Shown here: positions 1 to 64,000 of the stretch, one piece after another | Numbering within the stretch: the first letter of the stretch is position 1 | Layout: every line of letters begins with the position of its first letter | Assembly (NCBI GenBank): GCA_965198175.1 | Contig: OZ240245.1 | Location: 480,001-544,000, forward strand | From: Candidatus Poribacteria bacterium | GTDB taxonomy: Bacteria; Poribacteria; WGA-4E; PCPOR2b | Reading direction: 5' to 3' | DNA: 64,000 bases | Made by a program: the position numbers and the translations under genes | The notes under the pieces: generated by a model | Databases searched by the model: none | What the model was told of the DNA's origin: nothing | Seen by the model: the letters and a program-made list of their open reading frames with translations, nothing else

Positions 1-269
1 TAAAATCTCCTAGCGTCGTTTGTGTCCCCGCAGCGCGGGCGGTTCTGTCCCCGTGCGAGACGTACACGCTCTCATTACCGTGTTTTCCCGGTTCTTTGCG
101 TGTCTTACGTATGATACCATAGGAAAGAAATAAGGTGGTATAAGATGAGACTCTTTTTCTTGATTATGGATTCATTATATGGCATGATAAAGCGCGGCAA
201 CAGCGGGGCATTAACACTTGTTGCAGACTAATCGCCACGTTGTTCACTTACTTCAAAAACCCACAGGAA

Positions 270-286
270 TTGGCATTAATCTTGCT
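270..286 (+). promoter_or_regulatory. sigma-54 (-24/-12) promoter upstream of the HAD hydrolase
   Basis: TTGGCATTAATCTTGCT fits TGGCAY-N5-TTGCW with exact GG-N10-GC spacing, 28 nt before ATG 314. Confidence 0.65.
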
Positions 287-313
287 CAAAACATGGGAAT
301 CGTGGAAAAGTCA

Positions 314-1018
314 ATGAATCGGGCTGTTATATTCGATCTCTACGAGACGCTTGTCACTGAAAATTACCCAGAATGGCATGCTGAAGCACCAACGCCGGGC
401 GAGCGGCTCGGTTTATCTCAAGAGGATTTTGATCGCGAGTGGTTTGCCCGCTATCGTGCGCGTATGACTGGGAAATTTCGCCGCTACAGTGACGTGTTAA
501 AGGAGATATGCTGTTCTTGCCAAATTGCGCCGCCTGAAAAAGAAATCTCTTTGATGCAGGCGGAGAAATTGACTGCGAAGGCGCTGCCGTTTGAACGAAT
601 CGATCCGCTGGTTGTTGACATGCTAGGTACGTTAAAAGGATCAGGCTATCGCATTGGACTCATCTCAAATTGCGGATATGATGAAATTGCGGCATGGGAT
701 TCTTCCGATCTTTCGGTTCAGGTCGACGTGCCAATTTTCTCATGTGTAGAGGGGTTAATTAAACCGGATCCTGCAATTTACGAACTGGCATGTGACAGGT
801 TGAGCGTCGACAACAGTGCTGCGGTTTTCGTGGGTGACGGCGGGAGCGATGAGTTGCGCGGTGCAGATGCAGCAGGATTAAAGGCAATTTGGGCGACGTG
901 GTACATTGAGAAATGGCCCTGGGACTGGGTGGAATATGTAGCCAAAACGTCGGATGCCTTTCCTCGATGCCGCAGAATTTGTGGTTTGCCCGCCCTTTTA
1001 GATGACATGTACGCTTGA
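314..1018 (+). CDS. HAD-superfamily hydrolase
   Basis: VIFDLYETL (motif I), LISN (II), KPDP (III), FVGDGGSDEL (IV); ATG 314 preferred over TTG 218. Confidence 0.85.
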   Translation: MNRAVIFDLYETLVTENYPEWHAEAPTPGERLGLSQEDFDREWFARYRARMTGKFRRYSDVLKEICCSCQIAPPEKEISLMQAEKLTAKALPFERIDPLVVDMLGTLKGSGYRIGLISNCGYDEIAAWDSSDLSVQVDVPIFSCVEGLIKPDPAIYELACDRLSVDNSAAVFVGDGGSDELRGADAAGLKAIWATWYIEKWPWDWVEYVAKTSDAFPRCRRICGLPALLDDMYA

Positions 1019-1070
1019 AGGGGCCAGGAATCGTCGGAGTGGAATGCACTTCTATCTATTCCGATGAAAT

Positions 1071-1087
1071 TTGGCGTAATTCTTGCT
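1071..1087 (+). promoter_or_regulatory. sigma-54 (-24/-12) promoter upstream of the sensor kinase
   Basis: TTGGCGTAATTCTTGCT with exact GG-N10-GC spacing, intergenic. Confidence 0.6.
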
Positions 1088-1218
1088 CAAGTTGTTTAGT
1101 GGAGTTCGCCATATCTGCTTTCACCGGATTCTTAGATAATTTCTATTGAATTTTAAACGGTTTTGAAAATAAACTAGAGAGCAAAAGCCTTGGGCTATAA
1201 CATTCGAGAGGAAGCGAT

Positions 1219-2877
1219 ATGCGCCTGAATCGACACAGCCTCTATTTCCCCGCCGTGACGCTGACCGTACTGACAATCACGCTCACCGTGATTTTGGCAA
1301 TTTCCACTTACCGGAACCTGCATCGTGAACAGACACAGATGGAGGTATCAATCGATCGCAAGGGGATTGCGCTCTTGCGCCTACTTGAGGCGGTTCTTCA
1401 GAGCCACGGTTATAGGGGTAGTGAAGGGATTGCTCAAGTCCAACAGTTGGTATCGGCTGCGGCGCCGAACGAGAATATTGCCTACATTTTTATGTTCAAT
1501 CAACAGGGGCAGATTTTGGCGCATAGCAATCCCAAAATGGTTGGGAAACTGATTGACGGCGGCATTCCAGAGGGCTCCGAAATTCTTTCGTTTCGGAAAA
1601 ATGATTCCGCAGAACATCGCCCTGAAATTCGGAGCGGTTTTCACCCCGTTCCATCTGAACCGGCTCTCACTCACTATCTCGGAATTGGTCTTGAGATGGG
1701 TACCCTTGAGCGGGCGCATCATGAAGATCGTCGGCACACGATGATGATGGCTGCCATGCTTATCCTGTTAGGTTCAGGCTCGCTGTTTTTTATTCTTGTC
1801 GTGCAGAATTTTCACCTTGTCCAGCGCACGCTCAATCAGATGAAAAGTTATATCCACTACGTCGTGGAGAGCATGGCGAACGGTCTGATTTCACTCGATT
1901 CTAAAGGTGCAGTGACCACGATGAATCGAGCGGCCCAAGAACTTGTCGGTGTCTCAGAATCCAAATCGAAATCGCTTGAGATTGATAACCTCTTTCCTGA
2001 GCACGCCGTTGAGATTCGGAAGGTGCTTGAACATAATCACACCATCCTCAACAAAGAGATTTTTTATCAGCACCCTAACGGTTCCGCCATACCTGTGAAC
2101 TTGAGCGCAACGCAGGTGAAGGATGAGGGTGGAGCAAAGCTCGGTGTCGTGGTTCTCCTGAATGACATGCGTGAAATGGTGGAGTTGCAGGAACGCGCCA
2201 AACGCGCCGAACATCTGGCGTCCATTGGGCGAATGGCGGCGACGGTTGCCCACGAGATTCGTAATCCGCTTTCTTCGATTCGAGGGTTTGCCCAATTTTT
2301 TGCCAACCTCTTTAAGGAAAAAACGGAGGAACGGACCTATGCATTGACAATGATGAAAGAGTCGAACCGTTTGAACCGTGTGGTTTCCGAACTTCTAGAT
2401 TACGCGCGACCGCTGGAATTGAAAGTTGAACCGACCTCAGTTGAGACACTATTTCTCGACATCGTCCGGCGGCTTGAACTGGAAAAGTCTGACTCATGCA
2501 TTGAGGTTATTCAAGAGATACCATCCGACATGCTGGAGGTGCAGCTTGACCACGACCGAATTCTCCAGGTGTTGCTCAATCTCACGCAAAACAGTATTGA
2601 TGCCATGCCCAATGGCGGAAAGCTTATTCTTTCTGCTGTGTGGGTTGCAGAACGCAAGTGGATCCAGATTGGCGTGCAGGATACGGGAGAAGGTATTCCG
2701 CAAGCCGATCTGCCGAGATTGTTTGAGCCGTTCTTCACAACGAAAACACGCGGCGCGGGACTCGGGCTCGCTGTCGTGCGGAAAATTGTCGATGCGCACG
2801 ACGGGGAAGTGGAAGTGAGAAGTGAAGAGGACGTTGGGACAGAAGTGATTTTGACCTTGCCGCAAGTTGAGGTATAA
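1219..2877 (+). CDS. ZraS/HydH-like membrane sensor histidine kinase with PAS domain
   Basis: Two TM segments, PAS-like region, H-box VAHEIRNPL, N-box NLTQNSIDAM, DTGEGI, FEPFFTTK, GAGLGL. Confidence 0.9.
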   Translation: MRLNRHSLYFPAVTLTVLTITLTVILAISTYRNLHREQTQMEVSIDRKGIALLRLLEAVLQSHGYRGSEGIAQVQQLVSAAAPNENIAYIFMFNQQGQILAHSNPKMVGKLIDGGIPEGSEILSFRKNDSAEHRPEIRSGFHPVPSEPALTHYLGIGLEMGTLERAHHEDRRHTMMMAAMLILLGSGSLFFILVVQNFHLVQRTLNQMKSYIHYVVESMANGLISLDSKGAVTTMNRAAQELVGVSESKSKSLEIDNLFPEHAVEIRKVLEHNHTILNKEIFYQHPNGSAIPVNLSATQVKDEGGAKLGVVVLLNDMREMVELQERAKRAEHLASIGRMAATVAHEIRNPLSSIRGFAQFFANLFKEKTEERTYALTMMKESNRLNRVVSELLDYARPLELKVEPTSVETLFLDIVRRLELEKSDSCIEVIQEIPSDMLEVQLDHDRILQVLLNLTQNSIDAMPNGGKLILSAVWVAERKWIQIGVQDTGEGIPQADLPRLFEPFFTTKTRGAGLGLAVVRKIVDAHDGEVEVRSEEDVGTEVILTLPQVEV

Positions 2878-2893
2878 AAGGGGATAATCCATC

Positions 2894-4249
2894 GTGCGGT
2901 TAAAAATTCTTATCGTTGACGACGAGCCGTCTCATCGACTGATGCTATATGCCCATCTCAAATCGGTTTACGATGTTTCTGAGGCTTCTGACGGGTTTCT
3001 GGCGGTGGAAGCCGTGAAACAGCGGTTCTACGATTTGGTGATAATGGATATCCGTATGCCAAGTATGGATGGTTTGGAGGCGCTTAGACAGATTAAGGAG
3101 ATTAGTCCGGGAATTGTCGTGTTTATCATGACCGCGTTCCAATCTGTAGAAACCGCACGTGAAGCGCTTCGACAGGGTGCGAGCGATTACATCGTCAAAC
3201 CCGTTGATGCAGAGGAACTTTTAACAAATATCGAGCGCGAGTTCTCATACCGCGACCTGCAACGGGAGAACACGCTGCTGAAAGAGCGTCTCGGTGAGCA
3301 GTTCGCCGAGTCCAACATTATTGCTCGAAGTTCTATGATGCGAGAAGTGCTGGAGAATGTCGCGCTGATTGCACCATCGGATGCGACCGTTCTCATTCTT
3401 GGCGAAAGCGGCACGGGCAAAGAGCTAATCGCCAATCTGATCCATGCGCGAAGTTCACGCGCAAAAAAGCCGTTCATCAAGATCAACTGTGCTGCACTCA
3501 CGGAGACGCTGTTGGAGAGTGAGCTATTTGGTCATGAGAAAGGATCCTTTACCGGCGCAATGGATCGGAAGCTAGGACGTTTTGAGTTGGCAAATCGGGG
3601 GTCACTTTTTCTCGACGAAGTGGGGGAGATGAGCCCAGCCACCCAAGTCAAGCTGCTACGAGTTCTTCAGGAGCGGCAATTTGAACGGGTCGGTGGTACG
3701 GAACCGATAACGGTCGATATCCGAATCATCGCGGCGACCAATAAAGTGCTCCTGGATGAGGTCGAAGCAGGTCGATTCCGCGAAGACCTGTACTATCGAC
3801 TCAACGTTGTGCCGGTTCAACTTCCGTCGTTAAAAGACCGCGGAGAAGACATCCCACCGCTAGCTGAGTATTTTCTCAAGTTCTACGCGGCGAAAAATCG
3901 CCGTGAAATGAGACAAATCCTGCCCGACGTGCTTGATGCGATGATGCGCTACGATTGGCCCGGAAATGTCCGCGAATTAGAAAACACCATCGAACGCGGT
4001 GTTGTCATCGCACGTTCAGAATACCTGACCCCGGACGAACTCCCACCGAACATCCGTAAAATCGCCGTATCGACAACCGGCGAAGGTTCCAAAGTGACGG
4101 TTGGCAGCACGATTAAAGAGATGGAGAAGGAATTCATTGCTCGGACGTTAGCTTCTGTCGCTGGAAATCGGACCCGTGCCGCGAAGATTTTAGGAATCGC
4201 CCGCAAAACACTACAGAACAAGATGCGTGAGTATGAACTTGACCGCTGA
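2894..4249 (+). CDS. sigma-54-dependent Fis-family response regulator (ZraR/NtrC-like)
   Basis: Receiver domain (IVDDE, MDIRMP), GESGTGKE, GSFTG loop, FLDEVGE, WPGNVREL, C-terminal GNRTRAAKILGI HTH. Confidence 0.95.
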   Translation: MRLKILIVDDEPSHRLMLYAHLKSVYDVSEASDGFLAVEAVKQRFYDLVIMDIRMPSMDGLEALRQIKEISPGIVVFIMTAFQSVETAREALRQGASDYIVKPVDAEELLTNIEREFSYRDLQRENTLLKERLGEQFAESNIIARSSMMREVLENVALIAPSDATVLILGESGTGKELIANLIHARSSRAKKPFIKINCAALTETLLESELFGHEKGSFTGAMDRKLGRFELANRGSLFLDEVGEMSPATQVKLLRVLQERQFERVGGTEPITVDIRIIAATNKVLLDEVEAGRFREDLYYRLNVVPVQLPSLKDRGEDIPPLAEYFLKFYAAKNRREMRQILPDVLDAMMRYDWPGNVRELENTIERGVVIARSEYLTPDELPPNIRKIAVSTTGEGSKVTVGSTIKEMEKEFIARTLASVAGNRTRAAKILGIARKTLQNKMREYELDR

Positions 4250-4297
4250 TCTGGTTCAAGGTCCTTTTTCTGAATCTCCATCTTTTCGATTCGGATC

Positions 4298-4350
4298 GCC
4301 TGTGTAAAAAGTATCCAGTCAGTCGCGCCGGCCTGTGTAAAAACTACCCA
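4298..4350 (+). promoter_or_regulatory. Tandem enhancer (UAS) sites for the sigma-54 activator
   Basis: GCCTGTGTAAAAAGTATCCA (4298-4317) and GCCTGTGTAAAAACTACCCA (4331-4350), 33 bp apart, each an imperfect TGTGTA-N5-TACCCA palindrome, 135-190 bp upstream of a sigma-54 promoter. Confidence 0.7.
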
Positions 4351-4484
4351 CGCATCGACTTGCTTTCCCAATCTTCACATCATCAAGTCCTAAATTGCGC
4401 GATATGGCGTGAGCGTGTGCTTAATCCCGTATCTGAAGAGATCCAATCGGTTGTCTAAAGCGATTTTTGCCCTATCAGAATGGG

Positions 4485-4501
4485 TTGGCATGTGACTTGC
4501 T
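4485..4501 (+). promoter_or_regulatory. sigma-54 (-24/-12) promoter of the metal efflux operon
   Basis: TTGGCATGTGACTTGCT matches TGGCAY-N5-TTGCW. Confidence 0.8.
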
Positions 4502-4595
4502 AGAAGTAGAGTCGTAGGAAAAGCATAAGGCTGAGCAAAGGAGGTCACTGAGAATTTCTTTGTTCCCAAATCCAAAACACAAAAAGGAGAAAACC

Positions 4596-5207
4596 GTGAA
4601 AAGAACAATCGTACTCGCAATCTTGATACTCGCGCTTGTCGTTGGATTCTTGTTCTCTGTTTCTTCAATTCAGGCGGATAAGCGCTCACATGATCATACC
4701 GAAATGCATCACCACGGTGAGCATGGCAGCAAGGTACGCTGTGCAATTGATGGCATGATGATGAAGGCATCCGCCATGACAGAAATGCGTCATGACGGAG
4801 AAAGGTACTATTTCTGCAGTGCCAAGCAAGCGGAGATGTTCAAAGCTCATCCGGATAAATACCTCAAACAGATTTCCATTGGACATCTCACGATTAATCT
4901 CAATGTATTGACCGTTGATGAATACAAAGCGATGATGCGGGATATGGGCATGGGCGGAATGATGAAAATGGACGCGATGAAGGGACAAACGCATCGCATG
5001 AGTGTTTACACGACGCAACATCATCAGGACGTTTCACTGGAGGGGATTTCTTTTGCATTGCAAGTTGCCGATGCTAAAGGAAACGAAACAACTGTGCCGT
5101 TGACCTATAACAAAATGATGAAAACTTATGATGCTTTTGCTGCCGTGCCAGCAGATGGGACACATCGGATTCGGATCCTAATTGCAACGCCTGAAATCAA
5201 CATCTAG
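4596..5207 (+). CDS. Secreted His/Met-rich YHS-domain metal-binding protein
   Basis: AGGAGA SD before GTG 4596; signal peptide; HDHTEMHHHGEH; CAIDGM...YYFCS...FKAHPDKY (YHS); Met-rich segment. Confidence 0.8.
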   Translation: MKRTIVLAILILALVVGFLFSVSSIQADKRSHDHTEMHHHGEHGSKVRCAIDGMMMKASAMTEMRHDGERYYFCSAKQAEMFKAHPDKYLKQISIGHLTINLNVLTVDEYKAMMRDMGMGGMMKMDAMKGQTHRMSVYTTQHHQDVSLEGISFALQVADAKGNETTVPLTYNKMMKTYDAFAAVPADGTHRIRILIATPEINI

Positions 5208-5222
5208 CAGTAGACAACTAAA

Positions 5223-5263
5223 AGCCTTTGGTTCAAACCCGATGCTGGTTTGAACCAAAGGCT
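5223..5263 (+). terminator. Perfect 17-bp stem-loop (partial terminator or mRNA stabiliser)
   Basis: AGCCTTTGGTTCAAACC-7 nt-GGTTTGAACCAAAGGCT just after the stop; no U-tract. Confidence 0.6.
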
Positions 5264-5322
5264 CAGCTTACGTACTTGAGAAGAAGCTGAGAAAATCTCT
5301 GAGTGAAATTTTAGGAGCAGTT

Positions 5323-6654
5323 ATGAAAAAGCGGATTTCATTGACATGGCTATTGTTGCTTACGTTCTGGGCGTTGCTTCCAGTCGAGTCAAGAGCTCAG
5401 ACGGAAGCGGCGACATTGTCGACAGAAGCACTTCCCGACAGTATCACAGAGGCACTGGCTGACGGTATCGATCTGCCGACCCTCGTTCGCCTAGCGGTTG
5501 AGCGCAACCCGAAACTCAAAGTCGCCCTAGCAAAATGGCAGGCAACTATTGAGAAGTATCCTCAAGTGACAGCCTTGGCGGATCCGATGCTGGTGTACAG
5601 TTACTTCATTCGGAGCGTGGAAACCCGCGTTGGACCACAAAGGCACCGCCTCGGTTTTTCGCAGGCGTTGCCATACCCCGGCACACTTGATGCCGCAGGG
5701 CGAGTGACGCTGAAGGAGATTGAGATTGAACGGGTAAAATATGAGCAGGCGGTGCGCGACCTGATTGTCAATTTGAAACTCAGTTATCACGAATTGGCTT
5801 ACCTTCAGCGGGCGAGCCAGGTTACCTATCAGAATCAGCAACTGCTTTCTCAGATATTAAACATTGCCAACACCCGTTACGCTTCTAGCGAGGCAACGCT
5901 GAACGATGTCCTAAAGGCACAAAGCCAGTCGGCGCAATTGTCATACGATCTGATTCTGTTAAGGGAATTGGAGGAGGTCGAAAAGGCTAACATCAATGCG
6001 CTCATTAGTGTGCCTTCGAACACGCCGTTGGGCCCACCCGCTCCCGTAGCGTACACCGCGCACGATATTCCAATCTCCGATTTGGAGTCGAAGACGTTAG
6101 CGGGGCGCCAGGAATTACAAATCGCCGATTTGATGATACAGAAGGTGGATGAAGCCGTCGCGCTCGCCAAGCTGAAAACGAAACCGAGCTTCAAATTCGA
6201 TTTGATGACCGTCGAAACTGGTGAGGGGCTGATGCCAGAGACTCACGACAGCGGGAAAAATCCGATCTCAATTGGAGTTGGTATCTCGATTCCGTGGTCT
6301 TCTTCAAAGAATCGCAGTCAGATACAAGAGGCAGAGTTGAACCGCGCTGCCGCCATCGAAAGCAAGCGGTCAATGGAAGACCTGACGTTAGCGAATTTGA
6401 GAAAGCTCTATTTCCGTCTCGAAAACGCCCGTCGATTGGTTGACCTTTACGAAAATAGTCTTATTCCACAAGCTGAAGGTGCGATGGAAGTTGCTGAAAC
6501 GTGGCATCAGGAAGGCACAAAGAGTATTGCGGGCTTTCTTGAAACGCAGAGCGTTTGGCTGAACTTTAACCTCGCACGGCTTCGCGCTATCACCGACTAT
6601 CAGCAGAATCTTGCACGGCTGGAACGGCTAGTCGGGGGGAGTATCTCGCCATGA
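5323..6654 (+). CDS. TolC-family outer membrane efflux protein
   Basis: Signal peptide, AVERNPKL, two OEP-like helical repeats, ending LARLERLVG; lies upstream of MFP and RND genes. Confidence 0.85.
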   Translation: MKKRISLTWLLLLTFWALLPVESRAQTEAATLSTEALPDSITEALADGIDLPTLVRLAVERNPKLKVALAKWQATIEKYPQVTALADPMLVYSYFIRSVETRVGPQRHRLGFSQALPYPGTLDAAGRVTLKEIEIERVKYEQAVRDLIVNLKLSYHELAYLQRASQVTYQNQQLLSQILNIANTRYASSEATLNDVLKAQSQSAQLSYDLILLRELEEVEKANINALISVPSNTPLGPPAPVAYTAHDIPISDLESKTLAGRQELQIADLMIQKVDEAVALAKLKTKPSFKFDLMTVETGEGLMPETHDSGKNPISIGVGISIPWSSSKNRSQIQEAELNRAAAIESKRSMEDLTLANLRKLYFRLENARRLVDLYENSLIPQAEGAMEVAETWHQEGTKSIAGFLETQSVWLNFNLARLRAITDYQQNLARLERLVGGSISP

Positions 6655-8189
6655 AACATCACATCCTTCTCCTTTCCGTGTTTCTCGTTGCGTGTGCGAG
6701 TGGGAGGAAGGCGACTTATCAAGACCTGCTGACGCAATTTCAGGATGCCCCAACGCCTGAATACTATCGTGCTGAAATCGCAAAAGACATCCCCAAGCTA
6801 GAAGTTGATGAACAGGCTGAAAAAGATGCTTTCCTGACTGAAGTAGAAGCGAAAGTGCTGAAAGTTCAGAGGGAATTTCAAGCGCAATTAGAAAGCGAGA
6901 CGCCGATTCCGGAACCGTTCTACGACTTTTCGGTGCCGCAAATGAAAGCCTATCGGGAACTCACAACGGAAGCAGAGAAAGTTGAGGCACGACTTGCAGA
7001 GACAGTCAATCTCGAGTTGCTATTGGCGTTTGGGTATGAGTGGAGCCCTATCATTAAAGTCGCCCGCAAGAAACTGAGAGCTACCCTCGAACAGTATCCC
7101 CAAGCAGTCTATCTGGACAACGTGTTACGACAGTACAACGCCTTTACAAAGCAGCTCGACACGAAAATCGGTCAACCCAGGCATAAAGAGATGATGGCGA
7201 TGAAATTTCCATTCCCGGACATGCTGGCGTTGAAGGGACAGATCGTCACCGAAGATGTTCGGATTGCTCAAAGGGGAATTGATATTGCGCTTCGAGATTT
7301 GGTGACGGATATAAAATTGGCTTATTATGACTATCTCTACCTCAATGAAGCTATAGAGATCAATGGGGAAAACCAGGAACTCCTTCGCCAGATGATTCAG
7401 ATTGCTCAGGCGAAGTTTCGTGCCGGCATCGGCAAATATCACAGCGTAATCATGGCGCAAGTGGAGTTTTCCAAACTCTCCGACTCAATTATCACATTGG
7501 AAGAGCGGCGTGAAACCGTCATCGCTCGCATCAACACGTTGTTGAATCGACCTGCCGATGCGCCGTTGGGTGAGCCACAGCCCCTTGCATATGAAGAGGT
7601 TACACAACCATTAGGGGAGCTATACACGCTCGCACTCAAGTCTCGTCAGGAAATTCAGAAGCAGAAACTGGTGATAAGCAAGATGAATCTCGTAATTCAA
7701 CTCGCGACGCGAATGGTGTACCCTGACGGAACACTCGGCGCAAGCTATTTCGAGAAACGGATGAAGTTGTCTCCAACATTTTCTGCGCAACGCACGCTGA
7801 ATCCGGGTCACTCAGCATCGTTTGGACAGAGAGGCGCATATATTCGGGAAGTCGAGATCAAGGCGGAGGTGATGCAGGAAAAGCTCGCTGAGCTTGAAAA
7901 CATGACGCGATTTACAGTGAAGAAGCACCATTTCGGTTTGGAGACTGCCAAACGCAGCATTGCATTATACCGCAACGCACTGCTGCCACAAGCGCGGAGT
8001 GCCTTGGAAGCAGCGAACACTGCTTATCAAGCAGCTCAGGTTGATTTCATTAGTTTTCTTGATGCCCAACGCACACAGTTGAAATTTCGTCTCGAAGAAC
8101 AGCGGGCGTTGCGGGACCATCGTCAGCATCTGGCACAGTTAGAACAAGCGGTCGGACAGCTATTGCCAAAACAGACTATGGAGGAGTAA
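6651..8189 (+). CDS. Second TolC-family protein (lipoprotein)
   Basis: Lipobox LVAC, OEP repeats, ending LAQLEQAVG; ATGA overlap with previous gene. Confidence 0.85.
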   Translation: MKHHILLLSVFLVACASGRKATYQDLLTQFQDAPTPEYYRAEIAKDIPKLEVDEQAEKDAFLTEVEAKVLKVQREFQAQLESETPIPEPFYDFSVPQMKAYRELTTEAEKVEARLAETVNLELLLAFGYEWSPIIKVARKKLRATLEQYPQAVYLDNVLRQYNAFTKQLDTKIGQPRHKEMMAMKFPFPDMLALKGQIVTEDVRIAQRGIDIALRDLVTDIKLAYYDYLYLNEAIEINGENQELLRQMIQIAQAKFRAGIGKYHSVIMAQVEFSKLSDSIITLEERRETVIARINTLLNRPADAPLGEPQPLAYEEVTQPLGELYTLALKSRQEIQKQKLVISKMNLVIQLATRMVYPDGTLGASYFEKRMKLSPTFSAQRTLNPGHSASFGQRGAYIREVEIKAEVMQEKLAELENMTRFTVKKHHFGLETAKRSIALYRNALLPQARSALEAANTAYQAAQVDFISFLDAQRTQLKFRLEEQRALRDHRQHLAQLEQAVGQLLPKQTMEE

Positions 8190-8192
8190 ACA

Positions 8193-10124
8193 ATGATTCA
8201 GAACATCAATCGGATTACGATAATTTTTCCGCTGTTGCTGCTGACAGTCGGTTTTGTTGCGGGGTGCGGAAGGGGAGATTCCGCGGAAGAAAAAACAGCG
8301 GAAATGGCGATGGATAGCATGGCAGAACATGCCGAACACACAGAACACGATCTCGTCCCCGTTATGTCAGAAGATGAGAAAAAGATTAGATACTGGACGT
8401 GTGTGATGCACCCATCGGTCAAGATGCCCGATAAGGGAAGTTGTCCCGTGTGTAAAATGGATTTGATTCCAGTTTACGAAGGTGTCGGACTCACACTTAC
8501 TGAAAAACAGAAAGCCTTGATTCCGGTTCGCACCGAATCCGTTGAATTCCGCAACCTTAGCCGTGAAATTCGAACTGTGGGTGTTCTGGACTACAACGAA
8601 ACGCGCATGGCATATGCTTCGACCCGTGTCTCTGGCTGGATTGAAAACCTGCACGTTGACTTCACCGGCATCAACGTCCGCGAAGGCGATGAACTCCTTT
8701 CGATTTATAGCCCAGAACTGTTAGCGGCTCAAGGGGAGTATCTCACCGCATTGAAGAGTGTTGATGAATTGAAAAATACGCAGTACGCCGAGCTGAAACG
8801 CACCGTTGAACAGACCCTTTCTGCGGCAAAATCCAAGCTGGAACTGTTTGGACTGACACCGGAACAGATTGATGACATCCGCGAGCACGGTGAAGCGCGG
8901 ACAACACTGCCGTTGTATGCGCCTAGTGGCGGAACGGTCATCCACATGAACGTTTACAAGGGACAACATGTGAATCGCGGCACGAACCTCTATCGAATCG
9001 CGGATCTGAAAAGCCTGTGGATTATCGCGGATATCTACGAATACGAACTGCCGTGGGTCTATATGGGACAAGATGTCGAGATTACGGCGCAGTCAATGCC
9101 TGGCCAAACATTTCATGGGAAAGTCAACTTTATCTATCCATATTTTAACGCGCCAACTCGAACGCAGAAAGTCCACATTGAAGTGCCAAACCCAGGCGGA
9201 CAGTTGCGTCCGGGGATGTATGTCACCCTTCGACTGAAGCCCACACTAGCGGAAATCTACGCTCGTGAGGCTCATCCCAAAGATGCGTATGTGTGTCCAA
9301 TGCATCCATGGATAACTTCTGAGATTCCCGGTGAATGCACAATCTGTGGAATGGATCTTGAATCAGCGCACCCTGAAGCGGCGGTCTCGGAGCCGATGGA
9401 AACTGTCTGGACGTGCCCGATGCATCCACAAGTGCAGCAATCCGAGTTCGGTGAATGCGACATCTGTGGCATGGACTTAATTGAAAAACAGGTGCCGGCA
9501 GATGCCCATGCCGGTCATAGCAACGTCGAGATGAAATCATTGGACGAAAGCGCGATGCAAGAGACATGGATTTGCCCCATGCATCCACAAGTTCAATCGC
9601 ATGAACCGGCAGAATGCGACATCTGCGGCATGGATCTGATGAAGAGCACGGCTCCAGTTAAATCGACCGCCAATGAAGGAGAGATTTCTGCGCGACGGGA
9701 GCCTCCGCTGATTTTCAAGTATGCCTGTCCCGACCACCCTGACCAGTATGCCACACTGCCGGACAAATGTCCTATAGATGGAAAGGCACTCGTGATGACA
9801 GGGGGAGTCTTGGCAGTATCTAAACGTGCCGTTATCGACACCGGTCTACGGAAGATTGTCTTCATCGACCGGGGCAAATCTGGCTATGAGTTACTTGAAG
9901 TCGAGTTGGGTCCAGAAGCGTGGGCAGAGGTAGAGCACAACGGTCACACAACTAAACAACGATTTTATCCGGTTGTGAAAGGGTTGAATCCCGGGGATAT
10001 GGTCGTCACTAATGGGAATTTCCTCCTCGATTCACAAACGCAATTAACCGGTTCAGCGGCGGGTGCGTATGGCGGCGCACTCGGTGGAGAAGAAGGATCT
10101 AGCACACCATCGCATCGGCATTGA
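8193..10124 (+). CDS. cusB: CusB-like RND periplasmic adaptor with five heavy-metal-binding CxMHP..CxxCGM-type domains
   Basis: Lipobox VAGC, SGWIENL, IYSPELLAAQGEY, LRPGMY, GNFLLDS; repeated CPMHP/CGMDL modules. Confidence 0.9.
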   Translation: MIQNINRITIIFPLLLLTVGFVAGCGRGDSAEEKTAEMAMDSMAEHAEHTEHDLVPVMSEDEKKIRYWTCVMHPSVKMPDKGSCPVCKMDLIPVYEGVGLTLTEKQKALIPVRTESVEFRNLSREIRTVGVLDYNETRMAYASTRVSGWIENLHVDFTGINVREGDELLSIYSPELLAAQGEYLTALKSVDELKNTQYAELKRTVEQTLSAAKSKLELFGLTPEQIDDIREHGEARTTLPLYAPSGGTVIHMNVYKGQHVNRGTNLYRIADLKSLWIIADIYEYELPWVYMGQDVEITAQSMPGQTFHGKVNFIYPYFNAPTRTQKVHIEVPNPGGQLRPGMYVTLRLKPTLAEIYAREAHPKDAYVCPMHPWITSEIPGECTICGMDLESAHPEAAVSEPMETVWTCPMHPQVQQSEFGECDICGMDLIEKQVPADAHAGHSNVEMKSLDESAMQETWICPMHPQVQSHEPAECDICGMDLMKSTAPVKSTANEGEISARREPPLIFKYACPDHPDQYATLPDKCPIDGKALVMTGGVLAVSKRAVIDTGLRKIVFIDRGKSGYELLEVELGPEAWAEVEHNGHTTKQRFYPVVKGLNPGDMVVTNGNFLLDSQTQLTGSAAGAYGGALGGEEGSSTPSHRH

Positions 10125-10152
10125 TGCCAAACCGTAATCACAGGGAAACGCT

Positions 10153-13100
10153 ATGGTCAACCGAATTATCGAAATCTGCATGGCTAATCGCCTCCTCGTC
10201 CTTGTTACATTTGTGTTCTTGACAGCCGCGGGCTGGTGGGCGCTGAATCGAACCCCGATTGATGCAATTCCCGACATCGGCGAAAATCAGGTCATCGTGT
10301 TCGCCGATTGGCCCGGTAGAAGTCCGAGAGACATCGAAGATCAGGTAATCTACCCGCTTGGTATTGCCATGCTTGGCATCCCCGATGTCAAAGATGTCCG
10401 ATCTTCCTCAATGTTCAGTTTCGGTTACATCAACATCATTTTCAAAGAGAACGTGGACTTCTATTGGGCGAGAACCCGCGTACTCGAACGGATGAATCTC
10501 GCGCAGAAGGACATGCCCGAAGGGGTCGTGCCGGTGCTGGGACCGGACGCAACCGGTATCAGTCAGGTGTTCTGGTACACCGTCGAAAACGGCTATTACT
10601 GTTCTGACCATCCGACAGAACGGTACGATCAATCCGGAAAGTGCCCCGTAGATGGAGAGCCGCTGGTTGCCTCAAGGCTTGACTTGCATGAACTCCGCAC
10701 TTTACAGGACTGGACGATTCGGTACTATCTCGCATCAGCCGACGGGGTATCGGAAGTCGCATCCGTCGGGGGTACCGTCAAACAGTATCAGGTTGATGTT
10801 GATCCGAACCTGCTTTTGGCGTACAACGTGCCGCTTTCGATGGTCTATAACGCGGTTCGTGAAAGCAACGTCGATGTCGGCGCGAAGGTAGTTGAGGAAG
10901 GTGGGATGGAGTTCCTTATTCGGGGCTTAGGGTTCATAAAAAGCATTGAGGATATCGAAGACATTGTGGTCAAGGCGCACGATGGTGTGCCGGTGTACGT
11001 CAAGAACTTAGGCACTGTGACGGAAGGCCCCGACTTCCGCCGTGGCGCATTGGACAAAGCGGGCGTTCCAGCGACCGGTGGAGTGGTGCTGATGCGTTAC
11101 GGCGATAATCCGTTGCGTGTTATCGAAAATGTGAAAGCGAAGATTGCTGAACTTGAACCCGGTCTGCCGCCGGGGGTTCGCATCGTTCCCTTCTATGACC
11201 GAAGTCATCTGATTCACCGCGCGACAGGAACACTAAAAGACACGCTCATTGATGAAATCATCGTCGCGGCTGTTGTCATTGTCTTCTTCTTAGGTCAGGT
11301 GACCAACAGCCTGATTATCGCGCTGGTATTGCCGTTGGGTGTGCTACTCTCGTTTTTAGGCATGAAGCTCGTCGGCTTGCCGTCGAATATCATGTCAATG
11401 GGCGGGATGGCGATTGCTATCGGCGTTATGGTGGATGCGGGCATCGTCATGACGGAAAACATCACCCGTCTGCTGCGGGAACCGCATGAAGGCGAGAGCA
11501 AACTGGAGGTCGCAACTCGCGCCGCAAAGGAGGTCGGACCGGCAATATTCTTCGCTATGCTAATCATCATCGTCGCGTTTATCCCTGTATTTTCGTTGAC
11601 GGGACAGGCGGGCAAATTGTTCAAGCCGTTGGCGTTTACCAAAACCTTCGCGATGCTCGGCGCGGCGATTGTCGCGATCAGCCTGGTTCCGGTACTGGCG
11701 TCGTTGCTGATTTCTGATCCAACGCGCCGCCCCAATATTTTCGGTCGAACTCTTTCAATCTTCGGTTTGCCTCTGAGAAAATTCGCCGACGGTATCACGT
11801 GGGTCCTGAAAACCATGTACGGTCCAATCATTCGATTTGCTGTCAAGAACGTCTTTACCAAACTGGCTGTGGTCGGTTTGGCGGCGGCGATTTCGATCGT
11901 CAGTATTCCGCTGACCCCCTTCTACAAAAATATCGGGCAGGAGTTCATGCCGCCACTCAACGAGGGCGATTTGCTGTTCATGCCGGTGCTGTTGCCCGGT
12001 GCGTCGATTACGCAAGCCAAAGATGTGATGGCAAAGCAAGACATGATAATGAACCGTTTCCCCGAGGTTTCGATGGTGGTGGGCAAACTCGGCAGAGCGA
12101 CAACCGCAACCGATCCCGCTCCAATTGGGATGTTTGAAACTATCGTCAACATCATTGACCCTTCTACGTGGCCACGGCGTGCCGTCAAAACAGATGCCAC
12201 AGCGAGACTGGTTTCCGACATTGCCGAACGACTTCTGAGTGCCGAAATTCTGAGCAACGAGCATGCGGGGCATTTTAGTGCAGATGTTACGGCGCGCATC
12301 GCCGCTGATGCGGCGGCACGGATTGATGAAATGGCGACAGAGTATCACAATCCCTATATCACAATTGAAGAGCGTGAGAAGCTGTACCGAATTTGGTTGT
12401 TACGGGTGATTATGGAGAAACTTCTCACGCAGATGGACGAATCTAGTCAACTGGGTGATAGCGCATCAGAAAGCCAACTTCACGCACTCGCCTCCGAGAT
12501 TGAACCCACGCTTGAGCACAACACCTACTTTCGCACAAAAACACGCGCCGAACTAATTAACGATCTTACCGAATCGTGCCGAATGCCCGGCGTTTCTCCA
12601 ATTATGACCCAGCCGATTCGCAACCGCATCGACATGTTGGCGACAGGTATTCAGACGCCGATTGGTATCAAGGTGTTCGGAACAAATCTGGCAAAGATTG
12701 AGGAAATTGCGGTTCGCATTGAGCAGGAATTGCTCAAACTTCCCGGTGCCGTAGGACCGTATGCCGAGCGGATTGGCAACAAACCGTACCTTGAACTTCA
12801 TATCGATCGGAAAGAGGCAGCGCGCTACGGGATTGAGATTGGGGCGGTGCAACAGATTATCATGACCGCGATTGGTGGCATGAACCTCACAACGACAGTC
12901 GAAGGGCGGGAGCGCTTTCCCGTTCGGATTCGCTATAAACGAGAATTGCGTGACAACGTCGAAGCGTTGAAACGGGTGCTGGTTCCAACACCCAAAGGCA
13001 TACAGATCCCGCTTGGGCAATTGGTCAGAATCGAGCGCCGCCCGGGACCAGCGAAAATCTCATCTGAAAACACGCTGTTGTTTTCCCGGGTGTTCTGCGA

Positions 13101-13806
13101 TGTGGATGCCGATGTCATCGGGCTGGTCAACTTCGTGGAGATAGCGCAGAAGACACTCGACGAGAAAATCAAACCGACATTACCACAGGGATATTTCTAT
13201 TCGTTCAGTGGGCAGTACGAAGCGGAGTTGGAAGCCCGTTCCCGGTTACTGGTTGTTGTTCCGGCTTGCATCGCGGTGATTTTCATGCTGCTTTATATCA
13301 AGTTCCGTTCGCCGTCCGCAATGCTGGCGATTTTCCTCGCGCTTCCGTTCGCTTTTATCGGAGGTATGTGGATGCAGTGGCTGATGCAGTATGTGCCCCC
13401 CGCGCTAGGCGGCGGCTATGCGATTAAGTACAGCACCGCCGTGTGGGTCGGATATATCGCCCTTTTTGGTGTCGCTGTCGAAGATGGGATTGTGTTGATG
13501 GAATACCTGCTTGAACGGGTACGACGGGGCGAACCGGTCAAGGAAGCCGCCGTCAACGCGGGATTGTTGCGTGTGCGTCCCATCATCATGACGACCGCTA
13601 CGACGGTGCTTGCACTCGCGCCGATTATGCTGTATGAAATCAGCACCAACACTGGGGCAGAGTTGATGAAACCGATTGCCGTGCCGACGTTCGGCGGGAT
13701 GATCACTGCGACGGCTGCCAACCTGATTTTAGCTCCCGTTCTGTTTTCACTGTTTTATCGCGTCGAAAGTTGGCGTCCGAAAACGAGCCTGTTATTTTCT
13801 TCTTGA
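10153..13806 (+). CDS. cusA: CusA/CzcA-family heavy-metal RND permease, Cu(I)/Ag(I) type
   Basis: PIDAIPDI, GPDATG, AIAIGVMVDA, LRVRPIIMT; methionine triad LLFMP, PIGMFET, RIDMLATG. Confidence 0.93.
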   Translation: MVNRIIEICMANRLLVLVTFVFLTAAGWWALNRTPIDAIPDIGENQVIVFADWPGRSPRDIEDQVIYPLGIAMLGIPDVKDVRSSSMFSFGYINIIFKENVDFYWARTRVLERMNLAQKDMPEGVVPVLGPDATGISQVFWYTVENGYYCSDHPTERYDQSGKCPVDGEPLVASRLDLHELRTLQDWTIRYYLASADGVSEVASVGGTVKQYQVDVDPNLLLAYNVPLSMVYNAVRESNVDVGAKVVEEGGMEFLIRGLGFIKSIEDIEDIVVKAHDGVPVYVKNLGTVTEGPDFRRGALDKAGVPATGGVVLMRYGDNPLRVIENVKAKIAELEPGLPPGVRIVPFYDRSHLIHRATGTLKDTLIDEIIVAAVVIVFFLGQVTNSLIIALVLPLGVLLSFLGMKLVGLPSNIMSMGGMAIAIGVMVDAGIVMTENITRLLREPHEGESKLEVATRAAKEVGPAIFFAMLIIIVAFIPVFSLTGQAGKLFKPLAFTKTFAMLGAAIVAISLVPVLASLLISDPTRRPNIFGRTLSIFGLPLRKFADGITWVLKTMYGPIIRFAVKNVFTKLAVVGLAAAISIVSIPLTPFYKNIGQEFMPPLNEGDLLFMPVLLPGASITQAKDVMAKQDMIMNRFPEVSMVVGKLGRATTATDPAPIGMFETIVNIIDPSTWPRRAVKTDATARLVSDIAERLLSAEILSNEHAGHFSADVTARIAADAAARIDEMATEYHNPYITIEEREKLYRIWLLRVIMEKLLTQMDESSQLGDSASESQLHALASEIEPTLEHNTYFRTKTRAELINDLTESCRMPGVSPIMTQPIRNRIDMLATGIQTPIGIKVFGTNLAKIEEIAVRIEQELLKLPGAVGPYAERIGNKPYLELHIDRKEAARYGIEIGAVQQIIMTAIGGMNLTTTVEGRERFPVRIRYKRELRDNVEALKRVLVPTPKGIQIPLGQLVRIERRPGPAKISSENTLLFSRVFCDVDADVIGLVNFVEIAQKTLDEKIKPTLPQGYFYSFSGQYEAELEARSRLLVVVPACIAVIFMLLYIKFRSPSAMLAIFLALPFAFIGGMWMQWLMQYVPPALGGGYAIKYSTAVWVGYIALFGVAVEDGIVLMEYLLERVRRGEPVKEAAVNAGLLRVRPIIMTTATTVLALAPIMLYEISTNTGAELMKPIAVPTFGGMITATAANLILAPVLFSLFYRVESWRPKTSLLFSS

Positions 13807-13928
13807 GAATTTACTCGAGATTGTCTATCATTCCTGAAAAGGAAATACCGTCGCACAGACTGTCAGAAGGGGTCGCTCTTTCCTACTATTCTCATGACGA
13901 CATGTGAAATGGAGAAGTCGCCCGTTTT

Positions 13929-15329
13929 ATGAACGAAAACTCTGACCAGAGGAGTATAAAACGAATGAGACATCATTTAACCTCCAGAGTTTTTGCCGTC
14001 AAACTGTTGCGTATCGGTTTCGTATATCTCATATCAATCTCCCTTTGCGCTGCACAGGAAACAGGACAAGAAAGCGCTGCCGAACTTATGGCCAAACTTT
14101 TTTCTGACAAAGAAGAGATATGGCGTTCTGCTGTCCAAGCTGTTGCTCGGCTAGAGGATAATGTCGTTCTAACCTTGGCTGAAGAAGCAAGAAAGAAACC
14201 GGAACGTTCCTACAGAGTGGAGGTAATCTTTGAAAACCTCACGAGTGCAGCGGCAAAAAGAGAACTGATTGCCCTTCTCGACGATAAAGATGAGCGAATT
14301 TGCAAGATAGCGGCTCGTGGCTTGATGAAGCGTGGTGAGAGCTCTGTCGCCCCAGCATTGACGAAAGCGATGAAACGGGTTCAGGATAGTTTCGTACGTT
14401 GGAACATCGCCTGTGCATTATGGGAAGTCGGGCCGAATGACCAATCTGCTGAAGCAATTTTAAACGTCGCCAGAAAATACAAAGGACAAGTCAAGGACGA
14501 ATTGTTTATGATTGTAGATAATCCGGTTGGTCGCAGACATATGACCGAAGAGGAAAGGTTAAACTTTTTGCTTAATTACAAATTGGGGATAATCGCTGGG
14601 GGTTCTAATGCACTGGAGATTAGCCTGAACCCCCGGGAAGAATTTGAACGGAAACTCTTGTCGGAGGCTGATCGGCTTTTCTCGGAGAAACACCGGACTC
14701 AGGTGGTTGATATTATGCTTGTTCGACTGTGCGATAGAGGTTCAACGGTGGCGGCTTTGCTACTCGGCACCTTTAAGGAACCCAAGGCACTTCCATACCT
14801 TCAAAAGTGGTTCATTGAATCTGACATCTACTATGGGTGGGAAGGCAATTGGAATGAACTGGACTACTATCAATTCCCTGACCGCCATTGCTATGAGGAA
14901 GCCATCAAGCACATCACGGGAAAGCCGATTAACGAGGTCATCAAGTTGACGGAGAAACAGGTGACGCAACTGGTCCAACGATACCGTCAAGCAAAGTCGT
15001 ACAATGGTGAATCTGAACTCTACGTGTTGTTTCGGTTAAAACCGCATATTGCTCGCGAGGAAGCGACTCGGAAATTCAGGAATTTAACGAATGAGGAGCG
15101 TTTTAGATTTTCTCACTTGATGGAAGATCTCTTGCCAAAGGGACTTTTGCAAACTGAAGTCCGTAGGTTATTGGGAAAACCGGACAAAATTCAGGAGTCA
15201 TCATGGTTTTACGACTGTGGAAATAGCCCAATTGACGTTCCCTATGTTTTGGCTATTACTTTTGATAATGATAGGGTTACAAAAATAGACGTTATAGAAA
15301 TAGACCGTGGGCCACACAAAGATGAGTAG
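13929..15329 (+). CDS. Exported HEAT-repeat protein
   Basis: Hydrophobic signal; LIALLDDKDERICKIAARGL and VRWNIACALWEVG HEAT-like repeats; C-terminal EVRRLLGKPD; start uncertain. Confidence 0.6.
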   Translation: MNENSDQRSIKRMRHHLTSRVFAVKLLRIGFVYLISISLCAAQETGQESAAELMAKLFSDKEEIWRSAVQAVARLEDNVVLTLAEEARKKPERSYRVEVIFENLTSAAAKRELIALLDDKDERICKIAARGLMKRGESSVAPALTKAMKRVQDSFVRWNIACALWEVGPNDQSAEAILNVARKYKGQVKDELFMIVDNPVGRRHMTEEERLNFLLNYKLGIIAGGSNALEISLNPREEFERKLLSEADRLFSEKHRTQVVDIMLVRLCDRGSTVAALLLGTFKEPKALPYLQKWFIESDIYYGWEGNWNELDYYQFPDRHCYEEAIKHITGKPINEVIKLTEKQVTQLVQRYRQAKSYNGESELYVLFRLKPHIAREEATRKFRNLTNEERFRFSHLMEDLLPKGLLQTEVRRLLGKPDKIQESSWFYDCGNSPIDVPYVLAITFDNDRVTKIDVIEIDRGPHKDE

Positions 15330-15531
15330 AAATAACAGCGCATTTGAAAGGCGAAATATCCGATCAAACCATTGAGCATCCAGCACCCCGGTAGAGCGAG
15401 GGAATAGGCAAATTTCCGGCTGGGCGAATTGACTCACAACGCAAAAGAGAAAAAGGGGATTGGAAGAAAGGGAAGCGTGAAAGCAATCTTGCAACCTTCC
15501 ATTCACCATCTCACGTTTTTTGGAGGATGTT

Positions 15532-16149
15532 ATGAAACTGAAAAGGATGTGCGGTCTTGCGCTTCTTACAGGATTGCTTTTAATGCCCAGATCCGGAATC
15601 GCAATTGAACTTGATCGAAATCAGCACGTCACCAATCGCGTGATCCTAACTATGGGGGGAGGAATCACGATTTTTGACAAAGAACTCGAATCCGATTTCA
15701 CGCAAGAAATTACGCTGGGAGCACAGTTAATTCCCAATGTCCTGCACCTCACAGTGCCCCTTAGCTATTATAGAGTTGATACCCTTGGCGGTATTGACGA
15801 TGTCCTGCCGCTCGGTACACTCAGCGTCAACGCAGTCGGGCTTGCACTGACTTTGGTGACACCGGGGCGATGGTCACCCTTTGTTGGAGTTGGTGGCAAT
15901 TTCTACTCGTTCGGCGAAAATTTTGGAACGCCCGTGAACATTCAGAATACATTTGGGATGGAAGGTTGTGGCGGCTTGCGAATCCGTCTGATTGAAAATA
16001 TTTTAGACGCAGCAAAACTCCACGGCGTGATAGGCTATCAATTTAGCCGATTGAAACCGGGCATCAGTATGCCGAACAAACCGGAGATTGATGCCCTGTC
16101 CCTGAATCGTCATTATGTGGTGTTTCGGTTGGAACTGTCCGGCTTGTAG
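15532..16149 (+). CDS. Small outer-membrane beta-barrel-like protein
   Basis: GGAGG SD, signal peptide, alternating beta-strands, WSPFVGVGGNFY. Confidence 0.6.
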   Translation: MKLKRMCGLALLTGLLLMPRSGIAIELDRNQHVTNRVILTMGGGITIFDKELESDFTQEITLGAQLIPNVLHLTVPLSYYRVDTLGGIDDVLPLGTLSVNAVGLALTLVTPGRWSPFVGVGGNFYSFGENFGTPVNIQNTFGMEGCGGLRIRLIENILDAAKLHGVIGYQFSRLKPGISMPNKPEIDALSLNRHYVVFRLELSGL

Positions 16150-16357
16150 CTTACCGATATAGATTAGGTGTTTTCGCATCGCTATCTACTTTGATTCAAC
16201 CTCCTCAAACTTTTCCTTGACGCATTTGTCTGATTTGTCTAATATAGGGACAATGTTCGCATACACGCCGTGTGATCGAATTTCCTACGCATGAATTCTC
16301 TGTGAAGCTTCCAGCATCAGACAGATGTAAATCAAGTGAAATAGAGGGGGATTTTTT

Positions 16358-18598
16358 ATGCCTCAATTTTGGATATCAATTCACGTCCCACCGCAGTTGG
16401 CTCAGCGAAGTGGAAAACACTTTCTCCTGCTGTGGCTGCTGTTATGTCCGCTCATTGCGAGCGCACAACCAGAACCGATGCAACCTCGCACTTCAGCCTA
16501 CCGAATTTCCCGGAACATCAAGATTGACGGGTACCTTGATGAACCGGCGTGGCAAAACGCACAGCCAATCAAGCGATTTCTCCAAATTCAACCGAACCAA
16601 GGGGAACCGATGACGCAGCCATCGGAAGTGCGGATTCTTTATGATGAGAAGAATCTCTATTTTGGGTTTACCTATTTTGACTCGGAGATTGAAAAACTCG
16701 TTGCTAATGAGATGCGTCGGGATTCTGATGGTCTTCGTTCCAACGACTACGGTTTTCTGCTTTTGGATACCTACAACGATCGGCGAAACGCGGTTTTCTT
16801 CCGTTTCAACCCGTTGGGCGGGATGGAAGACACGGCGGTGTCGAACAGCGGCGATAGCCTGAATGGGAGCTGGGATATGGTTTGGGAGTGTCGCAGCAAA
16901 ATCAGTGTGGACCGCTGGACATCGGAGATTGCTATCCCGTTCAGTCAACTCCGCTTTAAACGAAGCGACGTGATGACATGGGGGTTGAACTTCGGACGGG
17001 AAATCGCGCGGAACCAAGAGATTGGTGCGTGGAATCCGGCGCCGAAGACGTATGGCCCGCTGGGAAAGTACCGCACCGCCTATTTCGGCAGTCTCGTTGG
17101 TTTGGAGGGTATCTCTCCGTCGCGGCATCTGGAGTTGCTGCCTTATGTGTTGTCGGGTGCAAGTCGCGTCGCAGCAGAGGGGGAGACGGATATGGTGTTT
17201 GAGGGCGGCTTGGACCTGAAGTACGGGGTAACCCCGAATCTGACTGCCGATTTGACCATTAACACTGACTTCGCCCATGTCGAAACCGACCAAGAGCAGG
17301 TCAACCTCACCCGCTTCGATCTCTTTTTCCCTGAGCAGCGTCCGTTTTTCTTGGAAGGGGCTAGTATCTTCGATGTCGGGATTCCGCGTCCCAGTTTCCA
17401 TCGCCCGCCGCCCTTGTTACTCTTTTACAGCCGTCGCATCGGCCTTGCCGGTGAACTCGCGATTCCGATACTCGCCGGGGGAAAGATGACCGGGAAAGTC
17501 GGAGCCTACAATATCGGGTTTCTGAACGTGTTGACGGACGAGTTTAAGGATGACGAGTCTCGCACGGGTCAGAGTTGGGTCGATGAACCGCGCACAAACT
17601 ACTCGGTAATGCGCGTGACCCGGGACATCTTTAGCGGGTCATCCGTCGGTGTAATCACCATCAATAAGCAGGATGCTGACGTATACAACCGCACGGCGGG
17701 ACTTGATTTTTCGTATCGCCCGGAGCGGGATATCAACATCCGTGGGCTTTGGGCGCGCACGTTTGAAGAAGATGTCTCCGAGCAGAGCGACGCCGTCTAC
17801 TTTGGGGGCGATTGGCGAACTAATCTGTTTCAACTCGACGGGTCCTACACAGACATCGGCGAGCGCTTTAATCCTGAAGTTGGATTCGTACAACGCAGTG
17901 GTGTCCGCCGCTTTCGTGGGGACGCTCGCTATACGCCGTGGCCGCGGGCATACGGCATTCGCCGTATTGCGATTGGACCGGAGTTTGACCTGGTTCTCAA
18001 TCGGGATGGCGAATTAGAGACTCAAGAGATAACCTTCGACACCCGATTTGCACTTGAAACGGGCGATTGGATTAGCTTCCAGGTCCAGAACACGACAGAG
18101 CATCTGGGCGAAGCGTTTCCGATTCAAGGAGTCATCATCCCGGTCGGTGAATACAATTTTACGTCATTTGAGACATCAATCTGGACCAGTAACAGCCGGA
18201 AGATTTTTGGGGAACTACAGGTTCAACTCGGCGAATACTATAACGGCGACAGACGTGGTTTTCGGATTGAGGCGGCTGTCAAGCCGAGTATGCGGCTCAG
18301 TATAGAGCCGCTGGTTGAGCTCAACCGCATCACATTCCCTAATAATAAGGCGTTCAATGCCAACGTTTTCGGGGGGCGTGTGGGCTACTCCTTTTCGACA
18401 ACGCTCTTTACCAAGTTGTTTGCACAATGGAGTAGCGAAAAGGACGCAATCACCACCAATTTTTTGATTAACTACATCTACCGTCCGGGCAGCGATTTTT
18501 ACTTGGTTTTCAACCAGAACTACGATACCCGCGGCGGCGGGGCGGATCTCCTCGACTGGACGCTCGTTGCGAAGCTGACGTATTGGTGGAATCCGTAA
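16358..18598 (+). CDS. CBM9-like/DUF5916 outer-membrane protein
   Basis: IDGYLDEPAW, EIAIPFSQLRF, DLTINTDFAHVETD, FFPEQRPFFLEG, YRPGSDFYLVFN, C-terminal KLTYWWNP. Confidence 0.85.
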   Translation: MPQFWISIHVPPQLAQRSGKHFLLLWLLLCPLIASAQPEPMQPRTSAYRISRNIKIDGYLDEPAWQNAQPIKRFLQIQPNQGEPMTQPSEVRILYDEKNLYFGFTYFDSEIEKLVANEMRRDSDGLRSNDYGFLLLDTYNDRRNAVFFRFNPLGGMEDTAVSNSGDSLNGSWDMVWECRSKISVDRWTSEIAIPFSQLRFKRSDVMTWGLNFGREIARNQEIGAWNPAPKTYGPLGKYRTAYFGSLVGLEGISPSRHLELLPYVLSGASRVAAEGETDMVFEGGLDLKYGVTPNLTADLTINTDFAHVETDQEQVNLTRFDLFFPEQRPFFLEGASIFDVGIPRPSFHRPPPLLLFYSRRIGLAGELAIPILAGGKMTGKVGAYNIGFLNVLTDEFKDDESRTGQSWVDEPRTNYSVMRVTRDIFSGSSVGVITINKQDADVYNRTAGLDFSYRPERDINIRGLWARTFEEDVSEQSDAVYFGGDWRTNLFQLDGSYTDIGERFNPEVGFVQRSGVRRFRGDARYTPWPRAYGIRRIAIGPEFDLVLNRDGELETQEITFDTRFALETGDWISFQVQNTTEHLGEAFPIQGVIIPVGEYNFTSFETSIWTSNSRKIFGELQVQLGEYYNGDRRGFRIEAAVKPSMRLSIEPLVELNRITFPNNKAFNANVFGGRVGYSFSTTLFTKLFAQWSSEKDAITTNFLINYIYRPGSDFYLVFNQNYDTRGGGADLLDWTLVAKLTYWWNP

Positions 18599-18778
18599 AG
18601 GTACGTGTTCTGCGAAAGGAATCCCCTTAGCGGAGCCATTCCGTGTCGTCCGACATCCCGTACGACTCTGGCTCTGTTTGATGGGTGTATGCCTACCCGC
18701 TCAAATGCATAAAACCCATGCTAGAGAAACCCGAAAAAAGACCAAAACATGCAGCTTTGACTTAAGGAGGCACCTAAT

Positions 18779-20539
18779 ATGAAAGACGTCGTCCGGCTTT
18801 TGTCGTATCTTAAACCGTATTGGCACTTTCAGTTGTTTTATATTTTATCGTCGCTAGGTTCCTCAGGCGCCATTCTCGCTTTCCCGTGGATTCAGAAGAT
18901 TTTGATAGACGATGTCTTTATCGCCCGAAGCGCTGAGTTGCTTCTGCCGACATGTGGACTCTGGATTTTAGCGGCGGCCGGTGGGTTCTTTTTTACACTC
19001 GGGGTTATTTACTTTTCAACGAAGGTTGCTGAAAATGGTTCCAAAGATATTCAGTTGGATGCCTATCACGACCTCCGCAAATTAGGGTTTCGATTTTACG
19101 ACACCCAGCAAACCGGGAAAGTGATGGCAACATTCACATCGGACACGCCAAAAGCCGTCGAGGGCTTTCGTGTGTTCGCGGGCGACTACATAATAAACGG
19201 CATCATGCTGGTTGCTGCCGTCAGCCTCATCACAGCCATCAACTGGCAGTTGTGCCTCTTTACTATGCTGATTGTCGCTGTGAATATCCTTATCCCAATT
19301 TTCTTGGATAAGCCGCTGCGACGAATTGGAGAGGAGGTTCAAGAGCAAAAGGCTTTACTCTCGGGCAGCTTACAGGAGAGCATCGCCGGTTCCCGCGAGC
19401 TGAAAGGATTAGGAAAGGAGTTCTTTGATTTAAAACAGATCCATAAGTCACTTCTGCGGCTTGTAACTCTCAATCTCAAACAGGTAACAATGCAGGGGGT
19501 GGGAAGTATCACCATCGCCTTATACTGGATAGGATGCGCTTTGATATTTCTGATCGGAGGAAGGTATGTCCTGCGCGACGCTATTACGATTGGTGAACTC
19601 TTTGCAGTCACCATGTGGTTTGGCACTGTAAATGAGCCTGTGCAGAATCTCATAAGCCTTCATCTTAGAATCCCATCAATATTGGTTGCTGCTCGTCGGG
19701 TGTTTGGTTTTTTGGATGAACATGAGGAAGAATCCCAAGACGGGAAACCCATCAGCCAGGTCGATGGAGGAGTTCGATTTTCCAAGGTTTCGTTTGCGTA
19801 TAGTGACAACCAAACTGTTTTGAAAGAGGTGAGTTTCCAAGCGGAGCCGGGCGAGACGGTTGCAATCGTTGGACCGAGTGGCGCAGGGAAAAGCACGTTG
19901 ATTAACCTGATTCCACGGTTCTATGAACACCAGCAGGGCGAGATTTTGATAGACTCTACGCCTATCAAGGAGATACAAATCCAATCGTTGCGCACACACA
20001 TGGGCATCGTTTTTCAAGATCCGTACCTGTTTGCAGACACAGTGGAATACAACATCCGCTTGGGTGCGGAAGACCCGGAAGCGGTGTCACACGAGTCGGT
20101 TGTCACCGCCGCAAAGTTGGCAAACGCACACGACTTTATTATGAAAATTCCCGACCAATATAAAAGCAAAGTCGGCGAGAGAGGCATTCGATTATCCGGT
20201 GGAGAACAGCAACGGATAGCTATCGCGCGTGTGTTAATCAGAAATCCGAAGATTCTGATTTTGGATGAGGCAACGTCGTCGCTAGATGCGGCATCCGAGG
20301 CGCTAGTGCAAGATGCGCTCACGCAACTCATGAAAGGACGGACTAGCTTTGTAATTGCGCATCGTCTATCAACAGTCTTGAACGCTGATAAAATCCTCGT
20401 TCTTAGTGATGGGAAACTCGTGGAATCTGGCACACATGCAGAGCTCATTCAACGCGGCGGCATATACAACGCCCTGTTTCAGAAACAGTTTGTCGGGATG
20501 AAGTCAGCCGAAACAACACCCCCGTCAGAGCGAGCTTGA
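18779..20539 (+). CDS. ABC exporter, fused permease/ATPase (MsbA/MdlB-like)
   Basis: Six TM segments, GPSGAGKST, LSGGEQQR, LILDEATS, AHRLST. Confidence 0.95.
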   Translation: MKDVVRLLSYLKPYWHFQLFYILSSLGSSGAILAFPWIQKILIDDVFIARSAELLLPTCGLWILAAAGGFFFTLGVIYFSTKVAENGSKDIQLDAYHDLRKLGFRFYDTQQTGKVMATFTSDTPKAVEGFRVFAGDYIINGIMLVAAVSLITAINWQLCLFTMLIVAVNILIPIFLDKPLRRIGEEVQEQKALLSGSLQESIAGSRELKGLGKEFFDLKQIHKSLLRLVTLNLKQVTMQGVGSITIALYWIGCALIFLIGGRYVLRDAITIGELFAVTMWFGTVNEPVQNLISLHLRIPSILVAARRVFGFLDEHEEESQDGKPISQVDGGVRFSKVSFAYSDNQTVLKEVSFQAEPGETVAIVGPSGAGKSTLINLIPRFYEHQQGEILIDSTPIKEIQIQSLRTHMGIVFQDPYLFADTVEYNIRLGAEDPEAVSHESVVTAAKLANAHDFIMKIPDQYKSKVGERGIRLSGGEQQRIAIARVLIRNPKILILDEATSSLDAASEALVQDALTQLMKGRTSFVIAHRLSTVLNADKILVLSDGKLVESGTHAELIQRGGIYNALFQKQFVGMKSAETTPPSERA

Positions 20540-20641
20540 ATCCGAGGCATCGAACATGCCGTAAATCATTTAGCTTTTGACTAAATAGTCAAATTAGATT
20601 ATGAGGAGTTCGGCTTTTTACTTACAAAGCCTAAATCATTG

Positions 20642-31231: not shown

Positions 31232-32392
31232 ATGACTACGCATTCCATCCGGCGCGTCACTCGAGACCCCCGCGACCATGCGCTGTGGGGCTGGGGAAAA
31301 GGCGGTGCCTACTACAATCGACAAGCGCGAACCCTATTGAACGCGCATCAATCCGGTTTAGGCTGGGCTGTTCATCGCCTTCGGGAATACCTTCCGCGTT
31401 TTGCGGGCGCAAAAGATGAACGAATTCGCGCGTCTGACCTGTCATTAGAAGAAGCCCAACTCGTGATTGCGTATGAAAGGGGTTTTTCGAGTTGGGCGGA
31501 ACTCATCGAACGTGCAATCATCCTCGGAGCCGACCCCACCGAGAACGCAGACGAAACCTTGAGAGCTGCGTTTGAAGCTGTCCAGAAAGGCGATGCGGAC
31601 ACACTTGATGCGCTGTTAGCACATGACCCCTCCATCGTCAACGCGATGATAGAGGCGCCCGGGATATCTGAGGATTATACCACGCTTCTCGAATACGCCA
31701 CCTCGGTCGAAGGTATCTCCCACGATGCGCGGTTTCGCATGATGCGTGCCCTGATTGAGGCGGGGGCTCGAATGGAAAAAGCGTTTTGGACAAACAATCT
31801 AGAAGCCGTTGAACTCTTCATCGAAGCTGGCGCGCTACACTCGGACGATTCTCCCGCTTTTTGGCAGATGAAATCAGTCATGTTGCACGGGAGTACAACT
31901 GCCGTCAATTACTGGATTGAGCGTGGCATATCCCCGCGAGGCTTCTGAATGGCGGCAGGCACCGGCGACATTGACCTCGTTAAGTCTTACTTTAACGAGG
32001 ATGCAACCCTGAAGCCGGAGGCGGCATCTGATCGACCGAACCTCGGCGACATCGGCTGGTTTGAAGAGAAGTCTCGGTCGGACGAATCGCAAGAGATTCT
32101 CGAAGAAGCCTTGTGTTTTGCTAGTTTGAACGGTCGTGTGGAGGTTGTCGAGTTCCTGTTTGAACGCGGCGCGCGGGTGGATGCGATGCCGCCCGGCTTA
32201 GGTGCAGTGTGGACGCCGCTCCACTTTGCGACGTTCAGAGGACACCTGTCGGTGGTCATGCTACTCGTAGATCGAGGTGGGAACCTGAATCTTAAGGACG
32301 GTGCTCATCACCTATCCCCGCTTGCATGGGCAGAACATGAAAAACACGTTGAGGTTGCACGGTATCTTCGCGCTCATGGCGCCATTCCTTGA
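31232..32392 (+). pseudogene. Ankyrin-repeat protein interrupted by an in-frame TGA (31946-31948)
   Basis: ORFs 31232-31948 and 31949-32392 are contiguous and in frame (RGF*MAAGTGD); TPLHFA and SPLAWA ankyrin motifs; N-terminal AQLVIAYERGFSSW. Confidence 0.75.
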
Positions 32393-32619
32393 GCGGCAAC
32401 CGGAGCCGTCGAACCGTGATGCTTCCGGAAAAACTTAACGGAATCAATGAATTTTCCCACGGGACACTTCAGCGTCCTGTGAGTTTTCGAGGTGCCATCC
32501 ATTGCCTGAAGCAACACACTAGCAGTGCTCACCACGCTTACTCAACAAAGGATACTCCACCCTACCCCGAACCTCTTCCCTCTCGGCTCCTTTACTTTAT
32601 TTAATCGAGTTGTTTTATC

Positions 32620-34818
32620 TTGAAACCCCAACTTATATATAGTATACTTATATATAATAGTAAAAAATTGCTTAAACTTTGTTTCTGTAACGGAAAGACG
32701 TTGGGCTGTATTCAAGATCGTCCAGTTCGAGACATATTAACAGAGAAATTAGCGTTGTGTTCCTTAGGGTGGGTGGAAGCTGTTGACACCGCTTTGGTGG
32801 ATGGTGCCGCTTTTCAAACTGCGCTCAAAGCGACTCAACTCTGGCTCGCAGGCAACTATAGCCGCGCTGACCGGCTTTTACAAGGCGAAGATGTAAGTTA
32901 TACCATTGTGACCGACGCCGACACGTTAGCATCGGTCACACCGGCGCTTGAACGAGCCGATGTGATTGCGATTGACACCGAGACCTATGCACCGGATGAT
33001 GTCCGATTCGATTTCGAGTGCGCTCATGATCGTTTTGCGCTGTTGACTCAGGAATTTGAGCGTGTTAGAGAATTCGCTAAACGAGCAAAGGGAGAGGCTG
33101 AAAAGCGTGCTATCCGCATGGTACGCGATACTATCAAACAGGAATGGAAAGCTGCAAAAGCGAAACTCAAAAGTACGGAAAGCGCCCTCAAACACGCAGG
33201 GCTCGACTCGCATCAGGCGAAAGTCCGACTGATTCAGTTGGCGATCGAAAATCGAGCGGTAGCCATGGTCGATCTAAATGCCTTTGATGATATGCTAGAC
33301 CTTGAGCCTCTGCGTAGGATATTGATGAACGATTCCATTAAGGTGCTTCACAACGCGAATTTTGACCTCCAGATGCTCTGGTCAATCGGTCTTGAAATCG
33401 GGGGGAACATCTTCGATACGATGATAGCGGCGAGGTTGCTCAATCCGAAGGAGAGTGCTGCTTTAGATGACGTTGTCAAGCAGTACTTTTCTGCAGGCTC
33501 AAGGCAGGCGCTGTCGAAGGCTGAGCAGTTGAGCGATTGGAGCGGCGATTTGACTGATTCGCAATGGCTCTATGCTGCGCGCGATGTGTCGGTACTTTTG
33601 CCACTACGAAAGCGGCTTAAATCCGAGTTGATTCGCGAAAATCTTACCCAGATTGTCAAGATTGAGTTTGACTGTGTGAGAGCAACTGCGGAGATGGAGT
33701 ATGTAGGAATGAAGGTTGATTCCGCTAAAGCAGACACCTACCGACGTCGCGTCGAAGCCCAAATGGCAAAACTTCGATCAGCTTTATACGGTTACCTGGG
33801 CGAAATCAGTCTGACCAGCCCAAAACAGCTCAAAATGGCTTTCGCCGGAATCGGTGTCGGTGTTGAGAGTACAGCTAGACGCGCGTTGTGGCAATTGACT
33901 GCGGCGCATCCGAGCATACCGCTGTTGTTGGCGTACAAGAAGCTATCCACCCTAATATCCGTCTGCCTTGAGCCTCTGCCCCGATGCGCTTCTACCAAAA
34001 CCGGTCGTGTCCATGCGAGTTATTGGCAGCTTGGCACCGCAACGGGGCGATTTTCCTGCTCGGGTCCAAATTTCCAGCAGGTGCCTCGGGACTTGGACGT
34101 ACGGGCTTGTTTTGTCGCTGAAGAGGACAATAAACTGGTCATCGCAGATTATTCACAGATTGAGTTGCGGGTTGCAGCAGAAGTCAGCGGAGATCGGAAA
34201 ATGACTCAAGCTTACCAGAACGGTGAAGATCTACACACGTTAACCGCTTCGCTGGTTCAAAAGATACCGCTTGAGGAGGTGACCCCCGAACAGCGTCAGG
34301 CAGCTAAAGCGATTAACTTCGGTTTGATTTTCGGGATGGGTGCGAAAGGGTTGAGGTACTCGGCGAAGCAGAATTACGGCGTGGAAATGACTTTGGGGGA
34401 AGCAGAGACTTTTCGGAATCGCTACTTCGAGTCATATTCGGGAATACGAGCGTGGCATCGGAGGTCCGGATGGGCTTTAAGGTACACGAATGAACAGAGA
34501 ACCCTCTGTGGTCGGCGGTTCGTCTGGGACGAAGCGGCTTCGTTTACAATCTTTATTAACAGGCAGGTACAAGGTACAGCAGCCGACATTATCAAGATTG
34601 CGCTGTCTAAGCTGATATTCGCTTTGAAGGACACCGGGGCGAAAATCATCGCTATGATTCACGATGAAATCATCATTGAAGTCTCTCAAGCCAACGCTGT
34701 TGAGGCAGCTCGGGTCCTGCAAGAGACGATGGAAGCTGCAGGTAGAGAAGTTCTAAAGAAGGTTCCAGTCGTGGCAGAAGCCCGCATCGCTGACAGTTGG
34801 GCGGAAAAGAAAAAATAG
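32620..34818 (+). CDS. Family A DNA polymerase with 3'-5' exonuclease and no 5'-3' nuclease
   Basis: ExoI DTET, ExoII HNANFD, ExoIII YAARD, motif A DYSQIELR, motif B RQAAKAINFGLIFG, motif C HDE; true start probably downstream of 32620. Confidence 0.9.
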   Translation: MKPQLIYSILIYNSKKLLKLCFCNGKTLGCIQDRPVRDILTEKLALCSLGWVEAVDTALVDGAAFQTALKATQLWLAGNYSRADRLLQGEDVSYTIVTDADTLASVTPALERADVIAIDTETYAPDDVRFDFECAHDRFALLTQEFERVREFAKRAKGEAEKRAIRMVRDTIKQEWKAAKAKLKSTESALKHAGLDSHQAKVRLIQLAIENRAVAMVDLNAFDDMLDLEPLRRILMNDSIKVLHNANFDLQMLWSIGLEIGGNIFDTMIAARLLNPKESAALDDVVKQYFSAGSRQALSKAEQLSDWSGDLTDSQWLYAARDVSVLLPLRKRLKSELIRENLTQIVKIEFDCVRATAEMEYVGMKVDSAKADTYRRRVEAQMAKLRSALYGYLGEISLTSPKQLKMAFAGIGVGVESTARRALWQLTAAHPSIPLLLAYKKLSTLISVCLEPLPRCASTKTGRVHASYWQLGTATGRFSCSGPNFQQVPRDLDVRACFVAEEDNKLVIADYSQIELRVAAEVSGDRKMTQAYQNGEDLHTLTASLVQKIPLEEVTPEQRQAAKAINFGLIFGMGAKGLRYSAKQNYGVEMTLGEAETFRNRYFESYSGIRAWHRRSGWALRYTNEQRTLCGRRFVWDEAASFTIFINRQVQGTAADIIKIALSKLIFALKDTGAKIIAMIHDEIIIEVSQANAVEAARVLQETMEAAGREVLKKVPVVAEARIADSWAEKKK

Positions 34819-35032
34819 ACATGTAATGCAGACGCTCATCTTCGCTATGCTCACCCACAGTCTTTCGTGTCAGTCTTGGTTTGTATCATCTTTCTTGACA
34901 AGTTTAATGTGGTATGTTATATGGGTTAGTTGAGAAAGAATAAGCCCACGCGGGCGCGTCAATCCCAGAAGGGACTTCAATTCCAGCCGTCCACTCTGAG
35001 AGCGTTATTGGGGTTGGGATGAGTAAAGAGAG

Positions 35033-35845
35033 GTGTTTATGACAGGGATGTTCGATCTATCCGGACGAGTTGCAGTTGTATCGGGAGCAGCCAGCGGCAT
35101 GGGTCGTGCGATGTCGCTGGCTTTGGCAGAGGCAGGCGCGGACTTGATGCTTGCGGATATTAACTTGGCTGGTGCGGGGAAGACCGCTGACGAAATTTCG
35201 GTGATGGGACGCCGTGCCATTGCCGTTGATTGTGATGTCTCACGTCCGGATCAAATCCGCGCGATGTTTGCACGAGTGGACGAAGAATTTGGTCGGATCG
35301 ATTTCTTGGGCAATGTTGCGGGCGAAGCGACCAGAGCGAAACCGGAGGTTATCTCGTTAGAAGACGTTGAACAGACTTGGCGCAATCTTGTCTATGGTCG
35401 GTTCTGTTGTTGTCAGGAAGCCGGGCGGCGGATGCTTGCTGCTGGTAATGGGAGCATTGTAAGTCTCGGTTCTCTGGCGAGCATCACGGGTATGGGCCGC
35501 GGCCACATCGCATATAGTATGGCAATGGGTGCGGTGGTTCAAATGACACGAGAACTTAGCACCGAATGGTCGGGGCGCGGTGTGCGTGTTAATGCAATTT
35601 TACCGGCGCAAGTTTTGAACCCAGGGTTGCAGATACGCATCGACGCCGATCCTCGAATTAAGGAGCGGTTCCTCAGCGGCATTCCAATGGGACGATTCGG
35701 CAGTCCTGACGATATCCGTGGTCTAGCGGTATTTCTCGCATCGGATGCGTCGTCATGGATTACCGGTGCGATTATTCCGATGGATGGCGGCAACTTGGCG
35801 ATGAACGCCGGCGGTTCAGTCGGCAGTGAAGTTTTTGATGAGTGA
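35033..35845 (+). CDS. SDR-family oxidoreductase
   Basis: SGAASGMG, GVRVNAI, DASSWITG; YxxxK appears as YSMAM. Confidence 0.9.
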   Translation: MFMTGMFDLSGRVAVVSGAASGMGRAMSLALAEAGADLMLADINLAGAGKTADEISVMGRRAIAVDCDVSRPDQIRAMFARVDEEFGRIDFLGNVAGEATRAKPEVISLEDVEQTWRNLVYGRFCCCQEAGRRMLAAGNGSIVSLGSLASITGMGRGHIAYSMAMGAVVQMTRELSTEWSGRGVRVNAILPAQVLNPGLQIRIDADPRIKERFLSGIPMGRFGSPDDIRGLAVFLASDASSWITGAIIPMDGGNLAMNAGGSVGSEVFDE

Positions 35846-35984
35846 GAACATCAACACGGTGTGTTCCTAGATAACCCCCATACAGAGGTTTTGAATAGCA
35901 CGCCGGCTTGAGCGATTCTTGGGTTCCCAGTTTATCTTCAAAGACAGGGTTTACCCTGATGTTGCGTCCGTACAGAATCGTGTA

Positions 35985-38900
35985 TCACTCGTCCGCTGCT
36001 ACGGGTAGCCCGATGAACAGCCGGCTGTCAACATCCGCAAGTGGATCAACTTCGCCGGTTGCAGCGGCGCGGGCGAAAACGACGCCGGGGTGTTTTGCTC
36101 GCATCGCACGCACGAGAACGGTGAACCCTTTTGCTGCGCTGCCGTTGCGTAATTCCCATTCTATCCGTTCTCGTTCCAAATTGAGTCGAACAATTCCCTC
36201 CCGCAAACCGACGCAGAGCGGGTAAAGTTCTTCTGGCGTTAGACCGTCGCTATATCCGTGCCGAACGATGACATCTCTACCTCGAATGTCTGGAACCGAC
36301 CCACGCGCCCCGACGCAACAAGCGAGTCGATGAAGTCTACTATGTGCGTCTTGGCTTTTTGCTGCAAGGATGTGCGGTCCCAAGTTGTTGTCTCCGAAAT
36401 CGCTGCAGGCGGCAAGCCACTCGACAAGCTCTTCTGCATAAGCGTTCCACGCAGGTGCATCGTCGGGTTCTGCCGGAACGGATGGACTGCCGACGGTTTT
36501 ACTGATAAACGCGCTCATGGAGGCTCCCGATTCTTTGGCAATTTCGAGCCCGCGCTGCATCAGACGTTCGGCAACTTCAATCGTGCGATTTATTCCATCG
36601 CGTTTGAGAATGGCTTCCAGTGCCTGAGCTAGCGAAACTTGTCTAATTAAACCGTCAGGGGTGGCGATGTCGGTTCCGACAATCTCTGCGATTTCGCTGC
36701 GCCCTTCAGGGGTGAGACTCAGATGCGCCAGTCCCCACATTGCATCATGCCCCGGTGCGAGTGCTTTGTATAAATTTGGGTCGTGCTTCAGATGCCCCGC
36801 GATGGAAAGCCGCTCACCAGCTTCCCGTTGTCCGGCTTCAGTGATTGGGAGAAAGACCGCCGCTTGATCGCCATCGAAATTGGCGTTCATCAACTCACAC
36901 ACGAAAGGATGCACGCGGATAACACGGTCGGGGTGCCGCACCGGATGGAACGCAACAAGGTGAGTGAGTGTGTGCGCCGGCGGACGAAGCACAATCACCC
37001 ACGAACGCGCCATCAGTTCATCAAGGGCATGTGTTGCTTGTTGACTGCGTCGCCGTACTTCCCCGGCATCACCGAGCCTCTTTGTGATATGATGTCCAAA
37101 GAGTGCCCACGCCATCTCCTCCGGAATACCGACCTGATCAGCGCGTAACTCTGCGCCAGGCGCAATGACGGCGCGTCCGCTGAAGAGACTCCGTGCCTTA
37201 AAGTTCATGACGGTTGGGCTTAGGATTGCATTGACATATTCCGCAACGCGGATTTGGAGTTGCTTGATGGTTTGGCGGGTTAAACTCTCCGGTGTATTAC
37301 TGGCAAGCATCCGTTCGGTCCTGGTATTGACATCGGCAAGCGCCTGATATTCAGGCATGTCTTCACGGACGCCGACTTCATCAAGGATTTGATCGTGGAG
37401 CCACGGATGAGGAACGGGTTGAGCGAACTTGAGCGTATTTCCGTTCGGTCGTGCAAATCCAAAAGTCACCTTGTCGCCGCAAAGTTTAGTTCGGATTCCC
37501 ACCGCCGAGAGCCGATTCGAGAGGTCAGCGAATAACGGCGTCGGCGGACCCGCCTGTTCAACTTCTCCCCTTGCGACGCGCTCCACTAATGTATGCGCAT
37601 CCGTCCGTTTCATGGCACGGGTGTTAAAATGTTCCCGCAATGTTTCAAGCACTGAAGCATTTCGTAGTCTATCGTATTCAAGTTCACCAAGAGTCTGATG
37701 GTGCCTATGGTCTTCAAGATTGGTTGAGTCGGATGCTTTTATTTTATCTATGGCGATGTGAGCCAGGCGTCCCCAGTACACCCAACCGACTGTGCTGGGT
37801 CTTACCAGCTTCTTACCGTCCCGCCCAAGTGTGAGGTATTCCATTCCGTCTTCCGGAAGCCCTGCGTTCTTGAGGCGTTCGCGCAATTCATCTGCGCTCG
37901 GTGCATGGAATGGCGGCACGATGGCAGGTTTCCCTTCCGCTCGTGCGATGCGCCCCGTCACCGCTTCTCGTAATTGACCAAGGTTCATCCGCTCGTGCAA
38001 GCCCCCGAAACTGAAAACGAGTTCAACCGGTGTACCATCGGCGAGATGCGGCATCTCATCGTCAGGTAAGATGCGCGAAACAACCCCTTTCGTTCCATGA
38101 CGGTTGCCAATCTTATCGCCGGGTTCAACGGCATAAGGAAAATTCAGACGCGCAGCGCACGACTTGCTAATCACGATGCCGTCTTCGAAGGTATCGCCGC
38201 CCCATGAAATAAAAGCGGTCAATAGGTTGCGACCGCACCAAAAGTCAGATACATCCGGCTCGTAACCCGTTTGGACAAGCGCAGTCTCCGGAGCGGCAGC
38301 TAGCCTCGGCATCTCTTTGGTTAGGTGTGTTAGAGCTGTCTCCGGGGTTGAAGGCGCCATGCACTGACGCATCATGTTAGCCCCCATAAGTATCTGTGGA
38401 GGGTCATTGTGTTCAAGAAAAGGAATCATCGACGATGCTAAACCGAGGCTTGCTTCGGGGTTTTCATCAACCACGACCAATTTTCCATCGCGAATCTCGG
38501 CACCCCTAGCAATCGTAAGGATTCGACCTACGCTTGGTCCCTCCGGCGTTTCAAAAGGGCAAGTTCGCCCGAAGTGGGAAGAGGTGAATACCTTCTCGCG
38601 GTTCAGAACCAATAACCGTCGGAGATGCGTATACTTGTCAAGCCAATTGGTTTCTTGAAGTATCTGCGCGTAAAATGTGTCACGAAAGAATTCCTCTATC
38701 CATTTATCAAGTTGGAGCCATGACCGTACAGGGGCTGCTTCCCACGACAAGTCTAGGGGGGCACCCTTCAAACGCTCTTTGAAATAACTATGCAGTTGTT
38801 CTCCAACACATCTAATTTTCGCCTTTTTAAGTTTATAGGTTGAAGCCGTTGGAACAACGACATAGTTTTCTCCGCCGATTTTGAACATCCCTTCCTCGTC

Positions 38901-39104
38901 CGGCTGTGGGATGTCGGTGTACTCGACTTCAACGTTGCCATCGGTTGACGTGAGGGAGATTTTGATACAACCGGTGTAGATGCCGGTGGGTTCAAAGTGA
39001 TAGCCAGCTACCGGCAATTGCTCTGCGAGCAAATCTGGCAGCCGATTGTTCGTCAGTTGGTCAAAAGATTTTTTGTGCCAAAATGCAGTGATGTTGTTTG
39101 ACAT
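35985..39104 (-). CDS. Miniature single-chain RNA polymerase beta-beta' fusion protein
   Basis: RpoB motifs GRTCPFETPEG, IPFLEHND, MGANMMRQ, FEDGIVIS, GDKIGNRHGTKG and RMNLGQ, then RpoC motifs SGRAVI, NANFDGDQ and DGLTPEE; GAGGAGG SD. Confidence 0.9.
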   Translation of the reverse strand: MSNNITAFWHKKSFDQLTNNRLPDLLAEQLPVAGYHFEPTGIYTGCIKISLTSTDGNVEVEYTDIPQPDEEGMFKIGGENYVVVPTASTYKLKKAKIRCVGEQLHSYFKERLKGAPLDLSWEAAPVRSWLQLDKWIEEFFRDTFYAQILQETNWLDKYTHLRRLLVLNREKVFTSSHFGRTCPFETPEGPSVGRILTIARGAEIRDGKLVVVDENPEASLGLASSMIPFLEHNDPPQILMGANMMRQCMAPSTPETALTHLTKEMPRLAAAPETALVQTGYEPDVSDFWCGRNLLTAFISWGGDTFEDGIVISKSCAARLNFPYAVEPGDKIGNRHGTKGVVSRILPDDEMPHLADGTPVELVFSFGGLHERMNLGQLREAVTGRIARAEGKPAIVPPFHAPSADELRERLKNAGLPEDGMEYLTLGRDGKKLVRPSTVGWVYWGRLAHIAIDKIKASDSTNLEDHRHHQTLGELEYDRLRNASVLETLREHFNTRAMKRTDAHTLVERVARGEVEQAGPPTPLFADLSNRLSAVGIRTKLCGDKVTFGFARPNGNTLKFAQPVPHPWLHDQILDEVGVREDMPEYQALADVNTRTERMLASNTPESLTRQTIKQLQIRVAEYVNAILSPTVMNFKARSLFSGRAVIAPGAELRADQVGIPEEMAWALFGHHITKRLGDAGEVRRRSQQATHALDELMARSWVIVLRPPAHTLTHLVAFHPVRHPDRVIRVHPFVCELMNANFDGDQAAVFLPITEAGQREAGERLSIAGHLKHDPNLYKALAPGHDAMWGLAHLSLTPEGRSEIAEIVGTDIATPDGLIRQVSLAQALEAILKRDGINRTIEVAERLMQRGLEIAKESGASMSAFISKTVGSPSVPAEPDDAPAWNAYAEELVEWLAACSDFGDNNLGPHILAAKSQDAHSRLHRLACCVGARGSVPDIRGRDVIVRHGYSDGLTPEELYPLCVGLREGIVRLNLERERIEWELRNGSAAKGFTVLVRAMRAKHPGVVFARAAATGEVDPLADVDSRLFIGLPVAADE

Positions 39105-39204
39105 TTTGTCCTCCTCATCTTATTGGGTATTTCGTGTTGTGTGAGTGGTGATGTGTAAAGCATAACACGTGACGTGCGGGAATCTTCTCCGCCCCCTTGT
39201 TCAC

Positions 39205-39873
39205 TTAACTATCTTCCTCGTATTCGCCTGTAATCTCCTTCCATTCTTTAGCGAGACGCCTTATCGAATAGTGTAAACGCGACTTCACAGTGCCTTCCGG
39301 GATGCCAATCTCAGCGGCGACCTCACGAAGGTTCATCTCTTTCTGATATACAAGGTGAAGCACCTCTCGTTTATCTTCGGGCAGTTCTTCAACCAGCCGC
39401 CAAAGCAAATTAGACTGCTCAGCTTGTTCCAGCATCACATCGGGGCCACGTAACGATGTGTCAATCATCCAATCTGGGTCGGGCACATAGTCGTCCGCAT
39501 CATCAAAATCATCCGGCGGTATTTCGAGGGGATGTTGCTTCCGCCGACGCAGGGTGCGCAGGTAATTAAGGGCGAGATTTGTAGCGATGCGGAAGAACCA
39601 TGCTTTGAAATTACCTCGACCCTCCCACCGCTCGGCGGAAGTCCAAATTCGCAAAAATGCCTCCTGAACCAAATCCTCGGCTGCACTTTCGTCCTGCACG
39701 ATGCGTATGATGTGTCTGCGGACGGACTCGCTATATCGTGCCCAAAGCGTTTCAAATGCCGCCGCATCGTGTTCACGGATCTTATCAATGAGAAATTGAT
39801 CGGATTGTATTATAAATGTCCCTCCGCTCACGGAAAAACCAGCTTTCGTTCGGCGATTTTTGGGTTCGCGCAC
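39205..39873 (-). CDS. ECF-subfamily RNA polymerase sigma factor
   Basis: AEDLVQEAFLRIW and WFFRIATNLALNYLR (region 2); EVAAEIGIPEGTVKSRLH (region 4); start uncertain. Confidence 0.93.
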   Translation of the reverse strand: MREPKNRRTKAGFSVSGGTFIIQSDQFLIDKIREHDAAAFETLWARYSESVRRHIIRIVQDESAAEDLVQEAFLRIWTSAERWEGRGNFKAWFFRIATNLALNYLRTLRRRKQHPLEIPPDDFDDADDYVPDPDWMIDTSLRGPDVMLEQAEQSNLLWRLVEELPEDKREVLHLVYQKEMNLREVAAEIGIPEGTVKSRLHYSIRRLAKEWKEITGEYEEDS

Positions 39874-39943
39874 CTCAATTGCTGGCGAAAGGCGGGGTAA
39901 TGGATTATCCGGTCAGCCTCCATTCAGGAGACTTACATTGTAA

Positions 39944-39970
39944 ATGACACCGCAAGGGATTAATAAGTTC
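39944..39970 (-). promoter_or_regulatory. sigmaE-type ECF promoter, likely autoregulatory
   Basis: Minus strand reads GAACTT-attaatcccttgcggt(16)-GTCAT, about 70 nt upstream of the ECF gene. Confidence 0.65.
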
Positions 39971-40153
39971 ACAAGTTGAACGAAAAATTCAGCAGAACGT
40001 TGGTTGAGCGGGAGAACAAGGCGAGATAAAAGACGAAAGCGTTACTTATGTCGGTCGGTGAGAAAAACTGTTTGACACAATATAGGTTATTGTGCAATAA
40101 TGGTTGATGCCTGCCGAATCTATTCTAACTGAAAGCTGAAAGAAAATCTTCAG

Positions 40154-40546
40154 ATGTCTAGTGCAGTTACAACGAAAAGGACAGAAGCCAAGTTTGAGTG
40201 CATCATACCAAGCTTAAATGCCAAGAGTGTTCCTGCCAGTATCGATTATTATGTAAAAGTGCTTGGCTTTAAGAAGGATTGGGACTGGGGCGATCCGCCA
40301 GGTTTTGGGTCTGTATCAGGCGACAACTGTTCCATTATGCTATGCCAGGGTGGACAGGGGCAAGCTGAAGCCTGGATTATGATAGGTGTCGAGGAATTGT
40401 ATGAGGAATACAAGGCGAGCGGTGCTACAATTCGAGAGGTGCCAACAAACTATCCTTGGGCGTACGAGATGAGAGTGGAAGACCTTGACAATCACGTTTT
40501 ACGGTTTGGGTCGGAACCCAAATCAGATGAATCTCATTCATTGTGA
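40154..40546 (+). CDS. VOC/glyoxalase (bleomycin-resistance-like) protein
   Basis: SIDYYVKVLGF, YPWAYEMRVEDLDNHVLRFG. Confidence 0.85.
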   Translation: MSSAVTTKRTEAKFECIIPSLNAKSVPASIDYYVKVLGFKKDWDWGDPPGFGSVSGDNCSIMLCQGGQGQAEAWIMIGVEELYEEYKASGATIREVPTNYPWAYEMRVEDLDNHVLRFGSEPKSDESHSL

Positions 40547-40691
40547 ATTCCTTCTTGCGATCGCCTCGATCCCTTTTGAATTACCTGAATGATGTGTGTT
40601 AAGATATCAATCCGTTATCGGTTGTTTCACAGGAAAAATTCGACACAATTATATCGCCACCCTGCGCTGACCTCGAAAGGAGGGCGCAACG

Positions 40692-41570
40692 ATGTTTAAT
40701 GGCAAGTCATCCTGTCGTCTGAAAAAGCGCGCATCAGGTAGCTGTCGTTTTTCTCGCCGATCGTTTATCAAGGGCGCAGCGGGATTTGCCACCTCAACGC
40801 TCGTTGTAAATCGGTTTGCGTTGTCGGGCGAAGCCTTTATGGAGTACCTTCCCTATGACTCAACACGAGACGCTCACAAAGGCTTCAGTTATGGCTGGAT
40901 TGAACACCATCATCCATCGGTCGATCCAACGGGCGAAAAATTCGTCTTTGTTCGGCTAAAATATCCGGGCGGAGACTGGCACACGAATGTTGTCGATTAC
41001 TGGCGTTGGCCCTCTGATGTCAAATTTGCGGAAAAATTGGCACAACAAACATCAATTGATGTTGAACTTCATGAACAGGCACAATATGTTTCAATTGATG
41101 ACCCTCATCTTTTCAACTATCCTTTCATTTTCATGACAGGTCACCTGGACATCCGCTTTTCGGCTGATCAAGTTCGGCAACTGCGAGAGTATCTTGAACG
41201 CGGCGGTTTTATCCACGCCGAAGATTGTGATATTCGAATTCGACATGGGGGTGGTCGCATGCGCTCGTCAATACATCGTCTGATGAAGCGTGTCTACCCA
41301 GACAAGAAATTTGAGCGTCTCGACATGAGCCATCCAATCTATCACACCCTTTATCATCACGATGACTATCTCGGTGGCGACAAGTTGATTCCGTCTGTGT
41401 GTGATTTTGATGAGGCAATCATGGTCGACGATCGCATCGTTTTCTACTTCTGTCCGAGCGATCTCAACTGTGCGTGGGAAGGTAAGGTATGTGAGCCGGG
41501 AGGCGAGGAACAACGCAGATGGGCATTTGAGCAGGGGATGAACGTCGTAGCGTATGCCCTCAGCCAGTAG
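40692..41570 (+). CDS. DUF4159-domain protein with Tat-like signal
   Basis: SRRSFIK; YPFIFMTGH, LREYLERGGF, HPIYH, GMNVVAYALS. Confidence 0.85.
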   Translation: MFNGKSSCRLKKRASGSCRFSRRSFIKGAAGFATSTLVVNRFALSGEAFMEYLPYDSTRDAHKGFSYGWIEHHHPSVDPTGEKFVFVRLKYPGGDWHTNVVDYWRWPSDVKFAEKLAQQTSIDVELHEQAQYVSIDDPHLFNYPFIFMTGHLDIRFSADQVRQLREYLERGGFIHAEDCDIRIRHGGGRMRSSIHRLMKRVYPDKKFERLDMSHPIYHTLYHHDDYLGGDKLIPSVCDFDEAIMVDDRIVFYFCPSDLNCAWEGKVCEPGGEEQRRWAFEQGMNVVAYALSQ

Positions 41571-41602
41571 GTGTGCCCGGTGTATCCGTTTAATATTGAG
41601 CG

Positions 41603-42199
41603 TTAGTTAACCGTACATTCTGCATCATAAATCCCGCTGAGAGCCGACCAAAGCGCATCGCACATTTTCTCACAGGCGCGAAAAGCAGCAGCTTGTTCCT
41701 CTGGTGAGAGTTGCTGCATTCGATGAAGCAGTTTTTCTGATTCGTGCTCATTATGAGAGTGGATTTCAAAGTAGGGTTCCACTTCATCCGGCAGTTGGTA
41801 AAACGCTTTCAACCCTTCGAGCTTAGACTGGGACGTGGCGGGCTGTTGGGCTTCAAAGGCATAAAGCGCACCCAGAGCAGTTTCAGGGTTTTCCCAAAGC
41901 GTCCGTGCGACGCCAACCAGATTTTTCACCTGCGGAAGATGGGCTTCGCCAACGTGGGTTCCTAGTCCTTGTGCAAAGCCTTCCCACAGTTCGAGATGTT
42001 CCCGTTCTTCTTGCGCAATTTCCTGTTCGTTCAATGTCTGCCAACCATCAGGTACAAGTGCGATGAAAGCCCCGTACTCACGGGCGTATGTTTGCAATGC
42101 GTCTTGGGGCAACTGACCTGCACTCCAAGCTAGATAAAAAGGATGGTTGAGCAAACTCCAATTCTCAATGATTTGACCTAAGCGTTGCTCTAAATTCAT
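41603..42199 (-). CDS. Heme-oxygenase-like di-iron redox enzyme (CADD/PqqC/TenA-like)
   Basis: LLNHPFYLAW, EEREHLELW, GALYAFEAQQP, YFEIH; GGAGA SD before ATG 42199. Confidence 0.8.
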   Translation of the reverse strand: MNLEQRLGQIIENWSLLNHPFYLAWSAGQLPQDALQTYAREYGAFIALVPDGWQTLNEQEIAQEEREHLELWEGFAQGLGTHVGEAHLPQVKNLVGVARTLWENPETALGALYAFEAQQPATSQSKLEGLKAFYQLPDEVEPYFEIHSHNEHESEKLLHRMQQLSPEEQAAAFRACEKMCDALWSALSGIYDAECTVN

Positions 42200-42594
42200 T
42201 CGATTGTTCTCCATTCCGAAGCCGTAAACTAAATTTGAGATTGAAAAATCCGCATGGGTACTGGTATCTGTGCATCTGGAATGTATCGTCAGAAAAAACT
42301 TCTTATACATGAGACGCAACTGATGACGTACGATTATAGCACAACCGTCTGACCTTAGTCAATACGAAGTTTAGAGCTTGACAAACAATCGTGCGATTGT
42401 CATGGGTTTTTCATCCCCATTCAGAAGTATAATGAAGGCAGAAGAAAGAAAAGATGCGGTGGAGGAAAAGCGCCATCGTACCTCTGCCTCCCTCGACGCA
42501 TCAACTGCTTTATATTCTTTTAAAATACTGGTCGAATAGGGGCGATGGTTGTGCGTGTTGAAGATATAAATAAAGATTGTAGAGAGGATACAAC

Positions 42595-43698
42595 ATGTTG
42601 GTAATTGATGGTGACTACCCTATGGCATACGGCGCCGTTGACCTGAATCGCGATCTGACCCTACCGATTAAGGAGGTTAGAGCGATGCAGCACGGATCGC
42701 CGGAACAAGAGGAGCGGCCGGCTTCTGGAGTGATGGCTTCACTACCAGAGATGCGACGCGGAAAAATTGCAGTGGCTTTAGTTAAAGTTTTGGGTCGTAT
42801 TCAGCGAGAAGGGAGTCCCATTTGGGGATACCGAAGCGGTGAGATTGCCTACGCTGCGGCTCAGGCACATTTGGCTTACTACCGGGTTCTGGAACGCAGA
42901 GGCGAAGCGCAAATTCTGAGGACCCGCCAAGACTTCAAAAAGCATATGCGAACTTGGTTAGAAGCGACTCACCATGCAGTCCTACCGATTGGCATGGTTG
43001 TCGGTATGGAAGGGACAGACCCTATTTTGTGGCCCAAACAGGTTCACGAATGGTGGGAAAGTGGACTGCGTGTCGTCAGCTTGGCTCACTACGGCGTCAG
43101 CACATACGCCCACGGAACCGGCAGGCCAGGCGGTCTGTTGCTGAAAGCTAAACCGCTCTTGCACGAAATGGAAACACTAGGGATGATTCTCGATCTGACC
43201 CATACTGCTGATGAAGCGTTCTGGCAAGCGCTTTCTCTTTTCTCTGGGTCGGTGATAGCTAGCCACCAGAACTGCCGAACGCTGGTACCCGGAGAAAGAC
43301 AGTTTTCCGACGAACAACTCAAAGCGATTCTGAAACGTGGCGCTGTTGTTGGAACATCAATGGATACTTGGATGCTCTATCCGAAAGGAGATCTGGATTG
43401 GGGCGGTCACATTCCATCCCGTCGCAGCCGCTTTCCGAGAGAAGCGGTCACCTTGGAACACGTAGCAGACCAGATTGATCATGTGTGCCAGTTGGCTGGC
43501 AATTCGGAGCAAGCTGCCATCGGTGGGGATACCGATGGACAGGGCGGAAAGGACGGAGCGCCATACGAAATTGACACCGTTGCTGATTATCAGAAGGTAG
43601 CAGCGGTTCTTGAAAAACGTGGATATGATTCGGAAGCCATCACCAATGTGATGTACCGCAACTGGCAGCGATTTTATGAAAAGTGGTTGCCTGCGTAA
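42595..43698 (+). CDS. Membrane dipeptidase (peptidase M19 amidohydrolase)
   Basis: GMEGTD, LDLTH, ASHQN, QIDHV, IGGDTDG, MYRNWQRF. Confidence 0.85.
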   Translation: MLVIDGDYPMAYGAVDLNRDLTLPIKEVRAMQHGSPEQEERPASGVMASLPEMRRGKIAVALVKVLGRIQREGSPIWGYRSGEIAYAAAQAHLAYYRVLERRGEAQILRTRQDFKKHMRTWLEATHHAVLPIGMVVGMEGTDPILWPKQVHEWWESGLRVVSLAHYGVSTYAHGTGRPGGLLLKAKPLLHEMETLGMILDLTHTADEAFWQALSLFSGSVIASHQNCRTLVPGERQFSDEQLKAILKRGAVVGTSMDTWMLYPKGDLDWGGHIPSRRSRFPREAVTLEHVADQIDHVCQLAGNSEQAAIGGDTDGQGGKDGAPYEIDTVADYQKVAAVLEKRGYDSEAITNVMYRNWQRFYEKWLPA

Positions 43699-43908
43699 GA
43701 TGCCGTGAACATTTGTTCATCTGCAAAAGGGGATATTGCTCTGTCAACCGTATCTTGAAGTAGATAATACTTTAGGTTGGAAAGCCGATGAGAGATTACA
43801 AAGAAGAGCAACGGATTTTTCTGATGAGACCGTGAAACGCACCATGACGTATTCACGTTTTATGAAGTATGATTGTCGAATTATCTGTCAATTGAAGGAG
43901 GAAACCCG

Positions 43909-46900
43909 TTGCATCTCAATCAGATTAAAATAAGTAGTTTCAAGAGTTTTGCCGAGGAGACGGAATTAATACTTGAGCCGGGTGTCACTGTCGTAGTGGG
44001 GCCAAACGGCTGTGGTAAAAGCAACGTATCCGACGCCATCCGCTGGGTGCTTGGTGAGCAGAGTGCGCGTGCGCTTCGCTGCGCCAATATGCAGGACATC
44101 ATTTTCAACGGCGGCGCGAATTTCAAGCCAGCGCCAAAGACGCATGTTTCTCTGCGTTTCACCAACGTCGATGGAAAACTCGCACTCGAATCTCCGGAGA
44201 TTGAGGTTCGTCGTCAATTGGCACGAAGTGGCGAGAGTGATTATTTTATCAATCAGAGTTCCTGCCTGCTGCGAGATATCACGGAACTCTTTATGGATAC
44301 CGGCGTCGGTGTTGATGCTTACTCCATAATGGAACAGGCTAAGATTGATCTCATCCTCAATAACCGTCCAGAAGAACGTCGCTTTCTGTTTGATGAAGTT
44401 GCGGGTATCACCAAATATAAGCGCCGCAAAAAAGCCGCGATCAAAAAACTGGAAGACACAGAACAAAATCTCGTGCGAATCAATGATATCATTCACGAAT
44501 TGCAGCGTGAAACCGAATCGCTCAAACGGCAAGCGCAACAAGCTGTGAGTTATCAACAACTGCACGACCAGTTGAAACAGTTAGAATTGGAACTGAATTG
44601 TAGGGAGCACGGACGCTTTGTCAAGGAATTGACCGAAACGCAACTGAGCTTGGATGAAATCTTGAATCTGACGGCGGGAGCAAATGCGACAATCCAAATG
44701 ACCGAGGGACAAATTGAAGACGCAACGGTGAAACGGTCTGAATTAGAAGTTACTATTCGCGATGCACAAGAGGTTGTGCGTCAATTCATGAGTGAGATTG
44801 AGCAGACGGAGCGGCAGATTGCGCTTTACAAGGAGCGACAGTTAAATATACAACAGCAGCGCCAGCGTGCGATTCAAGCGATTGAATCTTTGGAAAAACA
44901 GCACGCTGAACTCGAAACCCAAAAGGGTGAACGCGAGCGGGAACGCACGCAGATTGATGTTACCCTTAAGCTGGAAGAAAGCCGCCTGACAGCACGACGC
45001 CGGGTTCTAGGAGAACTCACTACACGAGTAGATGATGCTGAACAGACAGTGAACACAACAAAAGAGCAGTTGCTTGAAACGAGCACCCAGGTTTCCCAAG
45101 CGGAGGCACAGTTCACTTCACTCGAAGGCAAACTGGCATATTCCACGGACAATTTGAATCGGGTCGTTGAGAACTCAAGGACGTTGCACACTGAACTGGA
45201 TGCCGCAAAGGAAGCACATTCAAAAGCACAGAGACGTGAGCAGCAGTTAGCAGCGGACCAAATTCGCCTCGACACTGAAAAACAAAACGCGGAAGACGAA
45301 CTGCAACATCATCAGGATGAACTTCGGAAGCTGGAATTTGAGATGCGTGGGTTTCAGGATTCGCTTGGCATGAGCGTTTCGCGCCTCAAATCATTGCAGG
45401 AATTACAAGCCGCTCACGAAGGTTATTATACGGGCGTCCGAGCTATTCTAAAAGCCAGAGAGGTACATCCCGATCGGTTCGGTGGAGTTTGCGGAGTCAT
45501 CGCGGAATTGATTCGTACAGCCCCAGACTACGAATTAGCCATGGAAGTAGCGTTGGGCAGCGCCATCCAAAACGTCGTTACAGAAACTGCCGAGGATGCC
45601 CAAGCGGGAATTGCATTTCTCAAGGAGACACGGGCAGGTCGAGTGACATTCCTGCCGTTGGACATTTTGCGTACCCGTTCCTTCCGGGACAACAACCTGC
45701 TCCATCAAGCCGGCGTAATCGGTCTAGCATCCGAACTGCTGGATTATGACCCCAAATATGCGGTCGCGGTTCAGCAACTGTTGGGGAATACAGTCGTCAT
45801 TGAAAATCTCGACAGGGCAATACAATTGACGAGGAGTTTCCGTCCAAACGCCCGCCTCGTCACGTTAGAAGGAGAATTGATCAATACATCTGGCGCAGTC
45901 ACAGGTGGCTCCAGCAATCATCAAACTAGTGGTCTGCTCAGTCGCCCTAGAGAGTTGGAAGATTTACAGGAGCGAATCAATCAACTGACGGGAGTTGTCA
46001 ACGAAAAAGACGCTAAACGCAAAGGCCATGTCAAGATGTTAGCGCAACTCCAGCAGACTCGACAAACACTCATCACGAAACAGCATGATAACCATATCGA
46101 TCGTACAAGCCTGACAAAGGATTTGGAACAACTCCATGACAAAATTACGCAACTCAAACACCAACTGACCGATGCTGAAACGGAAGGTGCGAATCTTCAT
46201 CAAGAAACTGAGAAAGTCAAAGCAGATCGGGAGACCCTTCAAATCCAACTGGCGGAAGCCCAGAAAACACAACAAACACTGCGACGGCGGATTGAACGGC
46301 TATCGGAGCAGATTCAAGTCGAGTGTAAAAAGCGAGATGAAGTGTCGGAATCGTGTCAGGAACTTGAAATCAGTTTAGCGGGCAAGCGTGAGAGATTACA
46401 GGGTCTCGGCAGTGAACTCACAACGCTTCAGAAAAATCAGGTGCAAATCCGCGAGAGTATCGGCGAGCATCAAGAAATTATCGACTCGGACAATCAGACG
46501 CAACAAAATCTCTCCCAACAGATTGACGAAGCTCAACGCCAATTTCTCCGATCGGAGGGACGGAAATTTGAAGCCGAAGAGTGTGTGAGCCAACTAGAGT
46601 CAGAACGTGACGGCTTAATCGAACAAATCTCTGAGGCACAGAAGCTGATGCGCAGAACGAGGAGGGAATTTGATAAACATAACCGCATGCGGCATCACTT
46701 GGAGGTAACAACTACGCAATTGGAGATGCAACTGAAGGCAATCTCCACGCGCATTCAAGAAAAGTATCAGGTGTCCATCGATCAGATTGAAATCGAAGAA
46801 AATCAAGCCAGCGATCTCGAGTTGATGGACGGAATCGAGACGCTAAAAGTTCAGATTGAGAACATGGGTTCCGTCAACCTCGTGGCGATTGAAGAGTATC

Positions 46901-47460
46901 AAGAGCACAAAAAACGCGAGGACTTTCTTGCGGAGCAGCGGGAAGATTTGCAGAAATCGCTCGAGTCGACCTATCAAGCGATTCAAAAGATTAACCAAAC
47001 CTCACGGGACGCCTTTCTCCAAACCTTCGAACAGATTCGCTCAAACTTCCAGGCTGTGTTCGAGGAACTCTTCAACGGCGGGGAGACGGAATTGCGCTTA
47101 ACGGACGAGTCCGATGTGTTGGAGGCTGGGATTGATATTATTGCCTGTCCACCGGGGAAACGTCCCCAAAGTATCACGCAACTGTCCGGCGGTGAACGGT
47201 CACTCGTTGCTATCGCCCTGCTGTTCGCCATCTTTAAAATCAAGCCAAGTCCCTTCTGTGTTCTTGATGAAGTTGATGCCGCGCTAGATGAAGCGAACGT
47301 ACTCCGCTTTACCAACCTCATTCGGAAATACGCTGAACAGACACAACTCATCATTATCACCCACAACAAACGAACGATGGAGATTGCCGATACGATGTAT
47401 GGCGTGACGATGGAGCAGGCGGGTGTGTCAAAAATTGTTTCGGCGAAGTTTAGCGGATAG
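43909..47460 (+). CDS. smc: Chromosome segregation protein SMC
   Basis: [13 protein letters not shown], coiled coils, hinge [31 protein letters not shown] before TTG 43909. Confidence 0.97.
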
Positions 47461-47700
47461 GACGTTCTTGTATATGAACCATTTCGCTCTAATCAATTTC
47501 GAACGAAATTCAGTTCATCTACTTCTTCTTAGGTGCCCCATGAAATATTCGCTAACACTGAACAAGTTAAATGTCTCAGGTCGCATCGGCAGGGAGACGG
47601 TTAGTGTGTTGTTCAAATGGAAAGGTTCACTTGCTAGCTTCCCGCGCTGTAGTCCGACTTGTGAGAAGGCTGGTCTATCCAACATCAAGGAGGGAACATC

Positions 47701-48357
47701 ATGAAAATTAGATTCGTTCATCTTGCGGCGCTTCTGACGTTCTGTATCTTGCTGGTCGGTTGTGGGCCCGCACCTCGGAGGATGTACATCCCGAGCGCAT
47801 CAACTTCAGGAGCTGGAAATTCCGTACCGAGAACTGCCCCGGCATCGGCAAGCACGTCATTACCGCGGACAGCAGAAGTAGAGTCTGCACGGCTGCCGTT
47901 GCTAAAAACTATTTTCAGGAACCTACCCATCTATTACAGCATTGAAGATTTCTACACAAGGACAAAAAGACAAGACGACCATCTCAGCTTAGTATCGAAT
48001 TGCGATTTGGATATCTTGAAGGCGTTTATTGCGGCAGGCTGGGCGCCTGTAGTGTTGTTACAGTATGGAGGCGATGTGCTGCAGTTCTGGGCTGTGGTTG
48101 GATTCGACGACGGCGATGAGCAAATCCAACTAGCAAATATAGCGAGAGCGCCTTCAGGAACGAGCGATCTAAAGCGTCTTAGGTTAAGGCGTTTTACCTA
48201 TTTGGATTTTGTCAGGGCGTGGTCGAAAAGGTGGTCTAGAAGAAAATGTATGCTTGTTGCACCAGGGTTAGCATTCACGGAGGCAAAGGTGCGTTCCATC
48301 TTGGCGAAGTATCTCACCGCAACTCAAGCCTCTCAAGTCAAGGTTAAAAGCCGATAA
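47701..48357 (+). CDS. Lipoprotein of unknown function (possibly C39-peptidase-like fold)
   Basis: AAGGAGG SD, lipobox LVGC, PVVLL...FWAVVGFDD. Confidence 0.65.
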   Translation: MKIRFVHLAALLTFCILLVGCGPAPRRMYIPSASTSGAGNSVPRTAPASASTSLPRTAEVESARLPLLKTIFRNLPIYYSIEDFYTRTKRQDDHLSLVSNCDLDILKAFIAAGWAPVVLLQYGGDVLQFWAVVGFDDGDEQIQLANIARAPSGTSDLKRLRLRRFTYLDFVRAWSKRWSRRKCMLVAPGLAFTEAKVRSILAKYLTATQASQVKVKSR

Positions 48358-48514
48358 TTAGGGGTTTGGCACCTCTGTTTTCTCCTAAAGCCGTAGGAAA
48401 TACCCTCAACTGATTTAGACGATTACACAGTGGTTCGCGAATCCTTCTGAATACATTGCCTCTGTCCGCGGTGAGCTGAATTTTCGCTTGTGTCTATAAC
48501 ATTCTGCTGTCAAT

Positions 48515-50017
48515 TTACACGCCAGCCATTTGTGCTTGAAGTGGGTCCAACTGACCCTCGGTTGGCTCCGCTCAGCAGTACCACGGCTCGGTTATTCGCG
48601 GCACTTGGATTCGACTGGGCTGGCAGGTACGCTGTGCGGGACCGGGACGTGACTCACCTCGCATTTTTGCAGCAAGCGCCCACACCCTGTAAAAGATATC
48701 TACTTCGTCCTTACCCGCTTGTAAATCCCGTTCTACCAACGAACTGACAATTTTATGGAGTTCATCCATGCGGAAATCGGGGTGAGTCCATTTATAGCTA
48801 AAAGATGCATGGTTGAGCATTCCAAGATGAGGCTTCATAGCAGTGCATTCAAGCAGAATGGAGCCGGGCGGAATCAGCAGCCGAATCGCGTATTGTACCG
48901 GAGCTACATGGTCAATGAGACTGTGTTTTTGGAGAAATTCCAGCACCTTGATGTAGTCGTCCAAGGTAGTCCACGGTGTGAACATGACCCAAGTCGGACG
49001 AAGTGCAATGCCAGTGTCTTGGACAATCTTGAGTGCCTCAACGACATCTTCTCGCCTGTGACCTTTATCCAAAATCTTGAGCACGGTGACGCTAAGTGAC
49101 TCCACTGCGGAGATTACAAACAAGCAGCCTGACGCCGCCAGTTCGGGGAATATCTTGCGGTGCTCTAGAATATGCTCGATTTTGGCAGTAAAGTCGAAAG
49201 TGAGTTGCGGGAATTCCGCATGCATCGCACGGATAATACGCAGCGAGTGTGTTGGACCGTTTAAGAAGTCGGGGTCCCCAAAAGTCAGATGGGTTGCCCC
49301 GGCGCTGACCTGCCTTCGGATGTCCTCAAGTACGATTTCCCGTGGAATTACAAAAAAGCGTCCGTCGTAGACCGGCGGAATTGGACAATGCGTGCAGAGA
49401 TGTACGCAGCCCCGACTTGTCTCAACGTAACCGGCTACGCGGTGATTACCATTGTGCTCCAAATGAGCATACTTTTCAAGCGGCGGCAGTGTGTTACGGT
49501 TTGGGATAGCGAAAGATAATCGTCGGAGGAAAGGACGTGCTTTTTTGCCGGGTTGAACAACACCCTCCACCGGAGAGGCGAGTGTTAAGTGGGGGGTGAT
49601 GTCTCGTGATTGCAATTCAATCGCTTCGACGAGCGCGGTGAGAGGTCCCTCGAACTCACCGCCGATACAAAAGTCCACACCGTGTTCCAGCAGGTATTCT
49701 GCGTTCAGAACCGCGTAAAGACCATAGAGGCAGATAGTCACCTCTGGATTGATTTTTCGAATGCGTCGCACGACATGGACACCCAGCCGCAAAGCAGTGT
49801 GCATCGGCACTGAGATGCCGATGAATCGAGCTCGCTCAATCTTCGCTGTGTCGAATGCCTCAACCGCAATGTCCATCGACTCGGGTGCAAAACCGGCATC
49901 TTCCAAAATTCCTAGCGGCAGACTAATTCCGTGTGGTTGGTGTCCAAGTTCGTAACAGGAGATTAGCAAGATCGCGCCTGGTGACCGTATGCTCATTTGA
50001 ACTCTCTCTTCTACCAT
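48515..50017 (-). CDS. CUAEP-tail B12-binding-domain radical SAM selenoprotein; TGA 48574-48572 read as Sec
   Basis: CVHLCTHC radical SAM motif, ISCYELGHQP; read-through gives TEPWYC-U-AEPTEGQLDPLQAQMAGV-TAA. Confidence 0.9.
48543..48557 (-). promoter_or_regulatory. Candidate bacterial SECIS hairpin
   Basis: GGGTC-AGTTG-GACCC, starting 14 nt after the UGA. Confidence 0.6.
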
Positions 50018-50570
50018 TTTCGTCTCATGCCAGGGTTTATTATTACGTACGCTATTACTACTCCGAGTTTTTCAGCTATCGCTCCGTTGGTGTCGGATGT
50101 TGGGTATTTTAGGAGTGCGACCGAACCTCCTCTTTCATACATGGCGGAAATCTGCCAAAAGTGAATAAGGTCGCACAGCGTCCTACTTAGGCACCCAAGC
50201 ATACTTTAATTATAACATAGATTTTGTGAACGCCAGGCGAAAAGTGGCGAGCATCTCGATAAAATCGTAACTAATCCTAGGTAAAATGGATGTAGATGCC
50301 AAACTCACGCCATGGGTACTCTTGCTCGTCTGCTTCTGTATAATCAAGTGCGGTGTGATGGCTATCCTAGCGGAGTATTTAGTGCCCTCGTCGTCGAGCA
50401 CAGTTTCCTGAACCCGCACAACCATCGTTTCCACGACTCTAGTCCTTTTGCTTACTGCACGCGTAGCGTTGAAACGCATTCTGAAAGAATTCCTCCCACA
50501 CGATAACACGTTTTCTTGGACAACATCTTGCAAAGTTGTAGCGTTTTCTCATTTGAAAAGTGGTGCTATT

Positions 50571-51437
50571 TCACCTACTAAAACAACCGTCAATCAGGGC
50601 GTATGCAACGCCATCCCCATTTTCAATTTTATACTTATCACACAGGTTAGGGATGACTTCGTTGTGGGCATCTAGTAGGTAAAAAGCGAAGTGTTTACAC
50701 AACCCCAGGTCAGCTTCGCTTTGAGAGTCATTTGTGTCGAGATTACCATCCCAAAGGGTTTTGAAGTTTTCATGATTTATCCATTTACCTGATAACCAAT
50801 TCCCCGTGATTTCTCTTATAGCAGATTCAGGTATTTTTATCTGAGTATCAGCATGCTCAGTTTCAACAGTCTCCTCAGTTCTTACTTCTGAGGTATCAAA
50901 CGCTTCACAATCTGGATTGAAATAGAAATAATTATCAATGGTGTAAAAGCATAACTGTACAAGGGCTTTTGCTTTACATACTTTGATACCTAAGTTTATC
51001 TCTTTTGAGATGTGTTTGTAGACAAACGGATGGGTCTTTTTATCGGTGGGCTTGTCTATCTTGACGAATACTTTCAGCCCCCTACCACTGAGCGAGACGA
51101 TTATGGCATAAACATAGGGTAATTGTGATAATTGATGTTTGAAATGGTCAACAGCATCGCCCAAGTTGTCGTAGTCTAAACAAACTATTAGGCTGTGTGG
51201 ATCGGGAGATTCGCTGTTTCTAAACTTCAATACACCAGAAGGGATAACCGCTGGAATCAAACGTTCTCGGGTTTCTCTGTATGTCTCTTTATCTTCTGGG
51301 GGTATGTCCCGAACTAATCGGATGCGGTCTTTAATTTTAACTGAGAATCGTTGGGCTATAATCGCGTAAAGGAGGGTTTTGTGGGCAAGGTTTGTATCAC
51401 GTACAGATGTAAGAGTTGAAACTTTTGGTGTATACAT
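50571..51437 (-). CDS. BT4734/VirE-N-like primase-type protein with helical C-terminal domain, possibly truncated
   Basis: LIPAVIPSG, VCLDYD, SLSGRGLKVFV, SQSEADLGLCKHFAF. Confidence 0.65.
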   Translation of the reverse strand: MYTPKVSTLTSVRDTNLAHKTLLYAIIAQRFSVKIKDRIRLVRDIPPEDKETYRETRERLIPAVIPSGVLKFRNSESPDPHSLIVCLDYDNLGDAVDHFKHQLSQLPYVYAIIVSLSGRGLKVFVKIDKPTDKKTHPFVYKHISKEINLGIKVCKAKALVQLCFYTIDNYFYFNPDCEAFDTSEVRTEETVETEHADTQIKIPESAIREITGNWLSGKWINHENFKTLWDGNLDTNDSQSEADLGLCKHFAFYLLDAHNEVIPNLCDKYKIENGDGVAYALIDGCFSR

Positions 51438-51657
51438 TTTATCACTCCCCCTACTTTCGTACTCCCTTTGGATTTTTAAAAGAGAGAGTCAAGGCAGGCT
51501 TCTCAAACCCACCTCAACCCTGAGAATTTTAATTTTGTGGGGAGCACAAAATGTAAGTAAACTATGTCAAGTGAAGCGTAAAATGTTCGGTTTATTTGCC
51601 TAAAATCGCTCAGGGTGCTTTCGTTTAGTCTCTTGAGTATCAAAACCCATTTGATAT

Positions 51658-51827
51658 GAACTATCGCACCTGTGGCGAATTTGGACGCTTGGATCACCTC
51701 CTCAGTGTTATGTACGTTTGATAGAGAAAATTTCAGAGTATTCAGTTTGTCGTAAATCTCCTATGCCTAACCCTTCCTCTCTCACAGCCCCATGAATAGC
51801 CCAAAATTGCCTCAGGTGCGATAGTTC
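51658..51827. repeat. 170-bp MITE-like unit with 27-bp imperfect inverted ends
   Basis: GAACTATCGCACCTGtGGCgAaTTTGG versus the reverse complement of CCAAAATTGCCTCAGGTGCGATAGTTC; related copies at 52954-52988, 53183-53194 and about 59401-59440. Confidence 0.6.
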
Positions 51828-51949
51828 CCTATGGATTTGTAATTTACCTATCGCTTGGAATTGAAATATGAGAGGAAATAAAAAAGGCGAGGGTTATTAG
51901 CCCCCGCCCTAATCGTTTATTCTGTAAACCCTTTTACATTGCAATGCGC

Positions 51950-52663
51950 TTAATCAATCCTCAACCATATCTTGATGTGTTCATCACCGACACGATCCCA
52001 ATGCTGCGGATAGTGTACATTTATAGTCCCTCCTTCTGCGTAGTCGAAACCGAAAACACAAGACTCGACCTTTTCTAAATTGCGCAGATTTTGCTTGGCT
52101 TGCTGATGCCAGTCTTGGATTTTGGATATATCTTCTCTCATGTGATGAATTGCGTTTCTATAGCTTCTCCAAATTGCCTTAGATGCTTCAGCAGATTCAT
52201 TGTTGAGGAGTTGTACCTTCCTAAGTTTTTCAATTGTTTCTGGGAGGTCTTCTTTGCACTCTCTAGCAATGTTATTTCTCTTTGCAGCAAACTTGATAAT
52301 TCCTTCGTTGATTGGGTGAGTCATCATGGTACAAGCTATAAACAAGCCAGCACGGTAGGTCTTTATGCACTCGTATGATGCTTTTGAGAAATGATGAGCA
52401 GCGATGATTTGGTTAGGTCTAATTTCGAAGTGTAACTTTATCCGCGATTTGAGAACGTCGCCAGATAGCGGTTGAAAATCGGAGTTGTACATGGCTTTCA
52501 TTGCCACTCGGAATTGCTGCTCACTGTTCATCCCTTTATAATACTCATCAAGCCCGTCATGTGACGCTAACACCTCCTGAACAATTTGCATTACCGTGAA
52601 ATCTTCTGGTCTTGGTTCAAAGTCTGAGTCTGAGGTTTGGGATTGTTCTTCAGTTTCACTCAT
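51950..52663 (-). CDS. Hypothetical protein with HEPN-like RxxxxH motif
   Basis: AGGAGA SD; alpha-helical; YRNAIHH. Confidence 0.6.
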   Translation of the reverse strand: MSETEEQSQTSDSDFEPRPEDFTVMQIVQEVLASHDGLDEYYKGMNSEQQFRVAMKAMYNSDFQPLSGDVLKSRIKLHFEIRPNQIIAAHHFSKASYECIKTYRAGLFIACTMMTHPINEGIIKFAAKRNNIARECKEDLPETIEKLRKVQLLNNESAEASKAIWRSYRNAIHHMREDISKIQDWHQQAKQNLRNLEKVESCVFGFDYAEGGTINVHYPQHWDRVGDEHIKIWLRID

Positions 52664-53239
52664 TGACTTTATCTCCTGCGTATTAGGACGTCTCCAGATT
52701 TGCTATGATTATATCCCGAAATAACCGCAGAGACAACCCTTCACAAGATAGAATTAGAGAATTGCGCAAAATTTGATGTACAGCATGTCTGGTTTGGGTT
52801 CAAGTGACAATCTCACCGATAAACTTGTTGCCCGCCTTTTTATTTTTACTCCAAAGCATACATCAAGCAGCCCCGCACGGTCACCCCCGCTTCGCCCACA
52901 GTTAGCACAGGTGCCTTAGTTGTGCCTACTCTCATTTCTCCCTAATATTGCCGAGAATAGCCCAAATTTCAATCAGGTGCGATAGTTCGGTTTTGGACAA
53001 AAATCAGACATAAAAAAAACGGGGTGGTTAGCCCCGACTTATGAGTCATGATAAATTTATCAGAGAGTAATATGAGATTACTACGGAAACGGAATAGGTG
53101 GCTTGTCTGGCAATCTGCCCTGTCAATTTCACTGAAGGGAATTCAAGATATATCGGATAGAACAACTGAATGGGGTAGGTACGTGCGATAGTTCTTGGAA
53201 TGGATCGAGTTCTTTCACCTTTAAATTGGTAGGGGATTG

Positions 53240-53701
53240 TCACTCTAACCTTGGTTCCAATGTCCATCCTTTTTCCGATGCAAGTTCGGCAAGAAGGTAT
53301 GTTAGTAATTCAAATGCTCGCCTTTTCTGGTTATTCGATACACAAACGCCAAGATTTGCAAAAATTATCGAGTGAGCAGGATTTTTTGGAGTGGGGTCAT
53401 AGATAATATCTAGGTCAATAACGAGCTCCTTATCGTGCACTTTGGTTGTCACTTCTTTTGATGCGCGAACATCGCGTGCTGTCAGACTAACAATCCCATC
53501 CGTTTCGCTTAACCGAGAGAGGGAGGGGTCATCTCTTAGTTTTGCCCTATCAACCGACGGCTTAAAATTTCTATCGGAGAAAGCTTTAGCACTTAAATTA
53601 AGATTTCCTTGTTTGTCGAGATAATACTCGTCATCTTCCAATCTGCCTCGTACGCTGCGATAAAGTTCCTCGTCATCCTTCACGTAGTAGTTGTTATCCA
53701 T
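53240..53701 (-). CDS. Small ART/RES-like protein (putative toxin)
   Basis: ELYRSV...AFSDR..PSVDR...DP...NPAHSII; overlaps the upstream gene. Confidence 0.6.
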   Translation of the reverse strand: MDNNYYVKDDEELYRSVRGRLEDDEYYLDKQGNLNLSAKAFSDRNFKPSVDRAKLRDDPSLSRLSETDGIVSLTARDVRASKEVTTKVHDKELVIDLDIIYDPTPKNPAHSIIFANLGVCVSNNQKRRAFELLTYLLAELASEKGWTLEPRLE

Positions 53702-54485
53702 AAAGAAACCATTCCCAGATTGTGAGATAGTCTTTGCTGTGAAGTGTTTCTAGACTCAATTTGATCTCACCATTCTGTCGCCATACTTTAACATATACCG
53801 CTTCGTCATCTTCGATTTTGAGATGAAGCTTCCGTACTTCTCCGTACCATGCAAATGTGATGTATCCGTCTTGATCGCTAGATGTCAGCGGCGTGTCACA
53901 CGCATACCCTTCAGAAATGACAACATCAAAAAATTTATCCATAATGGCTCTTGCATTACTTAAAGCTAGCACGCTTGGTTTCTTGGATTCGCGCCCATCC
54001 CAGTTATCTTCTCGTTTAGCAATAACGGCAAATCGCTCTGACAATTCAGCCAAGATGTCATTCTTGAGGTTGTGTTCCGAGTCTTTTTCTGTAGTCAGAG
54101 AATTCGTTATCAAACAAGTTGGATAGAATGCCCTGATGAGTTTCGATTGTGTGCCGATATAACGTTGCACAAGATGCCAATATGTTGGAAAATCAGTAAA
54201 GCTGACTATATCTACATCTGCAACAGGGAGCTCTGTTACCAACCAATGTGCAGAGTATTTTTCGCTGTCTTCTTGTTGAACTATGAAATCTTTTTTAATA
54301 TATTTCCTAATGTTTTCATGGTAGGTTCTACGGTTGAGCATGTGCCACGTACCCTTATCCTGTTCAACCGATTCTGATATATTAGGTCTAACTACCCTAA
54401 TATATTCTTGGTATCGGGTAAACTTGCCTAATGAAAGAAATCCTGTGTCGAGCTGAGCCGTAGCGGAAATACTTTCGTCTAGCAT
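53694..54485 (-). CDS. Hypothetical protein (NWDG...DGYITFAW family), middle gene of cassette
   Basis: Overlaps both neighbours; EDNWDGRESKKPS, DQDGYITFAW. Confidence 0.7.
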   Translation of the reverse strand: MLDESISATAQLDTGFLSLGKFTRYQEYIRVVRPNISESVEQDKGTWHMLNRRTYHENIRKYIKKDFIVQQEDSEKYSAHWLVTELPVADVDIVSFTDFPTYWHLVQRYIGTQSKLIRAFYPTCLITNSLTTEKDSEHNLKNDILAELSERFAVIAKREDNWDGRESKKPSVLALSNARAIMDKFFDVVISEGYACDTPLTSSDQDGYITFAWYGEVRKLHLKIEDDEAVYVKVWRQNGEIKLSLETLHSKDYLTIWEWFLYG

Positions 54486-55270
54486 GACTCTCTCCCCCAG
54501 AACCGATCTTGGGTTTCATCGCTTATGAGATTTGAAAAAAGTCGAACAATTTCCCCATGGGCAATGTCAAACCACTCTCGCATCGGCTCATACGGTTCGT
54601 TACTTTGTGCGGTGAACTCCATACGAATAAGTTGTCGAGCGTCGGATCGTCGGTGAACAGTCTGAATGGTCAATTGTAATTGCCCAAAATCATTTGGCAG
54701 ACTAAACAACATTTGCCATTGAAATTCTCTTAGGTGCCCTAGCGGTGCATCTTGGACATTTTGCGAGACGAGATTGGGGAACATCTCTCCCAAATTATTG
54801 AGCGATTCCCAACCTTCATGCTGTAAAATGTGGTCGAAATATGTTATCTCGTATTGCTTCGGAATAAGATCTTCCAACTTCTCCTCAACGAGAAATTCTT
54901 TGAAACGTGACAGATAATTCTCAAAGTTTTCTACCACTCTTTCATAACCTGGATATTCATCATCGGGGCGTCTCTTGCGCCAGTTATGAATGAATCGATT
55001 GAACTGTACTTGGACAACTTCGTTCACATCTTTGTGCACGAACCAAACCCGCGAAGGTAGGACCTGATTTCTTCTCTTCAAGTCCTCCTCAGATACAGGT
55101 TCAAGGGGGCTGTGTTCTTCAATTTTGGGAAAATCAGGTCTGAATTTCTGCCATAGCATGCCGAATTGCCCTGTGTGTAACCCCTGGATTGGATTGAAAA
55201 TGATACCGCAAACAATCTCATGTATGGGAGGGTTCTGATATTTAATGGCTGATGGTGCTGTTGTTTCCAT
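54479..55270 (-). CDS. TIGR04255-family protein
   Basis: YQNPPIHEIVCGIIF, RVWFV, QVQFNRFIHNWRK, YPGYE, WFDIAHGEIVRLF. Confidence 0.85.
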   Translation of the reverse strand: METTAPSAIKYQNPPIHEIVCGIIFNPIQGLHTGQFGMLWQKFRPDFPKIEEHSPLEPVSEEDLKRRNQVLPSRVWFVHKDVNEVVQVQFNRFIHNWRKRRPDDEYPGYERVVENFENYLSRFKEFLVEEKLEDLIPKQYEITYFDHILQHEGWESLNNLGEMFPNLVSQNVQDAPLGHLREFQWQMLFSLPNDFGQLQLTIQTVHRRSDARQLIRMEFTAQSNEPYEPMREWFDIAHGEIVRLFSNLISDETQDRFWGRESC

Positions 55271-55619
55271 TGTTTACTCGTACAAGAAGAATTATAACTA
55301 TATACTAAACAATCAGAATATTATATACAGTAAAGCATAAATGTCAAGCAAATTATGTCAAGTTTTTTTTCATCTGAATTCACACTTTGTGCCATAGTTT
55401 GTTGCATCACATATGCCATGATGCTCATTTTTTTTCAGATTACATGAAATCAACATCTCATGCAAACGCTCAGAGAGGTCGGTTTACAGCCCGCACAAAG
55501 CTCCCATATTTGTCACAGGAGCGTTAATTTTGGCTAAATACAGATGCCTTAAAAATTGCTGAGAATAGCCCTGTTTCCCCTGTACTGGAAGGTTTATCAA
55601 CATGGGATATATCACTAAG

Positions 55620-56063
55620 AGATTTGGTGTTGGAAAACCACAAAAACGGGAACGGGGAACGGAAAAAGGCTAAAGTTATCGGAGTAATTGAGCGGGGTGG
55701 AAGGGTTGTTGCTACAGTAGTTTCTGATTTGTCAGGTTCACAGATATTTAAGTTCATCACTAAACCTGTAAAAGTTAAAGAATCTGAGCTAATGTCTGAT
55801 GAATGGAGAGGGTAACTGTCAACCAAATCTATAATGCCGCATAGTGTGATTAAACATCAAGAGCGAAAATATGTTGACAGGGATATTCATACAAACACGA
55901 TTTAGGGATTCTGTGGTCGTTACTAAAGAGAGGTAAAAACGGGCTACATCATCATTACAGCAAAAAATATGCGCCGCTTTATATTGCTAGGGCGTGTTAT
56001 AAATACAATCGCAGGAAAGATGGAGATCTGTTCTATAAGTTTATGAGAGGTTGTTTTGGGTGA
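55620..56063 (+). pseudogene. Degenerate IS1595-family transposase remnant
   Basis: VIGVIERGGRV, ELMSDEW, MPHSVIKH, IHTNTI* with stops and frameshifts; related to 26552-27436. Confidence 0.85.
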
Positions 56064-56188
56064 TAAAAAAGGGGATAATTTACAATGGTATAATTCCCGA
56101 CAAAAAATCCAGAGATATAATTCTCTGGCTTATGTTTCAGTAGTGGTGACATAAATTGGTAATTTGTTTTATGTAATGACTTCCCTTG

Positions 56189-56401
56189 TTATGTTAACTC
56201 TGTTCCATCATTTAGTACGAACTCATCAAATGTGGTAAGTGAGTCTGTATTCTCGTGTGCTTTTGACTTTTGTTCTTCTAGAGCTTTGAGAAGTAAAAAA
56301 GGTTCAGTAGACAAAAAACTGCCTGTAGCAAGGGTGTACGTACATTCGATTATTGGTTTCTGTACAATGCGTAGGGACTTAACTTCCACTATTTGTGACA
56401 T
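56189..56401 (-). CDS. Small hypothetical protein (MSQIVEV...)
   Basis: GAGGAGG SD at the end of the upstream gene. Confidence 0.45.
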   Translation of the reverse strand: MSQIVEVKSLRIVQKPIIECTYTLATGSFLSTEPFLLLKALEEQKSKAHENTDSLTTFDEFVLNDGTELT

Positions 56402-56402
56402 T

Positions 56403-57210
56403 TTATTCCTCCTCAATAATGCTGCGCCCAAGTGGTTTTTTATAAATCCACTGGAATCCATCAAATGGAGTGACAAGAGCAATATCAATATGCCCTCCAA
56501 CTGTAGGCATTGTCCGAGAAAATCGCTGGTGTTCAATCGTTGTATGAATTAAAAACTCAGCATAGTCAATTGCATCTTGTAAAGCAAAACTACTAAAATT
56601 GGCTTGACTAGCAGGATTTTGTTTATATAAATTCCAGATAGCATGAACAATTTCATTGTTACCTGAAAATCCACATCCTACATAACTCAGTTTCTCTACA
56701 TTCAACATTACGCCCGATATTAACTTCAAATATTTTTGGGTCGGTACCATCATAACCAACAACTTGAGCTCCTAGAGGGAAACTGTTTGGCGATAATGTT
56801 TCTAAAGGCACATTCTCTTGTTTTAACTGTTTTATAAGGAGCTTATAGATTTCATCCCCAATTACCTTAGAAACTTCTGTAACATTTGTGGGCTTATACA
56901 TGTCCCCATTTAACACCCGATGTTCAAGTGAACGAATCGCAAAGTAAATGGATTTTCCAGCTACCAAGCCCATACCAAATGTACCAATGCCAAAGTTCTT
57001 GCAGAAAGGAAATACCTTTTGAGCATATGAGAACGTTGTCATTGGGACAGGAGGCAATGGTACATTATGTTGGATTTCATGCTGATGCTGACATTTTGGA
57101 CATGTTACATCGCTCGTACCTTGAAACTCAGTTTGTCCTATCATTGTTGATAGGCTATCCCCAGCAATTACAATACCATCAGGTACTATAAGGGAAACAA
57201 TTAGTGTCAT
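56403..57210 (-). pseudogene. Proteasome-like Ntn peptidase, frameshifted near 56690
   Basis: MTLIV...DGIVIAGDS N-terminus with Thr nucleophile; the GCGFSG...LQDAIDYAEFLI...TVGGHIDIA half is in another frame. Confidence 0.7.
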
Positions 57211-57349
57211 AATCTTAACGCCTTTTACTCGATTTCACCATCGCTGGTATCAAACCGCCCACCCGTTAGTAGTGTGAACAGTCTACTATATCATTATACA
57301 CAGTTAAAAAAGACATTTCAAGGAAATGATGTCTTTTTCTCATAAAACA

Positions 57350-58393
57350 TAGGAGTTACGCATTTGGTTGAAGCGTAAAAAGAGGCTGCACCAAATAATC
57401 ACGGACAGCCTTTCTGACAATTGAGAGTTTTGCTTCAAACCAACTGGTGCCGGTATGATAACAGTAATGCTCAATTCTCAGAAAGGCTCTCAGCGCTAAA
57501 CCGATATGATTGCTTTGAGTGCGAGTCGACCGCACTTGTGCCCGTTCGACGCCAACGAATTGCTTAATGCCACGATGATATTCTTCTATTGCCCAAGACC
57601 ATTCCGTATATTTGAGACGTGTTAACTCGTTCATGTGTAAGTCGTTCGTTGCCCAATATTCAATGTCACCTTCTGGAGTGTCCACCTTGAATACCAAAAT
57701 CAATCCATAACCCTTAAGATGAACAATCGTACCCGTTGATTCAATCGGCACTGTACTTACAGGACGATTACCGGAATAATCTTTACTGACCCGTCGGTTG
57801 GCAGCTAGACGAGTCAGCCATCTCCAACCATAATCTCGGACGGCTTTTAGATTCTCTAGGCTAGCATACCAACTATCAAAGCAAAGACATTCGGGAACAA
57901 AGCCACGGTTCTTCGCTTCCGTCAGCATTGCACGGAAATGGTCATTTTTCGTCAAGCCGTCCTTGGCTTTGTTATAGATTCGATAATCACATGGAATATG
58001 TCTATCGCCATTCGTCCAAAGCAAAGTGATTAGGTTAATGCCATGCACAACTCGATGGTGTTTCCCCGACCAGTGTTTTGTCACTAGGTCAATCTTTTGG
58101 GAATAAGGTTTATCTAGGGTCGAATCATCTATAACTAGAATTCCTGATTTCAATTTCACCTGACTTTTTGATTCGTGCCACAGTTTGCCGGTATCGGGTT
58201 CATCTCGATGCAAAAGTCTGGTTATCGAATCATGAGCCGGTGAGTCATCAGTTTGGGGTTGAACCTTTTCTGCCTCAAGACAACTGTAACTTTTCTGAGT
58301 GCCAACCAAGAAATTGATATAGTCAATGTCATTATATTTCGATGGATTCATGCTCAAATTATAACCTATTTGCTCTCAACTGCGTAACTCCTA
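57350..58393 (-). mobile_element. Complete IS701-family element (transposase 57356-58357)
   Basis: LVIDDS, FDSWY, WAIEEYHRGIKQ; 13-bp TIR TAGGAGTTACGCA/TGCGTAACTCCTA; AAAACA direct repeat on both flanks. Confidence 0.93.
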
Positions 58394-58416
58394 AAAACAA
58401 TCAATTTATCTATATT

Positions 58417-59053
58417 CTAGTCCACACAAATCCACACAAAATTAACAGCATTCCAATCATCCGTGTAAAAGGAGATTGAAAGCATTCTCCCGTCCCATTT
58501 ATAAAGACCGACAAAATCTATAACTTCAAAATCGCTGTCTAAGTAAGACCCTATCACATCTCCGTCTGGTTCAACTGTGTAATAAGAGACATAAGTTTCA
58601 CCGTCAAGTGTTGTCGTCATTTTGTATCCGTCAATGACTAAATTTCCGCTTACTTCGGGTGGTGTTAGTTTAGTAACCCCCTCATCATTGCTCCAGAACT
58701 CAATCTCTACAAGCGTGTAGTTTCCCGATAGCTCACTATACAGTCTTTCTAAATCCTTATCAATTTCGGGTTCAACTATTGGCGTGTCATGTTCATGCTC
58801 AACAAATTTAGGCTGGTGTTCATGACTGATTAACTCATGAACATGTTCAATAAATTCGTGACTATGTTGATGCTCATGTGTTTCTAGTGGGTGTTTGTGT
58901 TCAGCTAATTCATGCTCATGTGTTTCTAGTGAGTGTTTGTGTTCAGCTAATTCATGCTCATGAGGCGCTTCGTCGTGTTCATGTTCGGTCAGCGGATGCT
59001 CATGGCTGCAACCCAAAAAAACAAACTAGAAAAATGACAGAAATAAACTTCAT
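58417..59053 (-). CDS. His/Glu-rich lipoprotein with lipocalin-like C-terminus; signal peptide out of frame at a T7 tract
   Basis: GGAGA SD and MKFISVIFLVC from 59053 join LGCSHEH only if one T is removed from the run at 59015-59021; 42-bp tandem repeat at 58870-58962. Confidence 0.7.
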
Positions 59054-59635
59054 TTTGTTCTCCTTTTCAAGGGTTAAATTACGCTTTACAGCGGTCATTT
59101 ACAGGATCAGATGATCGCCTTTGTACTGCCCTTTTGTCAAGGAGGAAACGTAGTTTAATTTTGATTTAAGCCACAAACTACCAGATGCATTCTAAAAAGC
59201 CGTGCAAGTTCCTCTTACTAAAGTTAAGCCTCCTCCCTATTTTTGTTAGTAGAAAACGGGTGGATAGTTGAAACAGGGGAAAATCTTACCACCTTGAGTT
59301 GTGATAGTCAACAGACAATAAAAATGATTTTTTACATCGGGGTTCGCTTAGGTGCTGTCGATTTGTCTATCGAATAGTAAAACCTAATCAACAAAACAAG
59401 CGCACCTGGGCGAGTGTAGACGGCTTGGATCGCCTCCTATTTATATCTCACTGTTACATATGAATAGGCGGGGAAATCTCAAAAGTATTCGATCTTGATG
59501 AATATCAGCGATCCTGAAAATTATTTTTAGACCGCCTCTCAGTTTTTTTCTTTTAATCGTATCTAACACCTTAGAACTCAGTTATAGACAGGATCTTTCA
59601 CCTATAATCTATCCGTTAATTCTTAGAAATTCCTC

Positions 59636-59665
59636 TTGACAATGGAGCACGCCAATCAGTATAAT
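59636..59665 (+). promoter_or_regulatory. sigma-70 promoter of tRNA-Gly
   Basis: TTGACA-18-TATAAT. Confidence 0.8.
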
Positions 59666-59679
59666 TTATCAATTTCCGT

Positions 59680-59751
59680 GCGGGTGTAGCTCAGCGGTAG
59701 AGCGTCAGCTTCCCAAGCTGAGGGCCGCGGGTTCAATTCCCGTCACCCGCT
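59680..59751 (+). tRNA. tRNA-Gly(CCC)
   Basis: GCGGGTG/CACCCGC acceptor stem, TCAGC-TTCCCAA-GCTGA anticodon arm, GTTCAATT T-loop; followed by TCA, so CCA is not encoded. Confidence 0.96.
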
Positions 59752-60132
59752 TCAACGATTTATAGAGGAAATAAAAAGCACCCGACTGATGGAATATCCC
59801 AGATTTGTGTTTTAACACCCAGAGGGATTTTTTATCGAGAGTGAGAAATTCCAACTTTTTTTATGAATTTCGTTGTAAACAATTTCATAGCGCGTTTAAG
59901 ACGCTCTTTGTGTCGGGTCAGTAGAATGAGTCTCTTTTCTGCCCCGAATCCGAAAATCGTGGATATTGTGTCCCTCGTTTTCGACATCGGTGCATCAGAC
60001 CTTGTCGGAGTGCCAAGGAATGACATGCCAATTTTGAAACCTGTGGAAGTCACACACCACAACAAACCGTGTTTTCTAGGCTGCGAGTTTTGATTCTCCA
60101 AAATTTCCGTAGCAAATACATTGAGGAAGCTA

Positions 60133-61254
60133 ATGGCTCAAGGTAACCGTCTAACAAAGGAAGAGATAGAACGAGATCAATTTGTTGAAACTGTCCTCAA
60201 ATCTTATAATTTTCTCAAGACACACTTAAAATCGATCATCATTGCTGCCGCGGTTCTGGTTGTCCTTGTGGCTGGAATTTCCATCTATTCGCAAGAACAA
60301 CAAGAGACACGTGCAGAAGCCTCTCTTGAGTTTGCGAAAGCTATTGAAAAATATCAAGAAGCAGAAGACAGTTGGTTAGATCTTGAGAAGCTCGAAACTA
60401 GCGGTGAGCAATTTCAGGCAGGAGGCGAGGCGTTTCAAGCTATTTTCCATAAATATTCTGGTACCTCGTTTGCTGATAAAGCGCGATACAACTATGCGAG
60501 AACCCTCTATTACCAAGAAGATTATGCGAGGGCAATAGAGCAATTTGAATCCATCAAGGAAAACCATCAATCGGATAATCAAATTCTTGCCTTGTATGCT
60601 CAGAAGGCGATGGGCAACTGTTATGAGCAGCAAAGTCAGTATGAAAAAGCGATTGAAATCTATAAAAATCTTCCAGATGTTCCTGTTACGATTCGCGAAC
60701 ACGCAATTGTGGATTTCCAGCTGAGCCAAGCACGTTGCTACGAGAAGCTCGATCGCCTTGATGATGCGGTAGCCATTTATAAAGATGTCATAGATCTCTT
60801 TCGTGAAAGTCTAGAGAAAGCCATCCAAGAGAAAAGTCGCGATTTCATTTTCGGACGGAACCTAACTCCCAGCGTGAAATCGCTGCTTGCGTCACTCCCA
60901 GAAGCCCCTAGCGTGGTGGGAACCGAAAAGCTAGAAAATGAAGGTGCTTATTACGAAGCCTTCGTTGCATACGCGGAAGCAGTTCATCGCTACAAAGTCA
61001 ATAAAGATATTCATCGCGGACTAACTAAGGCGTTACGCGAAGGTATTTATAACTTTGAGAAGAAAGCGGATGATTTTCTAAAAAACCTTCGAGATGCTCG
61101 TCGTTATGAATCAGAGGGGCAACAGAGCACGGCTTTGTACTATTACGATCAAGCTGTAAATCTTGATTTTGCGCCAAGTCGCAACCTCTACGAAACTGCT
61201 CGCTTCCATCACGATAGACTCCAACACACTGCAAAATCTGCTGACACAGACTAG
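60133..61254 (+). CDS. Membrane-anchored TPR protein (YfgM-like N-terminus)
   Basis: LTKEEIERDQFV, one TM segment, TPR helices. Confidence 0.8.
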   Translation: MAQGNRLTKEEIERDQFVETVLKSYNFLKTHLKSIIIAAAVLVVLVAGISIYSQEQQETRAEASLEFAKAIEKYQEAEDSWLDLEKLETSGEQFQAGGEAFQAIFHKYSGTSFADKARYNYARTLYYQEDYARAIEQFESIKENHQSDNQILALYAQKAMGNCYEQQSQYEKAIEIYKNLPDVPVTIREHAIVDFQLSQARCYEKLDRLDDAVAIYKDVIDLFRESLEKAIQEKSRDFIFGRNLTPSVKSLLASLPEAPSVVGTEKLENEGAYYEAFVAYAEAVHRYKVNKDIHRGLTKALREGIYNFEKKADDFLKNLRDARRYESEGQQSTALYYYDQAVNLDFAPSRNLYETARFHHDRLQHTAKSADTD

Positions 61255-61280
61255 TATCTCCGAGTAATGTTGGAAAAGCT

Positions 61281-63779
61281 ATGGTCGTCCATACAGAAAA
61301 AGTTCTAGAATATGATAAGTTGAAATCGCTGCTCAAGAAATACACCCTTTCTCAATTGGGCGCATTAAGAGTAGAGGAGCTAAAGCCGAGTCGTCAGATA
61401 GACGAGATTCGACAACAACAGAAGCTTTGTAGTGAAGCAAAGGCTTTGTATCAAACATCGAACGGTTTTCCACTAAGAGGATTACAGGATATTTCTCCTG
61501 TTCTCCGAAAGGTTGCGAAGCCTGGCGCGATTTTAGAAGCCGATCAACTCCTTGATGTCGGTCGTGTGGCACACGTTGCCCAGAACGTCAGACGAGGGTT
61601 AGCGAAAATCAATGCGAGCGACTTCCCGAACCTCTGCACAATCGTTAATAATCTTCCGACATTTGTCGAGCTGGCCAAATCTATCACCGACTGTATCAGT
61701 TCAGAAGGCGAAATTCTCGATCAAGCCAGTCCAACCTTGAGAAATATTCGACGGCAGTTGACAAACACCCGGGAAAAAATCCAGTCGAAACTAGAAACCA
61801 TCCTACGTTCTCCCCACCATCAGAAATCGCTCCAAGAAAACATCATCACCCTCCGAAACGATCGCTACGTCATTCCCATCAAACAAGACGCTAGAAGCCA
61901 TTTCCCAGGTATTGTTCAGGGGCAATCCACAAGTGGGGCAACTGTATTCATCGAACCTTTCAGTATTGTTGAACTCAACAACGCCTTGCATCAACTCGCG
62001 GAAGAAGAACGTCAAGAGGTTCGTCGGGTTTTATTTGTATTGAGTGAACAGGTTCGTGAGTGCGTAACCGGTTTAGAAGTGGCATTGGACATATTGGGTG
62101 AACTGGACTTCCTGGGTGCAAAGACACAATTAAGTCTTAATCTCAACGCGGTTGAACCCCTCCTCAACGCACGTGGGTTTGTGAAATTGATGTCAGCGAG
62201 ACATCCGTTACTTGAAGCGAATCTACAATTACAGGCCAGGAAGGGCAAAACGCTCAACCGACCGAATAGGGAGGGCGATAGTTTTCGAAGACTATCGCAG
62301 TCACTATCCGTTCCCTTGATCGTTCCCACCGATTTACACATCGGCGACTCATTTCATACGATTGTTATTACAGGACCGAACACAGGCGGAAAAACCGTCG
62401 TGCTCAAAACAATCGGTCTACTTACGCTCATGGCACAATCGGGACTGCACATCCCAGCGCGGAGTGGTAGTGAAATTGCTGTCTTTGACGATATTTTCGC
62501 AGATATTGGTGACGAGCAGAGTATCGAACAGAATCTGAGCACTTTTTCATCGCACATCACCAAGATTATTGAGATTTTAAAGCATCTTGAGCGAAGCGAC
62601 ATCCCTGATCGCAAATCGGAGAAGGGTGAGAAGTCGTTGGTGCTGCTGGACGAACTTGGTGCAGGTACAGACCCTACTGAGGGAGCAGCGCTAGGTATGG
62701 CGATTCTTGACCGGCTTGGTCAAAGTGGGGCTCGTACTATTGTAACGACCCATTATGGCGCCCTAAAAGCGCATGCCCATACCCAAGAAGGGATGGAGAA
62801 TGCTTCGATGGAGTTTAATTGGTTAACTTTAAGTCCTACCTATCGCCTTTTAATAGGTGTGCCTGGAAGTAGTAATGCGATTAAAATTGCCCAACGGTTG
62901 GGTATGCCCGACTCGATAACTTCTGAAGCAAAAGCATACATGGGAGATCGGCTAGTCGCCGTTGAGGACTTGATTGTTAGCATGCAAGAATCACAACGTG
63001 AACTTGAAGCTGAACGCGAAATTGTTCAGGGGAAAGTTCGAGCTGCTGAAACTATATATAAAAAACATGAAGCTCTCATCAGCCAATTTGAAGTAGAACG
63101 GGATGAACTGAAGCGAACGGCTGAAAAGGAGGCTTCCGAGATTCTCAAGAATGCGCGTAAACTAATTGAACGGACAATCGCAGATGTGCATAAGGAAAGC
63201 GCATCGAAAAAGAGTGTGCGCTCAGCTGTCACCCACATTGAGAATGCTCAGAAAGAACTCAAGGAGCGCCATCAGCCTAAGGAACAAGCTTTGACAGAAC
63301 CCCCACCGCTTCCAAAGATTCAGGTGGGAGATAAGGTTCGGCTCAAAGGACTGAATCAGTTTGGGGAGGTTGTATCAATTATAAAAAGCAGTAAGGCACC
63401 GTTAAAGGTCCGGGTTCGCAATATGCAGATGCAAGTCTCATACGATGAAATTGAGCTATGTCCGGAGGTCGGAAGCGATAACCCGAATCTAGCTCCTTCA
63501 GTATTAGATGTTCAACACCGAAAAGCAGGTGTTATCAAAACCGAACTAAATCTGCGAGGCAAAACAGTCAATGAGGCATTAGATGAGACTGATAAATATT
63601 TGGACGACGCTTTCCTCGCTGGTTTATCAAATGTGCGAATTATTCACGGCAAGGGCACCGGTGCGTTACGTGGTGCAATACAGAAATTGTTGTGCGAACA
63701 TCCTTTAGTTGTAGATTTTCAGGCAGCACCACTTAACGAAGGTGGTGCTGGCGTCACAAACATTATCCTGAAAGATTAG
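61281..63779 (+). CDS. mutS2: MutS2 endonuclease
   Basis: ITGPNTGGKT, DIGDEQSIEQNLSTFSSH, LDELGAGTDP, Smr domain LNLRG...IIHGKGTG. Confidence 0.97.
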   Translation: MVVHTEKVLEYDKLKSLLKKYTLSQLGALRVEELKPSRQIDEIRQQQKLCSEAKALYQTSNGFPLRGLQDISPVLRKVAKPGAILEADQLLDVGRVAHVAQNVRRGLAKINASDFPNLCTIVNNLPTFVELAKSITDCISSEGEILDQASPTLRNIRRQLTNTREKIQSKLETILRSPHHQKSLQENIITLRNDRYVIPIKQDARSHFPGIVQGQSTSGATVFIEPFSIVELNNALHQLAEEERQEVRRVLFVLSEQVRECVTGLEVALDILGELDFLGAKTQLSLNLNAVEPLLNARGFVKLMSARHPLLEANLQLQARKGKTLNRPNREGDSFRRLSQSLSVPLIVPTDLHIGDSFHTIVITGPNTGGKTVVLKTIGLLTLMAQSGLHIPARSGSEIAVFDDIFADIGDEQSIEQNLSTFSSHITKIIEILKHLERSDIPDRKSEKGEKSLVLLDELGAGTDPTEGAALGMAILDRLGQSGARTIVTTHYGALKAHAHTQEGMENASMEFNWLTLSPTYRLLIGVPGSSNAIKIAQRLGMPDSITSEAKAYMGDRLVAVEDLIVSMQESQRELEAEREIVQGKVRAAETIYKKHEALISQFEVERDELKRTAEKEASEILKNARKLIERTIADVHKESASKKSVRSAVTHIENAQKELKERHQPKEQALTEPPPLPKIQVGDKVRLKGLNQFGEVVSIIKSSKAPLKVRVRNMQMQVSYDEIELCPEVGSDNPNLAPSVLDVQHRKAGVIKTELNLRGKTVNEALDETDKYLDDAFLAGLSNVRIIHGKGTGALRGAIQKLLCEHPLVVDFQAAPLNEGGAGVTNIILKD

Positions 63780-63810
63780 ACACAGGGCCGAATAAAGTTG
63801 GTGGGTTGAG

Positions 63811-64000
63811 ATGAATCAATCGTCGAATTACATTCCACCCGAACTACTGAACGAAATTCGAGCGCAAAACGATATTGCGGAAGTGATATCTGATTGTGGA
63901 ATTCCGTTGCGGGCCGCGGGTAAAGAGTACAGAGCCCTTTGTCCCTTCCACGAAGAGCAAAAGCCCTCCTTCAGCGTTTCTCCCGAGAAACAAATCTTCT
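63811..64000 (+). CDS. dnaG: DNA primase, N-terminal CHC2 zinc finger (partial, runs off the window)
   Basis: YIPPELLNEIRAQNDIAEVI...ALCPFHEEQKPSFSVSPEKQIF. Confidence 0.85.
   Translation, partial: MNQSSNYIPPELLNEIRAQNDIAEVISDCGIPLRAAGKEYRALCPFHEEQKPSFSVSPEKQIF

Follow-up and report, generated by a model that had tools for sequence, protein, structure and literature searches.

Described Systems Closest to the Pair

Several described systems partly resemble the gene pair analysed here, which encodes an ECF-type sigma factor and a single-chain miniature of the β and β′ subunits of RNA polymerase, called the mini-core below. The bacterial core that serves ordinary ECF sigma factors has roughly 2700 aa of β and β′ in two chains. 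Full-length β::β′ fusions, represented by the NCBIfam models NF011417 and NF007172 (2839–2890 positions, cut-offs of 4632 and 5372 bits), are each the cell's only complete polymerase. YonO, encoded by the SPβ prophage of Bacillus subtilis, has no known sigma partner; this single two-barrel chain of ~100 kDa, a relative of the multisubunit polymerases, is a processive RNA polymerase, active without detectable trigger-loop homology, for which its authors report almost no sequence homology to multisubunit polymerases beyond a few catalytic residues (PMC5467207). K2ORF6p of the yeast killer plasmids (VLE) is described as a miniature β-then-β′ fusion of ~980 aa with shortened spacers (PMC2919709, PMC6211774). 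It belongs to a eukaryotic/viral context and, according to its authors, is of viral origin, close to poxviruses. It depends on a second small subunit, K2ORF7p, which carries β′ C-terminal regions; K2ORF6p acts together with a capping enzyme and a helicase, and the clamp coiled-coil is probably missing from it (PMC6211774). A different kind of precedent is the ECF sigma/anti-sigma operon, in which the sigma gene comes first under a self-activating promoter and a co-transcribed partner lies downstream, often with a stop/start overlap.

The locus studied here lies in the window, that is, the whole 64,000-nt stretch of Poribacteria DNA analysed. With the bacterial core and its ECF sigma it shares the barrels, the Mg loop, the clamp helices, the bridge-helix region, clear β/β′ homology, an ordinary-looking ECF partner and a GAAC-type, apparently self-activating promoter; unlike that core, the mini-core has only 1039 aa in one chain, lacks β 823–1053, has no linked α or ω gene and is encoded away from rplL-rpoBC. 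The order of its parts in one polypeptide is that of the full-length fusions (158.2 and 148.4 bits with NF011417 and NF007172), but it is about one-third of their size and is extra to a normal rpoBC. Compared by description only, it differs from the VLE enzyme in being of bacterial type, in keeping the coiled-coil region and in its pairing with a sigma factor, and from YonO in being plainly β/β′-homologous, chromosomal and sigma-paired. The operon resembles the sigma/anti-sigma arrangement, except that the downstream protein is a 1039-aa polymerase homologue without an anti-sigma domain; a polymerase-like partner goes unmentioned in the ECF literature consulted (main texts, and a supplement to the 2021 classification). 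The sequence-only reading of this DNA knew of no characterised system like it; the literature searched likewise yielded no prior description of an ECF sigma and mini-core module, which seems undescribed.

The Mini-Core Gene and Its Setting

The mini-core gene (35985..39104, minus strand) is a single ORF of 1039 aa encoding a stripped β fused to a stripped β′. The RpoB and then RpoC motifs first noticed in it are all present in the translation, in the order reported, and Pfam mapping places Rpb2 domain 3 (residues 147–204), Rpb2 domain 6 (148.2 bits) and Rpb1 domain 2 (699–763) in the same chain. The NCBIfam rpoB and rpoC models give 177.9 and 76.5 bits against full-length cut-offs of 801 and 963.5, and bacterial models score higher than archaeal ones. 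The profile of the mini-core family matches solved bacterial β at 9.9e-73 and β′ at 5.1e-50, and the AlphaFold2 model of the protein has a mean pLDDT of 90.8 and a pTM of 0.88.

A canonical rpoB (1784.9 bits) and rpoC, whose presence had been left for confirmation, are encoded at a distance of ~4 Mb in this one-contig genome. At the mini-core locus the rplL-rpoBC context is absent, no α or ω gene is linked, and the flanking genes are ordinary chromosomal ones. An IS1595 transposase is encoded ~8 kb from the module. The spacer between the sigma stop and the mini-core gene measures 100 nt (39105..39204, minus strand), as originally read, and contains the strong Shine-Dalgarno sequence GAGGAGG at 39110–39116, 5 nt ahead of the ATG at 39104. 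An exactly matching RNA-library contig, in which DNA carry-over is possible, covers 39062–39228 in this spacer region; such contigs, being short and possibly containing DNA, are weak evidence for expression of the pair.

Retained and Missing Parts of β and β′

By profile alignment the mini-core corresponds to E. coli β 497–582, 652–707, 786–822, 1054–1148 and 1178–1342, followed by β′ 263–514 and 593–795. Still present are the two catalytic barrels, the fork and bridge-helix regions, and the β′ clamp helices. The β-like half (residues 1–545; 37470..39104, minus strand) contains the fork/Rif region, the 652–707 block, the two β barrel halves and the β C-terminus, and aligns structurally with β/Rpb2 chains at Z ~30 over 435–524 residues (rmsd 2.4–3.7 Å). 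The GDKIGNRHGTKG motif (residues 329–340; 38085..38120, minus strand) is the counterpart of E. coli β K1065 to K1073, these two lysines aligning with K331 and K339. Further on lie the catalytic loop NANFDGD (residues 740–746; 36867..36887, minus strand) and a long helix of the model (residues 957–988; 36141..36236, minus strand), a probable bridge helix; the profile aligns E. coli β′ 680–795, the stretch we take to include the bridge helix, with residues 871–983.

The clamp-helix (coiled-coil) region, residues 583–633 (37206..37358, minus strand), aligns with E. coli β′ 263–316, forms helices 584–601 and 606–627 in the model, and is kept although the protein is otherwise stripped. We take this stretch to be the main sigma dock, and here a candidate dock for sigma region 2. 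The E. coli residues R275, E295 and A302, presumably contacts of σ70, correspond to V592, T612 and R619. In the profile alignment β 823–1053, which we take to be the stretch with the flap that docks sigma region 4, is absent. The same alignment shows no counterpart of the β lobe region, of β′ 1–262 (the N-terminus being presumably where the zinc domain lies), of the rudder region, or of anything beyond β′ 795, including the trigger-loop residues M932 and H936.

The Sigma Gene and the Promoter of the Module

The longest ORF of the ECF-type sigma factor gene has 222 aa (39205..39873, minus strand); both ORFs of the pair are as first reported. The conserved protein begins near 39810, the N-termini of its relatives align from a QSD stretch, and translation probably starts from the in-frame GTG at 39831. 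Pfam recognises Sigma70_r2 (67 bits), r4 (47.3 bits) and Sigma70_ECF (32.6 bits), and the protein scores 127.2 with TIGR02937 (cut-off 42.9), while no specific NCBIfam equivalog reaches its cut-off. With its (S/A)AED motif in σ2.2 the protein has the look of an ordinary ECF sigma factor, and nothing marks it as specialised for the mini-core.

Ahead of it lies an ECF-type promoter core (39946..39971, minus strand) with TGAAC as −35 (39967–39971) and CGGTGTC as −10 (39946–39952) in GAAC-N16-GTGTC spacing. It coincides with the promoter that the sequence-only reading had placed at 39944–39970, and the bipartite form TGAACyT-N12-cGGTGTC precedes the pair across phyla. Every one of the anchored sigma-upstream regions (37/37) holds a single GAAC-N16-GTGTC, the spacing being identical in 36. 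A weight matrix built without the window's own site gives that site 31.9 bits and the runner-up in the 4.92-Mb genome 18.1 bits; in four of the five complete sister genomes the promoter is the sole exact match. At locus L022, where the sigma and fusion genes are apart, a second copy stands ahead of the fusion gene. Since the only strong copy in the genome fronts the module, the pair would switch itself on.

Distribution, Linkage and Selection

At least six phyla contain full-length relatives of the mini-core. In 45 of 47 loci, spread over six named phyla, the mini-core gene is preceded on the same strand by a sigma homologue; the other two loci are cut inside the gene and have no upstream DNA. 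No other flanking gene family is common to different clades, no resistance or biosynthetic genes are conserved near the module, and the flanking genes scanned contain no anti-sigma domain. In a set of 151 genomes from the phylum, the complete pair is present in 29, and the three genomes with one gene only carry a pseudogene, remnant or fragment, so that the two genes are lost together; the decayed copies include one split with three stops (G093), a remnant (G061) and a sigma pseudogene (G050). The stop codon of the sigma gene overlaps or adjoins the fusion start in several phyla (for example, L024, L028 and L051), an arrangement typical of proteins that bind each other. The pairing of sigma factor and mini-core is strongly supported. 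The original proposal, of a stripped two-barrel polymerase served by its own sigma or else a mimic of RNAP that would sequester sigma, α or an antibiotic, is supported in part: the 45 of 47 loci, the joint loss and the shared promoter bear out the pairing, and the evidence is divided between polymerase and mimic.

Both genes are under purifying selection, with ω about 0.2: the mini-core values are 0.18–0.27 in the window's genus, 0.14–0.19 in clade B and 0.13–0.22 in clade C, and those of the sigma gene are similar. Full-length sequences account for about 65 of the best 150 representative clusters (50% level), and the gene tree fits the phylum labels with as few changes as possible. Searches of 50,697 phage records and 72,556 plasmid records gave no full-length member, nor was one recognised in the best 80 viral-contig loci. 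The sequence-only reading had named absent homologues, neutral evolution and an assembly chimera as grounds for abandoning it; instead, full-length homologues with the same deletions were found, dN/dS is about 0.2, and a chimera is excluded because 47 independent assemblies show the same architecture.

The Active Centre in the Family and in the Window Copy

In most of the family the active centre is well conserved. DFDGD is found in 45 of 49 aligned relatives, with Asp at the position of residue 742; D744, G745 and D746 are invariant among the aligned relatives, as are G329, D330, N334, R335, H336 and G337 (n = 49 sequences). E. coli β′ D460, D462 and D464 correspond to N742, D744 and D746 of the window copy, and D460 is reported to coordinate both Mg ions (PMC13198411). 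The NANFDGDQ that had been listed among the RpoC motifs is thus present but is not the canonical motif, Asn having replaced the first Mg-binding Asp. In the window's genus D742N is found in all four members, R246C in three and R372L in two of the four; the GDK lysine (K331) is missing from a second clade of Poribacteria. As read from the alignment, this Asn and the loss of the GDK lysine are new here.

Active-centre residues have been lost independently in the two clades while ω stayed low, so selection can maintain the protein without a canonical centre. Because Asn742 and the drift of other active-centre residues occur under purifying selection, the window copy is probably a weak or inactive polymerase, kept for a sigma-binding or feedback role. 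The conserved catalytic residues in most of the family favour a polymerase, and the erosion in the two Poribacteria clades favours a non-catalytic role there.

Possible Functions of the Pair

The predicted complex of the sigma factor with the mini-core (residues 1–289 omitted) scores 0.52, the best control 0.00; the runs have at least 55% of contacts in common, and the partner pLDDT is at least 64. Of the 157 solved complexes, 116 reach the mark used, as against 2 of the 215 mismatched pairs, and scores of 0.60 or under that reach it comprise 18 of the 157 solved complexes and both mismatches. The prediction gives weak support to binding, and the success may stem from no more than resemblance to solved holoenzymes, because a sigma factor with β′ is a textbook pair.

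The explanation that we prefer, tentatively and at somewhat short of an even chance, is a dedicated pair in which the sigma factor binds the mini-core through the clamp helices, forming what is probably an active minimal polymerase in the greater part of the family and a weakened or inactive one here. The sigma factor would recognise TGAACyT-N12-cGGTGTC ahead of its own module and activate it, the first round of transcription presumably being carried out by the host core enzyme; the clamp helices that the mini-core has kept would then give sigma region 2 a docking site. The pair would thereby act, across the larger part of the family, as a minimal promoter-specific RNA polymerase, and the window copy may be retained for sigma binding or feedback. 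In this scheme the architecture, linkage, promoter, selection and active-site changes are shown, and binding, catalysis and physiological output are what we infer. Against it, the one strong promoter for the sigma is that of its own module, so a holoenzyme would transcribe itself alone, with no output visible. The flap stretch is gone, yet the −35/−10 spacing is rigid, as for host-core geometry, which fits a sigma factor working with the host core. The sigma factor looks ordinary, the presumed σ70-contact positions noted above differ, loss of active-centre residues is tolerated, and the binding prediction is weak.

The ordinary ECF features of the sigma factor, the canonical geometry of its promoter and the missing flap-holding stretch also suit a somewhat improbable division of labour, in which the sigma acts with the host core only as an operon switch and the mini-core, like YonO or QDE-1, is an RNA polymerase that needs no promoter and acts during some stress at nicks or primers or on templates of RNA or single-stranded DNA. 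YonO, a single chain of ~100 kDa that is processive without detectable trigger-loop homology, provides a precedent (PMC5467207), and catalytic residues are conserved across most of the family; as the sigma has no second strong genomic target, the output would have to come from the enzyme itself. This division leaves unexplained why so reduced a protein keeps its clamp helices and why stop/start overlaps recur in several phyla; the predicted complex leans mildly towards binding, and the active-centre erosion in two clades is as awkward here as for the preferred pair. Those same clamp helices and the weak prediction of binding are what would be expected of a β′ mimic, an unlikely reading in which an anti-sigma-like decoy with vestigial catalysis binds the sigma, and possibly other RNA polymerase ligands, as negative feedback on an otherwise runaway sigma. 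A self-activating promoter needs a brake, the mini-core gene occupies the usual anti-sigma position, with no anti-sigma domain in the flanks scanned, and two clades carry D742N, R246C or the K331 loss at ω of 0.13–0.27. But outside these clades the catalytic centre is highly conserved, which a 1040-aa decoy does not need; a far smaller protein would do for sequestration, and a loop of sigma and decoy alone has no output.

An inhibitor-insensitive back-up polymerase, used perhaps with host sigmas when an antibiotic or phage protein blocks the main enzyme, is very improbable. Two rifampicin-pocket positions that we take to be classical resistance sites, β D516 and S531, are Q150 and L165 here, many surfaces used by inhibitors are deleted, and other sigmas could in principle dock on the clamp helices. 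However, with the flap stretch deleted and the β′ N-terminus lacking an aligned counterpart, reading of ordinary −35/−10 promoters is unlikely; the strictly dedicated sigma and unique promoter argue for a private rather than a general system, the active centre decays in two clades, and no resistance or biosynthetic genes accompany the module. Some copies have decayed (G093, G061, G050) and an IS1595 transposase is near, as an assembly chimera, a decaying pseudogene or a recently landed mobile or viral gene might show. Such an artefact is for practical purposes refuted by the architecture shared by the 47 independent loci, ω of about 0.2, the many full-length clusters and a gene tree that follows phyla; the flanks are chromosomal, and the phage and plasmid records searched yielded no full-length member.

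With the dedicated pair as the preferred explanation, the sigma factor and the mini-core make up a conserved two-gene module, widespread in bacteria, which may be a minimal promoter-specific transcription machine.

A gene for a miniature polymerase homologue behind an ECF sigma gene

The two genes proposed by the sequence-only reading are both there: an open reading frame of 1039 aa occupies 35985–39104 (−), another of 222 aa lies upstream of it at 39205–39873 (−), and every polymerase motif named in that reading is found in the translation of the longer frame, in the order stated. The product of the longer frame, the fusion protein or mini-core, joins a stripped β and a stripped β′ in a single chain. 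The profile mapping suggested at the time places Rpb2 domain 3 (residues 147–204), Rpb2 domain 6 (148.2 bits, in two stretches) and Rpb1 domain 2 (residues 699–763) within this one chain (Pfam). Against the NCBIfam models the fusion protein remains below the full-length mark, with 177.9 bits in three separate stretches for rpoB (TIGR02013, cut-off 801.15) and 76.5 bits for rpoC (TIGR02386, cut-off 963.5); the bacterial polymerase models outscore the archaeal ones. As anticipated, a Shine–Dalgarno sequence, GAGGAGG at 39110–39116, precedes the ATG at 39104, and the stop codon of the sigma gene is 100 nt away. The normal enzyme, whose presence elsewhere was to be confirmed, is encoded at 4.56 Mb of the single 4.92-Mb contig that makes up the genome, about 4 Mb from the window, by an rpoB (1784.9 bits) with rpoC directly after it (4564450–4568460 in G000, the window's own genome).

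The shorter frame encodes a sigma factor of the ECF type (group 4), recognized by sigma-70 regions 2 and 4 and the ECF model in Pfam and by a TIGR02937 score of 127.2 against a cut-off of 42.9; the solved chains closest to it are ECF sigmas (~1e-33). No specific NCBIfam equivalog fits this protein, the best being PRK12515 with 129.3 against a cut-off of 236. An anti-sigma domain is absent from the protein encoded downstream of sigma, for which Pfam gives polymerase domains only. In the start region of the window's sigma gene, 39805–39873 (−), TTT and ATA stand where L008, L009, and L010, closely related loci of the module, have TTG and/or ATG, and these TTG and ATG starts come right after a GGAGG-like ribosome-binding site. 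The present start may be a GTG in frame at 39831, which L010 lacks and near which no ribosome-binding site is obvious, and such start-codon turnover may have reduced the translation of sigma in the window's lineage.

Parts of β and β′ that are retained

Residues were mapped by aligning a profile of the family to both rpoB and rpoC products of E. coli. The blocks that align are 497–582, 652–707, 786–822, 1054–1148, and 1178–1342 of β and 263–316, 342–514, 593–649, and 680–795 of β′. We take the retained parts to be the fork and rifampicin-pocket region, both double-psi barrels and the C-terminal clamp part of β and, on the β′ side, the clamp helices, switch 2, the funnel region, and the bridge helix. 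The signature of the two-barrel superfamily is present, as Rpb2_6 and Rpb1_2 are both found and both barrel regions align to E. coli. The motifs of the β barrel (GDK..RHG.KG and ED) are there as well, with K1065, K1073, and E813/D814 of E. coli corresponding to K331, K339, and E307/D308. The coiled-coil of the clamp helices, β′ 263–316, corresponds to residues 583–633, where the AlphaFold2 model has helices at 584–601 and 606–627.

E. coli β 823–1053, the flap on which sigma region 4 docks, has no counterpart in the fusion protein, and the flanking blocks are linked by about four residues. The profile aligns nothing to β′ 1–262 or past 795, that is, to the N-terminal zinc-binding clamp and the trigger loop. 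The last ~56 residues of the fusion protein match no stretch, and a short remnant is possible. Likewise unaligned by the family profile are the β lobe region and β′ 317–341 and 515–592. Of these, β′ 1–262 contains the zinc finger and 317–341 is the rudder region. The trigger-loop residues M932 and H936, as named in an excerpt of PMC13198411, fall in the β′ stretch past 795.

The AlphaFold2 model of the mini-core has a mean pLDDT of 90.8 and a pTM of 0.88. A residue-range structural alignment, which covered residues 1–545 (the β-like half), superimposes these on the second-largest subunits of bacterial, archaeal, and eukaryotic polymerases (Z ~30, 435–524 residues, rmsd 2.4–3.7 Å). Foldseek, run with the whole model, returned β chains alone, and the global superposition was poor (TM ~0.4). 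In the counterpart of the rifampicin pocket, 38610–38660 (−), residues 147–167, E. coli D516 and S531, classical rifampicin-resistance sites, are replaced by Gln150 and Leu165; judging from these residues, the fusion protein may be insensitive to rifamycins.

Distribution and origin of the family

A word-indexed search scored 8000 candidates, of which 1741 proteins reached E ≤ 0.001. The best 120 of these 1741 are 990–1106 aa long and 50–100% identical, all contain Rpb2_6 and Rpb1_2, and their source names, where given, are almost always 'hypothetical protein'. An exhaustive search of 1.84 billion cluster representatives yielded 502 matches at E ≤ 1e-30; about 65 of the best 150 of these are full length (943–1101 aa), with identity down to 36%, and the shorter representatives may stem from incomplete genes. 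A scan of one genome per species located 47 loci of the module (sigma gene plus fusion gene), whose record titles name Poribacteria, Planctomycetota, Chloroflexota, Armatimonadota, Latescibacterota, and Hydrogenedentota. The sequence-only reading had staked its case on the existence of full-length homologues with the same deletions, and such relatives occur in these six named phyla. In a maximum-likelihood tree of 24 members the Poribacteria fall to one side of a branch with an SH-aLRT of 99, and the six phylum labels require five changes, the minimum possible, so that inheritance looks mainly vertical.

An origin from phages or plasmids was considered and rejected: 36 of 50,697 phage records and 68 of 72,556 plasmid records matched, none covering at least 80% of the query, and the annotated matches of both kinds sit over ordinary rpoB/rpoC. 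The best 80 of 315 relatives on viral contigs are 21–36% identical over 3.4–4.6 kb or match in short segments only. The neighbors of the module in the window are ordinary chromosomal genes encoding an SMC protein, an M19 dipeptidase, a short-chain dehydrogenase, a family-A DNA polymerase, and an MFS transporter.

Some other features of the surroundings may be recorded. The gene of the family-A DNA polymerase (32620–34818 (+), 732 aa), which is on the other strand and comes second after the module in the downstream direction, encodes a 3′–5′ exonuclease domain and, by Pfam, no 5′ nuclease domain, and is found near the module only in the closest relatives. A transposase gene of the IS1595 family (26552–27436 (+)), about 8 kb from the module, overlaps the end of a KilA-N gene (27393–28202 (−)). 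At 50001–60000 the G+C content is 0.39–0.42, compared with ~0.50 elsewhere in the window, and a tRNA-Gly(CCC) gene lies at 59680–59751; this segment may be an acquired island. Several other unnamed clusters of a protein atlas, of 1221–1787 aa, have Rpb2_6 and Rpb1_2 within a single protein, in some cases with Rpb1_5 as well, and on their account other β–β′ fusions of intermediate size may exist in metagenomes; these are leads only.

Linkage of the two genes

Whether the ECF gene always accompanies the fusion gene had been raised as a check, and a close sigma homologue is indeed found upstream, on the same strand, in 45 of the 47 loci; the two others (L042 and L053) start inside the fusion gene and contain no upstream DNA. 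In several phyla, e.g., at loci L024, L028, and L051, the stop codon of sigma and the start of the fusion gene overlap or directly adjoin. A conserved third gene (anti-sigma, alpha-like, or omega-like) was sought among 1064 flanking open reading frames of at least 90 aa, where each of the 15 most widespread clusters proved to be confined to one clade; the sigma–fusion pair is therefore the only conserved unit. At one locus, from a Poribacteria genome, a gene for an 801-aa S9-family protein (prolyl oligopeptidase) stands between the sigma and fusion genes on the same strand (L040:3233–5638).

Within the phylum the fusion gene is present in 31 of 151 sampled genomes, with 20 of 25 in family f1, 9 of 10 in f2, and 0 of 100 in f3. 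Sigma scores across the 151 genomes reach E ≤ 1e-71 in 30 and are 1.6e-33 or weaker in the remainder. Both genes occur in 29 genomes, and every exception is a case of decay or fragmentation. In G050 (C1:5436388–5436933) sigma is interrupted by two in-frame stops and the fusion gene is absent; G061 (C1:2648683–2649147) retains a 159-aa C-terminal remnant of the fusion protein and lacks a sigma orthologue; G084 (C1:871425–871664) has a fragment of sigma and no fusion gene; the fusion gene of G093 (C2:821092–824204) is split, with three TGA codons; and the copy of G132, whose assembly is 79% complete, is partial and contains one TGA. The distances of sigma and mini-core correlate (r = 0.92 over 276 pairs, with 0 of 2000 permutations as high), which is not counted as co-evolution because shared ancestry alone gives much of it.

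Promoter of the module and targets of sigma

Upstream regions were anchored on a conserved sigma motif, six loci that could not be anchored by the pattern being left out. Each of the 37 anchored regions contains exactly one GAAC-N16-GTGTC, with identical spacing in 36, and the consensus of the promoter is TGAACyT-N12-cGGTGTC. The window's copy, at 39946–39971, is the very site to which the sequence-only reading had pointed as a promoter. With a weight matrix built without it this site scores 31.9 bits, and the runner-up in the whole genome 18.1 bits; most of the weaker genomic matches that were checked overlap open reading frames. Run over all 47 loci (613 kb), the same matrix marks a strong site upstream of sigma in 40, scores that are partly high by construction, the matrix having been derived from the same sites. 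The site of L029 is weak, and elsewhere in the 47 loci nothing exceeds 15 bits, L022 excepted. At this last locus (4527–5874) about 700 nt separate the two genes, the fusion gene is immediately preceded by another full copy of the promoter (38.2 bits), and the intervening open reading frames match no Pfam family.

The exact core pattern is unique to the module in four of five complete genomes of the sister clade; the fifth, G124, has one extra match, which is within the background of 0–1 matches per genome given by the reversed pattern. Second targets of sigma, sought with the matrix in the window's own genome and with the exact pattern in the five sister genomes, did not appear above 18.1 bits or above background, respectively. 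Since these scans, which are blind to weaker or differently spaced promoters, show only the promoter of the module, the only target of sigma detectable at this stringency is its own operon. Three of the weak matrix matches are nearly identical 40-nt stretches (G000:C1 1602757–1602796, 1901591–1901630, and 1726148–1726187); they are probably parts of large genes that form a paralogous family, as the two that were checked sit in open reading frames of ~935–954 aa.

Active centre and selection

Nine residues are invariant in the 49 aligned members: D744, G745, D746, G329, D330, N334, R335, H336, and G337. The metal signature is DxDGD at the level of the family, the DFDGD triad being complete in 45 of the 49 sequences, and NxDGD in the window's copy; the NFDGD form is shared by the window, its two closest relatives in the alignment, and locus L038. 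In the window's copy (NANFDGD in place of NADFDGD) it is the counterpart of E. coli β′ D460 that has become N742, D462 and D464 being kept. In an excerpt of PMC13198411, β′ D460 is described as a ligand of both catalytic Mg ions. That most of the family has conserved the catalytic centre speaks for RNA synthesis being of importance.

Deviations were counted over 175 columns conserved to at least 95%, as defined on 93 sequences outside the three Poribacteria clades. Clade N, the genus of the window, has a mean of 11.0 deviations per sequence, including D742N in 4/4, R246C in 3/4, and R372L in 2/4; its sister, clade B, has 4.7, mostly conservative; and clade C has 13.1, with K331 (β K1065) lost in 5/7. 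A dN/dS near 1 had been named as a result that would speak against the sequence-only reading, and the Nei–Gojobori omega of the fusion gene is low in all three clades: 0.18–0.27 in N, 0.14–0.19 in B, and 0.13–0.22 in C. The omega of the sigma gene is alike, and that of the neighboring dehydrogenase gene is 0.07–0.13. Synonymous divergence inside the window's genus reaches ~0.48, so the Asn variant has long been maintained and is no fresh lesion.

Predicted binding and expression

Residues 290–1039 of the mini-core were modeled in complex with sigma, with a separate alignment for each. The score was 0.52 (0.50, 0.55, and 0.52 in the runs) and that of the best of three controls 0.00; at least 55% of contacts were common to the runs, and the partner pLDDT was at least 64. 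Of 157 solved complexes 116 reach the mark, as do 2 of 215 mismatched pairs; at scores of up to 0.60 only 18 of the 157 solved complexes do so, together with both passing mismatches. Sigma and β′ are a textbook pair, and the pass may for this reason only mirror a likeness to solved holoenzymes; the prediction lends weak support to binding of sigma by the mini-core. Linkage, co-loss, the overlapping stop and start codons, the anti-sigma-like position of the gene, and the clamp helices kept in so stripped a protein together make it probable that the two are physical partners. Short exact contigs from three or four RNA-library runs (sponge metatranscriptomes) cover parts of both genes and the junction 39062–39228; they carry no strand, ends, or level, DNA carry-over is possible, and they give only a hint that the module is expressed.

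Comparison with known systems

The RNA polymerases of cells are considered to be, without exception, large enzymes of several subunits, and the miniature relatives known to us come from viruses, prophages, or plasmids and lack sigma factors. A 2012 survey in J Struct Biol by Iyer and Aravind may bear on whether such a module has been described before. No description of a bacterial miniature β–β′ fusion with a sigma was found in a full-text search of the literature outside subscription journals, and the main texts of PMC7826278 and PMC8999054, together with one supplement of the former, contain no such partner of an ECF sigma.

The closest architectural analogue, going by excerpts of PMC6211774 and PMC2919709, is K2ORF6p of a yeast killer plasmid (VLE). 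The likeness is in domain order, both proteins being miniature chains in which β precedes β′, here with Rpb2_3, Rpb2_6, and Rpb1_2 in 1039 aa. The clamp coiled-coil is probably missing from K2ORF6p according to its authors, and the β′ C-terminal regions of the VLE enzyme are on a separate small subunit (both from an excerpt of PMC6211774); unlike the VLE enzyme, the fusion protein has the coiled-coil region and no conserved third gene is linked to it. YonO, as portrayed in part of PMC5467207, is a prophage-borne, processive, single-chain RNA polymerase with almost no homology to β/β′ beyond a few catalytic residues and with undetectable trigger-loop homology. The fusion protein, in contrast, is strongly homologous to both subunits (9.9e-73 for β, 5.1e-50 for β′) and has a chromosomal context. 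No sigma partner is known for K2ORF6p or YonO, and neither is a bacterial chromosomal protein.

Possible functions and significance

Because the catalytic centre is conserved in most of the family, the best explanation, which we put forward tentatively, is that the dedicated sigma and the mini-core would form a minimal holoenzyme. More doubtful is its full extent, namely that sigma and the one-chain mini-core would be a complete promoter-specific machine of ~140 kDa that dispenses with the flap and the trigger loop as well as with alpha and omega. Among polymerases of the cellular type (two-barrel and sigma-dependent) it would be the smallest known, residing beside the normal enzyme in the chromosomes of six or more phyla, with some Poribacteria copies turning into a catalytically dead sigma partner. 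Sigma may, alternatively, work with the host core, leaving the mini-core as a sigma-independent effector enzyme. The flap stretch is missing yet the spacing of the promoter is rigid, and the only strong promoter is that of the module itself, both in keeping with such a division; set beside the signs of physical partnership between the two proteins, we consider it unlikely.

That the fusion protein is a regulator mimicking β′ fits the loss of catalytic residues in two lineages in which selection stays purifying; with the centre conserved in most of the family, this seems a little less likely again for the family as a whole, and its chances are better for the window's copy. A back-up polymerase, serving in a genome that also has normal rpoBC, would be a quite improbable role, and for an artefact, with full-length relatives in six phyla and a low omega, there is next to no likelihood.

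On the preferred reading, that of a minimal holoenzyme, a one-chain chromosomal mini-core of ~115 kDa with its own ECF sigma and promoter would show the minimum of β and β′ with which sigma-directed initiation can be achieved. It would test the need for the flap, the trigger loop, the zinc domain, and the alpha platform, and the module would offer a compact orthogonal expression system. Should the protein be a β′ mimic holding its sigma, it would represent a new class of sigma regulator, derived from a polymerase. On any reading, two lineages of Poribacteria have lost catalytic residues independently while selection stayed purifying, which makes them a natural experiment in the passage from enzyme to pseudoenzyme.

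Follow-up and report, generated by a model that had tools for sequence, protein, structure and literature searches.

Canonical bacterial RNA polymerases and their single-chain relatives share two double-psi barrels, and a DxDxD signature is termed invariant across two-barrel RNA polymerases in the excerpted text of PMC2919709. According to the excerpt of PMC13198411, residue D460 of β′ coordinates both Mg A and Mg B, and the incoming NTP is held by β residues R678, K1073 and R1106. K2ORF6p (Orf6), from the yeast cytoplasmic killer plasmid pGKL2, is a fusion in the order Rpb2::Rpb1 of 982 residues in which about half of the canonical sequence is deleted (PMC2919709, in the excerpt). YonO, from the SPbeta prophage of Bacillus subtilis, has few residues in common with multisubunit RNA polymerases, and a variant with three Asp-to-Asn changes was inactive and yet formed stable elongation complexes (both from the excerpted part of PMC5467207).

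Polymerase, sigma gene and promoter-like motif

The polymerase described here, P0001, is encoded in a window of 64,000 nucleotides (the whole stretch of DNA that was analysed), in which it forms an operon with a sigma gene. The features of the operon are as follows.

35985..39104, minus strand: coding sequence of a fused β-β′ single-chain mini RNA polymerase (P0001), the sole long open reading frame there, 1039 amino acids
39205..39873, minus strand: ECF-like sigma-70 family gene directly upstream of the polymerase, with Pfam matches to Sigma70_r2, r4 and ECF
39946..39971, minus strand: promoter-like motif TGAAC-N13-GCGGTGTC upstream of the sigma gene, recognized by eye

The polymerase reading frame runs for 1039 codons without any stop. 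Its product scores above the Pfam cut-offs for Rpb2_3, Rpb2_6 (148.2 bits against a cut-off of 23.4; E value of 4.5e-43) and Rpb1_2 (55.4 against 25.3), contains the β-type barrel with both lysines (GDK...HGxKG; K331 and K339), and aligns with the rpoB and rpoC products of its own host, whose normal rpoBC genes are present elsewhere in the genome. The scores fall far under the NCBIfam equivalog cut-offs for rpoB (TIGR02013; 177.9 against 801.15) and rpoC (TIGR02386; 76.5 against 963.5). The AF2 model (pLDDT of 93.6 and pTM of 0.91) has a fold like that of the large RNA polymerase subunits, with bacterial β chains as the best Foldseek matches (E values down to 2.3e-23, TM of 0.3–0.58).

At least 119 relatives at 50–88% identity were found among the matches listed, and P0001 shows the architecture of this mini-RNAP family, namely a β-β′ fusion of approximately 1000 residues with a sigma gene directly upstream. 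Among the best 80 loci of a profile search of genome contigs, near-full-length matches were confined to L032–L035. The remaining 76 loci gave partial matches at 24–47% identity and are presumed to be canonical rpoB or rpoC. Literature searches for a fused mini RNA polymerase with a coupled sigma factor found no paper, and such an enzyme is apparently undescribed.

Of the 23 loci that include the polymerase 5′ end, 22 have the sigma gene upstream. By eye, the promoter-like motif is present in 21 of 22 upstream stretches, including all four loci of the Asn clade described below, and L025 carries a one-letter variant. TGAAC-N13-GCGGTGTC occurs at a single site per genome, at the operon, in the five genomes searched; a regulon search with TGAAC-N13-17-GCGGTGTC returned, beyond the operon site, nothing above the reversed-pattern control. 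A complex predicted between residues 460–1039 of the polymerase and the sigma factor scored 0.56 (best of three controls, 0.00), with at least 38% of contacts agreeing between runs and a partner pLDDT of at least 63; this weakly favours binding, but the score may also mirror likeness to solved sigma–RNAP complexes, and it lies in the band at or below 0.60, which holds 18 of the 157 solved complexes and both of the mismatches that reached the mark. Overall, 116 of 157 solved complexes reached the mark for this score, as did 2 of 215 mismatches.

Asn742 and its distribution

The metal-binding loop comprises two features.

36867..36887, minus strand: metal-binding loop NANFDGD (residues 740–746), counterpart of NADFDGD, aligned with the NADFDGD of the host β′
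36879..36881, minus strand: codon AAT for Asn742, replacing the first Asp of the triad; AAT in all four species of the genus

A sequence-only reading of this DNA had given the minus strand as AAC GCC AAT TTC GAT GGC GAT, with Asn for the first Asp, and both points hold: the stretch lies in frame at 36887..36867, with the AAT codon at 36881-36879. The loop residues are N740-A-N742-F-D744-G-D746, a triad of N-D-D, so that the DxDxD triad is incomplete in P0001; the canonical β′ of the same host, taken as a control, reads NADFDGD. We take Asn742 to be the counterpart of E. coli β′ D460, the number being matched by motif.

Support for the letter at 36881 was checked in contigs from two studies (X1 and X3), which agree with the AAT of the window. 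The X1 contig (36783-37123), possibly from the source of the assembly itself, has no letter differing from the window. The X3 contig, from a separate study (36783-37140), has two differing letters, and it reads AAT because these two match the positions 36972 and 37007 among the differences listed. Contigs from X7 and X10 (RNA library) map to portions of the two genes (among them 37118-37320, 37026-37231 and 39503-39653) with no other letters; the Asn742 codon lies outside all of them, and contigs from an RNA library are no proof of transcription.

Each of the four species that represent the genus (L001, L006, L007 and L008) has AAT, although synonymous sites around it vary, and the residue-742 codon is GAC or GAT in all 12 loci of other genera. 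The Asn clade is a single branch of 17 sequences (SH-aLRT of 100), of which 16 carry Asn742 and one, P0283, carries Asp. Asp is found in five of five outgroups and is retained in the sister clade (40 sequences). The change from Asp to Asn became fixed in the stem lineage of one genus, from which it has passed down to the present species; P0029/P0034 represent a second, independent origin. An Asp at position 740 was considered as compensation for Asn742 and rejected, as D740 occurs in 3 of 17 clade sequences and 33 of 187 family sequences regardless of residue 742. Around residue 540, the sister-clade proteins contain an additional ANFDGD that is not catalytic.

Across the family, 264 of 288 full-length members keep D-D-D, which refutes a decoy common to the whole family, a possibility raised from the sequence alone. 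The triad is obliterated in three full-length members (P0190, GGL; P0302, GGL; P0303, VVL) that also are without K339 and R372, with P0190 and P0303 being 69% identical. Most or all of the triad is lost in P0150, and P0160 and P0370 carry other single Asp-to-Asn changes; K339 is absent from these three full-length proteins as well. A search of metagenome contigs for P0190-like DNA gave a best locus merely 38% identical, and a literature search for an Asn substitution in NADFDGD returned nothing related.

Erosion of the substrate pocket under purifying selection

The other active-centre elements considered are the following.

38394..38396, minus strand: codon CAG for Gln237, replacing the conserved Arg of the NTP γ-phosphate pocket, aligned to DDANRALMG of the host rpoB
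38361..38369, minus strand: R246-Q247-C248 of the GANMMRQW motif, with Arg246 kept and Trp248 replaced by Cys
38088..38114, minus strand: GDK...HGTKG, with Lys331 and Lys339 both kept
37989..37991, minus strand: Arg372 of RMN, kept

Positions 237, 246, 331, 339 and 372 presumably correspond to E. coli β R678, R687, K1065, K1073 and R1106 (numbers matched by motif). Of the arginines at the NTP γ-phosphate, P0001 has lost the R678 equivalent (Gln237) and kept the R1106 equivalent (Arg372). The sequence-only reading had described the remaining active centre as kept, which is correct for F306-E307-D308, K331, K339, R372, H449 and R644 but overlooks R237Q; in addition, Lys457, rather than the LAHI histidine, is the residue aligned with the histidine of canonical KIHARS.

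Four basic pocket residues erode in the Asn clade, in combinations that vary by lineage, and none does so in the sister clade. All 146 distant family members have R, H or K in column 237, where the 40 sister-clade sequences have R throughout; column 246 is Cys in 12 of the 17 Asn-clade sequences and invariably R in the sister clade (40 of 40). K331M is found in 3 of 17 and Leu372 in 2 of 17 clade proteins, the latter encoded by CTA in two of the four species loci (L007 and L008), and at least one of the four positions is lost in 16 of the 17 sequences. Parsimony gives 3+5+2+2 = 12 changes at positions 237, 246, 331 and 372 in the Asn clade (subtree length of 1.054, 17 sequences) against 0 in the sister clade (2.477, 40 sequences), at positions chosen post hoc, after inspection of the data, and with the five changes at 246 and three at 237 possibly due in part to strain recombination or to errors in the tree. 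If each position is allowed a single event, the comparison becomes 4 against 0 (one-sided p of approximately 0.008, calculated by hand from the share of exposure). Over 98 family-invariant columns, with 742 left out, 15 events fall in the Asn clade, which has 30% of the exposure, against 14 in the sister clade (one-sided binomial p = 0.011). The loss of different residues in different lineages (Q237, C246, M331 and L372) looks like relaxation, not one adaptive solution. D744, D746, E307, D308, K339 and R644 are unchanged in all 17 clade sequences.

Purifying selection acts on the polymerase, on its sigma factor and on the promoter-like site. The polymerase gene has a dN/dS of 0.18–0.27 at a dS of 0.21–0.48 (six pairs among the four Asn-carrying species), and of 0.13–0.19 in the sister clade with Asp; the dN/dS of the sigma gene in the Asn clade is 0.19. 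In the catalytic motif regions the ratio is 0.135 in the Asn clade against 0.076 in the sister clade (1.8-fold), and in region 471–635, which holds a clamp-helix-like hairpin, the Asn clade exceeds the sister clade 1.14-fold. Within the Asn-clade protein, no other part has a dN/dS as low as this 0.135.

Explanations and comparison with known systems

On this evidence we lean, by a little, towards P0001 being a polymerase that is silent or severely attenuated and is kept for sigma or DNA binding. The course of events began with the replacement of the first Mg-binding Asp on the stem of the genus and its inheritance thereafter. Because the D460 equivalent ligates both catalytic Mg ions in the canonical enzyme, nucleotide addition would be slowed or abolished, as published structures and mutants lead one to expect. 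Selection on the substrate pocket then loosened, with the equivalents of R678, R687, K1065 and R1106 lost variously. Purifying selection on protein, sigma factor and promoter-like site argues that the selected function is most likely independent of the normal catalytic rate. Such a polymerase would still bind its sigma factor and nucleic acid; it might, for instance, act as a sink for sigma or sit at the promoter as a brake on its own operon. The Asn replacement and the loss of arginine, in a gene that is nevertheless selected, thus probably denote a crippled or silent polymerase with another job.

For the clade, a silent polymerase is plausible, a grading set by the invariance of the six residues listed above together with purifying selection. 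The dead decoy of the sequence-only reading, which does not apply to the family at large, survives in this narrower form, in keeping with the erosion of the pocket and the existence of relatives that lack the triad. P0190, P0302, P0303 and P0150 show that residues of the remaining metal site are replaceable, yet the Asn clade keeps them, which suggests that this site is still needed there.

Asn is isosteric with Asp, and its carbonyl oxygen can serve as a Mg ligand. P0001 might accordingly be a working polymerase, with an N-D-D site that is slower or uses another metal and with basic changes that retune substrate binding. Such an enzyme would fit the retention of the six residues in 17 of 17 sequences, the low dN/dS of the motif regions, the retained sigma gene and promoter-like motif, the reversion to Asp in P0283, and the fact that the isosteric Asn was the outcome both times residue 742 changed in the group. 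We nevertheless consider it rather unlikely: the lineage-varying pocket losses resemble relaxation, and single triad substitutions in E. coli RNA polymerase, reportedly from work by Sosunov et al. in 2005, lower activity by orders of magnitude. Moreover, both metal ions have the first Asp as a ligand (PMC13198411, excerpt).

A young pseudogene, or a gene heading to loss with Asn as the first hit, is improbable. The gene is accessory, since searches of 16 genomes of genus g5 left 4 with no copy found, and in G020 it is broken into two pieces, one of them with three TGA codons. Fragments of 217–796 residues (P0272, P0273, P0275, P0277, P0278, P0281, P0284 and P0286) also occur among members of the two Asn-clade clusters at 90%, on contigs of 0.07–4.5 Mb, although these may be indel errors of long-read assemblies. 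Against decay, P0001 has no stop or frameshift, 1039-residue frames are intact in four of four species that inherited Asn, dN/dS among these is well under 1, and the sigma gene is equally constrained. A sequencing or assembly error or a strain-private lesion, the latter proposed from the sequence alone, has nothing in its favour and is refuted by the agreement of contigs from two studies, by AAT in four of four species and by Asn in all but one of the 17 clade sequences, which come from many assemblies.

The mini-RNAP family may repeatedly yield selected pseudo-polymerases, with the Asn genus at an early and the P0190/P0303 clade at a late stage, a series that we propose tentatively. The scaffold would then have a second, non-catalytic function, such as that of a sigma-guided promoter-binding or sigma-buffering 'dead RNAP' regulator. 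Silent members kept by selection would imply a family function beyond RNA synthesis, and this would change the reading of the entire family. In any case, a triad treated as invariant in two-barrel polymerases (PMC2919709, excerpt) has here a natural, genus-wide and selected Asn variant. The Asn clade and its D-D-D sister clade form a ready pair for addressing the role of the first Asp and whether a sigma-coupled mini polymerase transcribes.

P0001 resembles the canonical bacterial enzyme (rpoB and rpoC) in its two double-psi barrels and in its FED, GDK, HGxKG, RMN, SGR and NADFDGD-like motifs. It differs in being one chain of 1039 residues, against approximately 2700, with Asn for the first Asp and Gln for the R678 equivalent. 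Architecture, upstream sigma gene and promoter-like motif are common to P0001 and the rest of its family, which is mostly D-D-D, whereas the Asn genus combines N-D-D with an eroding pocket. P0190, P0302, P0303, P0150, P0160 and P0370 are likewise full-length family members with catalytic residues lost; unlike these proteins, which are without K339, the clade of P0001 has K339, D744 and D746. K2ORF6p is also a fusion in the Rpb2::Rpb1 order, but belongs to a eukaryotic linear plasmid and has no sigma factor. No sigma partner is known for YonO. Like P0001, it is a single-chain two-barrel RNA polymerase (PMC5467207, excerpt). The YonO triple mutant described there offers a laboratory model of how a silent natural variant could behave; in P0001 the change is natural and affects one Asp.

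Architecture of the mini polymerase operon

The mini polymerase is encoded in the following neighbourhood.

35985..39104, minus strand: mini polymerase, 1039 amino acids, the only long open reading frame in the region
Directly upstream of it, minus strand: sigma-70 family gene, 222 amino acids, regions 2 and 4, ECF-type match
39946-39971, minus strand: promoter-like motif TGAAC-N13-GCGGTGTC, upstream of the sigma gene
32620-34818, plus strand: family A DNA polymerase, 732 amino acids, 3'-5' exonuclease domain, N-terminal ~190 residues without assignment
26552-27436, plus strand: IS1595-family transposase gene, overlapping the end of the KilA-N gene
27393-28202, minus strand: KilA-N domain gene, its end overlapped by the transposase gene
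43873-47460, plus strand: ordinary SMC protein gene, 1195 amino acids

The family A DNA polymerase gene is convergent to the mini polymerase gene, a short-chain dehydrogenase gene separating the two, and 26552-28202 is mobile-element debris ~8 kb from the mini polymerase.

The protein contains Rpb2 domain 3 (34.6 bits, Pfam cut-off 21), Rpb2 domain 6 (148.2 bits, cut-off 23.4) and Rpb1 domain 2 (55.4 bits, cut-off 25.3), and falls far short of the NCBIfam equivalog thresholds (rpoB, 177.9 against 801.15; rpoC, 76.5 against 963.5). Since the host's own rpoB and rpoC also align with it piecewise, it is a pruned β-β′ fusion and no canonical subunit. Normal rpoB (1305 amino acids) and rpoC (1422 amino acids) lie in the same genome, about 4 Mb away. 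The AlphaFold model, from an alignment of 112 relatives, is confident (pLDDT 93.6, pTM 0.91), and its best Foldseek matches are bacterial RNA polymerase β chains (E down to 2.3e-23). Of 8000 candidates scored, 1741 are relatives at E up to 0.001, and 502 representatives are related at E up to 1e-30; where the source is named, they are 'hypothetical protein' entries of Poribacteria, Chloroflexi, Armatimonadetes and others. The family appears undescribed in the literature searched, in which no paper on the sigma and mini polymerase gene pair was found.

The sigma gene lies upstream in 22 of 23 loci holding the polymerase 5′ end (tblastn with the window's sigma; locus L027 gave no match). The promoter-like motif, read by eye, precedes sigma in 21 of 22 upstream stretches, the four from the Asn clade (the branch that holds the window's genus) among them, and differs by one letter at locus L025. 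Across the five whole genomes searched, the 13-base spacing occurs at a single site per genome, at the operon, and matches with other spacings are no commoner than those of a reversed-pattern control. In the window's genus, ~130 extra bases lie between the motif and sigma's conserved QSD start region. Contigs from RNA libraries X7 and X10 (sponge metagenome labels) cover parts of both genes with 0-8 other letters, and over 35900-40000 they hint at operon expression.

A predicted complex of polymerase residues 460-1039 with sigma scored 0.56 (best of three controls, 0.00), with at least 38% of contacts shared between runs and a partner pLDDT of at least 63. This is weak support for sigma binding, and likeness to solved holoenzymes may explain a pass. 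In calibration, 116 of 157 solved complexes and 2 of 215 mismatches passed the mark; passes at 0.60 or under include only 18 of those complexes and both mismatches. The window's polymerase probably still binds sigma.

Distribution of the catalytic-loop substitution

The codons AAC GCC AAT TTC GAT GGC GAT (36887..36867, minus strand) are in frame within the 35985..39104 open reading frame and encode the loop N740-A-N742-F-D744-G-D746, with the Asn codon at 36881-36879. Sequence and frame thus agree with the sequence-only reading, which had reported NANFDGD with Asn for the first Asp; host rpoC, in contrast, has NADFDGD at the aligned place. Proteins of the sister clade, the neighbouring branch that keeps Asp, have an additional ANFDGD without catalytic role (for example, GIHANFDGDKLTF) at about residue 540, in the linker between the β and β′ halves (P0009, P0010, P0013, P0016-P0018, P0020, P0021 and P0037). 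It misleads simple motif searches; the window's protein has RTKLCGDKVTF there.

Logan contigs of run X1, possibly the assembly's own source, cover 36783-37123 with no other letters. Run X3 belongs to another study; its contig over 36783-37140 has two, matching differences at 36972 and 37007 among those listed for X3 there. Both read AAT, in support of the assembly at 36881, where a check of the reads had been proposed. The gene is intact in each of the genus's four species representatives (G000-G003; 1039 amino acids, 83-88% identity), and all four have AAT at codon 742 while nearby synonymous sites vary (TTC/TTT, GAT/GAC); among 12 loci from other genera the codon is GAC at 11 and GAT at 1. 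Sequencing error is ruled out by the agreeing contigs of two studies and by AAT in all four species. Asn is inherited across these species and occurs in 16 of 17 listed motif-covering members of the 90% clusters of P0001 (the window's protein) and P0002, the exception being P0283 (Asp), and the strain-specific lesion proposed earlier fails on both counts.

Across 187 aligned full-length members, position 742 is Asp in 175, Asn in 10 and Gly in 2. A set of 288 full-length members adds cluster members and relatives of P0190.

Table. Triads in 288 full-length members. The sample is non-random and enriched for near relatives of the two query proteins, so shares are not family frequencies.
D-D-D: 264
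N-D-D: 18
G-G-L: 2
V-V-L: 1
G-S-Q: 1
D-D-N: 1
D-N-D: 1

A tree built from the 46 closest proteins requires two origins of Asn: an 8-row clade including the window (SH-aLRT 100), and P0029 with P0034, nested within the Asp clade. All 12 other listed motif-covering members of P0029's 90% cluster have Asp. Because Asp predominates and Asn is confined to these two origins, the family as a whole is not a decoy, and Asn at 742 is a clade-level trait. Alignment of the motif across homologues had been proposed as a check; the 264 D-D-D members contradict a family-wide decoy.

Other members have lost more of the site. P0190 and P0302 (G-G-L) and P0303 (V-V-L), all full length, have neither K339 nor R372. 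Identity between P0190 and P0303 is only 69%, and the nearest relatives with intact sites, P0304 and P0305, are ~61% identical. K339 is also absent from full-length P0150 (G-S-Q), P0160 (D-D-N) and P0370 (D-N-D). All six are represented here by protein sequences. In the P0190 clade the reading frame has remained open through a long divergence, a possible precedent for silent members. The non-canonical triads form six groups of sequences; with tree placement for two of these groups, six separate origins is our inference.

Selection on the genes and the catalytic centre

Both genes are under purifying selection. Polymerase dN/dS (Nei-Gojobori) is 0.18-0.27 in the Asn clade (6 pairs, dS 0.21-0.48) and 0.13-0.19 in the sister clade (21 pairs, median 0.15), and the sigma medians are 0.19 and 0.16. 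Had the gene evolved neutrally from the stem of the genus onwards, neither an open frame of 1039 codons nor a dN/dS near 0.2 would have persisted; it is not decaying. The P0001 and P0002 clusters also hold fragments of 217-796 amino acids (P0272, P0273, P0275, P0277, P0278, P0281, P0284 and P0286; for example, the pairs P0277 with P0278 and P0286 with P0273) on contigs 0.07-4.5 Mb long; these may be genes split in certain strains of the Asn clade, or may stem from indel errors in long-read assembly. In genome G020, of genus g5, the polymerase matches as two pieces (L021 and L028), one with three internal TGA codons, a broken copy.

At 98 columns, chosen for conservation of at least 95% among 146 distant members, Asn-clade proteins deviate at a mean of 3.25 (range 2-5, 8 sequences), against 0.43 in the sister clade (range 0-3, 28 sequences). 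On a 62-sequence tree (Asn clade, 17 rows, subtree length 1.054; sister clade, 40 rows, 2.477), parsimony places 16 events in the Asn clade against 15 (15 against 14 without column 742), with only 30% of the exposure (one-sided binomial p = 0.011). The excess concentrates in four basic residues, which align with canonical RNA polymerase residues of the pocket for substrate and RNA.

Table. Pocket residues relaxed in the Asn clade, with changes in the Asn clade against 40 sister-clade sequences. Positions were picked after the data were seen (one event per position gives 4 against 0); recombination or errors in the tree may account in part for the repeated changes at 237 and 246. E. coli numbers are those we take to correspond by motif match.
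237: Arg of DDANRALMG, β R678; Gln in 6/17, window included; 3 against 0
246: Arg of NMQRQ, β R687; Cys in 12/17; 5 against 0
331: Lys of GDK, β K1065; Met in 3/17; 2 against 0
372: Arg of RMN, β R1106; Leu in 2/17; 2 against 0

At least one pocket residue is lost in 16 of 17 Asn-clade sequences, all but P0007. At these positions the loci of the four species carry Q-R-K-R (window), R-C-K-R, Q-C-K-L and R-C-K-L. Gln237 (codon 38394-38396, minus strand), in place of the Arg aligned with the NTP γ-phosphate pocket of β, had been overlooked when the window's active-centre residues were listed as kept. Mutation bias alone is insufficient for the contrast, because the sister clade, too, encodes Arg 237 and Arg 246 with CpG-containing codons. 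Some findings speak against a wholly dead site: all 17 sequences keep D744, D746, E307, D308, K339 and R644, and the motif stretches, with dN/dS of 0.135 against 0.076 in the sister clade (1.8-fold), are still the most constrained part of the protein. The rise is only 1.14-fold in residues 471-635, a stretch that takes in the hairpin aligned with the β′ clamp helices, and the β′ barrel has none (0.9-fold). The catalytic centre of the Asn clade is thus constrained only in part.

Proposed activity and comparison with known polymerases

A slow but working Asn-Asp-Asp enzyme, the less likely reading, fits the invariant remainder of the site. PMC13198411 describes β′ D460 as a ligand of both Mg A and Mg B, and β R678, K1073 and R1106 as contacting the NTP. 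Since the first Asp ligates both metals, and given the behaviour of triple-Asn YonO in PMC5467207, nucleotide addition by the window's protein is probably very slow or absent, with nucleic-acid binding retained. A dead decoy, as first suggested from sequence, would be plausible for this genus; its family-wide version does not survive the D-D-D majority. A sigma-buffering or promoter-occupying role would agree with the data but is speculative. In PMC5467207, YonO carrying three Asn is described as inactive, yet forming stable elongation complexes. The Asn clade is a new natural variant of the two-barrel polymerase.
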